Part shown: one piece after another, positions 1 to 64,000 of the stretch
How the letters are laid out: every line of letters begins with the position of its first letter
Numbering within the stretch: position 1 is the stretch's first letter
DNA from: an uncultured Acidimicrobiales bacterium
Lineage (GTDB): Bacteria > Actinomycetota > Acidimicrobiia > Acidimicrobiales > SZUA-35
Direction of reading: 5' to 3'
DNA length: 64,000 nt
NCBI GenBank assembly: GCA_937997485.1
Contig: CALKTH010000059.1
Coordinates: 37,569-101,568, forward strand
Notes under the pieces: generated by a model
What the model saw: only the letters and a program-made list of their open reading frames with translations
The model's database searches: none
Told to the model about the DNA's origin: nothing
Program-made: the position numbers and the translations under genes

Positions 1-2
1 TG

Positions 3-653
3 ACCGCTGGTGTCGACGCACTGAAGGCCCGACGCTCCGGCCGACTCCGGGTTTCGGCCAGCCTCACCATTGCCGAGTACCTGTTGCCGCCGTGGCTCGA
101 GCAGTTCCTCCGAAACCGCCCAGACGATTCCGTCGAGCTTGAGGTAGCCAACAGCTCCATCGTGCTCGATCACCTCGCGAACGGCACCGCCGATCTCGGT
201 TTCATCGAGTCACCGCTGCCAACACCCGGCATGCACGAACAGGTTGTCGCCCGGGACCGACTGATCACAGTCGTTGGCCGTCAACACCCGTGGGCTCTTC
301 GTCCCCACATTCCGATCGAGGCCCTCGTTGGAACCCCGCTTGTCGTCCGAGAACAAGGATCAGGCACACGCGAGGCCCTGGAAGAGGCGCTGGCCGCTCT
401 CGGGCATGCGCCACCACCGTCGGCGCTGGAGCTCGGGTCGACGTCGGCTGTTCGAGCAGCGGTGATCAGCGGCCGGTCTCCCACCGTGGTCAGCTCCCGG
501 GCCGTGCAGGCTGACCTCGATGCGGGAAGCCTCATCGCGATTGACGTCGAAGGCCTGTCGATCGAACGTCGCTTGCGGGCGGTGTGGCCCACCTCCAAGA
601 CACTGCCGCCGTTGGCCGCCGACCTCCTGAAACAGCTCCCTGATCCAGATTGA
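3..653 (+). CDS. LysR-family transcriptional regulator, C-terminal substrate-binding part (5' end outside window)
   Basis: The frame is open from the window edge. The translation ...LTIAEYLLPPWLEQF...GFIESPL...VVREQGSGTR... fits the LysR substrate-binding domain pattern. Confidence 0.75.
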   Translation, partial: TAGVDALKARRSGRLRVSASLTIAEYLLPPWLEQFLRNRPDDSVELEVANSSIVLDHLANGTADLGFIESPLPTPGMHEQVVARDRLITVVGRQHPWALRPHIPIEALVGTPLVVREQGSGTREALEEALAALGHAPPPSALELGSTSAVRAAVISGRSPTVVSSRAVQADLDAGSLIAIDVEGLSIERRLRAVWPTSKTLPPLAADLLKQLPDPD

Positions 654-757
654 TCAATCGACAAGAAACTTCGCGACTCTTCCGCAACTTACCCGTCAGT
701 AACTATCGGGGAACTCCTGATGCCCGCAAAGCAAAGGGGCCGCCGTTTCCCTTCAAA

Positions 758-800
758 GCGAACCAGCCGCCCTCCCTCCGGCGGCTGGTTCGCCACGTTT
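758..800 (+). terminator. Rho-independent terminator after the LysR gene
   Basis: Perfect 14-bp stem GCGAACCAGCCGCC / GGCGGCTGGTTCGC (758-771 / 780-793) with an 8-nt loop, followed by ACGTTTTG. Confidence 0.7.
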
Positions 801-821
801 TGCCGTCCCATCCTCCGAATG

Positions 822-858
822 TCCGCGCTCATGTACCCCTGAGGTACATGAGCGCGGA
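822..858 (-). terminator. Strong hairpin 19 nt downstream of the monooxygenase stop (likely terminator, no clear U-tract)
   Basis: Perfect 16-bp stem TCCGCGCTCATGTACC / GGTACATGAGCGCGGA with a 5-nt loop. Confidence 0.5.
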
Positions 859-876
859 AATTCTGGTGTGGAGGGG

Positions 877-2040
877 CTATGCGGAGGCCTTTTCTGCCTC
901 GTAGCGCAGCGTCGCTTCCTCAACGGCCGCGAGCTGCTTCTCGGCGAGGCCGGGACGGGAAGCCTGCGCCCGCTCGGCTGCGCCGACGAGTCCACCCCCG
1001 CTGCTCTGGAACCGGGGCATCACGTGTCGGGCGAAGAGCTCGTAGCTCTTCTTCGTCGCTGCGTTGTTGGCCCAGTTGTGAGCCAGGGTCATGTAGGCGC
1101 CGAAGCCGCCGTTGGATTGCTCGAGTAGCTCCTCGATCTGAGCAATGGCCATCTCTGGGGTGCCAACCACACCAAGCCCGCCGTTGACGAAGTCGACCAT
1201 CTCGTCGATGTTCCCGCCTTCGACGGCCATCTGGGGGAACGCTGCCACGTTCTGGAAGTAGCGGAACCACTGCGTGATGCCGTACTCGACATCCATGCGG
1301 GCCTGCTCCTCGGTCTCTGCAAGGTGCATCAAGCCAACGAGCCGCCAGCTGTCACGATCAGCGACCTTGCCGTGTGCAGCCGCCACCTCCTCCTGCACGC
1401 TCCAGTGATGCGCCAGGACGTCCATCCCGATCGCGACCGTGGCCCCGAGCGAGAGCACGCCGGCTCCGTACTTGCCAGCCAGCTTGGCTCCCGACGGAGA
1501 GGCGACGGCGGCGATGGCAACATCGAAGAGTGGGTCGCTGTAGGGCCGCAGGTGCAGCCGAGCGTTGTCGAGGGTGAGGCGATCGTTCTTGTAACTGATG
1601 GGCTCCTCGGAGGTGAGCAAATGCATCACCACCTCCATGTACTCCTCCAGCAGCGGCCGCATTTCCGGCGGCTCGAGGCCGAGCATCGCAGCGTCGGTCG
1701 GGAGTGCTCCAGGACCCACACCGAACATGATCCGGCCCTTTGTGAGGTGGTCGAGAAGCACCATCCGCTCCGCCACCCACAGAGGGTTGTGATAGGGCAG
1801 CGAGACCACGCCGGTGCCGAGCTTGATGTTCTTGGTCCGCTCGGCAGCTGTGGCGATGAAGATCTCGGGCGAAGCGATGATCTCGCTTCCTGCGGAGTGA
1901 TGTTCACCGATCCACGCTTCATCGAAGCCGAGCTCGTCCATGTGAACCAGCAGGTCGAGATCGTCCTGCAAGGCCAGTGTCGGATTGTGCTCTGGTGGGT
2001 GGAACGGCGCCATGAATGTGCCGAAACGCAGCTTGCTCAT
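877..2040 (-). CDS. LLM-class (luciferase-like) flavin-dependent monooxygenase
   Basis: MSKLRFGTFMAPFHP...DELGFDEAWIGEHH... is typical of luciferase-like monooxygenases (limonene-monooxygenase-like subgroup). I placed the start at the internal ATG at 2040, which has GGGGGAAA upstream. Confidence 0.8.
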   Translation of the reverse strand: MSKLRFGTFMAPFHPPEHNPTLALQDDLDLLVHMDELGFDEAWIGEHHSAGSEIIASPEIFIATAAERTKNIKLGTGVVSLPYHNPLWVAERMVLLDHLTKGRIMFGVGPGALPTDAAMLGLEPPEMRPLLEEYMEVVMHLLTSEEPISYKNDRLTLDNARLHLRPYSDPLFDVAIAAVASPSGAKLAGKYGAGVLSLGATVAIGMDVLAHHWSVQEEVAAAHGKVADRDSWRLVGLMHLAETEEQARMDVEYGITQWFRYFQNVAAFPQMAVEGGNIDEMVDFVNGGLGVVGTPEMAIAQIEELLEQSNGGFGAYMTLAHNWANNAATKKSYELFARHVMPRFQSSGGGLVGAAERAQASRPGLAEKQLAAVEEATLRYEAEKASA

Positions 2041-2172
2041 CAGTTTCCCCCTGATGTCGTGATGGATGTTGGCTAGTGATACGAGCGTCCCCGACACACA
2101 AACTGGCGTGTCTCTCGTGATCGCACACTATGTCCAAGCACCAAGTCGCTGCCATTGGCCAACGACGAACCC

Positions 2173-3294
2173 CTACCGGCGGGGACCCATCTGGGCGAAC
2201 GTCAACCCCGCCTCGAGCAGATGATCCGGCAAGGACTGACCCATGACAGCGGCAGCCACGACTTCGCCAGCAGCCACTGACGTGGTGATTCCCGTGCCGC
2301 CTTGGCCGACCATCCAGCAGAAGTTCTCGACCCGGTCATCCATCCCGAGGACTGGCGACCGGTCTTCGGTGAAGGTACGGAGCCCAGCCCAACTCGTCCG
2401 CACGCTCCGCACACCCAATGTTGTCACCGTGTTGATGCGGTCGATGGCGGCCGCAATGTCGATTTCCTCTGGGCGAGCGTCTCGTGGCTCGTCGGGAATC
2501 TCATCGGCTGGCGAACAGAGCAGCTGGGATCCAGCCTCGGGCTTGAAGTAGCACTGCCCACCCTCTCCTTCGTGGTGAAGAAGCGGCCACGGCGAAGGAT
2601 CGACAGTGCTCGGCACGGTGAAGGCAGTGCGCCGCATCGGCGTCAACCCGACGGGCTGGGCGTCCGCCATCCGGCCCACCACATCACCCCATGCGCCGGC
2701 GGCGTTCACCACCTTTTCGGCCTCCCATGCTCCGGCCGACGTCGTGATCAGCCAATGATCGCCCCGCCAGTCGAGCGCGGTCACCCGGGCGTTGGGAACG
2801 ATTCGAGCGTGGGCGGCCCGAGCACCCCGGACGAACGCCTGGTGGAGACCCATGACATCCATGGTCGCTGCGCCGGGCTCGAGCATTCCGGCCGCACAGT
2901 GCTCGGGCATCAAGACCGGCACTCGTTCGCAGATCTCTTCGGTGTCGATCAGGCGAATGTCGTCCTGAATCTTGGCTCCTTCGGTGGCCATCTCGACGAT
3001 TGCCGCAGCGTGGCTCTCGTCGCCCACCATCAGCGCCCCGCAGTCCTCGAGGATCGGAGCGTCGACCAGACCCGCCGGCGGCGACTGGAGGAAGCGCCGT
3101 GACGCCTTCGTCAATCGTGAGTTGATTGGTCCGCCGTAGTTCACGATGTACACCGCTGCAGATCGCCCAGTGGTGTGGAACGCAAGCTCCGACTCCTGCT
3201 CTAGCACGACGACCGACCGGTCTTCGGCGATTCGGAAGGCCGCCGACAAACCGGCGATCCCTCCTCCGACGATGGCGACCTCGGCCCGTTGCAT
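2173..3294 (-). CDS. FAD-dependent oxidoreductase (DAO family)
   Basis: N-terminal dinucleotide-binding motif VAIVGGGIAGLSAA. The length and overall pattern match the D-amino-acid/glycine oxidase family. Confidence 0.75.
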   Translation of the reverse strand: MQRAEVAIVGGGIAGLSAAFRIAEDRSVVVLEQESELAFHTTGRSAAVYIVNYGGPINSRLTKASRRFLQSPPAGLVDAPILEDCGALMVGDESHAAAIVEMATEGAKIQDDIRLIDTEEICERVPVLMPEHCAAGMLEPGAATMDVMGLHQAFVRGARAAHARIVPNARVTALDWRGDHWLITTSAGAWEAEKVVNAAGAWGDVVGRMADAQPVGLTPMRRTAFTVPSTVDPSPWPLLHHEGEGGQCYFKPEAGSQLLCSPADEIPDEPRDARPEEIDIAAAIDRINTVTTLGVRSVRTSWAGLRTFTEDRSPVLGMDDRVENFCWMVGQGGTGITTSVAAGEVVAAAVMGQSLPDHLLEAGLTFAQMGPRR

Positions 3295-3563
3295 CCGTCC
3301 ATCTTGTCAGCTGCACCCGCCCACGGCGCTCACCGGCGCTCCGAAGCTGACGAGGCGCCTTCGTCGAGCTGATGAGCAAGAACACCTGCCGGCCTGGGCT
3401 GCCTCACCCACCAATCCGGGCGGTCTTGGCCCCGAATCCCTTTTTGGCACCGTTCTGTCATACAACTCGGCAAAAACTTCTCAGGTTGTTGGGGCAGCCG
3501 CCGATCCTACGAGCACGAGGATCGGCCTGACCGGGCTCTTCTCCGGCAGGTGAAAGGACACCC

Positions 3564-4991
3564 ATGCTTAGGAATCGCAAATCGATCGGTGGGCGCATGC
3601 TCGCCCTCGGTGCCGTCGCCGCTCTGGCGATCAGCGGCCCCGCCAGTGCTCAGAGCGAGTCGCCCAGCATCGTGGATCTCGCTGATCCGTCGGTCTTGGT
3701 CGACAACGCCTTCATCCTGATCTGCGCCGTGCTGGTGATCTTCATGCAGGCCGGGTTCGCCATGGTGGAGGCCGGGCTGACCCGTGCCAAGAACGCCGCC
3801 CACATGATGTTGAAGAACCTCCTCGACTTCGTGGTGGGTGCACTTGGCTTCGCCTTCATCGGTTACCACATTGCCTTCAACGGCTCTGACTGGGTCGGCT
3901 TCAACTGGTTGTGGGGTGGCCCCGACTCCCTCGCTACTGGCACCGAGACGCTGACCACGCCCGTCCACTTCCTGTTCAACATGGGCTTCGCCGCTGCTGC
4001 CGCCACCATCGTGTCCGGTGCGGTTGCCGAGCGAGTGAAGTTCCGTGCCTACTTCGTCTATGCCGCCGTCATCTCCACGATCGTGTACCCAATCATCGTG
4101 AGCTGGCAGTGGGGTGGCGGTTGGCTCTCCAAGATGGACACGCCATTCATCGACTTCGCCGGTGGCTCCGTGGTGCACGTCACCGGTGGCGCCGCGGCCC
4201 TCGTTGGTGCGTTCCTCCTCGGCCCACGCATCGGTCGCTTCGACGCCGAAGGCAACTCGCAGCCGATCCCCGGTCATAACCTGCCGATGGCCATTCTCGG
4301 CGTCTTCATTCTTCTCATCGGCTGGTTCGGCTTCAACGCTGGCTCGCTTCTCACCGCTGATCTCCAGATCGGCGCCATCGCCATGGTCACCGCCCTCGGA
4401 GCCGCTGCTGGCGGCGCCGGTGCAACCCTCGCCTCCTGGATCACAGTGAAGACGCCGGACGTCACGCTCATCGGCAACGGTGTGCTCGGCGGCCTCGTGT
4501 CCATTACCGCCGGTGCCGCCAACCTCGGCCCCTTCGGCGCCATCGTCATCGGCTTCATCGCCGGCATCATCGCCACCAACGGCGTGCTCCTCCTCGACCG
4601 CATCGGCATCGACGATCCGGTGGGTGCTGTGCCCGTGCACCTCATGAGTGGCGTGTGGGGCACCATCGCCATCGGCTTCTTCGCTGACCCCGACGCCGTC
4701 ATCGGCGGCGGCCCGGCCGGCCTCCTCTATGGCGGCCCCATCTCCCAGGTCGTTACCCAGGTCATCGGCGTCGGCGCCATCGCAATGTTCTCAGCGTTGG
4801 CCGTCGGCATTCTCTTCTCGGTGCTCAAGAGCATCAACTGGCTCCGTGTCTCCCTTGATGAGGAAATGGCCGGCCTCGACCTCGCCGAGCACGCCACCCC
4901 GGCGTACAACGATGACTTCGTCGAGTACGAGAACGTCGGCTTCGACGATCTCTCCTCGCTCGACGATCTCCTCGACGACCTCAATATCTGA
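3564..4991 (+). CDS. amt: Ammonium transporter (Amt family) with signal peptide and acidic C-terminal tail
   Basis: Amt signature stretches are present (FMQAGFAMVEAG, AGGSVVHVTGG, GVWGTIAIGFF). There are multiple TM segments. Confidence 0.9.
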   Translation: MLRNRKSIGGRMLALGAVAALAISGPASAQSESPSIVDLADPSVLVDNAFILICAVLVIFMQAGFAMVEAGLTRAKNAAHMMLKNLLDFVVGALGFAFIGYHIAFNGSDWVGFNWLWGGPDSLATGTETLTTPVHFLFNMGFAAAAATIVSGAVAERVKFRAYFVYAAVISTIVYPIIVSWQWGGGWLSKMDTPFIDFAGGSVVHVTGGAAALVGAFLLGPRIGRFDAEGNSQPIPGHNLPMAILGVFILLIGWFGFNAGSLLTADLQIGAIAMVTALGAAAGGAGATLASWITVKTPDVTLIGNGVLGGLVSITAGAANLGPFGAIVIGFIAGIIATNGVLLLDRIGIDDPVGAVPVHLMSGVWGTIAIGFFADPDAVIGGGPAGLLYGGPISQVVTQVIGVGAIAMFSALAVGILFSVLKSINWLRVSLDEEMAGLDLAEHATPAYNDDFVEYENVGFDDLSSLDDLLDDLNI

Positions 4992-5031
4992 CACACTCGT
5001 CCGTACTCCATCGCAATGAAAGGCCCCCATC

Positions 5032-5436
5032 GTGAGCGTCGATGACAAGCGCCGTAGAGACCTTGAGCTTCTCCGCAAGTCGCGACGTGCCCTCGATGAG
5101 GGTGAGCTGGTCGATCGAAACGCCGAGGAGGCCCCATCTCGGGATCGTTCTGCACCAGCGCCGCCCCAGGCTGCTGCCGACGACGGCGAAACGATGATGT
5201 ACCGAGGCAAGGTCGTCAAGAAGCCTGGCGGCGGTGCCGGATCCCGGATCCCCGGAGCGAGCGGCAGCGGAGCTCGAGCCGGTCAGTTCCGAGGCGCCTC
5301 CACTCAGAAGAGCGGCGGCAAGGGTTCGGGCGACGTTCGAGCCATCCTCGAACGGCTCAACGGCCTGTACAAGGACGGTCTGATCACCAAGACTGAGTAC
5401 GACCGCAAGCGACAACAGATCCTCGATCGGCTCTGA
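5032..5436 (+). CDS. SHOCT-domain protein
   Basis: The C-terminus LNGLYKDGLITKTEYDRKRQQILDRL fits the SHOCT short C-terminal domain. The rest is low complexity. Confidence 0.55.
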   Translation: MSVDDKRRRDLELLRKSRRALDEGELVDRNAEEAPSRDRSAPAPPQAAADDGETMMYRGKVVKKPGGGAGSRIPGASGSGARAGQFRGASTQKSGGKGSGDVRAILERLNGLYKDGLITKTEYDRKRQQILDRL

Positions 5437-5584
5437 TCCGATCGAACAAGATTCAGGCGTCACACACGGCCCGTCTTCTGCCCCGCAGGAGGCGGGCCGT
5501 TGCGCGTACGGCATTGGACGGCGTCACTGCGGCGCTTCAGCGCGAGGCATAGTGTCGACGGCGAGCGTCGACGGAAGAAGAGGC

Positions 5585-5950
5585 ATGACTGAAACGACCG
5601 GCAGTGCAACGATCCACATCGAGGCTGGCCCCGAGAAGGTGTACGCGTTGATCACCGACTTGCACCGCATCAGCGAGGTGAGTCCCGAGTGCTACCGGGC
5701 GGAATGGGAGGGCGGAGCGACTGGCCCTGAAGTTGGCGCGACGTTTCGGGGTTACAACAGGTCCGGCGAGCGCTCCTGGGATGTCGGTTGTGTTGTGGTC
5801 GCTGCCGAGCCTGGCAAGAAGTGGGCGTTCAAGGTGCCGGCCGATGATGGGCGCGAACTCCAACATTCAGGAGGGCGGCACGATTGTCGTCATCGGCGAC
5901 GGCCCCATCGGCCAGAGCTCGGTGCTCGCCAGCCAGCTCTTCAACCCTGA
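5585..5950 (+). CDS. SRPBCC-fold (polyketide cyclase/dehydrase-like) protein, C-terminus apparently replaced (possible pseudogene)
   Basis: MTETTGSATIHIEAGPEKVYALITDLHRISEVSPE... is SRPBCC-like up to about WAFKVPADDG (~5850). After that the frame runs into Arg/His-rich junk. GAAGAGG sits upstream of the ATG at 5585. Confidence 0.5.
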   Translation: MTETTGSATIHIEAGPEKVYALITDLHRISEVSPECYRAEWEGGATGPEVGATFRGYNRSGERSWDVGCVVVAAEPGKKWAFKVPADDGRELQHSGGRHDCRHRRRPHRPELGARQPALQP

Positions 5951-6170
5951 GCAGGTCGTCCTCGTCGGCCGCCACGAGGGACGCCTGGACTTTGGCCGAG
6001 ACAAGGCCGGGGCGAAGATCAGCGTCCTGGGCTTCGGGCACCTCTTCGGTCCCGTGGATCAGCCGTACACGGCGTCACTGTTCCGCAACCTCACCATCCA
6101 CACCGGCGTCGTGAACGTCGCCTGATGATGGATCGCTCCGAGGGCACCATCAAGGTTGCGCTGACGAACG
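5862..6170 (+). pseudogene. Decayed remnant of a Zn-dependent alcohol dehydrogenase (Rossmann/C-terminal part) split over two frames
   Basis: One frame gives GGTIVVIGDGPIGQSSVLASQL...VVLVGRHEGRLDF. After the TGA at 6123-6125, the next frame gives DRSEGTIKVALT, a typical MDR-ADH C-terminal end. The piece is much too short and has no N-terminal catalytic domain. Confidence 0.6.
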
Positions 6171-6272
6171 AGCACAACTCGGCCGATGGCCTTGCTCCAC
6201 GGTGGTTCGGCACCGCCGTGGGGCATCGCCATGTGTCTGGGCTCAACGGATCGAACCCACCGATCCAGGGGC

Positions 6273-7661
6273 TCAGCCAGCCGTGAGTCGGTGAATCATG
6301 GCGTCGAATTCCTCGGGCGTAGACGGCCGGGCCACCAAGTGACCTTGGGCGAGGGGAACGTTCATCGAGCGGAGGTGGGTGACCTGTGATTCGCTCTCAA
6401 CGCCCTGGGCCGTGATCTCCAGACCCATCGTGTGGGCCAACTCGACCATCAAGCGAACGGTGTTCGTCGCCTGTTCGCTCGAGCCCAACTGAGCCACGAG
6501 CCGGCGGTCGAGCTTGATCGAGTCGTAGGGCTGCTCGTGCGCGGCGGCGAAGTTCGAGTAGCCGACACCGAAGTCACCGATCGCGACACGGGCGCCGCGC
6601 GAAGCAAGCGCACGGAGCACTCCAGCCGACGCACGATCGTCAGCATCGGGGCTCGGGCTTACCTCGAGACCCAGCGTGATCCGCTCATCGCGGCGCATCA
6701 CCCCCAAGAAGCGACCGGCGAAGTCAGGGTGCAGAATCTCGGCTGGGCCGACGTTGATCCAGAGCGTGATGCCGCTGAGAACGCCCTCATCCGTCAACCG
6801 AGCTGCTGCGACGTGCGCCCGTTCGAGCACCTGGAGCGAGATCTCGTGGATAACCCCGAGTGCTTCCGCTGCCAGGATGAGATCTGGCGCCGGAACCGGG
6901 CCCCGCTCACCTCGACTCCATCGGGCGAAGGCCTCGATGGCGACGATTTTGCCGGTCGTGATGTCAACCGCCGGCTGCATGGCGCACCCGATGGCCTGGT
7001 TGACCACGGCGAGACGCAGCTCGGACTCCAGTTCCCGTTGCCGCTCGCTCCGCACGCGCTGATACGGGTGGAAGAGGACACCGCGACGGGAATCGTCGGA
7101 CTCGGCGAGAGCAAGCTCGGCCGCTTCGAGCAGGTGGTCAGCCGTCGGATTCTCATGGTCCAAGAGCACCCCGCCCAACCGGGCACTCATCGCGTGGGGT
7201 AGCTGGTCAATCGAAAGTGATTCCTTCAAGCCCTCAAGCAGGCCGTCCATGATGGCTTCACCATCAGCTCGACGACGAAGAGACGGAACGAAGCCGATGA
7301 ACTCTTCGGGATTGGCGACGACCCCGACGAAGCCGGGAGCGACAGCCGTGAGGCGCTCGCAAATGACGTTCGGCAGCTGAGAACGGCTGGAACTGTTCGA
7401 TGTGTTCGCAACGGCGACTGACGGCAGAGGGCGATGTCGCACTCGAACAACAAGAACAGAGTGCTCCTGCTCGGTTGCGATCTCGACGGCCTTCTGAAGC
7501 TCATGAACGAACTGATCATGGTGGCGAGGGGTCAACGGAGTGGACCCCGGCTCGCCGTGAACTGGCAGTCCGGCACGCAAACGACGCATGCCGCCCACCG
7601 CGGCAACGGGGGTCGGGGCGGAGGTCGTTTCGGCTGACGAAGTTGGAGGGAGGGGGGACAT
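6273..7661 (-). CDS. Degenerate GGDEF - degenerate EAL domain protein (likely non-catalytic c-di-GMP-related protein)
   Basis: EAL-domain pattern (EAFARW, LWINVGP, IKLDRRL, AQGHLVARP) but DDFGTG is GDFGVG and EGVE is QGVE. The GGDEF position reads NPEEF. Start is uncertain (ATG at 7661, 7748 or 7589). The long ORF to 7937 would overlap cvnA. Confidence 0.7.
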   Translation of the reverse strand: MSPLPPTSSAETTSAPTPVAAVGGMRRLRAGLPVHGEPGSTPLTPRHHDQFVHELQKAVEIATEQEHSVLVVRVRHRPLPSVAVANTSNSSSRSQLPNVICERLTAVAPGFVGVVANPEEFIGFVPSLRRRADGEAIMDGLLEGLKESLSIDQLPHAMSARLGGVLLDHENPTADHLLEAAELALAESDDSRRGVLFHPYQRVRSERQRELESELRLAVVNQAIGCAMQPAVDITTGKIVAIEAFARWSRGERGPVPAPDLILAAEALGVIHEISLQVLERAHVAAARLTDEGVLSGITLWINVGPAEILHPDFAGRFLGVMRRDERITLGLEVSPSPDADDRASAGVLRALASRGARVAIGDFGVGYSNFAAAHEQPYDSIKLDRRLVAQLGSSEQATNTVRLMVELAHTMGLEITAQGVESESQVTHLRSMNVPLAQGHLVARPSTPEEFDAMIHRLTAG

Positions 7662-7887
7662 AGCGGCTCTTCTCAGAACAGAGGAACGGCCGGACAGCCG
7701 GCCAGGCAGACGAGAGAAACTGTCGACGCCTACTGGCTCCATCGGCATCCCAACCCAGCCATTGAGCAGCGCCGTGCACGCAGTAGGTGGATCTTCCCGT
7801 TTGGGCAACTGACACAGATCTGAAGTCAGATTTTGCTCAACTCTGGACAGATCCCGTCGATCCACTTGGGAGAAGCCCAACTTTCCG

Positions 7888-10527
7888 ATGGGAGCCAGCG
7901 TGAACATTCGCGGCAAGCTTTTGACCTTGATCCTCATTCCTCTGCTCGGCGTGCTCGGCGCGTCCGTGTGGGGTTTCCGCTCTCAGTCCGTCGTGACTGA
8001 GGTGGCAGAGGATGCCGTGACCGCGGTCCAGACAACCAGCAAGGTGCACCAGGCCATCCTTGCCATGGGCGACGAGCGGGCGGCGCTGGCGCCAACGGCC
8101 GACCGGGCGCTCCTTCCCGATCTGCAGGCGGCAACTGACGCCGCCTTCGCCGAAGTCTTCACCCGTGACCTGAGTCCCGAGATGACGGCCATGATGACCG
8201 ACATGCAGGCGCTGGTCACGGAAGCCCGCACCCGTGTCGCCAGCGGAGACCTCGCCGCCTATGCCGAGCCGTTCTCCACCGCCATTGAGACGCTGCTCAA
8301 TGCTGGCGGCGGCGGCGAGAGCTACTTCACCGCCGAGCAGGCCCAGGTGGCCAACGCCGCTCATCAGTCCTTCGAAATGATTGAAGCTCGCGAGGCAGCC
8401 TGGCTGCAGTACCTCCTGCTGGACCCGGCGAGCCCGTCCGACGTGCTGAATGTCTCGGTTGCCCTCGGCGAAGCCGAAGTGCTGACCGAGGAGGCCTACG
8501 AGTTCGTGCAAACACAGGTCGAACCCACCATGAGTGAGGCCCAGGACTCTGTTGCCGAGCGCCGCCTGAATGAGCTGGCCTTCCTCGCCACGACGCAGCT
8601 CGCAGCTGGCGAAGGCTCCATCCCCGCTGATCAGGTTGTCTCCACGCTTTCCGAGAGTCGAGCCGAGTGGCGAAATGCGCTGGGTTCCGCCGACCAGTTC
8701 CTCCTCGACAAGGTCACCTGGGAGCTGGATCGTGCCAACGGCATTCGCTCGCTGTTCACGCTGCTCGGCCTCGGTGGCCTGGTCGTACTCGGCGGCCTGG
8801 TCTTCGTTATCTACCGATCCATCACCCTTCCACTTGGCTCGCTGCTGAACCGGGCCCAGACCGTGGCCGACGACGAGCTGCCCGAACTGATTCGTGTGCT
8901 GCGTCACAGTGACTCGGTCGCCGAACTTCCGAGCCCGTCGGTGATCCCCGTCGAGTCCGATGACGAAATTGGCCAGCTCGTGTCGGCCTTCAATGACGTG
9001 CAGGTTGCTGCGTACGACCTGGCAACCGAACAGGCACTCGGTCGACGCAACGTCGGCGACATGTTCATCAACCTCGGTCGCCGAAACCAGCAGCTGCTGC
9101 AGCGCATTCTCAACCAGCTCACCGAGCTGGAGCGAGAAGAAGAGAACCCCGAGACGCTCGACACGCTCTTCGCTCTCGACAACATCGTCACCCGAATGCG
9201 GCGTAACGCTGAATCACTGCTGGTGCTCGCCGGCGGCCAGACGCCTCGTCAGTGGAGCAACCCAGTCACCCTCGAAGACACCGTGCGCTCGGCGCTCTCC
9301 GAGGTCGAGAACTACCAGCGAGTCGACATCGCCGCCCTCGCCGAAGTCCACCTCCCCGGCAACATGGTTGCCGACGTGGCTCACATGCTCGCTGAGCTCA
9401 TCGAGAACGCCGTCAACTTCTCGGACCCGAACTCTCAGGTTCTCGTGGGCGGCCACTTCGAGAACGAGAACTACGTCGTCACGATCTTCGACCAGGGCAT
9501 CGGCATGTCCGAGGACGAGCTCGAGACCAACAACCGTCGAATCAGCGATCCGCCTCCTCTCGACCAGGCACCGACCCGCTTCCTCGGGCTGTTCGTGGTT
9601 GGCCGTCTCGCCGACCGCCACGAAATCCTCGTCCGCCTGGCCAAGGCTCCCGGCCGTGGCCTCATGGCCCGTGTGCAGATTCCGGCGCAGCACCTCCTCC
9701 TCGACGGCCACAATGCCATCGACGGTGGGGACACCCAGAGTCTCACCGCTGCGGGCGACTTCCTCGACGACGAACTGGCAGAACTGTCGAACTCGTACGC
9801 CGATCCCATCAATGAGGACCTGAGCCTCGGCGATGTCGACATCGAGAGCGAAGCCGGCGAATTCGATCTTCCCAATCTCGACCACGACGGCTCTGTCTTC
9901 GAGGAGAGCACCACTCCTCCCGTCGAGGTGCAGCGCTTCGAGGTCTCGAACCCAACCACTCCCGACAAGGTTCTCCCAGACCTTCCCGTTCGTGGTGGTG
10001 GACTCCTCAAGGTCCCCCAGCCCGACGAACCGGTTGCTCCCGAGGCGGCTCCGATCGACCCGGTTCCGGTGGCCGAGCCCGAGCCAGCACGCGCCGTTGC
10101 GCCCGTGAACCCACCGCCAGCCCCGGCTGCGCCGACTCCCGTCGCGGCGGCAACGCCCGAGTCGTTGTTCCCCAGCGATACCCCCACCACTCCCCTACCG
10201 GTCCGAAACGCCGGCCAGGCACTCGACCAATCACCAGCACCCGTCGCTAGTGCGCCAGCCACACCCGCAGCTCAGGCTCCAGCGCCGGCCCGCGCCCCAG
10301 CCCCCGGCCTACCGGACAACTTGCCGTTGCGAGTGCGGGGTGCTGCCCTCGACACCTCGGCTCCGGTCACGCCCGAATCACGGGCTGCCGACAAGCCAGC
10401 GCCAGCAGAAGACAACGGTGACAAGGCTGGCAATTTCTCCTCGATGATGTCTGCGTTCTCCACCGGTGTTCGGCGGGGAATCGAAGACAACGCTTTTGAA
10501 TCACTTGATGAAGGGCTCGACCAATGA
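7888..10527 (+). CDS. cvnA: Conservon sensor-kinase-like protein CvnA (TM, sensing region, HAMP, HATPase_c, Pro/Ala-rich tail)
   Basis: The architecture is followed directly by roadblock/LC7, DUF742 and GTPase genes. ATPase-box-like stretches are present (ELIENAVNFS, DQGIGM, GLFVVGRLA). Confidence 0.8.
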   Translation: MGASVNIRGKLLTLILIPLLGVLGASVWGFRSQSVVTEVAEDAVTAVQTTSKVHQAILAMGDERAALAPTADRALLPDLQAATDAAFAEVFTRDLSPEMTAMMTDMQALVTEARTRVASGDLAAYAEPFSTAIETLLNAGGGGESYFTAEQAQVANAAHQSFEMIEAREAAWLQYLLLDPASPSDVLNVSVALGEAEVLTEEAYEFVQTQVEPTMSEAQDSVAERRLNELAFLATTQLAAGEGSIPADQVVSTLSESRAEWRNALGSADQFLLDKVTWELDRANGIRSLFTLLGLGGLVVLGGLVFVIYRSITLPLGSLLNRAQTVADDELPELIRVLRHSDSVAELPSPSVIPVESDDEIGQLVSAFNDVQVAAYDLATEQALGRRNVGDMFINLGRRNQQLLQRILNQLTELEREEENPETLDTLFALDNIVTRMRRNAESLLVLAGGQTPRQWSNPVTLEDTVRSALSEVENYQRVDIAALAEVHLPGNMVADVAHMLAELIENAVNFSDPNSQVLVGGHFENENYVVTIFDQGIGMSEDELETNNRRISDPPPLDQAPTRFLGLFVVGRLADRHEILVRLAKAPGRGLMARVQIPAQHLLLDGHNAIDGGDTQSLTAAGDFLDDELAELSNSYADPINEDLSLGDVDIESEAGEFDLPNLDHDGSVFEESTTPPVEVQRFEVSNPTTPDKVLPDLPVRGGGLLKVPQPDEPVAPEAAPIDPVPVAEPEPARAVAPVNPPPAPAAPTPVAAATPESLFPSDTPTTPLPVRNAGQALDQSPAPVASAPATPAAQAPAPARAPAPGLPDNLPLRVRGAALDTSAPVTPESRAADKPAPAEDNGDKAGNFSSMMSAFSTGVRRGIEDNAFESLDEGLDQ

Positions 10528-10940
10528 CCCGTACCGATACTGAGCAGTTCTCCTGGCTCGTCAACAACTTCGTGACCGAGACCCCGGGCGTCGAAGACGC
10601 CATTGCGGTCTCAGCTGACGGAATCAAGTTGGCGGCCTCGGCAGGACTTCCGAGAGCGACCGCCGATCAATTCGGGGCGATCACCTCCGGACTGTCCTCG
10701 CTGACGCTCGGCGCCGCTCGCTGCTTTGCCGAAGATGCGGTGCATCGCGTCGTCATCGAGATGGACCGCCACTACCTGTTGATCGTCAACATCAACCACG
10801 GTTCGATTCTCGGTGTGGTGGCAACGAAGGAGTCCGACATCGGGGCCGTGGCCTACGAGATGACGATCTTCGCCGAGCGCGCCAGCCGTGTGCTCACGCC
10901 CGAACTCATCACCTCGCTCAAGAACACCCTGAGCATCTGA
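10524..10940 (+). CDS. cvnB: Roadblock/LC7 domain protein CvnB
   Basis: FSWLVNNFVTETPGVEDAIAVSADGIKLA... is typical of roadblock/LC7. There is a 4-nt overlap with cvnA. Confidence 0.85.
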   Translation: MTRTDTEQFSWLVNNFVTETPGVEDAIAVSADGIKLAASAGLPRATADQFGAITSGLSSLTLGAARCFAEDAVHRVVIEMDRHYLLIVNINHGSILGVVATKESDIGAVAYEMTIFAERASRVLTPELITSLKNTLSI

Positions 10941-10947
10941 GGCTGTC

Positions 10948-11313
10948 ATGTCACCGCTGGACGACGAGCCCATGATCGAGCAGGAGACGGACTTCGTGCG
11001 CCCCTACCTGGTCACGGGTGGGCGGACGAAGAGCAAAGTTGACGGTCTGAAGCTCGAGACCTTGGTGCAGGCGACAAACAAGCCCACCTCCAACCTTCGC
11101 TTCGAAGCTGCCAAGGTGGCAGCACAGTGTTCAACCGCGACCTCGATCGCCGAGGTCTCGGCTCATCTATCGGTGCCATTCGGCGCCGCCAAAGTCATCG
11201 TTGGCGATCTCATCGCTAGCGGTCACTTGCAAGCGCACCGTACGCTCGAGGGAAATGCCCCCGACGACGTGCAACTGATCACGCGCCTCATTTCGGGCGT
11301 GAGGAGGCTCTAA
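10948..11313 (+). CDS. cvnC: DUF742 protein CvnC
   Basis: The VRPYLVTGGRT motif and ~120 aa size match DUF742. It sits at the third position of the conservon. Confidence 0.8.
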   Translation: MSPLDDEPMIEQETDFVRPYLVTGGRTKSKVDGLKLETLVQATNKPTSNLRFEAAKVAAQCSTATSIAEVSAHLSVPFGAAKVIVGDLIASGHLQAHRTLEGNAPDDVQLITRLISGVRRL

Positions 11314-11951
11314 TGTCTGACGCCAATCCCGTTTCCGCCAAATTCGTCGTTGCCGGTGGCTTCGGCGTGGGCAAGACCACGTTCGTCGGCACCGTCTCCG
11401 AAATCGACCCGTTGCGGACCGAGGCCTCGATGACCTCGGCATCAATCGGAATCGACGACACCTCCAAGGTCTCGTCCAAGACCACCACCACGGTGGCCAT
11501 GGACTTCGGCCGCATCACGATCGACAACGACCTCGTGCTGTACCTGTTCGGAACGCCAGGCCAAGACCGGTTCGGCTTCATGTGGGACGACCTGATCGCT
11601 GGCGCTCTCGGTGCCGTGGTTCTCATCGACTCACGCCGCCTCGCCGACAGCTTCTATGCCATCGACTATTTCGAGAGCAAGGGCATCCCGTTCGTGGCCG
11701 CTGTGAACGCGTTCGATGGTGTCATTGCCCACGAGCTCGACATGGTTCGCACGGCGTTGCAACTCGACCCCAAGGCCAAGCTGATGGCGTGCGACGCACG
11801 CGATCGACACTCGGTGAAGGAAGTCCTCCTGACGCTGTTCGAGGTGATCCTCGACCGTCTCACGGCCGAAGCTGCAGGCTCGGCTCCCGCCGCTTCGGCT
11901 GCGCCACCGGCGACCACACCACCGCCGGTCGCTCCTGCCATCCAGGGCTGA
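11313..11951 (+). CDS. cvnD: Small Ras-like GTP-binding protein CvnD
   Basis: P-loop GGFGVGKTT, DTPGQ-like FGTPGQDRF, and start/stop overlap with cvnC. Confidence 0.85.
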   Translation: MSDANPVSAKFVVAGGFGVGKTTFVGTVSEIDPLRTEASMTSASIGIDDTSKVSSKTTTTVAMDFGRITIDNDLVLYLFGTPGQDRFGFMWDDLIAGALGAVVLIDSRRLADSFYAIDYFESKGIPFVAAVNAFDGVIAHELDMVRTALQLDPKAKLMACDARDRHSVKEVLLTLFEVILDRLTAEAAGSAPAASAAPPATTPPPVAPAIQG

Positions 11952-11978
11952 CCGAACCGTTCGAAACCAACGATCCCT

Positions 11979-12011
11979 GACCGTGCCCGGGCGACACGCC
12001 CGGGCACGGTC
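11979..12011. terminator. Perfect 15-bp hairpin between convergent cvnD and the GGDEF-EAL gene
   Basis: GACCGTGCCCGGGCG aca CGCCCGGGCACGGTC. There is no U-tract on either strand. Confidence 0.55.
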
Positions 12012-12071
12012 GCGCTTAGCACCGGTCGCGGTTAGGAACGGTCGCGTTCCGGAACGGTCGCGACAACGAAC
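12008..12071. repeat. Four tandem 16-nt units each starting GGTCGCG
   Basis: GGTCGCG occurs at 12008, 12024, 12040 and 12056 (exact 16-nt period). The units are GGTCGCGCTTAGCACC / GGTCGCGGTTAGGAAC / GGTCGCGTTCCGGAAC / GGTCGCGACAACGAAC. Confidence 0.8.
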
Positions 12072-12132
12072 GGGGTCACCCCCGGATCTCCTCCCGCCTG
12101 ACCGTGCTGTCCTCGCCGTAACGGGCGGACGC

Positions 12133-14121
12133 TCAGTAGGCGACGGGTTCCGCGTCCATGGCCACATTGAGCGCAGCCACGTCAAGGGGTCGGTGGAAGA
12201 GGAACCCCTGGACCCGGCGGCAGCCGAGGCGTTCCACCACGCTCGCCTGCTCAGGCTCTTCAACGCCCTCAACGATCACGCCCAGGTTCAATGCCCGGCA
12301 CAGCCCCACCACCGCCTCTACGACGCTGCAAGCCACGGGATCGTGGCTGATGCGGGCGACGAAGGAACGATCGATCTTCACGATGTCGATTGGCAGTTCC
12401 TGCAAGTAGGACAGTGATGAGTATCCCGTACCGAAATCGTCGATCGCGATGCGCACACCACTCGACCGAAGAGCCTCGAGGACGGGAATCGTGGCGTCGA
12501 GATCGTTGACAATGGCCGACTCGGTCAGCTCGAGAATGAAGTGTTCGGCCGGCAACCCGGCCTGCTTCAGCGCTCCCCGCACCGTGTTCACGAAGGCGGG
12601 GGAAGCGATCTGGCCAGAGGTGGCGTTCACCGACAGCGTCAGGTCCGGATGTCGGCGACGCAGCTCGGCGGCTTGACGAGTCGCGATGAACAACACGCGG
12701 TCGCCGATTTCATCGACCAAGCCGGCTTCCTGGGCAATGTCCAGGAAGGCCCCGGGCATGTGCAATTGACCGTGCTCGTCTCGCCAACGGACGAGTGCTT
12801 CGATGCCTTTGACCTTCGCCGAGGGCACCTCGACGATGGGCTGGTAATGCACTTCGAACCGATCATCGGCGAGCGCAGAAACGAGGCCGGCCTCGACATT
12901 GAAACGTCGCTCGAGCTTGGCCTGAAGCTCGCCGTCGTGGACGACATAGCCGCCGCGATTCCGTTCCTTGGCGTAGTACGCCGCCGTGTCGGCTTCACCC
13001 AGCAGAAACTCTGCTTGCTCCCGCCCTGGGCGGCGGGCCATGGCCACACCAACGCTCATGGCAATCCGGACCGAGCGGCCCGAGATGGTGAACGGCTCAT
13101 CGACCACACTCAGGATCGCCTCAGCGGTTTCAACCGCCCGGGGCTGATCGGCATTGCCAAGCATGACAACGAACTCGTCACCGCCAAGGCGCGCCACGAT
13201 CGCATCGTCGTCATCTCGGCGAGTGACCACGGCATCAGCGAGTCGGGCCGCGAAGACACGAAGCAGCTCATCGCCGGCAGCGTGGCCGAGCGAGTCATTG
13301 ACGACCTTGAAGCGATCAAGGTCGCAGAACAGCACCGCAGGCATCCGACCAAGGTCTAGCTCTCGGCGGAGCTGGCGGATGAGCCGGGCGCGGTTGGCCA
13401 GCCCGGTCAGAGTGTCGCTGAAGGCGAGGCGACGGAGCTCTCCCGTCATTCGCCGCTCTTCGGTGATGTCTCGGCCGACGCCGAAGACAAAGCCGGTGGT
13501 GTCATCGCGTTCCAACGACCAATGAATCTCTCGGCTGCCGAGATCCTCGCGCGTCGACAGCACACCCTCTGCCTTCTGGCGCCCGACGATGCGACCGCGG
13601 AGATTGGAACCGTCGTCAGCGGCGTCAGGCTGGAAGAGGTCCCAGAAGTTCTCGTCGATCACCTCGGCGTCAGCGATCCCGCTGATCGCTCGCCAAGCGT
13701 CGTTGCCTTCCACGATCCGCCCCGCCTCGTTCATCACCTGAAAGAGCACACCCTCCGCGGCGAAAAACTGGCGGAGGAGATGGTCGCGAATGTCGTTGGT
13801 CTCCTCACTGACCGAGTCGGCCAGAAGCCCGACCGAGGGAGCGATCAGTTGGTAGTCACCGGCGACGCCGAGCGTCTTGTTCGTCCAATCCATGGGCGCC
13901 GGAGTCCCGACGTCGATCTGGGCCCGGAGCGCCGCGGCGTTGGCCTCGACCACGATGCCGTCCTGGGTCGCCAAGGTCGCAGGGGTCGGCAGAGCGTGCA
14001 ACAACACGCTCCACAGCTCCACAGAAAACGATCGAGCAACCTCGGACACTCCAGTACTGTCGGTGCTCAACGAGGGTGTCTTGAGGAAGTGAGGCCCCTT
14101 GACCTGGGTGATATCGCCCAC
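12133..14121 (-). CDS. PAS - GGDEF - EAL protein (both catalytic motifs intact)
   Basis: RLGGDEFVVML, EALVRW, IAIDDFGTGYSS and VIVEGVE motifs are all present. Confidence 0.9.
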   Translation of the reverse strand: MGDITQVKGPHFLKTPSLSTDSTGVSEVARSFSVELWSVLLHALPTPATLATQDGIVVEANAAALRAQIDVGTPAPMDWTNKTLGVAGDYQLIAPSVGLLADSVSEETNDIRDHLLRQFFAAEGVLFQVMNEAGRIVEGNDAWRAISGIADAEVIDENFWDLFQPDAADDGSNLRGRIVGRQKAEGVLSTREDLGSREIHWSLERDDTTGFVFGVGRDITEERRMTGELRRLAFSDTLTGLANRARLIRQLRRELDLGRMPAVLFCDLDRFKVVNDSLGHAAGDELLRVFAARLADAVVTRRDDDDAIVARLGGDEFVVMLGNADQPRAVETAEAILSVVDEPFTISGRSVRIAMSVGVAMARRPGREQAEFLLGEADTAAYYAKERNRGGYVVHDGELQAKLERRFNVEAGLVSALADDRFEVHYQPIVEVPSAKVKGIEALVRWRDEHGQLHMPGAFLDIAQEAGLVDEIGDRVLFIATRQAAELRRRHPDLTLSVNATSGQIASPAFVNTVRGALKQAGLPAEHFILELTESAIVNDLDATIPVLEALRSSGVRIAIDDFGTGYSSLSYLQELPIDIVKIDRSFVARISHDPVACSVVEAVVGLCRALNLGVIVEGVEEPEQASVVERLGCRRVQGFLFHRPLDVAALNVAMDAEPVAY

Positions 14122-14135
14122 CGGTCGTGCCGGTC

Positions 14136-14513
14136 TCAGGTAGCAGCCGCGGCTCGAGCTACCCGGATGGCGTCGCTGACCTCGCGAGCCACCTCATTCA
14201 GGCGCTCACGCTTTGGGATACGAGCAGAGAGAATCGTGCCGCCAGCTTCGATCTCGAGCATGCCAAGTGTCGGCTTGGCCCGGATCGCGGCGATCTGATC
14301 GAGCGGTGCGAATGCTGGCTTCTTGAATCGATCGTGCTCCAACAGCTCGCTGACAAGAACCTTCGTGCCCTGGAGGGCGGCGGCGTTCACTCGCTTCATG
14401 GACGAGACATCCATGTCATGGGTGAGGAACAGACCGCGATCGAACACGATCACGGCGCGATACCACAGGCCGTGCGGCGTCGGAATCGTCCAGGATGTCA
14501 CTGTTGGGTGCAC
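14136..14513 (-). CDS. Hypothetical protein, possibly PH/GRAM-like fold, co-oriented 14 nt upstream of the PAS-GGDEF-EAL gene
   Basis: Start taken at the GTG at 14513, preceded by GGAGGG at good spacing. No confident family assignment from the sequence alone. Confidence 0.4.
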   Translation of the reverse strand: MHPTVTSWTIPTPHGLWYRAVIVFDRGLFLTHDMDVSSMKRVNAAALQGTKVLVSELLEHDRFKKPAFAPLDQIAAIRAKPTLGMLEIEAGGTILSARIPKRERLNEVAREVSDAIRVARAAAAT

Positions 14514-14650
14514 ATGACCCTCCGGGCCGCTTCTTACAGAATTCTTTCGTCTCCCCTTCCGTCGGCACGAAGGTCGGTTCCATTGAGCAGATCCTTGCCA
14601 GTGTTTCGCCCCTTCGTGCACAAACCGCTGAGCGGCTCTACTGTCCGGCA

Positions 14651-15091
14651 ATGAGCTTCGATGCACAGTACGAACCGAGCACGTGGGGTTGGGTGGCAGA
14701 GCAAGTCACCGAATACGAGGCGTCTGGTGGCACCAAAGCGAACACGCTCCGAGACACCGGCATCCCGATCATCATCGTCACCTGTGTCGGACACAAGAGT
14801 GGCAAGGTCCGAAAGGTCCCGTTGATGCGCGTGGAGCGAGACGGCGCATACGCCGTCATCGCCTCTAAAGGTGGCGCGCCCGACCACCCCGGCTGGTACC
14901 ACAATCTGATGGCAGACCCATCCGTACAGATTCAGGACGGCCCCGAGCCGTTCGATGCACGGGTGCGTTTGATCGACGGCGACGAGCGGGCCTCTTGGTG
15001 GGCGCAGGCTGTCGAGGTCTATCCGCCATACGCGGACTACGCCGAGAAGGCGGATCGAGAGATTCCCGTGTTCGTCGCCGAGGCCGTCTGA
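14651..15091 (+). CDS. Nitroreductase-family deazaflavin (F420)-dependent oxidoreductase (Ddn-like)
   Basis: TCVGHKSGKVRKVPLMRVERDG...GGAPDHPGWYHNL...ERASWWAQAVEVYPPYADY is the typical pattern. I placed the start at the ATG at 14651. Confidence 0.8.
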   Translation: MSFDAQYEPSTWGWVAEQVTEYEASGGTKANTLRDTGIPIIIVTCVGHKSGKVRKVPLMRVERDGAYAVIASKGGAPDHPGWYHNLMADPSVQIQDGPEPFDARVRLIDGDERASWWAQAVEVYPPYADYAEKADREIPVFVAEAV

Positions 15092-15103
15092 CGCCGATCG
15101 GCG

Positions 15104-15553
15104 TCAGCCGACGAAGGAAAAGACCAGTTCGCCGAGTTCGCCATCGAGCGTGAGTTGACGCTCCCCTGCGTCCGACGCGCCAGCGTCGATGCTGGCGTTG
15201 TTGGCGGTGATGAGCGTCTGCACGAACGCTCCAGCAGAGATGTCGAGAAGTGGGCTGCACTGTTGGCCACCAACCTCCACGTCAGCGACCGTGAAGTCGG
15301 CGGCCGTGGATGAAACCAGCCCGTTGATCTCGTTGCAGTAGACCTCGCCGGTCAATGTCCCGCCGTCGAACCGCAGCACGATCACTCCATCTTCCACCGG
15401 TTGCACCGCTCCCCCGGTGTGTCGCCAGGCGCCGGCGAGTTCAGCGGACGTCGGACCGTCTTCGGCACCGAGGTCAGACGCACAGCTGGCGGCCGCAAGA
15501 GCGGCCGCCAGCAGGCAAAGGATGATGCGCACGGGGCGAGCGGCGAAGCTCAA
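15104..15553 (-). CDS. Lipoprotein, META(HslJ)-like domain
   Basis: The signal peptide has a lipobox (LAAASC). GTLTGEVYCNEING resembles META domains. There is a 4-nt overlap with the upstream redoxin gene. Confidence 0.5.
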   Translation of the reverse strand: MSFAARPVRIILCLLAAALAAASCASDLGAEDGPTSAELAGAWRHTGGAVQPVEDGVIVLRFDGGTLTGEVYCNEINGLVSSTAADFTVADVEVGGQQCSPLLDISAGAFVQTLITANNASIDAGASDAGERQLTLDGELGELVFSFVG

Positions 15554-16143
15554 GCGGCGATCAGCTGATCGATGCGCTCGCTGAGACCGTCGGCTCCCAG
15601 CGCTCCGGTCCGATCGACGATGCTGCCATCGTCGTCGATGAAGATGAAGAAGGGTTGGCCTCGCACATCGAGCGCGGTCCAGATGTCGCCGGCTTCGTCG
15701 AACACGTGCGTAAACCCGCTGACACCTCGGGTGTCGATGAATTGCTGCATGGCTCCGGGGTCATCACGACCCGCCATGCCGATGATCGTGACATCATCAC
15801 CGTATTGCTCCTGTGCTGCGGCGACCGAACTGGCCTCCCGTTGACAGGTCGGTCACCACGGTGCCCAGAACCAGAGCACGATGTCATCGCCACGGTGGGC
15901 TTCGAGATCGAAGGCCGCGCCGTCTGAAGTCGTTCCGACAAAAGCGGGGAATGGATCGGCAGCGTCACCGGAGTCGGTCGAGTCGTTGGCCGCAGCGGGG
16001 GCTGCAGCCGTTGTCTCGGCGTTGTCGCCACCAGACCCACAGGCCGAGATCAGCAGCGCAAGGGCTGCCGCCAAGGCAATGAGGGTGCGTCGAGGTGTTT
16101 CCACAAGCGGCAACCGTAGGCGATTGTCCGGACGATGCATCAT
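15550..16143 (-). CDS. TlpA/ResA-like thioredoxin-fold lipoprotein with in-frame TGA (15853..15855) at the first position of the CxxC motif; candidate selenoprotein (UPTC)
   Basis: Track ORFs 15853..16404 and 15550..15777 are in the same frame, and this TGA is the only stop between them. Read-through gives ...DIVLWFWAPW-U-PTCQREASSVAAAQEQYGDDVTIIGMAGRDDPGAMQQFID...QPFFIFIDDDGSIV.... The N-terminus has a lipobox (LLISAC). Start is uncertain (ATG at 16143 or 16140, or GTG at 16104). Confidence 0.65.
15821..15851 (-). promoter_or_regulatory. SECIS-like hairpin downstream of the redoxin TGA
   Basis: The mRNA reads UGA-CCGACCUGUCAACGGGAGG-CCAGUUCGGUCGC. A GGCC/GGUC stem (extendable with G16-C32 and G15-C33) is capped by an AGUUC loop. 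The same 13-mer occurs at the same offset in the GrdB-like gene. Confidence 0.55.
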
Positions 16144-16216
16144 CAGGCTGCGCTTGTTCAGAACTTCTTCAGTTGGCCGCTCGCACCGCCGCGCTCGAGC
16201 GGCTAGAGATGCCATC

Positions 16217-17365
16217 ATGACCCAGTCTGCACTCCCTGCTGTTGCCATCACCGGAACGGGCCTCATGACCCCGTCTGAGTCGATCACCAATGCCGAACTG
16301 GTGACGTCGCTGACCGCGGCAACCGAGCGATGGAACCTCGAGCACGCCGATGCCATCGCGGCAGGCGACGTCGAAGCGCGCTCAGCGCCAGACGAGACCT
16401 TCATCTACAAGGCATCAGGCATCTCGTCTCGGTACGTCCTTGACAAGGCGGGCGTTCTCGACCCCGACCGGCTCAAGCCGCGCCTCGAGCTGCGCTCCGA
16501 AGATCAGCTGAGCATCCAGGCCGAGATGGCCCTCCCCGCGATCGAACAAGCGCTCGCACAGGCCGGACGCAGCGGCTCCGATGTCGATGCCGTCATCATG
16601 GGTTGCTCGAACGTCCAGCGGGCCTACCCAGCCGTGTCCATCGAGATACAAGACGCGCTCGGTGCTGCGGGTTGGGCCTATGACATGAACGTCGCCTGCT
16701 CCTCCGCCACGTTCTCGATTCAGGCCGGTGTCGATGCCCTTCGCAACGGATCGGCCAGCTGCGTGGTCGTCGTGAATCCAGAGATCACGTCGGCGCACAA
16801 CAACTTCGAGCTCCGAGACTTCCACTTCATCTTCGGCGATGCCTTCACAGCGCTCGTCTTGGAGCGCGAGGCCGACGCCTTGCCGGCAACCGCCGACACC
16901 CGGTGGACCGTGCTTGGCACAAGCCTTGCCACGCAGTTCTCGAACAACATCCGCAACGACGCTGGCTTCATCAACCGAGCAGAGGACGGCGAGCGGGATC
17001 CGCACGAGTTGATCTTCCGGCAGAACGGCAATCGAGTGTTCAAGGAGGTCTGTCCAATGGTGGCCACACACATCAAAGATCACTTGGAGCGAGCCGAGCT
17101 TCCCACCGACGACGTTCGCCGCTTCTGGCTACACCAGGCGAACCTGAAGATGAACCAGCTGATCGCCAAAGGTGTTCTCGGCCGAGTGCCAGAGGAGGAC
17201 GAGGCCCCCGTCACGCTCGATGAATACGCGAACACGAGCTCGGCGGGGTCGATCATCGCCTTCCACAAACACCGCGACGATCTCTCTGCCGGTGACCTCG
17301 GGGTGATCTGCTCCTTCGGTGCCGGCTACTCGGTGGGCAGCATCCTCGTCCGCAAGGCGGGATGA
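16217..17365 (+). CDS. Beta-ketoacyl-ACP synthase III-like (KAS III / thiolase-fold) enzyme
   Basis: The active-site context is NVACSSATFSIQAGVDALRNG. The C-terminus GAGYSVGSILVRK is typical of FabH-like proteins. I placed the start at the ATG at 16217. Confidence 0.75.
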   Translation: MTQSALPAVAITGTGLMTPSESITNAELVTSLTAATERWNLEHADAIAAGDVEARSAPDETFIYKASGISSRYVLDKAGVLDPDRLKPRLELRSEDQLSIQAEMALPAIEQALAQAGRSGSDVDAVIMGCSNVQRAYPAVSIEIQDALGAAGWAYDMNVACSSATFSIQAGVDALRNGSASCVVVVNPEITSAHNNFELRDFHFIFGDAFTALVLEREADALPATADTRWTVLGTSLATQFSNNIRNDAGFINRAEDGERDPHELIFRQNGNRVFKEVCPMVATHIKDHLERAELPTDDVRRFWLHQANLKMNQLIAKGVLGRVPEEDEAPVTLDEYANTSSAGSIIAFHKHRDDLSAGDLGVICSFGAGYSVGSILVRKAG

Positions 17366-18213
17366 GTGGCATGACCACGCTCTTGGAGGAACAGGACTTC
17401 CAGCACATCTCCATCAAACGCGAGGGGCGAGTGGTCTGGGCCACGATTGACGCGCCACCGGTGCACATCATGACCGTGGGGCTCTACGCCGATCTCCGCT
17501 CCCTCGCCAGTGCAACGCAAGCCGCCGCCGATGGAACGTCTGTGTTGGTGCTCCAAAGCGCTGACCCCGAGTTCTTCATCGCCCACTTCGACGTTGAAGT
17601 GCTTCTCGCCGCCTCGCCCGAGGGTCCCGTACAACGGCGCTCAGAGCTCAACGCCTTCCATCACATGTGTGAGCAGTTCCGAACCATGCCCGTGGTGACG
17701 ATCGCCAAGGTGGCGGGCCGAGTGGGCGGTGGTGGCGCCGAGCTGGCGGCATCGTTCGACATGCGCTTCGGGGCGCACGATGCAACCATCGTGAACCAGA
17801 TGGAGGTGCCATTGGGCATTCTCCCCGGCGGTACCGGGACGCAGCGGCTCCACCGCCTCGTCGGGCGAGGTCGGGCCATGGAGATCGTGTTGGGTGCCTC
17901 AGACCTCGACGCCCGCACCGCAGAAGCCTGGGGCTGGCTCAACCGCTCACTCCCCGCAGACGAGCTCGACGGTTTCGTTGATGAGCTAGCGCGACGTATT
18001 GGACGTTTCCCGCCTCACGCGGTCCGAGCTGCGAAGGCCTCCGTGCTGGCCGCCGGTCCAGATCCGATCGACGGTCTGCTCGAAGAGACGTACTTGTTCG
18101 ACCAGACCATGCGCGAGCCCGCAACCAAGGTGGCGATGCAACGATTCCTCGATGCGGGCGGGCAGACGCGAACCGGCGAACTCGACATGGAGCGGCTGAC
18201 CGGCGACATGTGA
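17362..18213 (+). CDS. Enoyl-CoA hydratase/isomerase (crotonase) family protein
   Basis: The crotonase pattern is present (FFIAHFDV..., VAGRVGGGGAELAASFDMRF). There is a 4-nt overlap with the KAS III-like gene. Confidence 0.8.
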   Translation: MSGMTTLLEEQDFQHISIKREGRVVWATIDAPPVHIMTVGLYADLRSLASATQAAADGTSVLVLQSADPEFFIAHFDVEVLLAASPEGPVQRRSELNAFHHMCEQFRTMPVVTIAKVAGRVGGGGAELAASFDMRFGAHDATIVNQMEVPLGILPGGTGTQRLHRLVGRGRAMEIVLGASDLDARTAEAWGWLNRSLPADELDGFVDELARRIGRFPPHAVRAAKASVLAAGPDPIDGLLEETYLFDQTMREPATKVAMQRFLDAGGQTRTGELDMERLTGDM

Positions 18214-18243
18214 ACGCGGCCCCGAGGTCCGGGTCGCAACGGC

Positions 18244-19539
18244 CTACAGGTCGAGCGAAAAGTGGGTGAGCAGCTCTGGCCCGCTCTCGGTCACCAGCAC
18301 TTGGTTCTCCAGCTTCACACCCTCTCCCCCAGCACGGCTGCCGACGAACGCCTCAACCGTCAGCACCATGTTGGGCTCGAGTACTCCCTCGTATCCGACT
18401 TGCTCCCAGTCTGTGGGGAAGAAGATGTCGGGGTACTCATCGCACTGCCCCACACCGTGGAAGAGACAGCAGTAGTGGCGGTACTCCGCGACCGGCGGGA
18501 ACCAGGCTTTGTACGAGAGATCGTCGAAGGTGGTCCCCGGGCGAAGCAGTTCGATGTTCCGTTCGAGCTGCTCGAGCGCGAGCGCGTGGACGTGAGCTTG
18601 CTTACCGGTGGGTGGGCCGTCGCCGACCCGCCAAGTGCGTGAGATGTCCACCATCATTCCGTAGGCGCCAACGAGGTCAGTGTCGTAGCCGAGCAAGTCG
18701 CCCGCTTCGATCACCCGGCTACTGGCCTCTTGCATCCACGGGTTCGTTCGCGGCCCGGAGGCGATGATCTGTGTTTCGATCCACTCGCCCGCCCGCCGAA
18801 TGTTGCCTTCGTGCAGCACGGCCCAGACTTCTCGCTCCGTGAGTCCCGGGCGGAGGGCTTCACGCATCTCGCCCATCGTGGTCTCACAAGCGTGGACGCT
18901 GCATCGCATCGCCTTGATTTCATCGGGACCCTTGATGTGGCGTGCTTGCTCCATGACTTCTTGACCGTTGCCCAGCGTGACGCCCCCATCGAGCAGGTTC
19001 TGGTACCCGAGCAGCTCGCACTGATCGATGGCGATGCGCGCCCCCTTGCCCGCGTGGGTGTGGATGACCTCGAGCATCTCGTCAGCCCACGCCTTCGCCC
19101 GCTCGGCGTAGCGGGGACCGGCGATGAAGTAGATCGACGAGATGGCCGGGCGAACCTCATCAACGGTCAGACTGCTTCCGGCGAGGAACTCGCACTCGAA
19201 GAAGTCCCACAGAATCGATGATCCGTCTGCACCGATCCATGCATAGCGCGTGGAGTTGTGGGCAACCCACAGCTGCATGTTGGTGGTGCCGGTGGCGTAC
19301 CGAATGTTGAGGGGGTCCTTGAGGATGATCCCGTCGTAACCCAAGCGTTGGAGCTCACCCTGGATACGGGAGAAGCGGTACCGCTGCATCTCAGCTATGT
19401 CTGGAATGTCGAGCCCATCGGCCCGCCACTCGTCTTCGAGTGCCACGCCTGGCCCCATGTTCAGGTGGTGGCCCTCACCGGCTGCCCGGAGCACTTCCGG
19501 AGTTGCGTCGGCCAAACTTGCTGCAATCTTTCCGACCAT
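18244..19539 (-). CDS. M24-family metallopeptidase-fold protein (creatinase/prolidase-like; DoeA/DddP-like size)
   Basis: The creatinase-like N-terminal region is followed by a pita-bread fold pattern (GYDTDLVGAYGMMVDISRTW...HGVGQCDEYP...VEAF). Confidence 0.7.
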   Translation of the reverse strand: MVGKIAASLADATPEVLRAAGEGHHLNMGPGVALEDEWRADGLDIPDIAEMQRYRFSRIQGELQRLGYDGIILKDPLNIRYATGTTNMQLWVAHNSTRYAWIGADGSSILWDFFECEFLAGSSLTVDEVRPAISSIYFIAGPRYAERAKAWADEMLEVIHTHAGKGARIAIDQCELLGYQNLLDGGVTLGNGQEVMEQARHIKGPDEIKAMRCSVHACETTMGEMREALRPGLTEREVWAVLHEGNIRRAGEWIETQIIASGPRTNPWMQEASSRVIEAGDLLGYDTDLVGAYGMMVDISRTWRVGDGPPTGKQAHVHALALEQLERNIELLRPGTTFDDLSYKAWFPPVAEYRHYCCLFHGVGQCDEYPDIFFPTDWEQVGYEGVLEPNMVLTVEAFVGSRAGGEGVKLENQVLVTESGPELLTHFSLDL

Positions 19540-19637
19540 TCACGGAAGCTAGCGCGGAGGCCCAAAAACGGAGAAGAGGCGTATCGGTGGGCGAGACGCC
19601 GCACCGACACACCCCTTGTGACCGGAGAAAACTGAGC

Positions 19638-20003
19638 TCAGGCGGTGGCACCGGCCTCAACCTGGGCCCGGACCTCGTCCATGTCGAGGGCCCGTACCTG
19701 AGTGATGAGGTCTTCGAGCGCGTCGGCCGGAAGGGCGCCCGGCTCGGAGAAGAGCTGGATGCCGTCACGGAAGATCATGAGCGTGGGAATGGAGCGAATG
19801 TTCAAGCTCCCAGCCAGCTGCTGCTGATCTTCAGTGTCGATCTTGGCGAAGACGATGTCCTCATGCTTGTCGGCCGCGGCCTCGAAGATGGGTGCGAACG
19901 AGCGACAGGGACCGCACCAGGCGGCCCAGAAATCCAGGAAGACGATGCCGTCTTGGCTGATGGTGTCCTCGAACTTCTCGATGGTCAGATTGATAGTGCT
20001 CAC
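19638..20003 (-). CDS. trxA: Thioredoxin
   Basis: FWAAWCGPCRSFAPIFE motif, 121 aa. Confidence 0.9.
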   Translation of the reverse strand: MSTINLTIEKFEDTISQDGIVFLDFWAAWCGPCRSFAPIFEAAADKHEDIVFAKIDTEDQQQLAGSLNIRSIPTLMIFRDGIQLFSEPGALPADALEDLITQVRALDMDEVRAQVEAGATA

Positions 20004-20088
20004 GGCGATTTTCCTTTGTCGCCCACCCGTGTAGGCGTTGCCATCAAGAACCAGCGACTCCCGCTCAGCATTCCCTCACCTTCGTGAG

Positions 20089-21633
20089 TCAGCCTCCGTC
20101 AACCGACCAGTGCCAAGGCTCAGATGGAAGATTGATGAAGCCGTAGTCGGCCGCGAACTCTTGCATCCAAGCAAAGCCCGTCGAAGCCCGAGTCAACACC
20201 GAGCCGTTCTGCGTGAAGTCGACGGCCACGCCGAACTCGTGCCGGGAGCTTCCCGGCTTTGCCGTTGGAGGGCTGCAGCTGCTGGCGAGGGACTCCCAGA
20301 CGTCGGCACAGTGGGAGGCCCGCAGGACGATCTGCTGTTCGTGAGAGCGGAAGCCCCAGCCGCTCAGCGCGATGCCGTCCGCCTCAGCTGCCAGGAGCAG
20401 GGCGTGCAGCTGAGGAGCAACGTGTGCCTCCACCGTGATGCCCCGCACTCGCCAAAGTTCGAGTGTGGCCCCGCCATGGGCGAGCGCCGGGCCGAGATAC
20501 CGGACCTCGTCCGACTCGATGAGTGCGAGGTCGGTGAGCGCTGCGGTCCCGGCGGATGGTGCAACCAGGTCGGTGGCGAGACGTACAACCAGCGGACCGT
20601 GCCCCGCACCGATCTCCAAAGCGATCGTCGGATCGGGCGCTCCCAACCGATCGAGCGCCACCGCTGCGCCCGACGGTCCGTCCATCGCCACGGCAAGCGT
20701 GTCCACACCGTCACCGTCCCAGTCGCCGGCCAGAACGGTGCCCTCGGCAGAAAGGGTGAAGCGGTGGCCGTAGGGACGGCCCTCGGAGTCAACGAAGCTG
20801 GCTGTCCGCTCAGATCCGTTGTTGGTCAGTGTGGCGATGGTGTCCTCACCATCGCCGTTCCAATCACCGACCAACGTTTTCTCGACCGCAGCGACGACGT
20901 TATTGGACGCCGACCCCTCAGCTGGGCTGCCTTCACGCTGGATCGCGGCGGGCAGTGGCGGCCGGCGACCGATCACCTCTTCCACGCGGGAGACGCGTCG
21001 ATCCGGTGCGACCGGAACGACCGCCTCGGATCGGCGAAGCACGTCATCGGTGAAGACGCTGCCGCCGAAGTAGCGGTCAAGGGCGTCTCGCGGCGTGGTC
21101 GCTACACCGGCGTCGCAGAGCAATGCCGCAGCGGCAGTCGCCGCGTCCCATGCGTTCTGGGCATCGGCTACGCCATCGCCGTTGCCGTCGCGGGCCCACT
21201 TGTCCCACGTCGTCGGGAGGAACTGAAACGGGCCGACCGCGTGATCGAACGCAGCATTGCCGTCGAGCTCACCCCCGTCGGTGTCTTCCACGCGGTCGAG
21301 CCCGGGGCTGCCATTCAGCTCCGGTCCGACAATGGCGGGAACGGCTTGCCCATCGTTACCGATCGCCGACGCACCGCCCACTCGGCCGTGGTCTGACGCG
21401 AACGCGGCGACGCCGGACAGGATCGTCCACGGCACCTGGCAGTCGCTCGTCGAGCTAGCCCAGCGGTAGATCTCTTCCGCGAATACCAATGCTTCGTCGG
21501 GCACTGCGAGCGCCTCGGTGTCGGTTGCAGCCGCCGGAGCAGACGACCCGGCAAGCGTGATCACCGCAAGGCTGGCGCCTGCCATGACGCGCATCGCACG
21601 GCTGCATCGCCCGTGAACTCGTCTCCGCTCCAT
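20089..21633 (-). CDS. Secreted multidomain peptidoglycan hydrolase: lytic transglycosylase-like N-domain, FG-GAP/VCBS-type repeats, C-terminal VanY/M15 D-Ala-D-Ala carboxypeptidase-like domain
   Basis: GPFQFLPTTWDKWARDGNGDGVADAQNAWDA is an SLT_2-like motif. GDWNGDGEDT and GDWDGDGVDT are repeats. SSRHEFGVAVDF...PWHWS is M15-like. I placed the start at the ATG at 21633, giving a signal-like N-terminus MERRRVHGRCSRAMRVMAGASLAVITLAG. Confidence 0.7.
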   Translation of the reverse strand: MERRRVHGRCSRAMRVMAGASLAVITLAGSSAPAAATDTEALAVPDEALVFAEEIYRWASSTSDCQVPWTILSGVAAFASDHGRVGGASAIGNDGQAVPAIVGPELNGSPGLDRVEDTDGGELDGNAAFDHAVGPFQFLPTTWDKWARDGNGDGVADAQNAWDAATAAAALLCDAGVATTPRDALDRYFGGSVFTDDVLRRSEAVVPVAPDRRVSRVEEVIGRRPPLPAAIQREGSPAEGSASNNVVAAVEKTLVGDWNGDGEDTIATLTNNGSERTASFVDSEGRPYGHRFTLSAEGTVLAGDWDGDGVDTLAVAMDGPSGAAVALDRLGAPDPTIALEIGAGHGPLVVRLATDLVAPSAGTAALTDLALIESDEVRYLGPALAHGGATLELWRVRGITVEAHVAPQLHALLLAAEADGIALSGWGFRSHEQQIVLRASHCADVWESLASSCSPPTAKPGSSRHEFGVAVDFTQNGSVLTRASTGFAWMQEFAADYGFINLPSEPWHWSVDGG

Positions 21634-21911
21634 GCCACACCCAGCGTTCTGCGAACCACGGAAGTGGATCGCCCCTTGCATCGAGGCGCAGGAAACGCCT
21701 CGACACACCGAACGTACCGATGGCTGCTTCCGCGCTCCATGGGGAATCCTGCGGCCTCGAATGAGCCCTTCGGGTGGCACTGCGACCACGCTGGGTGATG
21801 GTTGACCACATGTTCTCGGGATCGGTCGACAAGCGTCACGAACCTGGCATATGGTCCGTGCCGCCATGGGTCGAATGACCCACTGACCCGAGAGCCAGAT
21901 CGGGAGAACAG

Positions 21912-23159
21912 ATGCCCTCCGCTTCCTCCACCCAGTCCAGCGTTTCCACGCGGGAAAAGACCGTCACCTATTGGATCGACGAGCGCAACGGCAAGTTCCC
22001 ATTGCCGTGGTGGAAGATGCTCCCGCTTGCCCTCCTCGCTCTTCTCGCCGTCGTCGGCATCAGCACGCTGTGGGCGGTTCCGCACATCGAAGGAATGGTG
22101 GAGGACGACGCACGAGCTCGCATTGCTGCGCTCGGCGGGGATCCGGGCGACTACAACTACGACGCCACCTACCGCAACATCGACATCGCTGGACCGTCGA
22201 TTGACGGTGTCAGCGCGGCGGACTTCGAGGCAGCTCTGGAAGGGGACGACTCAGTTCGCAGTGCTTCGCTTGCGCTCACAGCGCCCGTGGCCCCTGAACC
22301 CGCCGAAGAAGAGCCCGCTGTGGAAGAAGAAGTCGCCGAGGAAGCACCAGTCGAAGATCCCGAGCCAGAGGTTGCGCTGGGTTCCACAAACGTCACGGCC
22401 ACGATCGACGCTGACGGCATGGTCGTGCTCGAGGGTGAGGTACTGAACGAGGCCCAACGCAGCCAGCTCGTCAATCTGGCGATCGCGCGCTTCGGCGAAG
22501 GAAACGTGACCGACAACCTGACGGTCTCGGACCTCGGTGCACTCGAGCCTGGAGCCAGCGGCCGAGTCACCGCACTTGGATCACTCATTTTCAGCCTGCC
22601 AGAGGGCAGCAATGGCGTGGCCACGCTCACCGACACCTCGCTCGACTTTGCTGGGAACGTTGCCGACGAGGCAGCCAAGAACGGTCTCGAAGGCACGCTC
22701 AACGGCTTCGGCAGCGTCGATACCAGCTCCACCCTCACGATCGATGCAACGATCATCGAAGGCGAGATCGACACGCTGCAGGAAGAGTTCGACGAGCTGG
22801 AGGCTGAAATCCGTGAGAACGTCACCTTCGCCACCGGTTCAGACGTGCTCAACCCCACGGCGACCGAGACGCTCGACAAGGCCGTGGCACTGATGAACAA
22901 GTATTCGCTCCCCGTCGTGGACATCTCCGGCCACACCGATGACCAGGGCGGAGCGGCCGCCAACGAAGCGCTCAGCGGGGCACGAGCCGCCGCCGTGGCG
23001 CAGTATCTGATCGATGCGGGCATCAGCGAGGACCGCATTCAGTCACGTGGACTCGGTGAGTCCGTTCCCATCGCCGACAACGGCACCGAGGAAGGACGCC
23101 AGGAGAACCGACGAGTGGAACTCGTCGCCCTTGCTTCCTTCGCCGATCTCGACAACTGA
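21912..23159 (+). CDS. OmpA-family (peptidoglycan-binding C-terminal domain) membrane protein
   Basis: The C-terminus reads [10 protein letters not shown]...[34 protein letters not shown]...NRRVELV. There is an N-terminal TM helix. Confidence 0.85.
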
Positions 23160-23220
23160 TCTGTCCGCTCGTTCCCTCCTCTCACACGTTCCCGCCACCA
23201 ACCAACCCAAAGGATTGTTC

Positions 23221-24564
23221 ATGCTCTGGGCACTTCCAGAAATCGTCCTTCCCCTCATCATTGCGTTTCTGATCGGCTTGCTGATCGGTTGGCTGTGGTG
23301 GGGCTGGCGCCGCACCAAGATCTCCTACACGGAGTGGGAGACCATGCGCCAAAAGTCCAACCGTGCATCCTCGGTCGACACCGATGCCGAGCTTCAGGGC
23401 CTGCGCTCCGATCTCGACTCGCATCAGAGTGACCTCGATGCGCTTCGAGCAGAGCGAGACGAGCTCCAGGCCTCCCTCGATGAATGCAACCGCCGCCACG
23501 AGGCAGGTGCTGACGCGGGCAGCCCGGATGGAGACAGCGAAGCTGGTCTTGGTGGAGGTGTGCTTGCGGGAGCCGCCGCTGCAGGGGCGGCCGGTGCCGC
23601 TGACGGTGATGGCGGCGATCATGAGGTGCAGGGTCTCGTCGCCACCACCGATGGTGACGCGGAGGCTGATGCGGACGGAGATGGCGCAAGCCGAGCCGTG
23701 GTCGGCGGTGTGGTGCATCCCTATGGCGATGGATCACACGCTCCGTGGGAAGACGACAAGCGGGAGCAGCCCGAGGGCTACCCGATCAAGGGCAACGTCG
23801 ACTCCATGCTCTACCACCGGCCCGACAGCCGGAACTACGGCGCCACCGGCGCTGAAGTCTGGTTCGACACCGCCGACTCCGCCGAGACCGCTGGCTTCGC
23901 CCTCTCGCCCACGCATCCCAAGAGCGATGCCGACGATGCAGGACCGGCCGCAGATGCCGTCGACACCGAGGCGGGCGCTGATGCCGGTCTCCGGGCGGTC
24001 ACTGGCAAGCGGCACCCGTACGGCGCCGGTTCGCACGCACCGTTCGCTGAGGCGAAGCGAGATCAGCCAGACGGCTACCCGATCAAGGGCAACGTCGACT
24101 CCATGCTCTACCACCGGCCAGACAGCCGGAACTACGGCGCCACCGGCGCTGAAGTCTGGTTCGACACCCCCGACTCCGCCGAGACCGCTGGCTTCTCGTT
24201 GTCACCGAGCCACCCCTCGACGGACCTTCCAGACGGCATGACGTTCGCCGCTGCCCCGACCCCGAGCGCCCAGGCCCTCGCCGACGACGGCACGAACGAC
24301 ACGCCAGAGGGTGCCGATTCGGCCGACAGCGACGAGTTCGCTGGCGAACAGCACCCCTACGGCGAGGGCTCGCATGCTCCGTACGCCAACGAGCCGCGCC
24401 GGATGCCAGAGGGCTACACGATCAAGGGCAACGTGGACTCGATGCTCTACCACCGTGAAGACTCTCGGAACTACGGGGCGACCATCGCCGAGGTGTGGTT
24501 CGACACGGCCGAGCGGGCAGAGGCAGCAGGCTTCGCCCTCTCGCCGACCCATCCCAAGAGCTGA
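23221..24564 (+). CDS. Membrane-anchored protein: N-terminal TM helix, coiled-coil, three copies of a ~70-aa HPYGxGSHAP...[24 protein letters not shown].AEVWFDT...AE.AGF module
   Basis: I placed the start at the ATG at 23221 ([29 protein letters not shown]). The three repeats are read directly from the translation. The module resembles the short IKGN...YH.P...Y...WF.T..EA..AGF domain seen at termini of other bacterial proteins; I am not certain of its name. Confidence 0.7.
23716..24561 (+). repeat. Three intragenic repeats (starts 23716, 24013, 24352); cores 23776..23898 and 24073..24195 differ at 2 of 123 nt
   Basis: Direct nucleotide comparison of the two cores. The third copy is clearly more diverged. 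Confidence 0.9.
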
Positions 24565-24615
24565 CACTGAACGTTCCCGGTGATGGCCATCCGGCTCTCA
24601 TCTTCAACGCACGCT

Positions 24616-24647
24616 GATCAGGGGGACCCGAAAGGGTCCCCCTGATC
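24616..24647 (+). terminator. Strong hairpin after the repeat-protein gene
   Basis: GATCAGGGGGACCC gaaa GGGTCCCCCTGATC is a 14-bp stem with a GAAA loop. A second hairpin, CCCCCAGA ggtt TCTGGGGG, lies at 24673..24692. Confidence 0.6.
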
Positions 24648-24726
24648 GCGTCTCAGACCGGGTGTTGGGGAACCCCCAGAGGTTTCTGGGGGCATCCCCC
24701 AGCAGACGGCCATCCGCATCAATGGC

Positions 24727-26088
24727 TTGATGGTGGACATGTCCTCCACGGCTCACTCCCCCACCTCCACTCGGACGGCGACTCGCACGAGCAGTGCCAG
24801 CGCCCCCGGCCCGTCATCCCAGACCTCACTCGCAGATCTGGCCTCGGCGACCAAGTCGGATCGCAACCGAGCGGTCGACTTCTATCGGGCGATGGCCATG
24901 CTGGCCGTCGCCTACGGGCATTGGGCCGCCATTCATATCGCACAGGACAGCTCCGGCGCACTGATCGCTGGCAACGCACTCGAGTTTGCACCGTCGATGT
25001 CGTGGATCACCTGGATCTTCCAGGTGATGCCCCTGTTCTTCGTCGTCGGTGGCTTCTCTTCTGCCATCTCCCTCGACAGCCACAACCGAGCGGGCGGACG
25101 CCCCCAGGATTGGGTTGCTGCTCGGCTGCGTCGCATGCTTGCGCCAACGATTGTTCTCGCCTCGACGTGGCTCGGCATCATGGCGTTGGGTCAGCTCGCC
25201 GGCGTCGGGAACTTGGCTTTCCAGGGCGCGATTGCGGCGGCGATTCCGCTGTGGTTCCTGGCCAACTACACCATCGATACGGCCATCGCCCCCACCGTGC
25301 TTCCGTTCTTTCGGCGACATCCGGCGCTCGTCGCTATCGGCGGAAGCTTCACCTTCGTGGGCTTCGAAGTCGTTCGCTTCATGGGGCACCACACGATCGC
25401 TCAGATCAACTGGGTCCTCGGTTGGCTGCTCTTCCAGATCGCTGGATTCGCCTGGCGCGACGGGCTGCTCCCCGCCGGTCGTCGCATGATTGCCCTCGCT
25501 GGCGGGTTCTGGGCAGCCGCTCTGGTCGCTGTCTTCGGTCCCTACCCCGTGTCGATGGTCCACTTCCCCGGCCTGGAGAACTCGCCCACGCATCCGCCGT
25601 CGATTGCCCTGATGCTGTTCGGCGCTGCGTACAGCGCCACGGCCATCGCTGCGGCTCCGGCGATCTCGGCGTGGCTGGCTCGCAGCCCCCGAGCCTGGGC
25701 CGCCACGATCGCAGCGAATGCCAGTTCACTCACCGTGTATCTCTGGCACTTCAGCGCAGCCGTCGCCGCTGCAGCCGTCTTCTACGCCTTCGGCTGGTTG
25801 CCAACGGCGGAGGTCAACACTCTCGCTTGGTGGCTCCAGAAGTTGCCCCTCATCGGCCTCAGCACCGTCTTCCTCGCTGGCATCGTCGCCGCTCTCGGAC
25901 GATTCGAACGCAAAGCCCTGCTGGCACCTCGTGTTCCATGGCGAGGAAGCCATGCCTCGATCATCGGTGTGGCGCTGATCGTGTCCACTGCGGTCAAGCT
26001 GTGGACCTTCGGACATCCGATCGCCGTGGTTGCCGGTGCAGGAGCACTCGTTCTGGTCTGGTTCAGTGCACTAGCGTCCCGGAAGTGA
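24727..26088 (+). CDS. Acyltransferase family 3 integral membrane protein
   Basis: NRAVDFYRAMAMLAVAYGHW and about 10 predicted TM segments. Start is at TTG 24727 or ATG 24730. Confidence 0.8.
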   Translation: MMVDMSSTAHSPTSTRTATRTSSASAPGPSSQTSLADLASATKSDRNRAVDFYRAMAMLAVAYGHWAAIHIAQDSSGALIAGNALEFAPSMSWITWIFQVMPLFFVVGGFSSAISLDSHNRAGGRPQDWVAARLRRMLAPTIVLASTWLGIMALGQLAGVGNLAFQGAIAAAIPLWFLANYTIDTAIAPTVLPFFRRHPALVAIGGSFTFVGFEVVRFMGHHTIAQINWVLGWLLFQIAGFAWRDGLLPAGRRMIALAGGFWAAALVAVFGPYPVSMVHFPGLENSPTHPPSIALMLFGAAYSATAIAAAPAISAWLARSPRAWAATIAANASSLTVYLWHFSAAVAAAAVFYAFGWLPTAEVNTLAWWLQKLPLIGLSTVFLAGIVAALGRFERKALLAPRVPWRGSHASIIGVALIVSTAVKLWTFGHPIAVVAGAGALVLVWFSALASRK

Positions 26089-26954
26089 GCAGGGAACACG
26101 CATCCACCGCCCGACGGACCTTCGTCAGCTACATCGACAAGTCCCGTGAGTTCTACGCAGCCCACGGGTACGACAAGCCCTACCAATGGGCCACACACGA
26201 CGACGTGCCCTTCGCCCCGCTTTCCAGCGGGGCGTTGGCCGCGCTACGGGTCGGGGTGGTCACCACCACCTTTCCCGTGGGGGCGCCGATGCCGAAGCAG
26301 GTGATGGCAATCCCCACCTCACCAACGCCCGAGGCGATGTTCACTGCCGATCTGTCTTGGGACAAGGACGCCACCCACACCAACGATGTCGGGTCGTTCC
26401 TTCCGCTGAACGCCCTGCATGCCGCAGTCGAGCGCGGCACGATCGGGTCGGTGGCTCCTCGCACGTTCTGCGTACCCACCCAATACAGCCAACGCCAGAC
26501 TCGAGAGGATGCCGTTGCGATCGAATCCTGGTGTCGTGAGGACGACGTCGACGTGGTCGTTCTCGTTCCTCTTTGACCCGTCTGCCATCTGACGACCAGT
26601 TTGGTCGCTCGTCACCTCGAGGCCGCAGGGATCCCCACCGTGATCATCGGCAGCGCCCGCGACATCGTCGAGGAGTGCGGGGTTCCACGCCTCCTGTTCG
26701 TGGACTTCCCACTCGGCAATCCATGCGGGGAGCCCGGCAACGTCGAGATGCAAGCCGAACTTCTCGATCAGGCGCTCACACTGCTCTCGACTGCGGTTCT
26801 CCCACGAACCACAACGCAGTCACCGTTCCGATGGTCGGGTGGCGACGACTGGCGGGAGATGTACATGAGGGTCGATGACTCGAATCGGGAGGCGCTGCTC
26901 ACGGCTGGCCGAGAGCGCCGAGCGGCACAGGCGGCCAAGCGAGCGAACGGCTGA
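26085..26954 (+). CDS. Glycine/sarcosine/betaine/proline reductase component B (GRDB) family protein with in-frame TGA (26574..26576) at the family's Sec position; candidate selenoprotein (UPVC)
   Basis: The tail of track ORF 24921..26576 and ORF 26601..26954 share a frame with only this TGA between them. Read-through gives ...GTIGSVAPRTFCVPTQ...DDVDVVVLVPL-U-PVCHLTTSLVARHLEAAGIPTVIIGSARDIV...FPLGNPCGEPGN.... This matches the GrdB/PrdB pattern (U-x-x-C, then E-x-x-GIP-x-V, then P-L-G-N-P). A GTG start at 26085 overlaps the upstream stop (GTGA). Confidence 0.7.
26590..26611 (+). promoter_or_regulatory. SECIS-like hairpin downstream of the GrdB-like TGA
   Basis: UGACGACC aguuu GGUCG(c)UCG forms an 8-bp stem with a one-nt bulge and an AGUUU loop. 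The 13-mer CCAGTTTGGTCGC lies at 26596..26608, which is +20..+32 after the TGA. Confidence 0.55.
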
Positions 26955-27016
26955 GGTCGAAGATCCAGGGCTAGACGACCTATTCCGATCTAGCCAAATC
27001 CTGCCGATATGGAAAC

Positions 27017-29305
27017 ATGGCGACATCGTTCCAGACGTGGCAGCGCGCACTCGACGCGCAGCTTGCGAGCGGACCCGACGATGACCCCGACGGTGTTGTC
27101 GCGCTCGTTGATGGCGACTTCGTCCTGCAGGCTGTCTCGGATCAAGCGCCAGCGATCTTCGGCCTCGACGCCGACGATGTCATCGGCGCCAGCGCGCTCG
27201 AGCTGATTCACCCCGCCGACCTCGAGCGAGCGCTGATGGCGTTTGGCGAAGTCACCACCCGCGCCGGTCTTCGACCTCCCGACGTCTACCGAATTCGGCA
27301 AGGCGACGGCAGCTACATCGCCTTCGACGTCAGCGGCGAGTCCCTGGTCGATCCAAGCGAATTGATCGAGCCCGGCACCACGGACGAAGGCAGCGTGCGA
27401 CAGGCGGTCGTGTTCCGTCTCTCAGGGCTCACGGAGCGGCGACGAGCGGAGATGCTCGCGGTCGAGCAAGTCGAGATCCTGGAGCGGCTGGCCGCCGGTC
27501 AGAGCCCGGCTGAGTCGCTGCTGGATCTTGCGAACATGAGTGACCGCAACATCGATGGATCGATTTGTGTGATCTACGGCATCAACGATGCCGGTCAGCT
27601 CGTACCCCGGACGGCGAGCGCACTGCCGTCATCGATCCTCCATCGTGCTCACGCTGAGGATGCCCACGACCCACCAGACAGTCTTGGTGAGGCTTTGGAC
27701 CGCCGCCTGAGCGTGATCGAGATGGACATCAACACAGCCACGGGGCCTTCCCACTGGGAGAGCGTTCGGCCGTGCCTGAACGAACTTCGTATTGCGAGCT
27801 GCATCACGACACCGGCGTTCCGCAGCGACGGAACGCTCGTCGGATTCCTTGAGGTGTTTCGCTCCTCCGACCGCCGTCCTTCCAACGCAGAGATGTCGGT
27901 GCACACGCTCATCGGGCGCCTGATGGGCTTGATCGCAGACCGCCACGCCTTTGAGCGGGACCTCTCTCATGCCGCCCTCAGCGACCCGTTGACGGGGTTG
28001 GGGAATCGACGCCGTATGCACCTCGAACTCGAGGAACTGACGGCCTCTGGTACGCCGTTCGGTCTGCTCGGCATTGACGTCGATCAGTTCTCGTGGATCA
28101 ACAACAACCTGGGTCATGCCGCTGGCGACGAGCTCCTCATCGAGGTTGGGCGCCGAATCCTCTCCGGTGCTGTCTCGACCAACATCACCGCGTCGGTGTT
28201 CCGTAACGGCGGAGACGAGTTCGTTGTGGTCCTGCCAGGCGAACGCCGAAGCGAAGCGCTCCTCGAGACGGCTCAGGCGATTCTCCAGCACATGGAGCCG
28301 GCTGTCGCCGTGGCAGCAACAGAGCGGCGAGTGAATCTCTCCATCGGCGTTGCCCGCTCGGACGAGGACGCTGATCCAGCGAGGGTCTTGGCTCGCGCCG
28401 ACGCCGCAATGTACGCCACGAAGCGAGACGGCGGTGCGGGCGTTCGCTTGTTCTCCGAGCCAATCGGCAGAGAGATGATGCGTCGTATGTCGCTGGCCGA
28501 CGAGCTCAGCGCAGCAGTCGAGAACAACGAACTGCGACTCGTCTTTCAACCGATCTTTGATCTCCATACCCAGAAGATCACCGGCGTCGAGTCACTCGTC
28601 CGGTGGGAGCACCCTCGCCTCGGTCTGCTCGGGCCCGGTGAGTTCATCCCCATCGCCGAGGAATCGAACGCCATTCTCGACATCGATCATTGGGTGTTGC
28701 GCAACGCCCATCGTCAACTTGAACGCTGGGCAAACCGCCAGGAGGCGGATCGCGACTTCGAGGTGTGGGTCAACCTCTCCGCCCGTTCCTTCGTTCGCAC
28801 GGACCTCCCGGGAATCATCGACTCGTTCCCTTCGCTTCCCCGTACCAAACGCTTGGGGCTGGAACTCACCGAGCGAGACGAGATCGAAGACATCGACGCC
28901 GCTCGTGCTGCCTTCGCCGAGCTCCGAAGAACCGATGTTGGCCTGGCCATCGACGACTTCGGCACGGGACGAGCAAGTCTCGCGGTCCTGGCCGAACTCG
29001 ACGTGACCGCCGTGAAGATCGACCGCACGTTCGTGAGCAAGGTTCTCACCAACGAGCGCTACCGAAGCTTGACCGAAATGATCGTGCGGTTGGCCTCGGA
29101 CTTTGGCCTTTCCGTCACCGCCGAGGGCATCGAGGACGAAGAAACCATCGCCCATCTCCGGGCACTGGGCTGCGGGCGGGGACAGGGATTTCTCCTGTCG
29201 CGACCGATGGTGCCTGCCGACTTTGACAAGCGCTTTGGCCCCGATCTCGGTCGCGTGTGGACCTCGGGTCCCTCGGCTGGATTCAGCGGCGGGCGAAACG
29301 GCTGA
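27017..29305 (+). CDS. PAS/GAF-like sensor - GGDEF - EAL protein (motifs intact)
   Basis: RNGGDEFVVVL, ESLVRW, LAIDDFGTGRAS and VTAEGIE motifs are present. Confidence 0.9.
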   Translation: MATSFQTWQRALDAQLASGPDDDPDGVVALVDGDFVLQAVSDQAPAIFGLDADDVIGASALELIHPADLERALMAFGEVTTRAGLRPPDVYRIRQGDGSYIAFDVSGESLVDPSELIEPGTTDEGSVRQAVVFRLSGLTERRRAEMLAVEQVEILERLAAGQSPAESLLDLANMSDRNIDGSICVIYGINDAGQLVPRTASALPSSILHRAHAEDAHDPPDSLGEALDRRLSVIEMDINTATGPSHWESVRPCLNELRIASCITTPAFRSDGTLVGFLEVFRSSDRRPSNAEMSVHTLIGRLMGLIADRHAFERDLSHAALSDPLTGLGNRRRMHLELEELTASGTPFGLLGIDVDQFSWINNNLGHAAGDELLIEVGRRILSGAVSTNITASVFRNGGDEFVVVLPGERRSEALLETAQAILQHMEPAVAVAATERRVNLSIGVARSDEDADPARVLARADAAMYATKRDGGAGVRLFSEPIGREMMRRMSLADELSAAVENNELRLVFQPIFDLHTQKITGVESLVRWEHPRLGLLGPGEFIPIAEESNAILDIDHWVLRNAHRQLERWANRQEADRDFEVWVNLSARSFVRTDLPGIIDSFPSLPRTKRLGLELTERDEIEDIDAARAAFAELRRTDVGLAIDDFGTGRASLAVLAELDVTAVKIDRTFVSKVLTNERYRSLTEMIVRLASDFGLSVTAEGIEDEETIAHLRALGCGRGQGFLLSRPMVPADFDKRFGPDLGRVWTSGPSAGFSGGRNG

Positions 29306-30494
29306 CGACTTCGATGTGCGATGTTGATCCGAAGAGGTCCACCGTGCGAACCCAGTCGAGCGAATAGCCCGCATCGACCAGCAGACGGGCGTCTCGGCCA
29401 AACGAGCCTGGATCGCAACTGACCAGGGCGATGCTCGACGGCTCGGCGGCGACCAGGACCGCGGCGGCCTCGGCTCCCAGTCCTGCGCGAGCGGGATCAG
29501 CCACAGCCCGTGCGACTGGTTCCGGCTGCCATTGTTCGAACCGCTGGCAGTGAAGCTCTGCAGTATCGGGGAGGTTGACACGAGCATCCTCGCTCGAAGA
29601 CCGGGAGCTCTCCACCCCGATCACCCGCGCTCCTCGGGCCACGGTGGCACCGAACAATCCCACACCGCCGTAGGCATCCAGCAAGATCTCATCCGGACTC
29701 GGATCGAGCCCCTCGGGATGCAGCGCCCGATCCACGAGCTCGACCAGAAGGTCCGCCCCATCCGGTCGACACTGGAAGAACGATCCAGAGGAGATGCGAA
29801 ACCGGTGACCGGCAACCTCTTCGTGGAGGAAGAGCGGCGCATCCAGGCCGGCCACCAGAAGGTCCCTGGGCCCATCGCTCATTCGGGCCTTTGGCGAGTC
29901 GAGCACAACCATGCGCTCGCCCGTGCGAGATCCCACGCGAAAGGTGACCTCCTTGGCCCCCTCGAAGCGGCAGCTCGCCATGAGCTCGGCCACCGCGGGA
30001 TGGGCGGTGAGGCACGTCTCCGGAACGACCGCCTTGTGTTGTCGGCGGGCCCGGAATCCAGCCCGCCCTCGGTTTGCACCTCGCTGTTCGACCACTGCGC
30101 GAACCGTGGTTCGATAGCCGAAGGGCTCGAGGGGCGGCGCCGCTGCGAGGTCGATGGCGTCCACCGCTTCGAAACGTCCGATGCGTTCCAGCGCGTCTCG
30201 CACAATGCCGACGCGAAGGTCGCTCTGGGCGTCGGTGCGCAGGTGTTGCCAATCGCACCCGCCGCACCCCTCAGCAACGTGAGGACAGGGCGCGTGCACC
30301 CGCTGGGGAGAGGCGCTGAGGACCTCGACAACGGTGCCGTTCACGAAGCGCTTTTTGGCTCGGTCGACCCGGACGCTCACACGGTCGCCCGGAGCGGTTC
30401 CTTCGACGAAGGCAACCCGCCCGTCCGGGTGAGCACCGATTCCCGCTCCCCCGGTTCCGAGCGAGGCAATGTTCGTTTCAAAGACTTCGCTCAT
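29283..30494 (-). CDS. Class I SAM-dependent RNA (uracil-5-)-methyltransferase, TrmA/RlmD-like with TRAM domain
   Basis: The N-terminus is TRAM-like (GTGGAGIGAHPDGRVAFVEG). A Cys cluster is present and the C-terminus shows the MTase fold (LLDAYGGVGLFG...VSCDPGSFGRD). I placed the start at the ATG at 30494. Confidence 0.8.
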   Translation of the reverse strand: MSEVFETNIASLGTGGAGIGAHPDGRVAFVEGTAPGDRVSVRVDRAKKRFVNGTVVEVLSASPQRVHAPCPHVAEGCGGCDWQHLRTDAQSDLRVGIVRDALERIGRFEAVDAIDLAAAPPLEPFGYRTTVRAVVEQRGANRGRAGFRARRQHKAVVPETCLTAHPAVAELMASCRFEGAKEVTFRVGSRTGERMVVLDSPKARMSDGPRDLLVAGLDAPLFLHEEVAGHRFRISSGSFFQCRPDGADLLVELVDRALHPEGLDPSPDEILLDAYGGVGLFGATVARGARVIGVESSRSSSEDARVNLPDTAELHCQRFEQWQPEPVARAVADPARAGLGAEAAAVLVAAEPSSIALVSCDPGSFGRDARLLVDAGYSLDWVRTVDLFGSTSHIEVVSRFARR

Positions 30495-30535
30495 GTGCTT
30501 GCCTCTGGTCGTTCGTCCGGCCACCATTCCACGCC

Positions 30536-31255
30536 ATGAACCAGCCCGCACCCTCCGCCGCCGATTCGATGCCCGGCATCAAGATCATTCCGTCGGTGCT
30601 TCCTGCCGATTTCGCCCGCCTCGGTGATGAGTGCCAGGCGCTGGAGCTCGCTGGCGTGGATCGCATCCAGTGGGACGTGATGGATGGCCGGTTCGTGCCC
30701 AACCTGACGTTCGGGGCCGACGTCATTGCCGCATGCCGTTCGACCGTGTCGACGCCGTTTGAGGCGCATCTCATGATCGAGGATCCGGATCATCTGATTC
30801 CAGGTTTCGTGAACGCCGGATGCCAGCTGATCATCGTGCATGCCGAGGCGTGCCGACACCTGCACCGAACGCTTGCGTTGATCAAGGACCTGGGGGCTTC
30901 GGCCGCCGTTGCTCTCAACCCGCACACACCGCTGGACACCGTCGCTCACGTCCTCGACCAGCTCGACATGCTGCTGGTGATGACCGTCAACCCTGGATTC
31001 GGAGGCCAGCAGTACATCGCAACCATGGAACCCAAGATCAACGATGCCCGAGCCATGCTCGACGGCGCCGATCACTGGATTGATCTCGAGGTCGATGGCG
31101 GGATCAGTTCGTCGACAATCGGCGGAGCAGCAGGAGCAGGAGCCAATGTGCTGATCTCGGGATCGTGGATGTTCAAACATGCTGACGGCCTTGGGGCCGC
31201 CGTCACCGAGCTGCGACAGCTGGCAACCGAAGCCTGGACAACGCGCCTGGCCTGA
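30536..31255 (+). CDS. rpe: Ribulose-phosphate 3-epimerase
   Basis: IIPSVLPADFARLGDE...DRIQWDVMDGRFVPNLTFG...MTVNPGFGGQ. An alternative start is the ATG at 30569. Confidence 0.9.
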   Translation: MNQPAPSAADSMPGIKIIPSVLPADFARLGDECQALELAGVDRIQWDVMDGRFVPNLTFGADVIAACRSTVSTPFEAHLMIEDPDHLIPGFVNAGCQLIIVHAEACRHLHRTLALIKDLGASAAVALNPHTPLDTVAHVLDQLDMLLVMTVNPGFGGQQYIATMEPKINDARAMLDGADHWIDLEVDGGISSSTIGGAAGAGANVLISGSWMFKHADGLGAAVTELRQLATEAWTTRLA

Positions 31256-31300
31256 GCACCAGCCACCTCAACCCAGGAGCGGAGGAGCGTCTGGCTCGGA

Positions 31301-31894
31301 TCAGCCGAGTTCGCCAGCGCGGGAGATCACCTTGTCGAAGAGGCCGTACTCCTGGGCCTCCTGGGCGGTGAACCACTTGTCTCGATCGGAGTCGGCGATG
31401 ATGGTTTCGACATCTTGGCCGCTGTGCTCAGCGATGAGCTCAGCCATCTCGCGCTTGATGCGCACGAGGTTCTCTGCCTGGATGGCAATGTCGGACGCCT
31501 GGCCCTGCACACCAGCGCTCGGCTGGTGCATCAGGATGCGAGCGTGCGGCAGCGCATACCGCTTGCCCGCTGCTCCTGCAGTGAGCAGGAACTGGCCCAT
31601 GGAGGCGCCGAGGCCGAGGCAGACCGTGGCCACATCGGGCTTCACGAACTGCATCGTGTCGTAGATCGCCATACCCGCGGTGACCGAGCCACCGGGAGAA
31701 TTGATGTAGAGCCAGATGTCCTTGTCGGCGTCTTCGCCGGCGAGGTAGAGCATCTGGGCTGCGATCGAGTTTGCGATCGTGTCGTCGACCTGCTGGCCGA
31801 GAAAGACGATGCGGTTGCGAAGCAACTGCTGGTAGATGTCGAATCCGAAGCCGCCACCGGGGGCTTCGGCAACAGGCATGCCAGGAAGGGTCAT
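31301..31894 (-). CDS. clpP: ATP-dependent Clp protease proteolytic subunit
   Basis: [11 protein letters not shown]...[19 protein letters not shown]...[11 protein letters not shown]...MHQP. Confidence 0.95.
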
Positions 31895-31980
31895 GGCGAG
31901 AGGCTATCGCTCCCGCGTTCTCGTTCGGTGACCGGGCGGAACCGTTCCGTCGACTGGCGCTTCTAACCTGTCCGAGTCAC

Positions 31981-32067
31981 GCGGACGTGGCGGAATTGGC
32001 AGACGCGCTGGGTTTAGGTCCCAGTGTTCGAAAGAACGTGAGGGTTCAAGTCCCTCCGTCCGCACCA
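31981..32067 (+). tRNA. tRNA-Leu (anticodon UAG), class II with long variable arm, CCA encoded
   Basis: Acceptor GCGGACG/CGTCCGC. Anticodon arm CTGGG-TTTAGGT-CCCAG. T arm GAGGG-TTCAAGT-CCCTC. Ends ACCA. Confidence 0.9.
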
Positions 32068-32088
32068 GCCGAACCTCGGAGGCCGGAC

Positions 32089-32694
32089 TCAGATGCCGGG
32101 CAGCGGATTTCGCTCGATCGCGGTTTGCAGCGCACTCATGGCTCGGGCCCGGTGGCTGATGTCGCCCTTTTCTTCCAGATCCATCTCGGAGAACGTTCGT
32201 CCATCGCCGTCGAATGGCTCGAACACGGGGTCGTAGCCGAAGCCGCGCTGGCCCCTTCGAGCTTCGGTGATGATGCCTTCGACCGAGCCTTCCGCCGTCA
32301 TGCCGGTGCCGTCGGGCCCCAACAGCGCCACGACCGTGCGGAAGGTGGCGCCCCGCCGTTCTTCCTCGACCCCATCGAGCTCACCGAGCAGCTTGTCGAC
32401 GTTGTCGTCGTAGGTCGCGTTCTCCCCCGCGTAGCGGGCCGTGAAGACGCCAGGTCGGCCGTCGAGCGCATCCACGAACAGGCCCGTGTCATCGGCCAGT
32501 GCAAGTTGCCCCGTGGCCGTCGCCACCTCGAATGCCTTCTTGATGGCGTTGTCTTCGAGGGTGTCTTCGTCTTCGATCGTTTCCGGAAGATCGACGGGAC
32601 GAGGCTGCACGTCGAACCGGTCGCCGAGCAACTCGACGAGCTCAGCGACTTTGTCGAGGTTTCCGGTGGCAAGCACCAGCGTCGGGCGGGCCAT
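32089..32694 (-). CDS. rdgB: RdgB/HAM1 non-canonical purine NTP pyrophosphatase
   Basis: LVLATGNLDKVAEL...DDTGLFVDALDGRPGVFTARYAG...RGQRGFGYDPVF. Confidence 0.9.
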   Translation of the reverse strand: MARPTLVLATGNLDKVAELVELLGDRFDVQPRPVDLPETIEDEDTLEDNAIKKAFEVATATGQLALADDTGLFVDALDGRPGVFTARYAGENATYDDNVDKLLGELDGVEEERRGATFRTVVALLGPDGTGMTAEGSVEGIITEARRGQRGFGYDPVFEPFDGDGRTFSEMDLEEKGDISHRARAMSALQTAIERNPLPGI

Positions 32695-32699
32695 GGCGG

Positions 32700-33416
32700 T
32701 CAGCCTCGTGCGGGGCGCTCTGCTGGCGGCGTGGCGACCGCAGCCATCTGGGCTGCGGTGATCTCAGCAATGCCGCCTGAGGCGAGGTCGAGCAGCTCAT
32801 TGAGCTGATCGCGCGAGAAGACCTTGCCCTCGGCGGTGCCCTGGACCTCGATCATCCCGCCTGAGCCCGTCATGACGACGTTCATGTCGACCTCGGCCGT
32901 GGAGTCTTCGATGTACGGAAGGTCGAGCCGGCACTCGTCGTCAATGATGCCCACACTGATCGCCGCACACGATTCGGTCAGCGGGTGCGTTTGCAGGCCG
33001 AGACGCGTGATGGCGTCGTGCAGTGCCACAAAGCCACCGCAGATGGATGCGGTACGGGTGCCGCCATCGGCCTGGAGCACATCGCAGTCCACCGTGATCG
33101 AGCGCTCACCCAGCAGCGTCATATCGCAGACGGCGCGCAGGCTTCGGCCGATGAGACGCTGGATCTCCTGATCGCGCCCGGAAGTGCGACGGCGGATGCG
33201 CTCGGGGCTCGATCCGGGGAGCATGTTGTACTCGGCGGTGACCCAGCCCTTGCCGGAGTTGCGCATCCAACGCGGGACGTCCTCATCGATGGAGGCGGTG
33301 CACAGCACGTGAGTCCGGCCGAACTTCACGAGGACAGAGCCGTCGGCCATATCGGTGAAGTCACGCTCGAACGAGAGCGGGCGAAGTTGGTTGTTTTCAC
33401 GTCCGTCAGGGCGCAT
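32700..33416 (-). CDS. rph: Ribonuclease PH
   Basis: [20 protein letters not shown]...[15 protein letters not shown]...[20 protein letters not shown] placed the start at the ATG at 33416. Confidence 0.95.
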
Positions 33417-34248
33417 GCGGGTGTCTCCAGTGGTGAGCATCGACGAGTTCGGGTCCCAGGAGTCTGCTGCCCAACTGCGTGAATGCCGCAACATCGCCGG
33501 AGGAAATGAACTCCGTCGTTCGGTGCCCCCTACGACCACGTCCTGCATCGGGGTGCGCAAGGCCCTCCGCTTGCATGAGATCGGCAAGGGCGAACGCTGT
33601 TTCATCGGCCGAGGAAACGAGCAGCACGTCGGGTCCGAGCACCCCGCTGATCACGCGGGCCAGGTACGGATAGTGGGTGCAGCCGAGCAGCAACGCCTGC
33701 ACGTCCGCCTCGATGATTGGGGCCAGCATGCGCTCGGCGAGAATTTGGATCTCGGGGCCATCTGTCACGCCGCGTTCCACAAACTCGACGAAACCCGGAC
33801 ACGAGCGCACGATCGCCTCGACCGGCCGAGGCATGGCGGCAACGGCGGCTTGATACGAGCCGGAGGCGACGGTGCCCACCGTGCCGATGACGCCGATGCG
33901 TTGAGCGTCCGTTCCCTCGACCACGGCCCGAACTCCGGGGGCGATCACGCCGAGCACCGGGATCTTCAGACGATCGCGCAGGTCGTCGAGCGCCGCGGCG
34001 GTCGCCGTGTTGCACGCAACCACGAGCGCCTTCACGTCATGCGTCGTGACGAGGTACTCGGCGATTTCGAGCGAAAACTGTCGGACCTCGTTCGCTGGAC
34101 GCGGTCCATAGGGATAGCGACCCGTATCGCCCAAGTAGACGACGTCCTCATCCGGGAGCAGATCGAGCACGGCGCGGGCGACGGTGAGCCCGCCAAAACC
34201 ACTGTCGAACATGCCGATCGGCCGCTCATTTCGTTGTGGACTTCGCAT
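33406..34248 (-). CDS. murI: Glutamate racemase
   Basis: [17 protein letters not shown]...[13 protein letters not shown]...[12 protein letters not shown]...[10 protein letters not shown] placed the start at the ATG at 34248. Confidence 0.95.
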
Positions 34249-34340
34249 CCTCGAGCGGCTCCTTCGTGGGTGAAATGTATCGGTCCGTTTGGGTACGTCT
34301 CCAGCTAAGGGCACGCATGAAATGAGTCGAAGTCAGATCT

Positions 34341-35420
34341 ATGGCACGGTTGGACCTGACAAACAACGACACAGCAGGCGGAGTGAGGGAAATGGCCGCG
34401 CAACAAGCCGCGAGAAATGCGGGTAGTAGACATACGAGAAATCACCGGTACAGCATCGTCACTGGTCAGGGTCGGTCAGGAACCAACTGGCTGCTCGACT
34501 TGCTCGACACCAGTCCGGACACCTTCTGTCGAAATGAACCGAACGCCATCCCCGGCTCGCCGTTCGAGGTCCTTGGCCCGCTCTGGCTGAACGACGTCAA
34601 CGCCGACATCTGGGAGCGCGAGTGGGATGGGGTCGCCGACGTCGCGACACTGTCGATGGGCGAGCGGGATCACCCCTTCGCTGTCCAAAAGAGCTTCACC
34701 CGACCGCTCGTGCAGCAGCTCAAGATCGCGGACCGCTATCACGGCCGCCGCTCTCTCGAATCGCTGCGCCGAGTGTTCCCGAGCCTGCGTCCGGGCCAGT
34801 TTCCGATGCCGAGCATCGTCGCCTCGTCGAACAGCCTCGCCAAAGCCCACGGCGTGCTGAAGATCAACCGAGCCAACGGCGTGCTTCGCTGGGTGCTCAA
34901 CAACCGACCGGACGTACCGGTGATCAACATCGTTCGACACCCGGCCGGGCGACACCTCAGCTACACCAAGCGTTTCCTCAGCCTGCACGATCACGATGAG
35001 GCGCTGGCCGAGTCCCGCAGCTGGCTTCACACGATTCGCGAGCATGATGATGTTTGGGGCGATCGCTTCGGAGACATCGAAGCCATGGACCATCTCGACG
35101 CGCACATGTGGATGTGGCGTTACGTGAACGAGTCACTCGACGACACTGGTCTCCCATCTCGCCAGTACCACCGCCTTGTCTACGAAGAACTCGGTGCTGA
35201 CCCCCTGGGACACGTTGAGTTGCTCTACAAGGCGCTCGATCTGCAGTGGGACGCCGACGCCCAGAAAGCAGCCAAGGACGCCGTCCAGCTGTCGAACTGG
35301 GGCAAGGTCGAGGACTTCCAAGCCGTCGCCGACGCGTGGAAGCGCAACCTGGATCGCGACGACGCGGACCGGATCATGAAGCACCTCGCCGCGAGCCCCA
35401 TGGCCAGCCTCTGGCGCTGA
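34341..35420 (+). CDS. Sulfotransferase-family protein
   Basis: A PAPS-binding P-loop-like motif IVTGQGRSGTNWLLDLL is present and the size fits. This is a weak family-level call. Confidence 0.55.
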   Translation: MARLDLTNNDTAGGVREMAAQQAARNAGSRHTRNHRYSIVTGQGRSGTNWLLDLLDTSPDTFCRNEPNAIPGSPFEVLGPLWLNDVNADIWEREWDGVADVATLSMGERDHPFAVQKSFTRPLVQQLKIADRYHGRRSLESLRRVFPSLRPGQFPMPSIVASSNSLAKAHGVLKINRANGVLRWVLNNRPDVPVINIVRHPAGRHLSYTKRFLSLHDHDEALAESRSWLHTIREHDDVWGDRFGDIEAMDHLDAHMWMWRYVNESLDDTGLPSRQYHRLVYEELGADPLGHVELLYKALDLQWDADAQKAAKDAVQLSNWGKVEDFQAVADAWKRNLDRDDADRIMKHLAASPMASLWR

Positions 35421-35566
35421 GCCTTTCGGGACCTTGATAGGTAGAGGTTCCCGATCGCTTGAGCCCGATCCACAACTCACGTACCTTCACTTTCAAGCGC
35501 TTCGCTCCAACGTTCTGGAGGGGTTCGGAGGACGAAGCCAAGTACGTGGGTGATGACACGTGATAC

Positions 35567-35608
35567 TCAGGAGCCAGGGCCGGAGGGGCCCTGGCTCCTG
35601 ATCGTTTT
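35567..35608 (+). terminator. Canonical rho-independent terminator
   Basis: TCAGGAGCCAGGGCC ggagg GGCCCTGGCTCCTGA is a 15-bp stem followed by TCGTTTTCGG. It lies 147 nt after the sulfotransferase stop. Confidence 0.75.
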
Positions 35609-35629
35609 CGGGCCCTGCGACCCAGTGCG

Positions 35630-37648
35630 GTGGGCAGAAGGTTCCATTTGCTCCAGTCGGCACAGCGAGCCGCCGAAATTGTTGGTGTGACCAACAGTGG
35701 CGACTCCGCACTTCCGCGCTGGACCGCGAACGCGCGCGCCGCGACGGCGCTGCGAATCGTTCTCGCCTCGACACCCACGATCCTCGCCTTCATCACCGTT
35801 CTGGTCCTTCTCAGGATGCTCCCCGCCTCCTCGTCCCGAACGACGGCGCTGTTGATGCTCACTCCCATTGCCCTCGCTTCAGCCTTCGTTGGGTGGGCCG
35901 CGGGCAACATCTGCCGGCGCTTGCTTCCTCTGGCGGCGCTCATGAAACTCTCGCTCGTTTTCCCCGATCAGGCACCATCTCGCTTCAAAATGGCCATTCG
36001 TGCCAGCAGTAGTCGCCGTCTCGCAGAAGACGTGCGGGAAGCACAGCGCAACGGTCTGTCGACCGATGTGACGACGGCGTCCGAGCAGGTACTGATGCTG
36101 ACGTCCGCCGTCGGCGAGCACGATCGCCGAACTCGCGGCCACTCGGAGCGAGTGCGCGTGCTCGCTCGCCTCATCGGTGAGGAGATGGGATTCAACGAGA
36201 TCGATCTCGAGAAGCTGCAATGGGCTGCGCTCCTGCACGACATCGGCAAGCTGACCGTCCCGCCCGAGATCCTCAACAAGCCGGGAAAGCTGGATGACAC
36301 CGAGTGGGCCATTCTGCACGATCACCCTGTCGCCGGACGCGAACTGATTGCTCCGGTTGCCGGGTTCCTCGGCCAGTTCGCTGCGGCGGCCGACGGCCAC
36401 CACGAGCGGTGGGACGGTACCGGCTATCCAGCTGGTCTCGCGGGAGCCGCCATTCCGATCGCAGCCCGCATCGTTGCCGTCGCCGATGCCTACGAAGTGA
36501 TGACCGCCACGAGGTCCTACAAAGTGCCGATGAGCGCTGAGGCCGCACGCACCGAGCTCACGAACAGCGCTGGCTCCCACTTCGATCCCGCCGTGGTCCG
36601 AGCTCTTCTCAACGTTTCGATCGGCAAGTTGCGCGTGGCGACCGGACCGATGTCGCTCCTGCTCGGCATCCCCGTGCTGGGGCACGCCTTCGGCATTCTG
36701 GCGCGAGCGGGAGTGACGGTCAGCGGCACATCCGCCACGGTAGCTGGCAGCTTCCAACCGGTTGTGTCCACTGCGGCCGCGGTGAGCGTCGTTGCCGCGT
36801 CTTCGATCGGCATCCCCGACCCTCAGCCAAATCTCGCCTTCCGGGAGGAGGTTGCGGCCTTCGTTGTGGAGTCGACGACCACGACCGAAGCGACCACGAC
36901 GACGAGCACGACCACGAGCGAAGCGCCGACGACAACGACGACTGCGCCGACCACCACCGAGACCGCGCCCCCATCCACCACGGTCGTGACAACAGCGCCG
37001 ACCACCGAGGCACCCACGACGACAACTGCCCTGCCGACCACCACCACGGCACCGCCCACGACTGCTGCACCGACGACAACTGTCCCTCCCACCACCATCG
37101 CCCCGACAACGACCACGGCGCTCCCCATCGCGACTGCACCGACCACGACCGCCCCACCAACCACCGCAGCCCCGACAACGACCGCCCCACCAACCGTGGT
37201 CAACATCGAGAGCGGCAACGCGACCTACGCAGGACCCGTGCCGGCGGGCGCTGACTTCACGGCCACGGGACCGCATCAAGATCTGAACAACGCACTCATC
37301 TTCACCGAAGGCGCGACAACCCTGGCCGACGATCTGGCAGTTGACGGTGCGGTGATCCCAGCCGGAACCAACGTGTGCTCGACGCTCGTCTTCTACAACC
37401 CGGGGCCGATGGTCACGTCTGTCGGCTTCAAGCTCGAGTTCGACGAGGACATCTTGGCCATTGCCTTCTCCGACGCTGGTCTCGTAGCCAGTGACGTTCT
37501 CGGGGCTTCGGGGGCGACGTACAGCGACATGGTGCGGGGAGCCGAGTTCCCAGACTCCATCGTGTTGGACGACGAAGACATCGAAGCGGTCTTGGCGGTC
37601 TCTGGTGGGTCCGACATGTTCCGAGTCATTACCGAGTGTCCTGACTGA
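35630..37648 (+). CDS. Membrane HD-GYP domain protein (c-di-GMP phosphodiesterase type) with Thr/Pro-rich linker and uncharacterised C-terminal domain
   Basis: HSERVRVLARLIGEE...LLHDIGKLTVP...HHERWDGTGYP. TM segments flank the HD-GYP domain. A T/P/A-rich tract is encoded at about 36880..37195. Start is uncertain. Confidence 0.8.
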   Translation: MGRRFHLLQSAQRAAEIVGVTNSGDSALPRWTANARAATALRIVLASTPTILAFITVLVLLRMLPASSSRTTALLMLTPIALASAFVGWAAGNICRRLLPLAALMKLSLVFPDQAPSRFKMAIRASSSRRLAEDVREAQRNGLSTDVTTASEQVLMLTSAVGEHDRRTRGHSERVRVLARLIGEEMGFNEIDLEKLQWAALLHDIGKLTVPPEILNKPGKLDDTEWAILHDHPVAGRELIAPVAGFLGQFAAAADGHHERWDGTGYPAGLAGAAIPIAARIVAVADAYEVMTATRSYKVPMSAEAARTELTNSAGSHFDPAVVRALLNVSIGKLRVATGPMSLLLGIPVLGHAFGILARAGVTVSGTSATVAGSFQPVVSTAAAVSVVAASSIGIPDPQPNLAFREEVAAFVVESTTTTEATTTTSTTTSEAPTTTTTAPTTTETAPPSTTVVTTAPTTEAPTTTTALPTTTTAPPTTAAPTTTVPPTTIAPTTTTALPIATAPTTTAPPTTAAPTTTAPPTVVNIESGNATYAGPVPAGADFTATGPHQDLNNALIFTEGATTLADDLAVDGAVIPAGTNVCSTLVFYNPGPMVTSVGFKLEFDEDILAIAFSDAGLVASDVLGASGATYSDMVRGAEFPDSIVLDDEDIEAVLAVSGGSDMFRVITECPD

Positions 37649-37713
37649 GGGCTGACAGCACAGCCGGGCGAAAGGCCTCCGGTGCTGTGCCCTCCCCTCG
37701 CTACCCTCTGCCC

Positions 37714-38175
37714 ATGGCCGTCAAGATGATCGTCACGAACAAGACGGCTCGCCGGGACTACGACATCACCGAAACCTTCGAAGCAGGCATCATGCTGCGG
37801 GGCTCGGAGGTGAAGTCACTGCGCGAGTCCAAAGTGCAGATTTCTGATGCCTACATTCGATTTGAAGGCAACCAGCTGTGGGTCGTTGGCCTCCACATCT
37901 CCGCGTATTCACGAGCGGGAACCCACGTGAAGCACGACTCCGAGCGCAAGCGGAAGCTTCTCCTGCATCGGTATGAGCTCGACCGGCTGCTCTCCAAGAC
38001 GAACCAAGAGCAGGCGCAGCTGATCCCGATGGCGCTGTACTTCAAGGACAGCCACGTCAAACTGGAATTCGGCTTCGGCAAGGGCCGACGTACCGTCGAC
38101 AAACGACAGATGATCGCCAAGCGAGATGCTGATCGTGAAGCCCGCCGAGAACTCTCGGACCGCCAGCGGCGCTAG
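37714..38175 (+). CDS. smpB: SsrA-binding protein
   Basis: VTNKTARRDYDITETFEAGIMLRGSEVKSLR...LVGLHISAY. I placed the start at the ATG at 37714. Confidence 0.95.
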   Translation: MAVKMIVTNKTARRDYDITETFEAGIMLRGSEVKSLRESKVQISDAYIRFEGNQLWVVGLHISAYSRAGTHVKHDSERKRKLLLHRYELDRLLSKTNQEQAQLIPMALYFKDSHVKLEFGFGKGRRTVDKRQMIAKRDADREARRELSDRQRR

Positions 38176-38286
38176 GCTCTCATTCCCCTCGGAAACCTGC
38201 GCCTCGGCGCCTGACTCCGAAGGGACCGCTATTTGACAGAAGAGACATCAGCATTGCACGCAAGTGCATGACATCTCTTCGACCTC

Positions 38287-38670
38287 GGGGCTGACCGGTT
38301 TCGACGTCGGGACGAGAAGTCGTTTGTGCGACCCGAGTTGCTCAGACTCGTAAAACAGGGCTCAACAAGAAGCGCCAACAAGGCTGACTTCGCTCTCGCT
38401 GCCTGATCTAGTCAGATAGCAAGAGGAACATCGCGAGCCGTGAGGCCACGCGGGGCCTGATCGTCACAGCCCGGCAACAGAAGTGATGGTGGACGGTGGG
38501 AGAGACCACTGCCAGGAGGGAAAGACCCCTGACATCTGGGAAAGACCAGGCGGTATCTCTTCGGAGGCGGTGACCCGGCACCTCGATGGCCGAAAATCGA
38601 GATCACGGGAACGGTCGTAGCGCGAGCGGTGACTCCTCGGCGGACGGGGGTTCGATTCCCCCCAGCTCCA
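38287..38670 (+). ncRNA. ssrA: tmRNA (SsrA)
   Basis: The 5' end GGGGCTGACCGGTTTCGAC pairs with the 3' end CAGCTCC-A, including a G3:U pair. The T arm is GGGGGTTCGATTCCCCC. The tag ORF ends ...GCC AAC AAG GCT GAC TTC GCT CTC GCT GCC TGA (..ANKADFALAA*). It lies immediately downstream of smpB. Confidence 0.9.
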
Positions 38671-38851
38671 CAAAACAAAACAAAACGAAACAACAAGACA
38701 CAACCAACAAGAAGCGTGATGTCTTGAAGCGCGGTGCCTCGGCAAGTGAACGATCCGACGGCGGCGAACGAGAAGGTTTTTCTCGGATTTCTTGGTCGGG
38801 ACCCCCGGATTCGGGGGTTCAGTGTCACACCCCCTGCGTAGTGTTTGACGC

Positions 38852-40279
38852 ATGGGAACACTGGCGGACTTCGAGCAGCGATGGGCGGCGGCCGATGTGG
38901 GCCGCGCCGACATCGCCGAGGTCTGTTCGCTCATGGACGACGCCCGCTCAGCCCAGCGAACGCTGGAAGGCATCGTCACCCGGCTCGGGGTCCGAGCCCA
39001 ACAACTCTCTGACATGGGCGTTGGCAACCCAACCGAAGACACGATGCGCAACCTTGGCGATGTCTCAGCCAAGAAGGCTCGCCAAGACGCCGATCGAGCC
39101 AAGACCGCATCCGAGCTCCCCGGGCTCGGCGAGGCGATGATGGACGGCAGCGTTCGCCCCGAGAACGCTGACGAAGTCAGCCGAGCCCGCCGCCGTCTCC
39201 GCAAACCCAAAGACCAAGCAGCCCTCGCTGCTCTTGATGAGCTCGACGATGAGATCGCAGACAAAGCTGCATCTCTCCCGCCCGAGACTTTCAAGGGCTG
39301 GCTCGACGGCAAAGTCGACGACGTCACCGGGAACAACGAACTCGATGAGCTGGAGCGTCAGCGAAAAGCGTCGTTCCTTCGCACGTGGCGAAAGCGAGAC
39401 GGCTCAGTCGGGTTCCGTGGTGATCTGGATTCCGTCAGAGGAGAAGCGCTTCTCGCGGCTGTGCGCTCGGAAACCAACGCCCTCGCCGCCCGGGAAGACG
39501 AGCACGGTGAGCGTCCTGCCAAAGACGACAACCTCGCCGCCGAGGCTCTCCACCATCTCATCCAACGAGGCAACATCCGTCCCGACCGCAACGGTCACGG
39601 CACCAGTGATCGCTCCAACGCTGACCGCTCCAACACTGATCGCCACAGCAGCGCTGACCGCCACAGCAGCGCTGCGGCCAGCGAACAGGGTGCGGGCTGC
39701 GACGTCGCAGGCGACATCATCGACCTCCGACTGCCGCCCGAACCGCCCACGCCAGCGCCGGGGCCCATGGGAGCACCGCGAGTGTCGATCTCGCTCCTCG
39801 TCGACGCCGACACGGCCGTGTTCGGGCCACACGACAACAGCATCTGCGAGTTCAGTACCGGCGGACCGGTCCCTCCGGCGACGATGCAGCGGTTTCTGTG
39901 CAACAGCATCATCACTCCCCTACTGCGGAGCGTGGACGGGACCAGAGTGGATGCGGGCCGCAGCGTCCGCACGGCAACGCTCGCCCAGGAGAAGGCGCTG
40001 CGAGCGCTGTACCGCACGTGTGCGATCGACGGTGTCACGCCCTTCGATCAGTGCGAGATCCACCACATCAACGTCTTCTGGGAGGACGGGGGTCCATCGG
40101 ACCAGTGGAACATGGCACCGGTGTCCGTTCGCTGGCATCACCTCCTCCACGAAGGCGGCTACACGGCCGTCATGCACGCAGACCGCTCGATCACCATCCA
40201 CCGACCGGACGGCACTCTGTACCAGACGATTCCGAGGCCCACTCTGCTCACGCCGACTCGAAGACCCGTCCCACACTGA
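38852..40279 (+). CDS. DUF222 / HNH endonuclease family protein (REP13E12-type repeat family of actinobacteria)
   Basis: The N-terminal region is DUF222-like. The C-terminal HNH motif is CEIHHINVFWEDGGPSDQWNMAPVSVRWHHLLHEGGY. Internal short tandem duplications encode DRSNADRSNTDRHSSADRHSS. Confidence 0.8.
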   Translation: MGTLADFEQRWAAADVGRADIAEVCSLMDDARSAQRTLEGIVTRLGVRAQQLSDMGVGNPTEDTMRNLGDVSAKKARQDADRAKTASELPGLGEAMMDGSVRPENADEVSRARRRLRKPKDQAALAALDELDDEIADKAASLPPETFKGWLDGKVDDVTGNNELDELERQRKASFLRTWRKRDGSVGFRGDLDSVRGEALLAAVRSETNALAAREDEHGERPAKDDNLAAEALHHLIQRGNIRPDRNGHGTSDRSNADRSNTDRHSSADRHSSAAASEQGAGCDVAGDIIDLRLPPEPPTPAPGPMGAPRVSISLLVDADTAVFGPHDNSICEFSTGGPVPPATMQRFLCNSIITPLLRSVDGTRVDAGRSVRTATLAQEKALRALYRTCAIDGVTPFDQCEIHHINVFWEDGGPSDQWNMAPVSVRWHHLLHEGGYTAVMHADRSITIHRPDGTLYQTIPRPTLLTPTRRPVPH

Positions 40280-40335
40280 CCGGCCCCACGTGGAGACCGT
40301 GCACGCCACCCGGCGTCAGCACGCGCCTTCGGGGC

Positions 40336-41859
40336 CTATGCGGTGGTTTGGGGGAGGGCAAAACCGACGTCGGCACCGCCGTTCGGGCGATTGCGGGCGA
40401 AGACCTCACCTCCGTGGGCTTGGACGACGTGCTCCACGATCGAGAGCCCCAAGCCGGAACCATGCACACCGCGGGCTTCAGGTGAGCGGTGGAAGCGATC
40501 GAAGATCAGATCGATCTCTGCCTCCGGAATGCCTGGCCCGCTATCGCGAACGCTGAGCGTCGTTCGGCCCGCAGTGTCGTCCACGAGGATCTCGATCGGC
40601 TGACGATCGCCACTGAACTTCACGGCGTTGTCGACCAGGTTGAGGATCGCTCGATCGAGGAGCTGTCGGTTGCCGTGAACAACGCCGTGATGTGAGCTGT
40701 TCACCAGTACAGGACGCTGATGACGGCGCTCCATTCGCTCCGAGACTGCCTCGGCTACATCGACCAAGTCGACAAGTTCATCAACCCGCCGCGCGCCTTC
40801 CTCTTCGCCAAGCAAGACAAGTTCGTCGACGAGGTCGGCCAGTTCGTCTACCTCCGACGCGATGGACCGAAGGAGCTGCTGACGATCCTCGTTCGGAAGA
40901 CCTTCGAGTTGCAGAAGTTCGGCGTTCGCCTTGAGCGCCGTGAGTGGCGTACGGAGCTCATGACCGGCATCGTCGATCAGGCGTTTCTGGCGATCGCGGC
41001 TCGCCGTCAGCGCCGCCATCATGCGATTGAAGTTGTCGGTGAGCTTGCCGACTTCGTTGTCCTCGGTGCCGAGGTCAGTGGCCACCGGGCGTTCGGTCTC
41101 CGCCACGAGGGCGGTGGCCGACGTGAGCTCATCGATGGGCCGCGTGAGTCGTCGCGCGAACAGCGCTCCCGCTCCGGCGGAAGCCATCACCGCCAAGGCT
41201 CCGATCACCGACATCTGCATCAGCACTCCGGCGGCCAACGGCCGACGAGCTGAGATGTCGCGCTCCACTTGGATCACCACACCGGTTGCCGTGAGCGTGG
41301 AGACACCGTGCACGTCCGTGCTGTCCGTCTCGAAGATGTCGAAGCGCATCTCGCCGGCCACAAGGTCCTCAGCACTCACCCGATCCAGCAGCGGGTCGCC
41401 GACGGGAGCGAACTCGGTGCCGTCAGGAAAGATCAGCCGAGTGACGCCGTCTGCCTCCCGCACGATCTCGAGCACGTCCTCTGGAAGTGCCTCCAGCAGG
41501 CCCCGCACTGCGCCGGGTGGACCGCCTTCCAGGCCACGGGGTGGAAGTCCTGGTGGTGGTCCTTCCAATCCAGGAGCGGGGAGCCCTGCCGGCGGAGCAT
41601 CGATCGGAGGCCGGCCCTGCCCGTCTGCTCCAGGAAGCCCGTCTGCTCCAGGAAGCCCTTCGCCCCGAACAGGGGGCGGTGCGCCAGCGAACCGCCGTTC
41701 GAGCCGATCCTGCATCAGCCGCACCCGAGCGGTGAGAATGTCGGCCGATTGCTGATCGAACTCTGCGACCACAGCTCGGCGGGCACCAAATGCCCCGAGC
41801 AGCATCGCCACGGCAACGAACGCTGCGGGAAGAATGGTCAGCTTCGTTCGGAGACTCAT
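40336..41859 (-). CDS. Two-component sensor histidine kinase (TM-sensor-HAMP-HisKA-HATPase), paralog 1
   Basis: GHELRTPLTALKANAELL (H-box), NLVDNAVKFS, DSGPGIP and GSGLGLSIV are present. A Pro/Gly-rich extracytoplasmic segment contains a GLPGAD duplication. Confidence 0.9.
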   Translation of the reverse strand: MSLRTKLTILPAAFVAVAMLLGAFGARRAVVAEFDQQSADILTARVRLMQDRLERRFAGAPPPVRGEGLPGADGLPGADGQGRPPIDAPPAGLPAPGLEGPPPGLPPRGLEGGPPGAVRGLLEALPEDVLEIVREADGVTRLIFPDGTEFAPVGDPLLDRVSAEDLVAGEMRFDIFETDSTDVHGVSTLTATGVVIQVERDISARRPLAAGVLMQMSVIGALAVMASAGAGALFARRLTRPIDELTSATALVAETERPVATDLGTEDNEVGKLTDNFNRMMAALTASRDRQKRLIDDAGHELRTPLTALKANAELLQLEGLPNEDRQQLLRSIASEVDELADLVDELVLLGEEEGARRVDELVDLVDVAEAVSERMERRHQRPVLVNSSHHGVVHGNRQLLDRAILNLVDNAVKFSGDRQPIEILVDDTAGRTTLSVRDSGPGIPEAEIDLIFDRFHRSPEARGVHGSGLGLSIVEHVVQAHGGEVFARNRPNGGADVGFALPQTTA

Positions 41860-42542
41860 ATGTCTCCGAGCCGGAACCCGACCCCTCGTTCGGTGTGCAC
41901 GATGCGAGGCTCGCCACCGCCTTCGAGCTTTCGGCGCAGATAGGAAACGTAGACGTCAAGTGACCGCGACGAGTCCGGCAACGAGTCGCCCCAGATCGAC
42001 CGAGTCAACATCTCTCGACTCACGACGTGCCCCGGCGACGCAGCGAGCCGCCACAGAAGATCGAACTCGGTGCGCGTGAGACGCAGAGCACGCTCGCCGA
42101 TCGAGGCTTCACGGCCGGCCTGGTCGAGTCGGATCGGGCCGGCACGGCGTTCCCCCCGTTCGCCTGTTCGTCGCACAAGTGCCGCGCAGCGGGCGAGAAG
42201 CTCCTCCACCGAAAAGGGTTTGACGATGTAGTCGTCAGCGCCGGCATCGAGCCCGACGACCCGGTCGGCGATGTCATCTCTCGCCGTCACCATCAGAATC
42301 GGCAGATCGCTTCGAGCCGCCCGAAGCTCGTGACAAAGGTCGATCCCACTTAGCTTCGGCATCATCACGTCGAGCAGCAACAGATCGGGGATCGCCCGCT
42401 CGACCGCGTTGCGCGCCGCCGCACCATCAGCGACGGATTCCACGACACACTTGGCATAGCGAAGTGCAACTTCAAGGGACTGACGAACGGACGGATCATC
42501 CTCCGCCACCACCACCCGTATGCCGTCCAACGCTGTGCGCAT
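41856..42542 (-). CDS. OmpR-family response regulator
   Basis: The receiver domain reads VVVAEDDPSVRQSL...LLLDVMMPKLSG. The winged helix reads LTRTEFDLLWRL...VYVSYLRRKL. I placed the start at the ATG at 42542. There is a 4-nt overlap with the downstream kinase. Confidence 0.9.
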   Translation of the reverse strand: MRTALDGIRVVVAEDDPSVRQSLEVALRYAKCVVESVADGAAARNAVERAIPDLLLLDVMMPKLSGIDLCHELRAARSDLPILMVTARDDIADRVVGLDAGADDYIVKPFSVEELLARCAALVRRTGERGERRAGPIRLDQAGREASIGERALRLTRTEFDLLWRLAASPGHVVSREMLTRSIWGDSLPDSSRSLDVYVSYLRRKLEGGGEPRIVHTERGVGFRLGDI

Positions 42543-42588
42543 TCGGTCAGTGTGCCCCACGCAACACGTTTGAGAAAGCAACGCTCTC

Positions 42589-43950
42589 TCAGCTCGAGAC
42601 CGGGATGGCGAAGCCCACGACAGCGCCCCCACCCGCGTCATTGCGAGCGAAGACTTCGCCGCCGTGTTGCTCGGCGACGTATTCGACAATAGACAGCCCT
42701 AAACCGCTGCCTTGCACGCTCCTTGCATCGGCCGAGCGGTGGAAGCGCTCGAAGATCAGATCGATCTCATCAGGCGGAATGCCTGGCCCCTGATCCCGAA
42801 CAGAAATTTCGGTTCTTCCATCGCTCGAGACCACAGCGACCTCCACCGGCGCTGATTCATCGCTGAACTTGATGGCGTTGTCCACGAGGTTGGACACGGC
42901 ACGATCCAACAGCTGACGGTTTCCATGGACCACCACGCCCTTACGCCCAGAGCAGCTGATGGAGCGTTGATGTCTTCCCCGCATCCGCTCGGCAACGCTG
43001 AAGACCATGTCATCCAGATCGATGATCTCATCCGTGCGATGTCGGCCTGACTCCTCGCCGAGCAGCGCCAACTCATCGATCAGGCCCGACAGCTCATCCA
43101 CTTCCGACGAGATGGATTGCAACAGCACGTCTCGATCCCCGGGCGGCAGGCCTTCAAGCCGGAGCAAGTCTGCATTCGCCTTCAGTGCGGTCAGTGGCGT
43201 TCGCAGTTCATGGCCGGCATCGTCGATGAGCCTGCGCTGTTGAGCACGACTGGCACGCAGCGACGACACCATCGTGTTGAAGTTGTCGGTCAAGCGACCG
43301 ACTTCACCCCGTTCACCCGTCTCGAGGAGCCCGACCGCATCCGGTTCGGTCACCAAACGCTCGGTTGCCGTGCTGAGCCGCTCGATGGGGCCGGTCAACC
43401 GTCTGGCAAAATACGAACCGAGCGCCGCGGCAGCCACAACCAAGGCAGCACTGACCATCAGCATCAACCTCGTGACTCCGGCCACCACGGGAGCCTGGCG
43501 CGTGTTGTCTCGGGCCACTTGGAGGATCGCTCCAGACTCCAAGCGGCGAGAAACCGCCCGGTACGAGACGCCATCCTCGGTGACGAAGCTCGTCAGTGAT
43601 TCGGCACCTGCAGGCTGACCCTGCAGGCCGGGAGGAGGGGGGATTTGTACATCGCCCGCCGAATCGAAGCGTTCGCCGTTCTCGAGGGTCAGCGATGTCA
43701 CGAAGTCGGGCTGTTGCAGGCCGCCGGCCACCTGCGCCTGTTCGAACAACGAAGGGGCGAGGGCGACAAAGTTGTCCTCGCCAAAGCTCGAGAGCAGGGC
43801 GGAGAGCTGACGAACACGAACCGTGACAGCCGCATCGTCCTGGGAGCGGAACTCGCTCTGGAGGGAGAGACGGGCACCAACCACACCGATCGCCATCGCT
43901 GTCAGCACGAACAACGCAGGAAGAACCGTCAACTTCGTTCGGAGGTTCAT
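42589..43950 (-). CDS. Two-component sensor histidine kinase, paralog 2
   Basis: GHELRTPLTALKANADLL, NLVDNAIKFS, DQGPGIP and GSGLGLSIV are present. The N-terminus parallels paralog 1 (MNLRTKLTVLPALFV vs MSLRTKLTILPAAFV). Confidence 0.9.
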   Translation of the reverse strand: MNLRTKLTVLPALFVLTAMAIGVVGARLSLQSEFRSQDDAAVTVRVRQLSALLSSFGEDNFVALAPSLFEQAQVAGGLQQPDFVTSLTLENGERFDSAGDVQIPPPPGLQGQPAGAESLTSFVTEDGVSYRAVSRRLESGAILQVARDNTRQAPVVAGVTRLMLMVSAALVVAAAALGSYFARRLTGPIERLSTATERLVTEPDAVGLLETGERGEVGRLTDNFNTMVSSLRASRAQQRRLIDDAGHELRTPLTALKANADLLRLEGLPPGDRDVLLQSISSEVDELSGLIDELALLGEESGRHRTDEIIDLDDMVFSVAERMRGRHQRSISCSGRKGVVVHGNRQLLDRAVSNLVDNAIKFSDESAPVEVAVVSSDGRTEISVRDQGPGIPPDEIDLIFERFHRSADARSVQGSGLGLSIVEYVAEQHGGEVFARNDAGGGAVVGFAIPVSS

Positions 43951-44036
43951 CGCTGCGTCACCACCCGCACAGTGTGCCGGACGGAAATCATTCGCTCAAT
44001 GCACCATTCAGGTGAACCGCCGGTCAAGCTCTCTGG

Positions 44037-44984
44037 ATGACTCCCTCACTGCTTCGCCGGGCAGACGATGTGCTCGACGCACTGATCGTTCCGAGTTTCA
44101 CTCGGCTCGGTCCTGCGATCCGCCGTCGCGTCTTCGATTGGCAAGACCCCGAACTCGCCGGACGGACCGTGGCCATCACCGGCCCAACGAGCGGGCTTGG
44201 CAAAGCAACCGCACAACGCCTCGCTCGGGCCAATGCCCACTTGGTCTTGATTGCACGCAACCCGACGAAGCTCGAAACGCTGGCCGAAGAACTCACCGAA
44301 CTTGGTGCGGCGAGTACCCAATCGATCCTCTGCGACCTTTCCGACCTCGCCGCATGTCGCGAAGCGGGCGACGCACTGGGAGCGCTCTCCTCCCTCGATG
44401 CCCTGGTGCACAACGGCGGGGCCCTCCACGGTGAGCGTCAGGTGACCGGCGACGGCATCGAGCTCACGTTCGCCACCCACGTCGTGGCTCCCTTCGTGTT
44501 GACCAGTGGCGCAGTGCCTGCGCTGGCCAAGGGCGACGACCCGCGCATCGTGACGGTCTCCAGTGGCGGCATGTACTCCGCTGGCCTCGACCTCGATGAT
44601 CTGCAGAACGAGCGCGACTATCAGGGAGCGAATGCGTACGCCAAGGCGAAACGGGCCCAGCTCGACCTGACCGGGGAGTGGGCGCTCCGCCTCTCCCCCA
44701 TGGGCATCTCGGTGCACGCCATGCACCCCGGTTGGGCTGCCACACCTGGGGTCACAGAGGCCCTACCCGCATTCGACAAGTTCCTCGGGCCGCTCCTGCG
44801 TTCTCCGGACGAGGGCGCCGACACGATCGTGTGGCTGTGCGGCGTGCCGAGCGATCGGATCGGCACGGACGGTTTCTGGCTCGACCGCCGTCGACGCCCA
44901 GAGGCGTACCGGCCCGGCACTCGTACGAGCTCGGCCGACGTGGCCGAGCTCTGGGAGCGGGTCCAAGCCCTCGCCGCTGGCTAG
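44037..44984 (+). CDS. SDR-family oxidoreductase
   Basis: VAITGPTSGLGKA is the TGxxxGxG motif and YAKAK is the YxxxK motif. Confidence 0.8.
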   Translation: MTPSLLRRADDVLDALIVPSFTRLGPAIRRRVFDWQDPELAGRTVAITGPTSGLGKATAQRLARANAHLVLIARNPTKLETLAEELTELGAASTQSILCDLSDLAACREAGDALGALSSLDALVHNGGALHGERQVTGDGIELTFATHVVAPFVLTSGAVPALAKGDDPRIVTVSSGGMYSAGLDLDDLQNERDYQGANAYAKAKRAQLDLTGEWALRLSPMGISVHAMHPGWAATPGVTEALPAFDKFLGPLLRSPDEGADTIVWLCGVPSDRIGTDGFWLDRRRRPEAYRPGTRTSSADVAELWERVQALAAG

Positions 44985-45002
44985 GCCAACGCCTGGCCCG
45001 GC

Positions 45003-45863
45003 TCAGCTGAAGTCTGGCTCTTCCCACATTGGGAAGACGTCGGGCATGTCCTTACTCGGCTTCATCGAGAAGTCCGGGTCTCGCTTCTCGAGGAAGCTCA
45101 CCACGCCCTCTTTCGCATCGGCCTGCCTCCCCAGCTCTTGGATCGCTCGGCTGTCGACTCGGTGTGACTGCATGGGGTGATCGAAGGTGAGCCCGCGCCA
45201 CAGCATCTGGCGGGTGAGCGCCGCGCTGACGGGAGCAGCGTGGGTCGCAATCTCATTCGCCAGGGCGTAGGCCCGCTCGAGCAGCTCTTCGTCGGGAACC
45301 AGCTGCACAAGCCCGGCGTCCGCGGCCTCTGCCGCGTTCATCACACGACCGGAGTAGCACCATTCGGTGGCCTTGGAGATACCCACGAGGCGGGGCAAGA
45401 ACCACGACGAGGCCGCCTCGGGAACGATCCCCCGGCGGGCGAACACGAACCCGATGCGTGCGCTCTCCGCTGCGAAGCGAATGTCCATCGGCAGTGTCAT
45501 TGTGATGCCAACGCCAACAGCCGGGCCGTTGATGGCAGCGATCACGGGTGTGGTGGACTCGAAGATGCGCAAACTGACTTGGCCGCCGCCGTCACGATTG
45601 ACCTTGTCGGGATCCCGACCGCGAGCACCGGCGTCGAAGGTGTCACCACCGGCGTCACCGAGATCCGCTCCGGCACAGAAGCCGCGACCCTCGCCGGTGA
45701 TGACGACACAGCGAACCTCATCATCGGCATCGACTCGATCAAACGCTTCGATGAGCTCAGCCATCATCACTCGGGTGAAGGCATTCAGCCGCTCGGGTCG
45801 ATTGAGCGTGATGGTCGCGACTCGGTTCTCGACCTCGTAGCGAATCTCGGTGAAGTCACTCAT
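45003..45863 (-). CDS. Enoyl-CoA hydratase/isomerase family protein
   Basis: ITLNRPERLNAF...GEGRGFCAGADL...AAINGPAVGVGITM. Confidence 0.85.
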   Translation of the reverse strand: MSDFTEIRYEVENRVATITLNRPERLNAFTRVMMAELIEAFDRVDADDEVRCVVITGEGRGFCAGADLGDAGGDTFDAGARGRDPDKVNRDGGGQVSLRIFESTTPVIAAINGPAVGVGITMTLPMDIRFAAESARIGFVFARRGIVPEAASSWFLPRLVGISKATEWCYSGRVMNAAEAADAGLVQLVPDEELLERAYALANEIATHAAPVSAALTRQMLWRGLTFDHPMQSHRVDSRAIQELGRQADAKEGVVSFLEKRDPDFSMKPSKDMPDVFPMWEEPDFS

Positions 45864-47143
45864 GTCGTCACCGATGTGGCCCCGGGAACCTGGGCCTCGG
45901 CATCAACCGCAATCGGAAGGAAGCGAGGTCCACGGACCTGGCCGCCCGCCCACGTCACGGCGTCCGCATCATCGAGCGTGAACTTCGGGAACCGCTCGAG
46001 CCACACTTCAATCGCTACCTGCATCTCCATCCGAGCGAGGTTGGAGCCGGCGCAGCGGTGGATGCCAACACCAAACGCCACATGGCGGTTCTGCTGGCGA
46101 TCAATGATCACTTCATCGGGGTTGTCGAACATCTCAGGATCGCGATTCGCGCCTGGGAAGTTCATGAGAATCTTGTCGCCGGCCTTGATGGGGCATCCGT
46201 TGAAGTCGACATCGTCGGTCGCCACCCGTGCCATGGTCACAGGCGAGTAGGCCCGCAGCAGTTCTTCCACCGCGGTCGGGATGAGTTCCGGGTCGGCGAT
46301 GAGCCGTTCGCGATCCTCCGGGTGCGTGGCGAGATGCCACAGCGCGGAGCCGATGGAACTCCAGGTTGTGTCAATCCCGGCGACGAGCATCAAGTTGCAC
46401 GTGCCAGCAACATGGAGAAGGTCAACCGGCTCGCCGTCAACCTTTGCTGCGAGCAGTTCCGAGATCAGATCCTCGCCCGGGTTGGCGATGCGGTCCTTGA
46501 TTTCCGCCATGAAGAACTCGCGGAGCTCGTCACGACACTTCTGGCGTAGCGGCGGGTTGGTCAGGCCCAGCTCGAGCACGCCGCGGACCCAGTCGGTGAA
46601 CTGCTCGGACATCCCCTCGTCAATGCCAAGCAGGCGGGCGATCACGCGAGGGGGAATCTGCTGGGCGTAGTTCGTTGCCGCATCAACCGTGGTGTCGCCG
46701 CTGGCTTGCAGCTCATCGATCAGCTGATGACACAGTGCTCGCGTGTACGGCTCGTGATTCGCCGTAGACCTCGGCGAGAACGCTGGGAGGATCAAGCGGC
46801 GTGACCACGTGTGCACCGGAGCATCAGAGCTGATGGGCGGCGCGTTGACGGCCTGTGTGTAGCCACTCTCGGGGGCGTTCGGATCGCCGGCGTTGTTCTC
46901 CGGCGGCCGAACCACGATGGGGTCTGTGGAAGACAGCACATCGACCATGCGCGCCATCCTCACCACATCGTCGTACTTCGTCGGCAGCCACGATCCGCCC
47001 CACCGCTCGGTATGAGCGACCGGACACTCGTTCCGCAGGTCGTCCCAGATCAGGGTCGGGTCGGTGAGGTAGTCGGGATCGAAGATGTCGTAGTCCGACG
47101 TCCAATCCTCGACCGGTGGCGTCTGGGGCATCTGGTCGGTCAT
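45860..47143 (-). CDS. Cytochrome P450
   Basis: The heme-binding loop is FGVGIHRCAGSNLARME. EELLR and AGIDTT-like motifs are present. Confidence 0.9.
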   Translation of the reverse strand: MTDQMPQTPPVEDWTSDYDIFDPDYLTDPTLIWDDLRNECPVAHTERWGGSWLPTKYDDVVRMARMVDVLSSTDPIVVRPPENNAGDPNAPESGYTQAVNAPPISSDAPVHTWSRRLILPAFSPRSTANHEPYTRALCHQLIDELQASGDTTVDAATNYAQQIPPRVIARLLGIDEGMSEQFTDWVRGVLELGLTNPPLRQKCRDELREFFMAEIKDRIANPGEDLISELLAAKVDGEPVDLLHVAGTCNLMLVAGIDTTWSSIGSALWHLATHPEDRERLIADPELIPTAVEELLRAYSPVTMARVATDDVDFNGCPIKAGDKILMNFPGANRDPEMFDNPDEVIIDRQQNRHVAFGVGIHRCAGSNLARMEMQVAIEVWLERFPKFTLDDADAVTWAGGQVRGPRFLPIAVDAEAQVPGATSVTT

Positions 47144-47149
47144 CGCTGA

Positions 47150-47368
47150 TCAGCTCTCGGCAGGAGTGCCGTCGTCGTTCACGAGTGTGATGGCGTACTC
47201 GGGGCAGTTGTCGACTGCCAGCTGTGCCTTCTCGAGGAGCTCCGGCGGCACGTTGCCGTCGCCGATCGCCGAGGCGTACCCGTAGTCGTCCACGTCCACC
47301 AGCTCAGGGGCGAGCGAGTAGCAGCGGTTGTGGCCTTCACACTTTTCCGAATCAACAACAATGCGCAT
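47150..47368 (-). CDS. Small ferredoxin (3Fe-4S/4Fe-4S type) partner of the P450
   Basis: MRIVVDSEKCEGHNRCYSLAPELVDVDDYGYA...AVDNCPEYAI. I placed the start at the ATG at 47368. It lies 6 nt upstream of the P450 gene. Confidence 0.85.
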   Translation of the reverse strand: MRIVVDSEKCEGHNRCYSLAPELVDVDDYGYASAIGDGNVPPELLEKAQLAVDNCPEYAITLVNDDGTPAES

Positions 47369-47408
47369 CCCGGGAGTTTGGCACAGGCATTCGGGCGAGA
47401 GAGATTTC

Positions 47409-47496
47409 CGGGCTGGTAGGTGATGGGTGTCTGACACCAGATACTCACCAGGGCGGGCTGGTAGGTGATGGGTGTCTGACACCAGATACTCACCAG
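47409..47496. repeat. Perfect 43-bp direct repeat x2 (period 45), each containing the palindrome GGTGTC-T-GACACC
   Basis: 47409..47451 equals 47454..47496 (CGGGCTGGTAGGTGATGGGTGTCTGACACCAGATACTCACCAG). The palindrome cores are at 47426..47438 and 47471..47483. The flanks CTGGTAGGTGAT / ATACTCACCAG are imperfectly symmetric. Confidence 0.9.
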
Positions 47497-47543
47497 TGGT
47501 ATTCGCCAGAGCAGGCGGATTGTGCCGGTAGTGTGCGCGGCCG

Positions 47544-48314
47544 ATGAAGGATCGCTCGCGGACACGGCAGCTGCTGGCCACGCACTACGTGCGCGACGGG
47601 ATCGTGCTCGGACTGACCGTGGGTGTCTTCGCCGTCGGCTTCGGCGTGCTGGCGGTGACCAACGGGCTCACCGTGCTCCAAACCTGCGCCATGTCGCTCT
47701 TGGTGTTCACAGGCGCATCCCAGTTCGCCGCCGTCGGCGTTCTCAGCTCCGGCGGGAGTCCGGCTGCCGCCGTGGGATCGGCGCTCCTCCTCGCCGCTCG
47801 GAATGGGTTCTACGGCGTCACGATGAGCCAGCACATTCGAGGATCGGTCGTGAAGCGAGCAGTGGCTGCACACCTCACAATCGACGAGTCGACGGCCCTC
47901 GGCACCGGACAGGACGATCCGGCCGACGTCGAGGGAGGCTTCTGGGCCGGCGGCATTGGAGTCTTCGTGTTCTGGAACATCGGCACTGCGATCGGCGCCG
48001 TTGGCGGCGGAGCGATCGGCGATCCCAACGCCCTCGGTCTCGACGCCGCCTTCCCTGCCGGGTTCATCGCGCTGGTCGCCCCCGCCCTGCGTCACCGTTC
48101 CGGACAACTTGCCAGCATCGGCGGCGCAGTCATCGCCCTTGCCGCTGTGCCACTCGTCCAGCCGGGGATCCCGATCCTTCTGGCCGCTGGGGCCGCCGTC
48201 ATCGCTCTCGCCGTTGCGGGGGCGCCGCCTGCGCCGACATCCACCTCGACATCTCCCGGGCCCCCGGCCGAATCTGAGACCGGGCGTGGAGCCGCTGGGG
48301 GCGCGTCAGCATGA
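47544..48314 (+). CDS. azlC: AzlC-family branched-chain amino acid exporter subunit
   Basis: GIVLGLTVGVFAVGFGVLA...MSLLVFTGASQFA. Confidence 0.85.
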   Translation: MKDRSRTRQLLATHYVRDGIVLGLTVGVFAVGFGVLAVTNGLTVLQTCAMSLLVFTGASQFAAVGVLSSGGSPAAAVGSALLLAARNGFYGVTMSQHIRGSVVKRAVAAHLTIDESTALGTGQDDPADVEGGFWAGGIGVFVFWNIGTAIGAVGGGAIGDPNALGLDAAFPAGFIALVAPALRHRSGQLASIGGAVIALAAVPLVQPGIPILLAAGAAVIALAVAGAPPAPTSTSTSPGPPAESETGRGAAGGASA

Positions 48315-48634
48315 GTTGGACGACGCTGCTACTCCTCGCCGCCGGCGCCTACGGGTTCAAGGCCGCGGGCACGTTTGGACTCGCTCGCTTCATGTCTGGG
48401 GACCGAGCCAGGGGCATCGGAGCACTGCTCCCACCCGCACTTCTGGCCGCGCTGATTGCCGTGGGGACACTGAGCACTGAGCAGTCGTTGGTCGTGGATG
48501 CCCGCCTCGCCGGAGTGGCCGCCGGGGCGGTAGCCGTGTGGCGTCGGGCTCCGTTTTGGGTCGTCGTCGTTGTCGCCGCGGTGGTGACAGCGGCGCTCCG
48601 TCGCCTCACCGACGGTGCTCTCGTGCTGACGTGA
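48311..48634 (+). CDS. azlD: AzlD-domain membrane protein
   Basis: A 107-aa hydrophobic protein that overlaps azlC by 4 nt. Confidence 0.75.
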   Translation: MSWTTLLLLAAGAYGFKAAGTFGLARFMSGDRARGIGALLPPALLAALIAVGTLSTEQSLVVDARLAGVAAGAVAVWRRAPFWVVVVVAAVVTAALRRLTDGALVLT

Positions 48635-48739
48635 GACCGCCGAACGACTGAGCATGCCATCACTGGCAGGGGGCCGGCAGAGGTTCGGCAGGACCCACAC
48701 CGCTCAGAAGTGCCACACTGGCCCGGTGGAGCCGACATC

Positions 48740-50176
48740 ATGAGCCGAACTGCCGCCATTTTCGACCTCGACCGCACGCTGATTCGGTCCTCATCCGCGC
48801 CGGTGTTTCAACGGCACCTTTCCGAGGCAGGTCTCGGTGGTGGAGACGGGCTGCCTCTCGCCGACCTCTTCTTGAAGTTCTACGAGACCTTCGGTGAGAA
48901 CTGGGTGATGATGCAGCCGGCCAAGCTGGCCGTGCGGGCCTCGAAGGGCTGGGACACCAAGACCGTCAAGGCCGCGATGCAGAAGGCCGCCGTCGAACTC
49001 GAGGAACAGCTTCTCCCCTTCGCCCCAGGGGTCTTCGCCGAGCACCGCAAGAACGGGGACCTCCTCGTCATGGCCACCACCTCGCCCGCGCCATTCGTCA
49101 AGCCATTCGCAAAGCGCCTGGGCTTCGATGCCGTCGTAGCCACGAAGTGGCAGACCGAGAAAGGCAAGAAGGGCAAGCGCTACACCGGCGAGATCGACGG
49201 ATCCTTTGTGTGGGGCGCCGAGAAGCGCCGGGGCGTTGAAGCCTGGGCCGCGGAGAACGAGGTCGACCTATCGAAGAGCACGGCCTACAGCGATAGCTAC
49301 TTCGATTCTCCTCTGCTCGACGCGGTCGGCAACCCGGTCGCCGTGAACCCCGATGCAGCGCTCCAAGCCACCGCCCTGCTGCAGGGCTGGCCCGTTCGTC
49401 ACCTCGACAAGCCGGAGGGCGTGTTCAAGGTCGCCGGTCGAGAGTTGCAGGAATGGACCCGCTCGTTCTTCCGACCCGAAGCCCTCATGGCGCTGGCTCA
49501 CATCGACATCGAGGGAATCGAGAACATCCCCGCCGAGGGGCCCGCTCTGATCGTCTTCAACCATCGGTCCTACTTCGACGCCACCGTGATGGGTCTCGTC
49601 GCCGCCCGAGCCGGGCGCAACGTTCGCAGCCTCGGCAAAAAGGAAGTCTTCGACGTTCCCGTGGTCGGGCGCCTCTTGCGGGGCATGGGTGGCGTTCGGG
49701 TTGATCGAGGCACAGGCTCGGAAGAACCGCTCGAAGCGGCGGCGGAGGCACTCCGGGGCGGCGATGCCCTCATGATGGCTCCGCAGGGAACGATCCCTCG
49801 GGGTCCAGCATTCTTCGATCCGGAGCTCAAAGGGCGATGGGGTGCCGCTCGCCTTGCGGCGATGACAAAGGCTCCAGTCATTCCCGTGGGGCTCTGGGGA
49901 ACTGAGCTGGTATGGCCTCGCAGCGCACGAGTCCCGAACCTCGACCCCCGCTTCCGTCCCGACGTGACCGCCACCGTCGGTCCTCCCGTCGATCTCAAGT
50001 ACCGCAGCGCCAACAAAGACACCGAACGGATCATGGACGCACTGGTGGAGCTCCTGCCCCCAGAAGCGCGTCAGAAGCGCACGCCGACGCCTGAGGAACT
50101 CGCTCGCACCTATCCCCCTGGCTACGACGGTGACCCCGAGAGCGAAGCCGAGCGACGCCCGGGAACGGACACCTGA
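48740..50176 (+). CDS. Fusion protein: HAD-IB hydrolase domain + lysophospholipid (PlsC-type) acyltransferase domain
   Basis: AAIFDLDRTLI (HAD motif I). NHRSYFDATVM (HX4D acyltransferase motif). APQGTIPRG. Start is at the ATG at 48740 or 48710. Confidence 0.8.
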   Translation: MSRTAAIFDLDRTLIRSSSAPVFQRHLSEAGLGGGDGLPLADLFLKFYETFGENWVMMQPAKLAVRASKGWDTKTVKAAMQKAAVELEEQLLPFAPGVFAEHRKNGDLLVMATTSPAPFVKPFAKRLGFDAVVATKWQTEKGKKGKRYTGEIDGSFVWGAEKRRGVEAWAAENEVDLSKSTAYSDSYFDSPLLDAVGNPVAVNPDAALQATALLQGWPVRHLDKPEGVFKVAGRELQEWTRSFFRPEALMALAHIDIEGIENIPAEGPALIVFNHRSYFDATVMGLVAARAGRNVRSLGKKEVFDVPVVGRLLRGMGGVRVDRGTGSEEPLEAAAEALRGGDALMMAPQGTIPRGPAFFDPELKGRWGAARLAAMTKAPVIPVGLWGTELVWPRSARVPNLDPRFRPDVTATVGPPVDLKYRSANKDTERIMDALVELLPPEARQKRTPTPEELARTYPPGYDGDPESEAERRPGTDT

Positions 50177-51621
50177 TGCGCGACATCGAGATGGCCGCAT
50201 CGATGTCGGATCACGAGACCATGATGTGGAATCTCGAGACCGACCCGTGGCTCAATCCCAGCGGGGCGGCGCTCGTGATGCTCGACCAGCCCATCGATCT
50301 CGATCACTTTCGAGCGAAGATGCGCTTGGCGGTCACCCAACTTCCTCGCCTCTATCAGCGTGTTGTTCCGGGTGGTGGGCTGCCGGGTCCGCTGAGCGCC
50401 AACCCTCGCTGGGCGCCTGATGCCACGTTCGACCTCGACAACCACATCCGCACTGTCACCCTTGAAGCTCCCGGTACAAAGCGGCAGCTGCTCGACCTCG
50501 CCGCCGCCCTGTACGAAGAAACGTTGGATCGTGAGCGTCCGCTGTGGCGATTCGTGGCAATCGACGGTCTCGAGTCCGGTGGCGGCGCTGTGTGGATGAT
50601 CACGCACCACGTCATCAGCGACGGCATCGGTCAGATGCGCATGGCTGAGGCCTATCAATCGCTGGACCGCGACGAACCAGCGCCTGCCGAGGTTGACCTC
50701 GAGGCAGTGATCGCGGCCGCAGTGGCTGAGCATGCTGGGCACACGACATCCAGCGATGGCGCCGGCGCTTCGGTGAAGTCAGCGGCCAGGGCCGTGAAAG
50801 ACTCCTTTGACGCTGCTCGAGACCTGGCCGCCGAGGTCGCCCTGTGGCCTGCCGACCCGACCCGAGCCGCCGACAAGGCCACCGATCTGTTCAGCAATGC
50901 CAAGAGCCTCTTCGACCAACTCTCCGGAGACGACGAAGAAGAGGACGCCGGATCTGACCTGTGGAAGCAGCGCTCAGGCGAGCGCCACTTCGAGCACCTG
51001 TCGATTCCTCTCGATCGTTTGAAGGCGGCGGTCAAGGCCAACGGCGCCAGCATCAACGACGGGTTCTTGGCCGGTCTCCTGGCCGGCTCGGCCCGCTATC
51101 ACGCGACACGGAACCAACCGGTCTCGGCGTTCAACACGTCATTCATTGTCAGTACTCGTAAAGGCAAGACCGCCGGCGGCAATGCGTTCACCCCAGTGGC
51201 GCTTGCCCTCTCCGCTCACGACATGCCGATGGCCGAACGATTGGCTGCCATCAGCGCCAAGGTCGCCCGAGCGAAGGCGGCGGTCGGCGAGAGCGGCGGA
51301 CTCAGTGCCTTGGCTGGCACCATCAACATGCTCCCCGTCGCAGTGACGAGCCGGGCGGCACGAGCCAAGGCTCAGGACATCGACATCGCGACGTCGAACC
51401 TCCGGGGCGCTCCCGTGCCGCTCTACGTTTCCGGAGCACGTGTGCTCGGCACGGCCATCCAAGGCCCGCTCGCCGGCACGCCCTGCAATGCCACCGCGCT
51501 CAGCACCGAGAACAGTTTCGACATCGGCTTGCACATCGATCCGGTCGCCATCGCCGACCCTGGCGACTTCCGCCAATGCGTCGCCGACGCCTTCGCCGAG
51601 CTCCTCGCCCTCGCCAACTGA
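50176..51621 (+). CDS. Wax ester synthase / diacylglycerol acyltransferase (WS/DGAT) family
   Basis: The HHxxxDG motif is present (ITHHVISDGIG), as is NLRGAPVPLY. The start ATG overlaps the upstream TGA. Confidence 0.85.
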   Translation: MRDIEMAASMSDHETMMWNLETDPWLNPSGAALVMLDQPIDLDHFRAKMRLAVTQLPRLYQRVVPGGGLPGPLSANPRWAPDATFDLDNHIRTVTLEAPGTKRQLLDLAAALYEETLDRERPLWRFVAIDGLESGGGAVWMITHHVISDGIGQMRMAEAYQSLDRDEPAPAEVDLEAVIAAAVAEHAGHTTSSDGAGASVKSAARAVKDSFDAARDLAAEVALWPADPTRAADKATDLFSNAKSLFDQLSGDDEEEDAGSDLWKQRSGERHFEHLSIPLDRLKAAVKANGASINDGFLAGLLAGSARYHATRNQPVSAFNTSFIVSTRKGKTAGGNAFTPVALALSAHDMPMAERLAAISAKVARAKAAVGESGGLSALAGTINMLPVAVTSRAARAKAQDIDIATSNLRGAPVPLYVSGARVLGTAIQGPLAGTPCNATALSTENSFDIGLHIDPVAIADPGDFRQCVADAFAELLALAN

Positions 51622-51662
51622 CCCCCGCCAACTCCTCGCCCTCGCCAAGTCCCCCGCCGCTT

Positions 51663-51950
51663 GCCGAAATTTCGTGTCCAGTCCACCAAAACGGTGGGTT
51701 GGTGCTGCGAGAACGACCCGGAGGGCGTCCAGCGCTGCGATTTCAGCCAGCGTTGCGATTCAGGGCGAGACGGGTCGGATTCGTTGGACGCTGAGGGCAC
51801 GCAACCACGCCGCGTCGGTCAGACACGAGCTGGACCCCCTCGGCGGCCTCGAATCGTTGCGGCGCGAAGTTCTTGTCGTGCTGGACGACCTCGGGCATCA
51901 TCTTGCAGCGTCAGCACACCGGAACGGTGGGCTGGGCACGAAATTTCGGC
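51663..51950. repeat. 288-bp intergenic segment bounded by 25-bp imperfect inverted repeats (MITE-like or long structured element)
   Basis: The left repeat is GCCGAAATTTCGTGTCCAGTCCACC (51663..51687). The reverse complement of 51926..51950 is GCCGAAATTTCGTGCCCAGCCCACC. They match at 23 of 25 positions. Confidence 0.7.
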
Positions 51951-51979
51951 CTGGGTTCGGCCTGAGGGAGACGTGGGGG

Positions 51980-52873
51980 TTAGGCGTCGAGGTAGCGGTT
52001 GACGGCGACGAAGGAGCCGATGGCACCGATCGCCGCGCCGGCGATGAGCAGGTAGATCACGATGGGTGTGAGATCGCTCGGTTCGAGCGCGAAGCCGTCG
52101 AAGAAGTCGATATCCGCGTTCTGCACACCGTTGCGGATCACACGGTTCAGGCCGAACACACCCAGAACACTGAGTCCCGCCCCGAAGACGCCAAGCGTGA
52201 GCCCTTCCAGCACGAACGGGATGCGGATGAACGAGTTGGTGGCCCCAACAAGGCGCATCACCTCGACCTCACGCCGTCGGGCGAAGAGTGCGGTGCGAAT
52301 CGAGTTGTACATGAGCAAGGCGCTCGCCACCACGGACCCAAACGATGCGAACAGCATGATGCGGCTGGCAGTATCCGTAAAGCTGTTGAGGCGCCGGATG
52401 TACTCACCAGCGAAGTCCACGCCAGTCACGCCCGGGAGCGATTCGTATTCTCGTCCGAGCGCTTCCACGACCGCCAAGTCGGGCTCCACGGGTACGACGC
52501 GGAACGAAGTGGGCAGCTGCTCAGGCTCGACGGCGTCGAGGATCTCCGGGGAGTTTTCCCAGAATGCCTGGAACTCCTGGAAGGTCTCTTCCCGGTTGAT
52601 GAATCGGTGGTTCTCGATCGCGGGAGACTCTTCGAGCGCCCGGTCAACGGAGTCTCGCTGTTCCGGGCTCACGTCCGGCGCAAGCCACACAATGAACTCC
52701 ACGCCGTCTTGGAAGCGGATGTTCGTGTCGTCAACACCGCGCCGAATCAGCAATGCGGTGCCGAGGAGAACGAGCGAGACGGACACGGTCAAGATGGTGG
52801 CGATAGTGAGCGATGGATTGCGGACCAGGTTGTTCCCGGTCTCCTTCGCGAGGTAGTCGATGCGTAGTGCCAT
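51980..52873 (-). CDS. ftsX: Cell division permease-like protein FtsX
   Basis: The topology and pattern are typical (NLVRNPSLTIATILTVSVSL...). It lies downstream of ftsE. Confidence 0.9.
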   Translation of the reverse strand: MALRIDYLAKETGNNLVRNPSLTIATILTVSVSLVLLGTALLIRRGVDDTNIRFQDGVEFIVWLAPDVSPEQRDSVDRALEESPAIENHRFINREETFQEFQAFWENSPEILDAVEPEQLPTSFRVVPVEPDLAVVEALGREYESLPGVTGVDFAGEYIRRLNSFTDTASRIMLFASFGSVVASALLMYNSIRTALFARRREVEVMRLVGATNSFIRIPFVLEGLTLGVFGAGLSVLGVFGLNRVIRNGVQNADIDFFDGFALEPSDLTPIVIYLLIAGAAIGAIGSFVAVNRYLDA

Positions 52874-52885
52874 GGAAGGTTCTCG

Positions 52886-53566
52886 CTACTCGTAGACGCC
52901 GCGGGCTTGGTCTCGGACGATGTCGCCCTCAGCCAGCTCGATGACGCGACGACGCATCGTGTCGACGATGCCTCGGTCGTGGGTGGCCATGACAACGGTG
53001 GTGCCGGTCTTGTTGATTCGGTCGAGCAGCCGCATGATGCCGATGGCGGTCTGCGGGTCGAGGTTACCGGTCGGCTCGTCGGCCAGAAGAATCAGCGGAC
53101 GGTTGACGAAGGCGCGAGCGATCGACACTCGCTGCTGCTCGCCACCAGAGAGCTGGTGCGGGTACTTGTCCATCTTGTCGCCGAGCCCAACCAGATCGCA
53201 GATGGCTGGCACCTGCGTCTTGATCACGTGCCGAGGCCGGCCAATGACCTCGAGAGCAAAGCTCACGTTCTCAGAAACGGTGCGCGTCGGCAAGAGCTTG
53301 TAGTCCTGGAAGACGGCGCCGATGTTGCGGCGCAGCATCGGCACACGCCAGCTCCGCAAGCGGCCTATGTCCTTGCCGGCGACGAAGATGCGGCCAGTAT
53401 CAGGCTCTTCCTGCTTGTTCAGCAGGCGGATGAAGGTGGACTTTCCGGAGCCCGAGGGCCCGACGAGGAAGACGAACTCGCCCTTGCTGATGTCGGCATC
53501 AGCGTTGTGCAGGGCGGGCTTGTTCTGTCCCGGATATTCCTTGGTGACGTTCTCGAGTTTGATCAT
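52886..53566 (-). CDS. ftsE: Cell division ATP-binding protein FtsE
   Basis: Walker A GPSGSGKST, signature LSGGEQQRV and Walker B ILLADEPTGNLD are present. Confidence 0.95.
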   Translation of the reverse strand: MIKLENVTKEYPGQNKPALHNADADISKGEFVFLVGPSGSGKSTFIRLLNKQEEPDTGRIFVAGKDIGRLRSWRVPMLRRNIGAVFQDYKLLPTRTVSENVSFALEVIGRPRHVIKTQVPAICDLVGLGDKMDKYPHQLSGGEQQRVSIARAFVNRPLILLADEPTGNLDPQTAIGIMRLLDRINKTGTTVVMATHDRGIVDTMRRRVIELAEGDIVRDQARGVYE

Positions 53567-53731
53567 GGGCGCTGCTGACCTCCGGTCAGGCTGGCTTCAA
53601 CATTCCGTGGGAACCGAGACACGTTTGCCCATCGGCACGTGCCGGTCCGGAGATGAGTGGTGGAGGGGTGTTTGGCGTGGCTGATCTTCGACCGCGCAGC
53701 TCGCTTCAGCGAGCGGCTGGGGCAGATGATC

Positions 53732-54838
53732 TCACGAGTTCGCGGCTTGGACGCGTCGCCACCGCAGCCACGCCTCCATGAAGGGGCTGACCTCGCCGTT
53801 GAGCACGACGTCTGGTTGGCCGGAGGTATGACCGGAGCGCTCATCTTTCACCTGCTGGTAGGGCTGGAGGACATACGAACGGATCTGGCTCCCCCACTCC
53901 ACGCTCTTGGCCTCGCCCGCCTCTTCCGCAAGCTTGTCCTGCCGCTTCTGGTGTTCCAGATCCACGAGCTTCATGGCCAACATCTGCATGCATCGATCCT
54001 TGTTCTGATGCTGGCTTCGCTCGTTCTGACATGAGACCACAATCCCGGTGGGCAAGTGGGTGATGCGCACCGCTGAGTCAGTCACGTTCACATGCTGACC
54101 ACCAGCGCCCGAGCTCCGGAACGTGTCGATCCGCAGCTCCTTTTCGTCGATGTCGACCTGATCTGCGGCGTCTTCGATGTAGGGCACGACCTGGAACGAG
54201 GCGAAGGCAGTGTGGCGACGAGCTTGGCTGTCGAACGGGCTGATGCGCACCAACCGGTGGACGCCGCGCTCGGCCTGCAGCATCCCGTAGGCGTACCGAC
54301 CTCGAACCACGAACGTGGCAGCAGTGATCCCTGCCTCGGCGCCTTCTTGCGCTTCGGTGACCTCGAGCGTGAAGCCTCGGTTCTGCGCCCACTTCCGGTA
54401 CATGTTGAACAGCATCTCGGCCCAGTCCTGGGAGTCGGTGCCGCCCGCGCCGGAGTGCACTTCGCACACGGCATCGCCTTCGTCGTACTGGCCGGTGTAG
54501 AGAGCGCGGAGCTCAAGCTGGTTGAACTCGGCGGTCATGGTCGAGACCAGCGCCTGCGCTTCGGTCGCAAAGTCGGCGTCTTCCTTGGACAGCTCGATCA
54601 TGTCGGGCATGTCCTCGATCTGACTGGCGAGCCGGTCGTAGAGATCGAGATCGTCCTTGACTTGGCTGTACTCGGTCTGAACTTCCCTGGCGCGATCAGC
54701 GTCGTCCCAGAGATCGGGACGGCCCATCTCGGTTTCGAGCTGAGGCAGCCGAGCGCGAAGCTCGGGGATTCGGAGGTATTCCTCGGCCTCGATCAAATCC
54801 GCCTGGAGGCGGGCGAGGTCGTCATCGAGTTCGGCCAC
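53732..54838 (-). CDS. prfB: Peptide chain release factor 2 (uninterrupted frame)
   Basis: SGAGGQHVN (GGQ) and the SPF-context ISPFDS are present. The N-terminus is the RF2 type. Confidence 0.95.
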
Positions 54839-54841
54839 GAT

Positions 54842-57652
<2,811 letters not shown>

Positions 57653-57721
57653 GAGACCGGCGAGTCTACCGTCGCCGTTCGCTGGCGATTGGGCACCGCC
57701 GTTCAGCGGTGTGCGGAACCG

Positions 57722-58291
57722 TCAGCCCCCGGGCGGGGTGATGTCGATGAGCCCGACGTCGCCTTCGTCTCGTCGGTACACGACAGCATTTCGACCTGTC
57801 AGCTCGTTCGTGAACAGGTAGAAGTCGTGGTTCAGGAGATCCATTTGCAGGGCGGCCTCTTCTGGAGGCATCGATCCCAGATCGAAGACCTTGGCCTTCG
57901 CGATCGTGTAGATCGGCTCGGGGTGATCGCCTTCGAGCAGGCTCTCTGGCACGAGATCCGGCGGAAGCTCGACCTTCTCGCGAGAACGATTGCGCTTCTG
58001 GACCTTGGTCTTGAGCTTGCGAAGCTGGCGTTCGAGCTTGTCGACGGCAAGGTCGATGGCCGTGAAGCCATCCGGGGCGGACACTTTCGTTCGCACGTGG
58101 TGGCCGTGACCCTCCAACGTCACCTCGCAGAACTCGGTTTTGTCCTTTCTGGGATTCTTCTCTTCCCAGAAGTGCACTTCGGCTCGGTCCATCCCACCGA
58201 GATATCGATCCAGACGTCCGATTTTCTCCACTGCCTGCTGTCGGAGTGACTCCGACACCGTCGTGTGTCGACCGCTGACCGTTACCTCCAT
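57722..58291 (-). CDS. hpf: Ribosome hibernation promoting factor (long HPF)
   Basis: MEVTVSGRHTTVSESLRQQAVEKIGRLDRYL, with a C-terminal dimerisation-type extension. Confidence 0.9.
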   Translation of the reverse strand: MEVTVSGRHTTVSESLRQQAVEKIGRLDRYLGGMDRAEVHFWEEKNPRKDKTEFCEVTLEGHGHHVRTKVSAPDGFTAIDLAVDKLERQLRKLKTKVQKRNRSREKVELPPDLVPESLLEGDHPEPIYTIAKAKVFDLGSMPPEEAALQMDLLNHDFYLFTNELTGRNAVVYRRDEGDVGLIDITPPGG

Positions 58292-58350
58292 GGAGGCTCC
58301 CTTCAGAAATGCTCGATGTATGGGTTCTGTGTCCCTCTATCGGCAAAGGT

Positions 58351-59058
58351 TCACGCTGCGTGACGCTTTCGCCGCTTGAGGTTGCCGCCCACCATAGATT
58401 CTCCGTGCGAACTCTGCCCGGAGAGCGCTGGTTGCTCCTGCCACCCCTGGCCTTCTGCCCGGTGGATGTCTCCGGGCCGGACCGACGCCGCAATCGTGAT
58501 CGCCGAGACGTGTTCGGCCCCAGCCGAACGGAGCGCACGGCTTGCGGCTTGGAGCGACGCACCGGTGGTGATGACATCGTCGATGAGAAGGATGGTGGCT
58601 GGCACACGAGCCACACGCGTGCGGATCTCTGGACCGGCGAAGCGCTCCTCGCGATCGCGACCCTTTTGGCTCGCTCCTCGGCGACGGAGCAAGGGTCGCG
58701 AGGGAAGATCGAGTGACCGGGCGACTGCGCGGGCAAGCACGCGCCCCTGATCGAAGCCTCGTTCTCGCCGGTGGCTGGCTGTTGCTGGAACGAAGCTCAC
58801 GGCATCGAAGTCCACGCCGAACGCCCGGTCGACTTCGGCCGCCATGGAGCGAGCGGCCTCACGAAGGAGATCACGCCGGCCAAAGTTCTTGCCCGACAGC
58901 ACCAGTGAGCGGCTGACACTGTCGTACTCATACAGCGCTCGACACTGGTCCAGCTCGGCAACTGCCAGCGGCCCGCCGGTGCGGAATCGCATCTGGCACG
59001 TCTCACAGATCGAGCGATCGGTCCGACCGCACACGGGACATCGTCGGCTGAGAAGCAT
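58351..59058 (-). CDS. ComF-family phosphoribosyltransferase-domain protein
   Basis: The N-terminal Cys pairs are CPVCGR...CETC. The PRTase motif is ILLIDDVITTGASL. Confidence 0.8.
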   Translation of the reverse strand: MLLSRRCPVCGRTDRSICETCQMRFRTGGPLAVAELDQCRALYEYDSVSRSLVLSGKNFGRRDLLREAARSMAAEVDRAFGVDFDAVSFVPATASHRRERGFDQGRVLARAVARSLDLPSRPLLRRRGASQKGRDREERFAGPEIRTRVARVPATILLIDDVITTGASLQAASRALRSAGAEHVSAITIAASVRPGDIHRAEGQGWQEQPALSGQSSHGESMVGGNLKRRKRHAA

Positions 59059-59140
59059 GCGTCCATCATGACGAGACGGTGTGACAGCGCTGTTTCGGCC
59101 GCGTTGTCGGACCGTGTTGCTTTCGTGACTCTCCGTTACC

Positions 59141-59184
59141 CAAAACTACGAGCGCCGCAGCACCCCGAAGGTGCTGCGGCGCTC
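59141..59184 (-). terminator. Rho-independent terminator of ahcY
   Basis: The 15-bp stem GAGCGCCGCAGCACC / GGTGCTGCGGCGCTC is followed on the minus strand by GTAGTTTTG. Confidence 0.75.
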
Positions 59185-59205
59185 AGCCACGAGGTGAGAT
59201 GCGGA

Positions 59206-60684
<1,479 letters not shown>

Positions 60685-60797
60685 GTCGGTCTCCCGTAGG
60701 TGTCGGTGGATCTGGGAGGGCTGAGGCCTGCTGGCCCGGATCACGGCAGCCCGAATGTCCGTTGCGGAGGCTATCGGGGCCTGGGAGGCTGGCGGGG

Positions 60798-61520
60798 ATG
60801 CCACTTGACTTCGTTCGATATCGCACGCTCATTTCTCACGATGTGGCGCTCGCCGCCTCTGTCTTCGAGGCGAGCGATCCCACCCTCGTCGTTCCGGCCT
60901 GTCCGGACTGGCCGCTCACCGAGCTGCGGGACCACATGGCCGGCACGCTGGCCTTCTGGATCCACCAGCTCCGACGAGCTGATGCGGATGCCGATGGTCC
61001 GGACTTCACCCCACAGGTGAGAGACCGCCACCGCCTCCCGTTGACTGAGCTGGGCGAGGAACTCGTTGGACTGCTGGCCAACACAGAGGCCGATGCGCCG
61101 TGCTGGAACTGGTCCGCGGCTCCGAATCGAGCCGATTGGGCGGCTCGACGGATGGCGAACGAGATGGCGATGCACCGCGTCGACATGCAATCGGCCTCTG
61201 GCATCGATGCCATCACGTCGATCGCGTACGACCTCGCGGCCGACGGTGTCGACGAGCTGTTCAGCACCTTTGCTGGAGCGGAAGACGAGGCGGCCGTCGC
61301 CGGTCCGGTGCTCGCCATCACAATTCCCACTCGGGGCTGGGCAGTGCGCGTTCACCCCGAGCTCGGGGTCGCGCCGGCGGAACCCTCCGAGGCGGCGGAC
61401 GTGCTCGCTGGTGAGCCGAGCGATGTCGTTCAGTTTCTTTGGGGGCGGCCGAACCGAGCCACGATCGAAGGCAACGGCACCGCCCTCGAGGCCTGGCGCT
61501 CGCTTCCCATCTTCAGCTGA
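60798..61520 (+). CDS. DinB-fold, maleylpyruvate-isomerase-family mycothiol-dependent enzyme
   Basis: The N-terminal MDMPI-type pattern is present ([15 protein letters not shown]...). I placed the start at the ATG at 60798. Confidence 0.65.
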
Positions 61521-61568
61521 CACACCGGGGACACCCCAGATTGGCGAGTGGGTCGCTGAGAGGTTCGG

Positions 61569-62006
61569 TCAGTCGGCTTCGAGAAAGGTGCGGAGGCCGG
61601 CGGCGGCACGGTCACCGATGCGATCGAACGCCAGGCCGAGGAGCGGGTTGCCGATGGCAAACAGCCCGAGCAGCACCAGGTCGGCTGCGTAGGTCACTTC
61701 GCAGCCGCTGCCTGCCTCCACCACGGTAATCACATCATCGGAACGCAGTGCTTTGCTCTCGGCGACGATCACGAATCGGAACGGTTCGTCGAACGAGGTG
61801 GTTTTGTAGACCAACGGCAGCGAGTTGCCGACGAAGCCTTTCACTTCCAGCTCGAAGGAGGCGCCCACACCAGGCCGATCGCCCTCGATCTGCTTTCCAG
61901 CTGAGACACCCGGATCCCACTCTTGGAATCGCTCAACCGCTGCGAGACGCTCGAACGCTTCCTGTTGAGACAACGGCGAGGCGATGGTGACTTCGTAGTG
62001 AGCCAT
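61569..62006 (-). CDS. SRPBCC-family protein
   Basis: A 145-aa protein with the START/Bet v1-like pattern (MAHYEVTIASPLSQQEAFERLAAVERFQEWDP). Confidence 0.65.
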   Translation of the reverse strand: MAHYEVTIASPLSQQEAFERLAAVERFQEWDPGVSAGKQIEGDRPGVGASFELEVKGFVGNSLPLVYKTTSFDEPFRFVIVAESKALRSDDVITVVEAGSGCEVTYAADLVLLGLFAIGNPLLGLAFDRIGDRAAAGLRTFLEAD

Positions 62007-62099
62007 TCGGTGATGATGACAGCCCCAGCCGATGGCTGTGGAGTCAGTCTGGGAGCAATGACGTCCCCTGCCGGGGAGGATGCAGCCAGAAGCGCCCGC

Positions 62100-62873
62100 T
62101 CAGCGGGCCTTCATGGCTCCGTCGATGGGGATGGCGGCACCGCTCAAGAACCGAGCGTCGTCGGAGAGCAGGAATGTCATCAGGTCGGCGACCTCGCTCG
62201 GCGCTCCGTATCGGCCGAGCGGAATGTTGGATGCAATGAGTGCTTGCAACGTGGCGGCGTCGACGTCGTCAGACTTCATTGCATCTTCGAGCGATCGCAT
62301 CATCCGAGTGTCGATCGGCGAGGGGCAGATTGCATTGCAGCGCACGGCCTGCGGAGCGAACTCGAGCGCAGCCGATTTCGTGAGCCCGATCACTGCATGC
62401 TTCGAGGCGGAGTACGCCGAGAGGTTCGACGCTCCGCTGAGTCCAGCCACGGACGAGACGTTGACGATCGCTCCCCCGCCACCCTCGATGATCAACGGGG
62501 CGATGATCTGCATCCCGAGGAAGACCCCCTTGACATTGATCGCCAGTACGCGATCCAGCATCTCTTCGGGATACTCAACGAGCGGCGTGATTGCCCCCTC
62601 GATCCCGGCGTTGTTGACGAGGCCGTCGATTCGCCCGAACGTGCCGATGGCAAGTTCGCGGGTGGATTCCCAATCCGCACGGCTGGTCACGTCAGCCACT
62701 TGCGACACCACGGTGTCTCCCATCTCGCCCGCCGTATCCACGCCGGTCCCGGCGAGGTCGGTGGCGACCACGTTGGCGCCAGACGCGACGAAGCGCTCGA
62801 CCGCGGCAAGGCCGATGCCCCCGCCCGCACCCGTCACAACGATGGTCTTGCCTTGGAGATCAGCCATCTGCAC
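62100..62873 (-). CDS. SDR-family oxidoreductase (classical, NAD(P)-dependent)
   Basis: VVTGAGGGIGLA, NNAG and YSASKHAV motifs are present. Confidence 0.85.
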   Translation of the reverse strand: MQMADLQGKTIVVTGAGGGIGLAAVERFVASGANVVATDLAGTGVDTAGEMGDTVVSQVADVTSRADWESTRELAIGTFGRIDGLVNNAGIEGAITPLVEYPEEMLDRVLAINVKGVFLGMQIIAPLIIEGGGGAIVNVSSVAGLSGASNLSAYSASKHAVIGLTKSAALEFAPQAVRCNAICPSPIDTRMMRSLEDAMKSDDVDAATLQALIASNIPLGRYGAPSEVADLMTFLLSDDARFLSGAAIPIDGAMKAR

Positions 62874-62938
62874 TCTCTAGCAGGGAGGCCGTACCTGGGT
62901 CGAACGCTCACGGCTCGTGAGCCTCAAACCCGCTCTGT

Positions 62939-63973
62939 TCAGGCGCCGCCGTCCAGCCAGGTCTTCAGTTCGTCGACGACATCGAGCGGCCCGGGATCGA
63001 TGCCCTCGATCTTGGCCAACTCGAGCGTGGTGATGTCGCCGGTGAAGACGAGATCGAACAGTTGGGCGACCGGACCATCGCCGCCGGCTCCAACGCTGAG
63101 CACGCCGGCGAGCACATCCGCTGTCTTCTCTTCAACAAACTCGAAGCGCCGTGCGGTTTGGGGATGCTCGGCGTCGTGTCGAAGCTGAATCTGGGTGATG
63201 TATTGCTTGGTGATGTCGCCGTTGCGACCGAAGCCGACCAACTCGTTGTGACAGAGATCGGGCATCGGAGACCAGAAGGCCGGTGTCTTGACGTTGTGGT
63301 TGAAGGCCATCTTCCAGCGTCGGGCAGCCGTGGTGCCGATGGCGCCACCGCCGTAGATCACCGGCATGGTCCGGCCGATGCGCTCGGCCAGCGCGGCAGC
63401 GGGGTTGTCGTCAGCGAGGAACTCGTCGCGACGAGTGTTGAGCTGGGCGACGGCCCCGAGCAGCCAGGTGCGGGCACCGGGGAACAGCCCGGCCGCCTCG
63501 AGCGTGAGCATCACGGGAACCGAGAGCGCGCCCAAGGCCGCTCGAGGCATGGGGGCGTCGCCGACCACGGGCAGGACCGGAGCGCCAACACGCTCGGCCA
63601 ACTCGGCGAGCGGTCCGCCGTTCGTGACGGCCACGAGGGAGGCACCCGCCTCGACCGCAGCTTCGAGCGATTCCAGCGTCTCTTCCGTGCTGCCGGACTC
63701 AGACATGGCGATGACCAGCGTCGTGCGGTCGACCCAGGACGGCGGGAGGTAGCCGCCGTAGACGGTGATGGGCTTCGGCGAGAACGGACGGGCACTGGCA
63801 GCAGCAACATCGCCGCCGAAGCCACTGTCGCCCATGCCGAGGATGAGGACGTTCTGGATCGTGTCAGGAGCGGGAAGTCCCGCGATGGTGTTGATCTCGG
63901 CCATTGAGGCCGCGATCTGCTCGGGAAGCCCGAGCATGGCATCCCACATTCCGAGGGAATCGAGTCGGGACAT
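62939..63973 (-). CDS. SIS-domain bifunctional phosphoglucose/phosphomannose isomerase-like protein
   Basis: The SIS pattern is ILGMGDSGFGG...VIAMSESGSTEE. The size and pattern match actinobacterial PGI/PMI. Confidence 0.75.
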   Translation of the reverse strand: MSRLDSLGMWDAMLGLPEQIAASMAEINTIAGLPAPDTIQNVLILGMGDSGFGGDVAAASARPFSPKPITVYGGYLPPSWVDRTTLVIAMSESGSTEETLESLEAAVEAGASLVAVTNGGPLAELAERVGAPVLPVVGDAPMPRAALGALSVPVMLTLEAAGLFPGARTWLLGAVAQLNTRRDEFLADDNPAAALAERIGRTMPVIYGGGAIGTTAARRWKMAFNHNVKTPAFWSPMPDLCHNELVGFGRNGDITKQYITQIQLRHDAEHPQTARRFEFVEEKTADVLAGVLSVGAGGDGPVAQLFDLVFTGDITTLELAKIEGIDPGPLDVVDELKTWLDGGA

Positions 63974-64000
63974 GTCAGACCTCGAACGTCGGTGAGAGGG

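What the first reader, a model, noticed from the sequence alone, without database searches (positions are those of the whole stretch)
15550..16143. Exported TlpA/ResA-like thiol-disulfide oxidoreductase with TGA in place of the first CxxC cysteine (candidate selenocysteine lipoprotein, motif W-U-P-T-C)
The track shows two same-frame minus-strand ORFs, 15853..16404 and 15550..15777. A single TGA at 15853..15855 is the only stop between them. Reading through gives an uninterrupted thioredoxin-fold sequence: FDLEAHRGDDIVLWFWAPW-[TGA]-PTCQREASSV...IIGMAG...QPFFIFIDDDGSIV. In TlpA/ResA/redoxin proteins this position is the nucleophilic Cys of WCxxC. Cys-to-Sec replacement at exactly that residue is the classic signature of bacterial thioredoxin-fold selenoproteins. 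The N-terminus carries a lipoprotein signal (ALALLISAC), so this would be an extracytoplasmic selenoprotein, which is uncommon. The gene overlaps a downstream META-like lipoprotein gene by 4 nt, which suggests an operon. A SECIS-like hairpin follows the TGA (see the separate finding).
Basis: partly seen in the sequence, partly recalled or inferred. Interest (0 to 1): 0.85.

Follow-up and report, generated by a model that had tools for sequence, protein, structure and literature searches.

The report
Selenocysteine lipoprotein of DsbE/TlpA type
This gene most likely encodes an exported thiol-disulfide oxidoreductase that has selenocysteine (read from an in-frame TGA) in place of its catalytic cysteine; it is a real but unannotated member of a selenoprotein family first predicted in 2005, so it is a solid find rather than a new kind of thing.

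Summary
On the minus strand, one TGA (15853-15855) interrupts an otherwise intact 197-codon TlpA/DsbE-like lipoprotein gene, at the first Cys of WCxxC.

It is not an assembly error. The TGA is present in every independent assembly of this population that covers the site, across two haplotypes. Both SNPs downstream of it are synonymous.

It is not an isolated nonsense mutation. About 118 of those hits are full-length homologous lipoproteins with TGA at the same codon and about 100 intact codons after it.

Most carry a covarying hairpin with an invariant GGUC tetraloop, the same loop sequence as in the E. coli fdhF SECIS. The window belongs to a six-member subclass with a different hairpin, GGCC[AGUUC]GGUC at +21..+33. 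This hairpin meets the published bacterial SECIS criteria and is frozen at synonymous sites.

A Sargasso Sea sequence published in 2005 as 'thiol-disulfide isomerase-like' selenoprotein has the same LLWFWAPWU motif. The closest solved structures are M. tuberculosis DsbF and DsbE.

The host is an uncultured Acidimicrobiia bacterium. Its selA/B/C/D genes could not be checked.

Verdict: genuine selenoprotein gene (about 0.85), new member of a known kind.

The parts
15550..16143 (-). Full read-through coding sequence of the selenoprotein (197 codons including Sec). Alternative starts are ATG 16140 and GTG 16104.
   Evidence: sequence and translation; Redoxin/AhpC-TSA/Thioredoxin; DsbF 3ios 1.2e-25, DsbE/MPT53 1lu4 1.4e-23; end-to-end alignment with 14 Cys homologues.
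16039..16143 (-). Lipoprotein signal peptide ending in the lipobox I-S-A-C. The lipidated Cys35 codon is 16041..16039.
   Evidence: sequence; Cys35 is invariant in alignment A2; essentially all TGA-containing homologues carry a hydrophobic stretch plus lipobox.
15853..15855 (-). In-frame TGA, the proposed selenocysteine codon (residue 97).
   Evidence: Present in every assembly that covers the site. Aligned to the first Cys of CxxC in all homologues. TGA sits at the same codon in about 118 metagenomic homologues.
15844..15855 (-). Redox motif U-P-T-C. The equivalent motif in M. tuberculosis DsbF is C-P-T-C.
   Evidence: UxxC dipeptides vary across the family: PT 22, ST 20, GT 13, GA 8 and others.
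15819..15840 (-). Candidate SECIS hairpin at +16..+37 from the U of UGA: CGG..GGCC[AGUUC]GGUC.CCG. The apical loop is 15831..15827, with G26-U27.
   Evidence: -8.7 kcal/mol; the same fold appears in all six subclass members. (synonymous sites of codons +6, +7, +10 and +11 are invariant in 5 lineages at 43-71% protein identity, against 7 of 31 elsewhere). (meets the published bSECIS constraints).
15553..15852 (-). Post-TGA part of the thioredoxin fold (100 codons), intact and conserved.
   Evidence: invariant G122, F135, D149, G152, W155, Q163, G173, G180 and L194 are all retained. (both SNPs here are synonymous). (homology search with this part alone).
15104..15553 (-). Downstream META-domain lipoprotein gene, probably co-transcribed. 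Its start is either TTG 15553 or GTG 15532. It is not a conserved partner in the family.
   Evidence: PF03724, 1.2e-5; called as 142 aa from 15532; no neighbour cluster shared with the window apart from one of antisense shadow ORFs.

Best explanation
The gene encodes a selenocysteine-containing, membrane-anchored extracytoplasmic thiol-disulfide oxidoreductase of the actinobacterial DsbE/DsbF (MPT53) branch of the TlpA-like thioredoxin-fold family. The host is an uncultured Acidimicrobiia bacterium.

Inferred mechanism of translation: the ribosome reaches UGA at 15855..15853. A small hairpin 16-37 nt downstream, with loop AGUUC, would recruit SelB carrying Sec-tRNA(Sec), so that Sec is inserted instead of termination. 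The full 197-residue preprotein would then be exported, lipidated on Cys35 and anchored on the outer face of the membrane.

Inferred function: the U97-P-T-C100 pair cycles between a selenolate/thiol state and a selenenylsulfide state, to oxidise, reduce or shuffle disulfides in envelope proteins. The M. tuberculosis homologues DsbE and DsbF assist oxidative folding in vitro.

Shown here: the gene anatomy, the homology, the reproducibility of the TGA, recurrence of TGA at this codon in about 118 diverged homologues with intact ORFs, and RNA-level selection on the downstream hairpin. Inferred only: actual Sec insertion in this organism, the direction of redox chemistry, and the substrates.
For: (1) The TGA aligns with the catalytic Cys of DsbF and DsbE and of 14 of 14 aligned homologues.

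(2) It is not an error. The TGA is present in all four aligned sequences (the window plus three assemblies), which span two haplotypes, and in the other two assemblies that cover the site, L012 and L013. The three SNPs across the aligned 691 nt are one substitution in the signal-peptide n-region and two synonymous changes downstream of the TGA.

(3) All family-invariant residues downstream of the TGA are retained.

(4) About 35 of the best 150 cluster representatives are 66-100-aa fragments that begin just after the Cys position. One of them, checked at the DNA level, reads ILWFWAPW-TGA-SRC.

About 118 are full TlpA-like lipoproteins with TGA at the same codon and about 100 intact codons after it.

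(6) There is family-wide RNA constraint. Third-position information is 1.48 and 1.77 bits at codons +9 and +10, against 0.1-0.6 at other conserved four-fold codons. For the hairpin 22-29/34-41 with the GGUC loop, 75% of cells pair, against 31-50% in slid controls. It has 76 double-sided changes against 31 in shuffles (0 of 500 shuffles reach this). All 3 Cys forms I could read lack GGUC.

(7) The window's subclass (window, L031, L050, L063, L065, L105) shares GAGGCC-RGUWC-GGUCGCC. Its synonymous sites are frozen (4 of 4 against 7 of 31; my hypergeometric estimate is p of about 0.006). The only variable bases are loop positions 1 and 4.

(8) That hairpin meets the published bSECIS constraints: a 5-nt loop, a 4-bp upper stem, G then U at loop positions 2-3, 21 nt between UGA and the loop, and -8.7 kcal/mol.

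(9) The same family was published as a selenoprotein (BLASTP 2e-22 with Sec positions aligned).

(10) The host is Acidimicrobiia. An order of that class is reported to carry selA/B/C/D universally.

(11) TGA is the normal stop codon in this window, so a genome-wide reassignment of the codon is not the explanation.
Against: No tRNA-Sec, selA, selB or selD was found in the 64-kb window, in about 9 kb of flank, or in any related locus. Only a small part of the genome was reachable, so this says little either way.

The hairpin's stability is not better than shuffles or synonymous recodings.

No Rfam SECIS model matches, although bacterial SECIS elements are poorly modelled there.

The window lacks the family's majority hairpin (3 of 8 pairs). 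Its own variant is invariant across the subclass, so it has no covariation support.

No other selenoprotein candidate lies in the window.

The nearest TGA-containing relatives are only about 50% identical, so shared ancestry of the Sec state with the subclass is plausible but not proven.
Confidence: 0.85

Rival explanations
1. Relic selenoprotein gene or plain nonsense pseudogene. The lineage has lost, or never had, the Sec machinery, so translation stops at W96. That would yield a non-functional 96-residue lipoprotein stub, and the downstream 100 codons would be decaying.
For: No sel genes or tRNA-Sec were found in the reachable sequence. A single base change turns TGC or TGT into TGA, and TGA is this genome's common stop codon. 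Hairpin stability is not significant.
Against: The downstream half keeps every family-invariant residue. Both downstream SNPs are synonymous. The TGA predates the split of two haplotypes. The exact position recurs in about 118 diverged homologues. The subclass-specific hairpin is intact and identical to that of 5 other lineages at synonymous sites.
Confidence: 0.09
2. Sec-independent read-through, or a split gene. Either UGA-C is suppressed at low level by a near-cognate tRNA (Trp or Cys), or the two halves are made as separate polypeptides, with the 75-aa ORF starting at ATG 15777.
For: UGA followed by C is a weak termination context in E. coli; this comes from my own recollection and was not tested here. 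An ATG-initiated 75-aa ORF does exist.
Against: Inserting Trp would destroy the redox centre. The 75-aa ORF lacks a signal peptide and the first half of the thioredoxin fold, so it could be neither exported nor folded. Neither idea explains the conserved, covarying hairpin placed 20-40 nt after the TGA across the family, or the strict restriction of TGA to the catalytic Cys codon.
Confidence: 0.04
3. Sequencing or assembly error at a TGC/TGT codon.
For: None beyond the prior possibility.
Against: The TGA is identical in the window and in every separate assembly that covers the site, drawn from three sequencing runs and two co-assemblies and including two SNP haplotypes.
Confidence: 0.01

Closest known systems
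'Thiol-disulfide isomerase-like protein' prokaryotic selenoprotein family (Zhang, Fomenko and Gladyshev 2005, Sargasso Sea, PMC1088965; listed in the 2026 review PMC13188914 as cd02966, UxxC)
   Same: The published member AACY01523057 reads ...REVLLWFWAPWuGGCNREAAAVAAL.... It has the same W-F-W-A-P-W-U-x-x-C-x-x-E motif and the same fold. BLASTP against the window protein gives 2e-22 with 38% identity, and the Sec positions align.
   Different: The published set was four short, heterogeneous environmental fragments; another listed member reads DWuTWC. In the text I read it had no signal-peptide, taxon or SECIS-class description. The window gene is a full-length lipoprotein from an Acidimicrobiia MAG. 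It is only about 38-52% identical to other members and carries a minority SECIS architecture.
Mycobacterium tuberculosis DsbF (Rv1677, PDB 3ios) and DsbE/MPT53 (Rv2878c, PDB 1lu4)
   Same: These are the best solved-structure matches (1.2e-25 and 1.4e-23). The active-site stretch VLWFWAPW-C-PTCQ-EA is nearly identical to DsbF. Both are exported thioredoxin-fold proteins of Actinomycetota. They aid oxidative folding in vitro (PMC3853704 abstract).
   Different: The mycobacterial proteins use Cys, whereas here the first Cys is encoded by TGA. Overall identity is only about 40%. Redox direction and partners are untested for the window protein.
E. coli fdhF SECIS element
   Same: It is a small hairpin in the coding sequence just after UGA. 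The family's majority hairpin has the same GGUC tetraloop as fdhF (UGCA[GGUC]UGCA). The window's loop, AGUUC, keeps G-U at loop positions 2-3.
   Different: The loop lies at +22..25 in fdhF, at +30..33 in the family majority, and at +25..29 in the window. In the window the GGUC tetranucleotide forms the 3' arm of the stem rather than the loop. SelB binding was not tested.
ResA / CcmG(DsbE) / TlpA cytochrome-c-maturation reductases and the 'WAxxUGC' ResA-like selenoprotein (NCBIfam NF041054)
   Same: They share the TlpA-like thioredoxin fold and the extracytoplasmic location.
   Different: All NCBIfam scores are far below the curated cut-offs: ResA 55.8 against 170, DsbE 37 against 123, TlpA 29.6 against 230, WAxxUGC_long 26.4 against 300. 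No cytochrome c biogenesis genes (CcdA, ResB/C) were noted among the called genes around the locus.

Membership tests
Bacterial selenoprotein gene (Sec-UGA decoding) | In-frame TGA aligned with a conserved (redox) Cys in homologues | tested here: met
   aligned to the first Cys of CxxC in DsbF, DsbE and 14 of 14 aligned homologues.
Bacterial selenoprotein gene (Sec-UGA decoding) | TGA-containing homologues in other organisms, with the ORF conserved beyond the TGA | tested here: met
   about 118 homologues, 105 unique, each with about 100 intact downstream codons; about 35 of 150 cluster representatives are post-Cys fragments.
Bacterial selenoprotein gene (Sec-UGA decoding) | bSECIS hairpin: 3-9 nt loop, at least 4 bp upper stem, G in the first two loop positions, 16-37 nt from UGA to the loop, MFE of -7.5 kcal/mol or lower (criteria from PMC13188914) | tested here: met
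   GGCC[AGUUC]GGUC with outer CGG/CCG, -8.7 kcal/mol. The loop starts 21 nt after UGA, with G at loop position 2 followed by U. Synonymous-site freezing in the subclass supports it. Stability alone is not significant.
Bacterial selenoprotein gene (Sec-UGA decoding) | selA, selB, selC (tRNA-Sec) and selD in the same genome | tested here: inconclusive
   None found in the window, about 9 kb of flank, or 818 kb of held loci. Only about 73 kb of this genome was reachable. The class Acidimicrobiia contains Sec-using lineages.
Bacterial selenoprotein gene (Sec-UGA decoding) | Selenium actually incorporated at the UGA | not testable with these tools
   Needs 75Se labelling or mass spectrometry.
'Thiol-disulfide isomerase-like' selenoprotein family (cd02966 TlpA-like, UxxC) | UxxC motif in a TlpA-like thioredoxin-fold domain | tested here: met
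   (Redoxin 1.2e-17, AhpC-TSA 1.7e-15). The CDD model cd02966 itself could not be run.
'Thiol-disulfide isomerase-like' selenoprotein family (cd02966 TlpA-like, UxxC) | Sequence similarity to a published member, with Sec positions aligned | tested here: met
   AACY01523057, LLWFWAPWuGGCNREA; BLASTP 2e-22, 38% identity over 98 residues.
Actinobacterial DsbE/DsbF (MPT53) exported oxidoreductases | Significant sequence homology over the whole thioredoxin domain, and the WFW-x-PW-C-P-x-C active-site stretch | tested here: met
   residues 67-194 align to DsbF residues 21-147. The motif is identical except that U replaces the first Cys.
Actinobacterial DsbE/DsbF (MPT53) exported oxidoreductases | Export signal (secreted or lipoprotein) | tested here: met
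   hydrophobic stretch plus lipobox ISAC. No dedicated signal-peptide predictor was available.
Actinobacterial DsbE/DsbF (MPT53) exported oxidoreductases | Disulfide oxidase or folding activity | not testable with these tools
   Known for the Mtb proteins only (PMC3853704).
ResA / CcmG-DsbE / TlpA / WAxxUGC NCBIfam families | Score at or above the curated NCBIfam cut-off | tested here: not met
   NF002854 55.8 against 170; TIGR00385 37.2 against 123; NF047696 29.6 against 230; NF041054 26.4 against 300.

The most novel reading that the evidence does not exclude
The window's SECIS may be a functional, register-shifted variant of the family element. The ancestral GGUC tetraloop at +30..33 would have been recruited as the 3' arm of a new hairpin, which presents a different loop (R-G-U-W-C at +25..29). 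That would make three interchangeable SECIS architectures within one orthologous gene family.

If so, the family would be a natural series for learning what actinobacterial SelB really recognises. It would also show that this exported Sec-lipoprotein clade is far larger and more widespread than the four fragments reported in 2005: at least 120 hits to one narrow motif, from marine and other metagenomes.
Probability: 0.35. Interest if true: 0.5.

Novelty: new member of a known kind. Interest (0 to 1): 0.35.

Why it matters
Public gene calls split this gene into two meaningless ORFs of 95/96 and 75 aa with no Pfam hit. The same happens in dozens of related clusters. Recognising it restores a full-length envelope redox enzyme and marks the host Acidimicrobiia lineage as a probable selenium user.

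The family is the selenium-using counterpart of M. tuberculosis DsbE/DsbF. That makes it a natural Sec/Cys pair for asking what selenium buys an extracytoplasmic disulfide enzyme. The three SECIS architectures in one gene family, with a GGUC loop identical to that of E. coli fdhF in the majority, are useful training material for bacterial SECIS models, which Rfam currently lacks. None of this overturns current knowledge.

Tried and rejected
- Rfam, both at gathering thresholds and in a permissive E-value scan of 15700-15950, gave no SECIS family, only noise hits.
- Hairpin significance was tested by dinucleotide shuffles and by 1000 synonymous recodings. It was not significant, so stability was dropped as evidence.
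- The read-through protein was used as an exact-peptide query on genome contigs and metagenome contigs. No close relative turned up, only a 36%-identical Limnocylindria gene.
- The word-indexed protein search returned only full-length Cys forms and missed the short fragments. The exhaustive representative search was needed to see them.
- The synteny of the closest Cys homologues P0001 and P0003 differs (acyl-CoA dehydrogenase and a K+ transporter as neighbours), so they are not positional orthologues.
- Neighbour-gene clustering around the 118 homologues was dominated by shadow ORFs in these high-GC contigs. No conserved partner such as CcdA or a META protein emerged, so the approach was abandoned.
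- Searches for tRNA-Sec (ARAGORN) and for SelA/SelB/SelD (tblastn with the E. coli proteins) in the window, flanks and all loci found nothing.
- A scan of the window for other TGA-split coding regions found no further selenoprotein candidate.
- The Cys-form control for the hairpin rests on only three usable sequences. All lack GGUC. The viral-contig scan added only chance matches.
- An 11-bp stem that includes the UGA itself (GUGGUGACCGA/UCGGUCGCCGC) was considered as the functional structure. I judged it less likely, because the ribosome would have to melt it on reaching the UGA, and it is only partly preserved in the subclass (5-8 bp by my own inspection of the sequences).
Full report
**Observation.** On the minus strand, an ORF runs from ATG 16143 (alternatives: ATG 16140, GTG 16104) to TGA 15552..15550. 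It is interrupted once, by TGA at 15855..15853. Read-through gives 197 codons with the motif DDIVLWFWAPW-[TGA]-PTCQRE. With Cys substituted at the TGA, the product matches Pfam Redoxin (1.2e-17), AhpC-TSA (1.7e-15) and Thioredoxin. The downstream gene is a META-domain protein. The claimed 4-nt overlap depends on using its TTG at 15553. Public gene calls use GTG 15532 instead.

**What the protein is.** The best solved-structure matches are M. tuberculosis DsbF (3ios, 1.2e-25) and DsbE/MPT53 (1lu4, 1.4e-23). The DsbF active-site stretch VLWFWAPWCPTCQGEAP is almost identical to the window's, and the TGA falls on the first Cys of CPTC. In an alignment with 14 homologues (37-48% identical), that position is Cys in all of them. 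The lipobox Cys35 is invariant. Every invariant residue downstream of the TGA (G122, F135, D149, G152, W155, Q163, G173, G180, L194) is retained. No NCBIfam model reaches its cut-off, including ResA, DsbE/CcmG, TlpA and the WAxxUGC selenoprotein. The protein is therefore an exported lipoprotein of the actinobacterial DsbE/DsbF branch of the TlpA-like fold. SecA places the host among uncultured Acidimicrobiales/Acidimicrobiia, with the best hit at 74% identity.

**Not an error, and not visibly decaying.** The same population was assembled independently from several runs (ERZ6864208, ERZ6864144, ERR9287621-23). In each assembly that covers the site the gene is split into a 95/96-aa and a 75-aa ORF. 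An alignment of the window with three of these assemblies shows the TGA in all four sequences. It also shows three SNPs that define two haplotypes: a Thr/Arg change in the signal-peptide n-region and two changes downstream of the TGA, both synonymous in the read-through frame. The other two assemblies that cover the site also carry the TGA. TGA is the usual stop codon of this genome, so a genome-wide reassignment is not the explanation.

**Recurrence of TGA at this codon.**
- Exact-peptide scans of reference genomes and metagenomes found no close relative, and the word-indexed protein search returned only Cys forms.
- An exhaustive HMMER search with the 100 post-TGA residues was different. About 35 of the best 150 cluster representatives are 66-100-aa proteins that start with M, V or L immediately after the Cys position, for example MTCRGEAP..., MSCVQE... 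and MDCVRE....
- The locus of one of them reads ...ILWFWAPW-TGA-SRCRREAP..., with a lipoprotein signal upstream and an intact domain downstream.
- About 118 of these encode full TlpA-like proteins with TGA at this codon and about 100 intact codons after it. There are 105 unique downstream sequences, 29-52% identical to the window protein.
- Essentially all have a lipobox. The two residues between U and C vary widely: PT, ST, GT, GA, TS and others.

Independent pseudogenes would not share one stop position across this much divergence while keeping the rest of the ORF intact.

**The RNA element in the family.** In 71 of 103 unique sequences, the 20 nt at +22..+41 from the U of UGA form GCC.CUGC[GGUC]GCAG.GGY.
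- The GGUC tetranucleotide at +30..33 is present in 96 of 105 sequences.
- Third-codon-position information peaks there, at 1.48 and 1.77 bits for codons +9 and +10. Other equally conserved four-fold codons give 0.1-0.6 bits.
- On an ungapped alignment of 101 sequences, the hairpin pairs in 75% of cells, against 31-50% when the partners are slid.
- It shows 76 double-sided changes, against 31 in shuffles (0 of 500 shuffles reach this). Its covariation score is 0.296, against 0.157 or less for slid versions.
- The stem switches among CUGC/GCAG, CGGC/GCCG, CCUC/GAGG and GGUGC/GCAUC as the encoded residues change.
- The E. coli fdhF SECIS, read directly from K-12, is UGCA[GGUC]UGCA with the loop at +22..25.
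- The three Cys-form genes I could read have CGUC or UGUG at that position and no such stem.
- A second class (16 sequences, plus about 10 similar ones) has CCGGG[AGGCN]CCCGG at +15..29 instead.

**The window's own element.** The window cannot form the majority hairpin; only 3 of its 8 pairs are possible. It belongs to a third class of six lineages (window, L031, L050, L063, L065, L105; residues E-A-[S/G]-[S/T]-V-A). In this class GGUC is the 3' arm of GGCC[RGUWC]GGUC at +21..33, flanked by CGG/CCG.
- All six sequences fold the same way. The window's fold has an energy of -8.7 kcal/mol, and fdhF's core has -5.7 by the same method.
- Among the five full-length members (43-71% protein identity), the synonymous positions of codons +6, +7, +10 and +11 are invariant. 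Only 7 of 31 comparable codons elsewhere are invariant. My hypergeometric estimate is p of about 0.006.
- The Ser/Gly and Ser/Thr replacements at codons +8 and +9 change only nucleotides 25 and 28. These are loop positions 1 and 4, so the stem and the G26-U27 dinucleotide are untouched.
- In L031, a G34-to-U change converts the A20/G34 mismatch into a pair.
- The element meets the four published bSECIS constraints: loop of 3-9 nt, stem of at least 4 bp, G in the first two loop positions followed by G or U, 16-37 nt spacing (here 21), and MFE of -7.5 kcal/mol or lower.

Taken alone, its stability is not better than dinucleotide shuffles or synonymous recodings, and Rfam has no matching model. 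The support comes from comparative conservation, not from thermodynamics.

**What could not be shown.** No tRNA-Sec, selA, selB or selD lies in the window, in the roughly 9 kb of flank I could fetch, or in the related loci. No other TGA-split gene is evident in the window. Less than about 75 kb of the genome was reachable, so this is uninformative rather than negative. A 2026 preprint reports selA/B/C/D in all 84 complete genomes of Actinomarinales, an order of the same class.

**Comparison with what is known.** The supplementary file of the 2005 Sargasso Sea selenoproteome paper lists AACY01523057 as 'Thiol-disulfide isomerase-like', with the sequence ...REVLLWFWAPWuGGCNREAAAVAAL.... BLASTP against the window protein gives 2e-22 with the Sec positions aligned. 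The family appears in a 2026 review table as cd02966, UxxC. The kind is therefore known, and exported thioredoxin-fold selenoproteins (DsbA-like, DsbG-like, thiol:disulfide interchange protein) are listed there too. This analysis adds four things:
- the link to M. tuberculosis DsbE/DsbF, which aid oxidative folding in vitro;
- the near-universal lipoprotein signal;
- the size of the clade;
- the three SECIS architectures, including the fdhF-like GGUC loop.

**Mechanism (inferred).** SelB carrying Sec-tRNA(Sec) would be recruited by the +16..+37 hairpin while the ribosome pauses on UGA. The full-length preprotein would then be exported and lipidated on Cys35. At the outer face of the membrane, the U97-P-T-C100 centre would cycle through a selenenylsulfide. 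Whether it acts as oxidase, isomerase or reductase, and on which substrates, is unknown. No CcdA or cytochrome c biogenesis partner was noted nearby, and the META-domain neighbour is not conserved in the family.

**Verdict.** I put the probability of a genuine Sec-encoding gene at about 0.85. The main residual alternative is a relic gene in a lineage without the Sec machinery (about 0.09). It is a new member of a known kind, of moderate interest.

Noticed in passing
L019-L138 (metagenomic homologues); window 15819..15840: One orthologous selenoprotein family carries three different hairpin architectures after the UGA. Class A has a GGUC tetraloop at +30..33 (71 sequences). Class B is CCGGG[AGGCN]CCCGG at +15..29 (16, plus about 10 similar). 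Class C is GGCC[RGUWC]GGUC (6, including the window). GGUC itself stays nearly invariant in all three, even where it is not in a loop.
   Followed up: partly
window 15821..15866 (minus strand): An 11-bp stem, GUGGUGACCGA/UCGGUCGCCGC, pairs the UGA codon itself with the GGUC-containing segment (-30.4 kcal/mol for the 81-nt context). It competes with the SECIS-like hairpin. By my own inspection, part of it (GGUGA/UCGCC) is possible in most family members, because both arms are conserved. I could not tell whether it has any role.
   Followed up: partly
window 23221..24564 (+): A protein with three tandem copies of a roughly 70-90-aa repeat (HPYG-GSHAP...[27 protein letters not shown]...AGF-LSP-HP). 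It is annotated with Pfam ArfC (PF27542) in the public gene call and follows an OmpA-domain protein.
   Followed up: no
window 7888..11951 (+): A four-gene cluster of 'conservon' type: a HAMP/HATPase sensor kinase (879 aa), Roadblock/LC7, DUF742, and a small ATP/GTP-binding protein (PF03029). My recollection, not checked here, is that this arrangement is typical of Actinomycetota.
   Followed up: no
window 37645..38671 (+): smpB is immediately followed by the tmRNA gene (tag peptide ANKADFALAA). A tRNA-Leu lies at 31981..32067. No other tRNA gene was found in the 64 kb.
   Followed up: no
window 19638..20003 (-): An ordinary cytoplasmic-type thioredoxin with a Cys-Cys active site (FWAAWCGPC) lies 3.6 kb from the Sec-containing redoxin. 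The genome therefore uses both Cys and (putative) Sec thioredoxin-fold proteins.
   Followed up: no
window 54077..58249 (+): A 1391-codon open frame with no stop lies antisense to secA and prfB (secA is 936 aa on the minus strand). It is a shadow ORF typical of high-GC DNA. Similar long antisense frames cover the redoxin locus itself (15092..15927 on the + strand), so ORF length is no evidence of a gene here.
   Followed up: partly
window 6273..7982 (-), 12133..14121 (-), 26975..29305 (+): The 64-kb window holds three proteins that look like c-di-GMP signalling proteins. The one at 12133..14121 has GGDEF and EAL Pfam hits plus faint PAS hits in the public gene call. The other two were judged from their translated sequence only: 26975..29305 shows both GGDEF-like and EAL-like motifs, while 6273..7982 shows mainly an EAL-like C-terminal half. 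The window also holds two paralogous sensor kinase genes next to a response regulator (40336..43995).
   Followed up: no
L018 260..1620: In one diverged homologue, the Sec-redoxin gene sits directly downstream of an ArsR-type HTH regulator (PF01022) and a Polyketide_cyc2/AHSA1 protein on the same strand. This context differs from the window's, and no neighbour conserved across the family was found.
   Followed up: partly
window 16102 (population SNP; alignment A1 column 134): One of the two population haplotypes changes Thr16 to Arg in the n-region of the signal peptide (ACA to AGA), adding a positive charge. It is the only non-synonymous difference in the gene.
   Followed up: no

Follow-up and report, generated by a model that had tools for sequence, protein, structure and literature searches.

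Two predicted selenoprotein genes with closely similar SECIS hairpins in a probably acidimicrobial metagenome-assembled genome

Two genes with an in-frame UGA at a conserved cysteine position

The window, i.e., the whole stretch of 64,000 nt analysed here, holds two genes on opposite strands whose reading frames contain an in-frame TGA. With this codon read through, they are predicted to encode a PrdB-like protein and a TlpA/ResA-like redoxin, and in both proteins the TGA takes the place of a conserved Cys:

26085 to 26954, plus strand: predicted PrdB-like (GrdB/PrdB superfamily) selenoprotein gene, 289 codons, translated with the TGA read through; motif LVPL-U-PVCH
26574 to 26576, plus strand: putative UGA selenocysteine (Sec) codon of the PrdB-like gene, aligned with a conserved Cys; the TGA is kept in relatives
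15550 to 16143, minus strand: predicted TlpA/ResA-like redoxin selenoprotein gene, 197 codons; lipoprotein signal (LISAC) and motif WAPW-U-PTC
15853 to 15855, minus strand: putative UGA Sec codon of the redoxin gene, aligned with the first Cys of WAPWC(P/T)TC

The PrdB-like gene starts with a GTG that overlaps the stop codon of an upstream acyltransferase gene (GTGA). Its protein reached 80.5 bits against the NCBIfam model TIGR04483 (PrdB), far under the curated cut-off of 300 bits, and is therefore named PrdB-like only; the prediction is that it is not D-proline reductase PrdB proper. Pfam gave no match to this protein, GRDB included. Over 130 aa it shares 66% identity with AACY01464622, a Sargasso Sea selenoprotein assigned to the “Proline reductase PrdB” family, which was published in 2005 with 42 Sec members and a UXXC motif (Zhang et al., PMC1088965). 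Homology together with the U-x-x-C at the same position places the protein in this published family of PrdB-like selenoproteins. Sixteen full-length homologues have CPVCH where the window's protein has UPVCH, and the alignment stays conserved downstream of the TGA. The TGA itself is present in three independent assemblies and also in the gene of an Acidimicrobiia MAG (L113), whose protein is 51% identical to that of the window. Public gene calls cut the PrdB-like gene at the TGA into pieces of 163 and 117 aa.

The redoxin protein matched the Pfam families Redoxin (1.2e-17, 64.5 bits) and AhpC-TSA (1.7e-15, 57.5 bits), and its U aligned with the first Cys of WAPWC(P/T)TC in 10 Cys homologues. 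The domain match and the correspondence of WAPW-U-PTC to WAPWCxTC assign it to the TlpA/ResA-like thiol-disulfide oxidoreductases of the thioredoxin fold. Here, too, the homologue alignment shows conservation downstream of the TGA, at which public gene calls stop the gene, leaving a 75-aa piece. Sec-containing orthologues were found in two Acidimicrobiales MAGs (L055 and L092), at 40% protein identity.

A shared 13-mer folded into two hairpins

On the plus strand, 19 nt (CCCGTCTGCCATCTGACGA) separate the TGA at 26574-26576 from CCAGTTTGGTCGC, which lies downstream at 26596-26608; on the minus strand, 19 nt (CCGACCTGTCAACGGGAGG) likewise separate the TGA at 15855-15853 from the downstream CCAGTTCGGTCGC at 15833-15821. 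The two 13-mers agree at 12 of 13 nt and stand at an equal offset, i.e., the degenerate 13-mer CCAGTTYGGTCGC begins 19 nt past both TGAs. A search of both strands of the window returned two exact matches to it, which are the two TGA sites, and five near-matches with two mismatches each, a number not above that in shuffles. The first-pass annotation had drawn attention to this repeated 13-mer and to the lack of any other close copy in the window, and its coordinates and counts were borne out on both points. By arithmetic, a match of at least 12 of 13 nt at one fixed register between two random sites of the window's base composition has a chance of about 1e-6.

Folded with ViennaRNA, the sequences around the 13-mers gave the following elements:

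26590 to 26611, plus strand: predicted SECIS hairpin of the PrdB-like gene, UGACGACC-AGUUU-GGUCG(C)UCG, MFE -9.0 kcal/mol
26596 to 26608, plus strand: shared 13-mer CCAGTTTGGTCGC, made up of the last two 5′-side stem pairs, the loop and the 3′ stem arm
15819 to 15840, minus strand: predicted SECIS hairpin of the redoxin gene, CGG(GA)GGCC-AGUUC-GGUC(G)CCG, MFE -8.7 kcal/mol
15821 to 15833, minus strand: shared 13-mer CCAGTTCGGTCGC, the redoxin gene copy

In the PrdB-like gene the loop lies at 26598-26602, which corresponds to nt 25-29 when the U of UGA is counted as 1, and its GU occupies nt 26-27. This hairpin comprises 9 bp, including an A-U pair that closes a GUU triloop, and one bulged C. 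The stem of the redoxin hairpin has two parts, of 4 and 3 bp, with a small internal loop between them, and its apical loop is at 15831-15827. Stems and loops had been described in the same way before, and the computed folds agree with that description. The comparison of folding energies with shuffled controls, which had been proposed as a check, came out unexceptional: the z-scores of 31-nt pieces were -1.8 (PrdB-like) and -0.7 (redoxin), and those of pieces of 47-67 nt were about 0. A generic scan of the window for any TGA with an NGUNN loop downstream of it on a stem of 5 bp or more found 12 sites, vs 10.7 +/- 3.6 in shuffles, and none of these sites had a UxxC or CxxU context in a frame open on both sides that would make it a third Sec candidate. 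As both the energies and the generic scan are near shuffle level, the significance of the two hairpins rests on the shared sequence and on comparative data, not on thermodynamics. No SECIS family of Rfam matched either hairpin, whether the gathering threshold or a limit of E <= 10 was applied, although bacterial SECIS elements are poorly covered by Rfam models.

We compared both hairpins with the bacterial SECIS (bSECIS) model of bSECISearch (Zhang and Gladyshev 2005), in the form in which it is summarized in PMC13188914. This model calls for 3-9 nt in the loop and 4-16 bp in the stem, for a G within the first two loop positions (usually N1-G-[G|U]-N-N2), for a UGA-loop spacing of 16-37 nt and for an MFE of -7.5 kcal/mol or lower. 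By this summary, the two hairpins agree with the model on all four points. They lie directly downstream of in-frame UGAs that align with a Cys of homologues, they have the pentaloops AGUUU and AGUUC on stems of 5-9 bp (PrdB-like) and 4 + 3 bp (redoxin), and in both loops, A-G-U-U-Y, the G at position 2 is followed by U. The distance from UGA to loop is 21 nt in both, within the range that the first-pass annotation had invoked, and the energies of -9.0 and -8.7 kcal/mol (31-nt pieces) are low enough for the model but not better than those of shuffles. In addition, N1 and N2 of the AGUUU loop are able to pair. Nothing essential differs from the model so summarized; it is based on structure only, whereas the window's two elements also match each other at 12 of 13 nt.

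The hairpins resemble the SECIS element of Escherichia coli fdhF (PMC8659212) in having GU on the 5′ side of an apical loop that is closed by A-U (A-GGUC-U in fdhF vs A-GUU-U here), and in the distance of the hairpin base from the UGA (11 nt in fdhF, 12-13 nt in the window). They differ from it in register, with the GU at nt 26-27 in place of G23/U24, and in the shape of the stem. Whereas fdhF has a bulged U17 on the 5′ arm, neither hairpin has a bulged U there; in the PrdB-like one a C bulges out of the 3′ arm, and the redoxin one contains a small internal loop. Neither hairpin is thus of the fdhF type.

Codon choice within the hairpins is unusual for the window, in which 6.4% of Ser codons are AGT and 8.8% of Leu codons are TTG; AGT occurs in both hairpin loops and TTG in one. 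The redoxin hairpin encodes EASSV at a place where all ten Cys homologues have E-A/G-P-x-V (conserved EAPDV). Despite the 40% protein identity, the 17-nt core GAGGCCAGTTCGGTCGC and the peptide EASSV are identical in L055 and L092.

Conservation among relatives and occurrence in other families

A scan of metagenomic contigs with the PrdB-like alignment found TGA at the Sec position in 78 of the 80 best relatives. Nearly all unique metagenomic PrdB-like sequences (69 of 70) showed an NGUNN pentaloop on a perfect stem of 5 bp or longer. Two types could be told apart. The more frequent one, type B (65 of the 70), is the hairpin ACCAGAC-CGUGA-GUCUGGU with its loop at nt 21-25, again counted from the U of UGA. 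Type A, with an AGUYU loop at nt 25-29 and hence in the register of the window's hairpins, was found in only 4 of the 70 unique relatives, and the stems of these (CCGUC/GACGG, CCGUG/CACGG and CGGUC/GACCG) differ from the window's by compensatory changes. Because most PrdB-like genes elsewhere use type B, the hairpin of the window's PrdB-like gene appears to be a minority form which, as it happens, agrees with that of the redoxin gene of the same genome. Type B shares with it the protein family, the Sec codon and an NGUNN pentaloop, on a stem of 6-7 bp. The GU, however, comes from a Val codon in type B and from the Ser codon AGU in the window, where the loop lies 4 nt further downstream.

Further comparisons bear on selection at the RNA level. 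Across 69 Sec-form PrdB-like sequences, synonymous variation at the hairpin codons, +4 to +9 (CAC CAG ACC GTG AGT CTG in type B), amounts to about 0 bits of entropy, as against 1-2 bits in the flanks, and this collapse shows directly that the RNA is under selection. Four Cys-form PrdB-like genes, two of them labelled Actinomycetota/Acidimicrobiales, were examined alongside, and in none was there a stem of 5 bp or more whose loop had GU at positions 2-3. Their peptides are SLVAR in two and ALVAR and SLTAR in the others, written in other codons, and AGT is unused in two. Finally, 19 aligned type A elements form a six-pair helix in which 88.6% of cells are paired and three pairs change on both sides; in 500 shuffles neither the observed score nor the percentage paired was reached (0/500). 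As 15 of these 19 rows had been chosen with a pattern that fixes the core, independent covariation comes from the four metagenomic rows only.

To survey the distribution of the core, one genome per GTDB species was searched with the pattern TGA-N17-GRCCAGTTYGGTCGC, which gave at least 120 loci. Among the 120 matches listed, 13 were at obvious Sec codons. PrdB-like genes among those listed came from the Acidimicrobiia MAG L113, a Bacilli MAG, Desulfitobacterium and two unclassified MAGs, and the redoxin orthologues from the two Acidimicrobiales MAGs named above. The matches listed further include a DsbA-like gene (FSDFQ-U-PYC) of one Myxococcales MAG and Rdx/SelW-like genes (EYCxxU) of Anaerolineales (two), Chloroflexi, Planctomycetota and Marinimicrobia. 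The 15-mer is thus found at equal spacing behind Sec codons of at least four unrelated families: PrdB-like, TlpA-like redoxin, DsbA-like and Rdx/SelW-like. We regard the remaining 107 of the 120 matches listed as chance or hitch-hiking. At least ten of those listed fall in a single conserved actinobacterial gene (..MEGQFGRGYKGP..), and the TGA is not in its reading frame. Of fourteen further matches with long flanking ORFs, one (L062) has its TGA as the genuine stop codon of a gene for an ABC ATPase, and the others proved to be wrong-frame translations; none of the fourteen was counted as a Sec site.

The same sequence occurs in published data. CCAGTTTGG is present ten times in the Sargasso Sea selenoprotein supplement of 2005 (PMC1088965), and all ten copies are flanked by Watson-Crick bases (7 T..A, 3 G..C). 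The nine of the ten copies that could be placed are all in SelW-like genes, separated by 19 nt from the TGA upstream. Of the first 19 SelW-like genes of the Sargasso file, 12 had an AGUU-type loop (AGUUU, AGUUA or AGUUG), which began at nt 21, 24 or 25 and was carried by a stem of 4-5 bp or more. A literature search combining the 11-mer with “SECIS” found nothing. These marine SelW-like (Rdx) elements (PMC1088965, Additional file 1) are like the window's hairpins in the loop at nt 25-29 with GU at nt 26-27, in the AGUUU pentaloop and in the CC/GG closing pairs, and unlike them in the host protein family. The lower stems of the A+T-rich Sargasso sequences differ (UUCC/GGAA, CUCC/GGAG, GCCGAC/GUCGGC), whereas the Rdx genes of high G+C content in Chloroflexi, Planctomycetota and Marinimicrobia resemble the window's hairpins in having the full 15-17-mer GCGRCCAGUUUGGUCGC. 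On four other contigs a type B PrdB-like gene adjoins an AhpD-like CxxU selenoprotein gene, and the two have no stem sequence in common. We conclude that hairpin type, loop and distance from the UGA represent a widely used SECIS solution rather than a private signature.

Interpretation, alternatives and proposed mechanism

Both sites are, with high probability, bacterial selenocysteine insertion sequences, as predicted from their position, their form and their conservation. That the TGAs are real stops, left in pseudogenes, created by sequencing errors or separating gene halves that are translated on their own, would fit the fragments of 163 + 117 aa and 75 aa in the public gene calls. We hold this to be the most improbable of the alternatives, as the TGA recurs in three independent assemblies, in 78 of the 80 best relatives and in distant orthologues, and invariably takes the place of the catalytic Cys, the sequence downstream of it being fully conserved. 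Two coincidental nonsense mutations, which the first-pass annotation had deemed very unlikely, can on these grounds be dismissed, given also the agreement with the bSECIS model as summarized in PMC13188914. Scarcely more credible is the idea that the nucleotide likeness is a by-product of similar peptides (TSLVA and ASSVA), or chance, with the RNA itself unselected. SLVAR is indeed conserved across proteins of the PrdB-like family, Cys forms included, and the hairpin energies are unremarkable. The two proteins, however, have unrelated folds, and the window seldom uses the Ser and Leu codons that occur in the hairpins. Moreover, the four Cys-form genes write the same or nearly the same peptide in other codons and lack a GU pentaloop, the redoxin peptide departs from its family consensus EAPDV, and 12/13 identity at one register would be expected at a rate of about 1e-6.

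A different question is whether the hairpin belongs to the lineage. The first-pass annotation had called it a lineage-specific SECIS signature, which would mean that an actinobacterial SelB co-evolved to need the 13-mer, so that all Sec genes of the lineage carry it and others do not. In favour of such a history, both Sec genes of the window have the 13-mer, and Acidimicrobiia/Acidimicrobiales account for 3 of the 13 true sites among the matches listed (L113, L055 and L092). The window's version is also not simply the family default, since most PrdB-like relatives use type B, and the adjacent PrdB-like and AhpD-like Sec genes found elsewhere are without common stems. We nevertheless consider it unlikely. 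Sec codons of Chloroflexota, Planctomycetota, Marinimicrobia, Myxococcales, Bacilli and Desulfitobacterium are followed, after an equal distance, by the identical 15-mer, and AGUU-type pentaloops occur in 12 of 19 published SelW-like genes. In addition, the sites in L113, L055 and L092 are in orthologues of the window's two genes and therefore show descent, not an independent preference. Of the earlier claim, then, the Sec codons and the SECIS hairpin top stand, and the lineage-specificity is not supported, given the presence of the 15-mer in several phyla: the likeness of the two hairpins probably does not mark a private code of the lineage. What the locus contains instead are, by prediction, two unannotated genes of two selenoprotein families known since 2005, with genuine SECIS elements.

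How SelB binds the apical loop is known from work on E. coli and Moorella thermoacetica. By analogy with these systems, the hairpin, which starts 12-13 nt downstream, would be held at the mRNA entrance when the in-frame UGA reaches the A site. The C-terminal winged-helix domain of SelB would then bind the apical loop A-G-U-U-Y, with its GU at nt 26-27, and deliver Sec-tRNA(Sec), so that the UGA would be read as selenocysteine and not as stop. One predicted product is a PrdB-like protein and the other a secreted TlpA/ResA-like thiol-disulfide oxidoreductase lipoprotein; that each has a U-x-x-C redox motif is shown by alignment. The two hairpins may have converged on a common SelB-binding solution, consisting of a G+C-rich stem, a CC/GG closure and an AGUU-type pentaloop at nt 25-29.

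Tentatively, SelB recognition in many bacteria might be more sequence-specific and more conserved than the structure-only bSECIS model implies, a reading that we find possible rather than probable. It is suggested by the core GRCC-AGUUY-GGUCGC, which recurs 17 nt after the UGA in at least four families and in at least three named phyla plus less precisely classified groups. AGUU-type pentaloops at two registers (nt 21-25 and nt 25-29) are also said to dominate PrdB-like and SelW-like genes. If SelB does read the sequence in this manner, a short motif could be a sensitive means of finding selenoprotein genes that lack annotation. It would also follow that a SECIS element can overwrite conserved residues of its host protein, as the change from EAPDV to EASSV in the redoxin would illustrate. 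Recognition of the two elements restores two predicted full-length selenoproteins in a probably acidimicrobial MAG, where public gene calls have them split; best homologues and orthologues point to Acidimicrobiia as its class. The conceptual value is modest: one small hairpin appears to be reused in unrelated coding sequences, constraining their codons and even their amino acids. No new recoding mechanism and no lineage-private signal is revealed.

Some further observations concern the window as a whole. TGA is its commonest stop codon, and recoding must therefore be local. A scan for read-through ORFs based on GC3 was too noisy at the window's G+C content of 64%. An in-frame junction at 57724 (minus strand, 204 + 959 codons), considered as an FdhA-type Sec site, turned out to be hpf followed by secA. 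No tRNA-Sec was found within the 64-kb window, and no selA, selB or selD was noticed among its genes. According to a 2026 preprint, selC, selA, selD and a divergent selB are present in all genomes of Actinomarinales, another order of Acidimicrobiia.

RNA-level constraint on the SECIS hairpins

An E-A-P-x-V motif is kept in all ten Cys homologues of the redoxin (alignment A3); in the window redoxin, whose SECIS lies at 15819-15840 (-), the proline is replaced by serine, giving EASSV. The same change is present in the Acidimicrobiales Sec orthologues L055 and L092, and a conserved position of the protein seems to have been overridden by the RNA requirement of the SECIS.

Among 69 sequences of PrdB-like relatives (metagenome loci L124-L203), codons +4 to +9 past the Sec codon (CAC CAG ACC GTG AGT CTG) have a synonymous entropy of about 0 bits, whereas the neighbouring codons vary freely at synonymous positions. 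Compensatory stem variants occur as well, namely CCAGGU/GCCUGG and, from the Sargasso Sea set, CCAAAC/GUUUGG.

Two alternative registers can form in the PrdB-like SECIS of the metagenome locus L189 (3496-3543), as well as in that of L198 (nucleotides counted from the U of UGA):
Register 1: CAGAC-GGUCA-GUUUG, loop at nt 21-25
Register 2: CGGUC-AGUUU-GACCG, loop at nt 25-29
Such dual-register elements may be intermediate between the two types of PrdB-like hairpin.

A second selenoprotein gene next to the PrdB-like gene

Directly downstream of the PrdB-like selenoprotein gene, four metagenome contigs carry an AhpD/CMD-like selenoprotein gene with the motif HRN(E/Q)CVH-U:
L124:1902-2627, AhpD/CMD-like Sec gene region
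L128:3859-4476, AhpD/CMD-like Sec gene region
L131:3725-4474, AhpD/CMD-like Sec gene region
L159:850-1455, AhpD/CMD-like Sec gene region
Its SECIS, (G/U)UCAUC-GUU-GAUG(G/A), places GU at nt 24-25 and, in the four contigs compared, has no stem sequence in common with the adjoining PrdB-like SECIS.

False matches and a rejected candidate

At least ten false matches of the SECIS pattern, among the matches listed, came from one conserved actinobacterial gene (L020, L024, L035, L036, L060, L091, L099, L102, L104 and L110). This gene encodes ..MEGQFGRGYKGP.. and holds GGCCAGTTCGGTCGC, with a TGA 17 nt upstream that is out of frame; it is a useful negative control for searches by motif only.

Within the window, the TGA at 57722-57724 (-) separates two long same-frame ORFs of 204 and 959 codons. 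It was rejected as a read-through site, being the point where hpf, encoding a ribosome hibernation factor, gives way to secA.

Other features of the window

Apart from the tmRNA and tRNA-Leu genes, no structured RNA gene was detected in the window. By position, the features are:
23014-24564 (+), ORF containing a threefold tandem repeat with units of about 110 aa
26085-26088 (+), GTGA overlap between the PrdB-like GTG start and the TGA that ends an Acyl_transf_3 membrane protein gene lying upstream
31981-32067 (+), tRNA-Leu gene
38287-38673 (+), tmRNA gene, tag peptide ANKADFALAA

The repeats follow the pattern HPYG.GSHAP ... (29 protein letters not shown) ... AGF.LSP.HP, and the counterpart of this ORF in locus L001 matches Pfam ArfC (PF27542). 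The GTGA overlap suggests translational coupling or co-transcription of the Acyl_transf_3 and PrdB-like genes.
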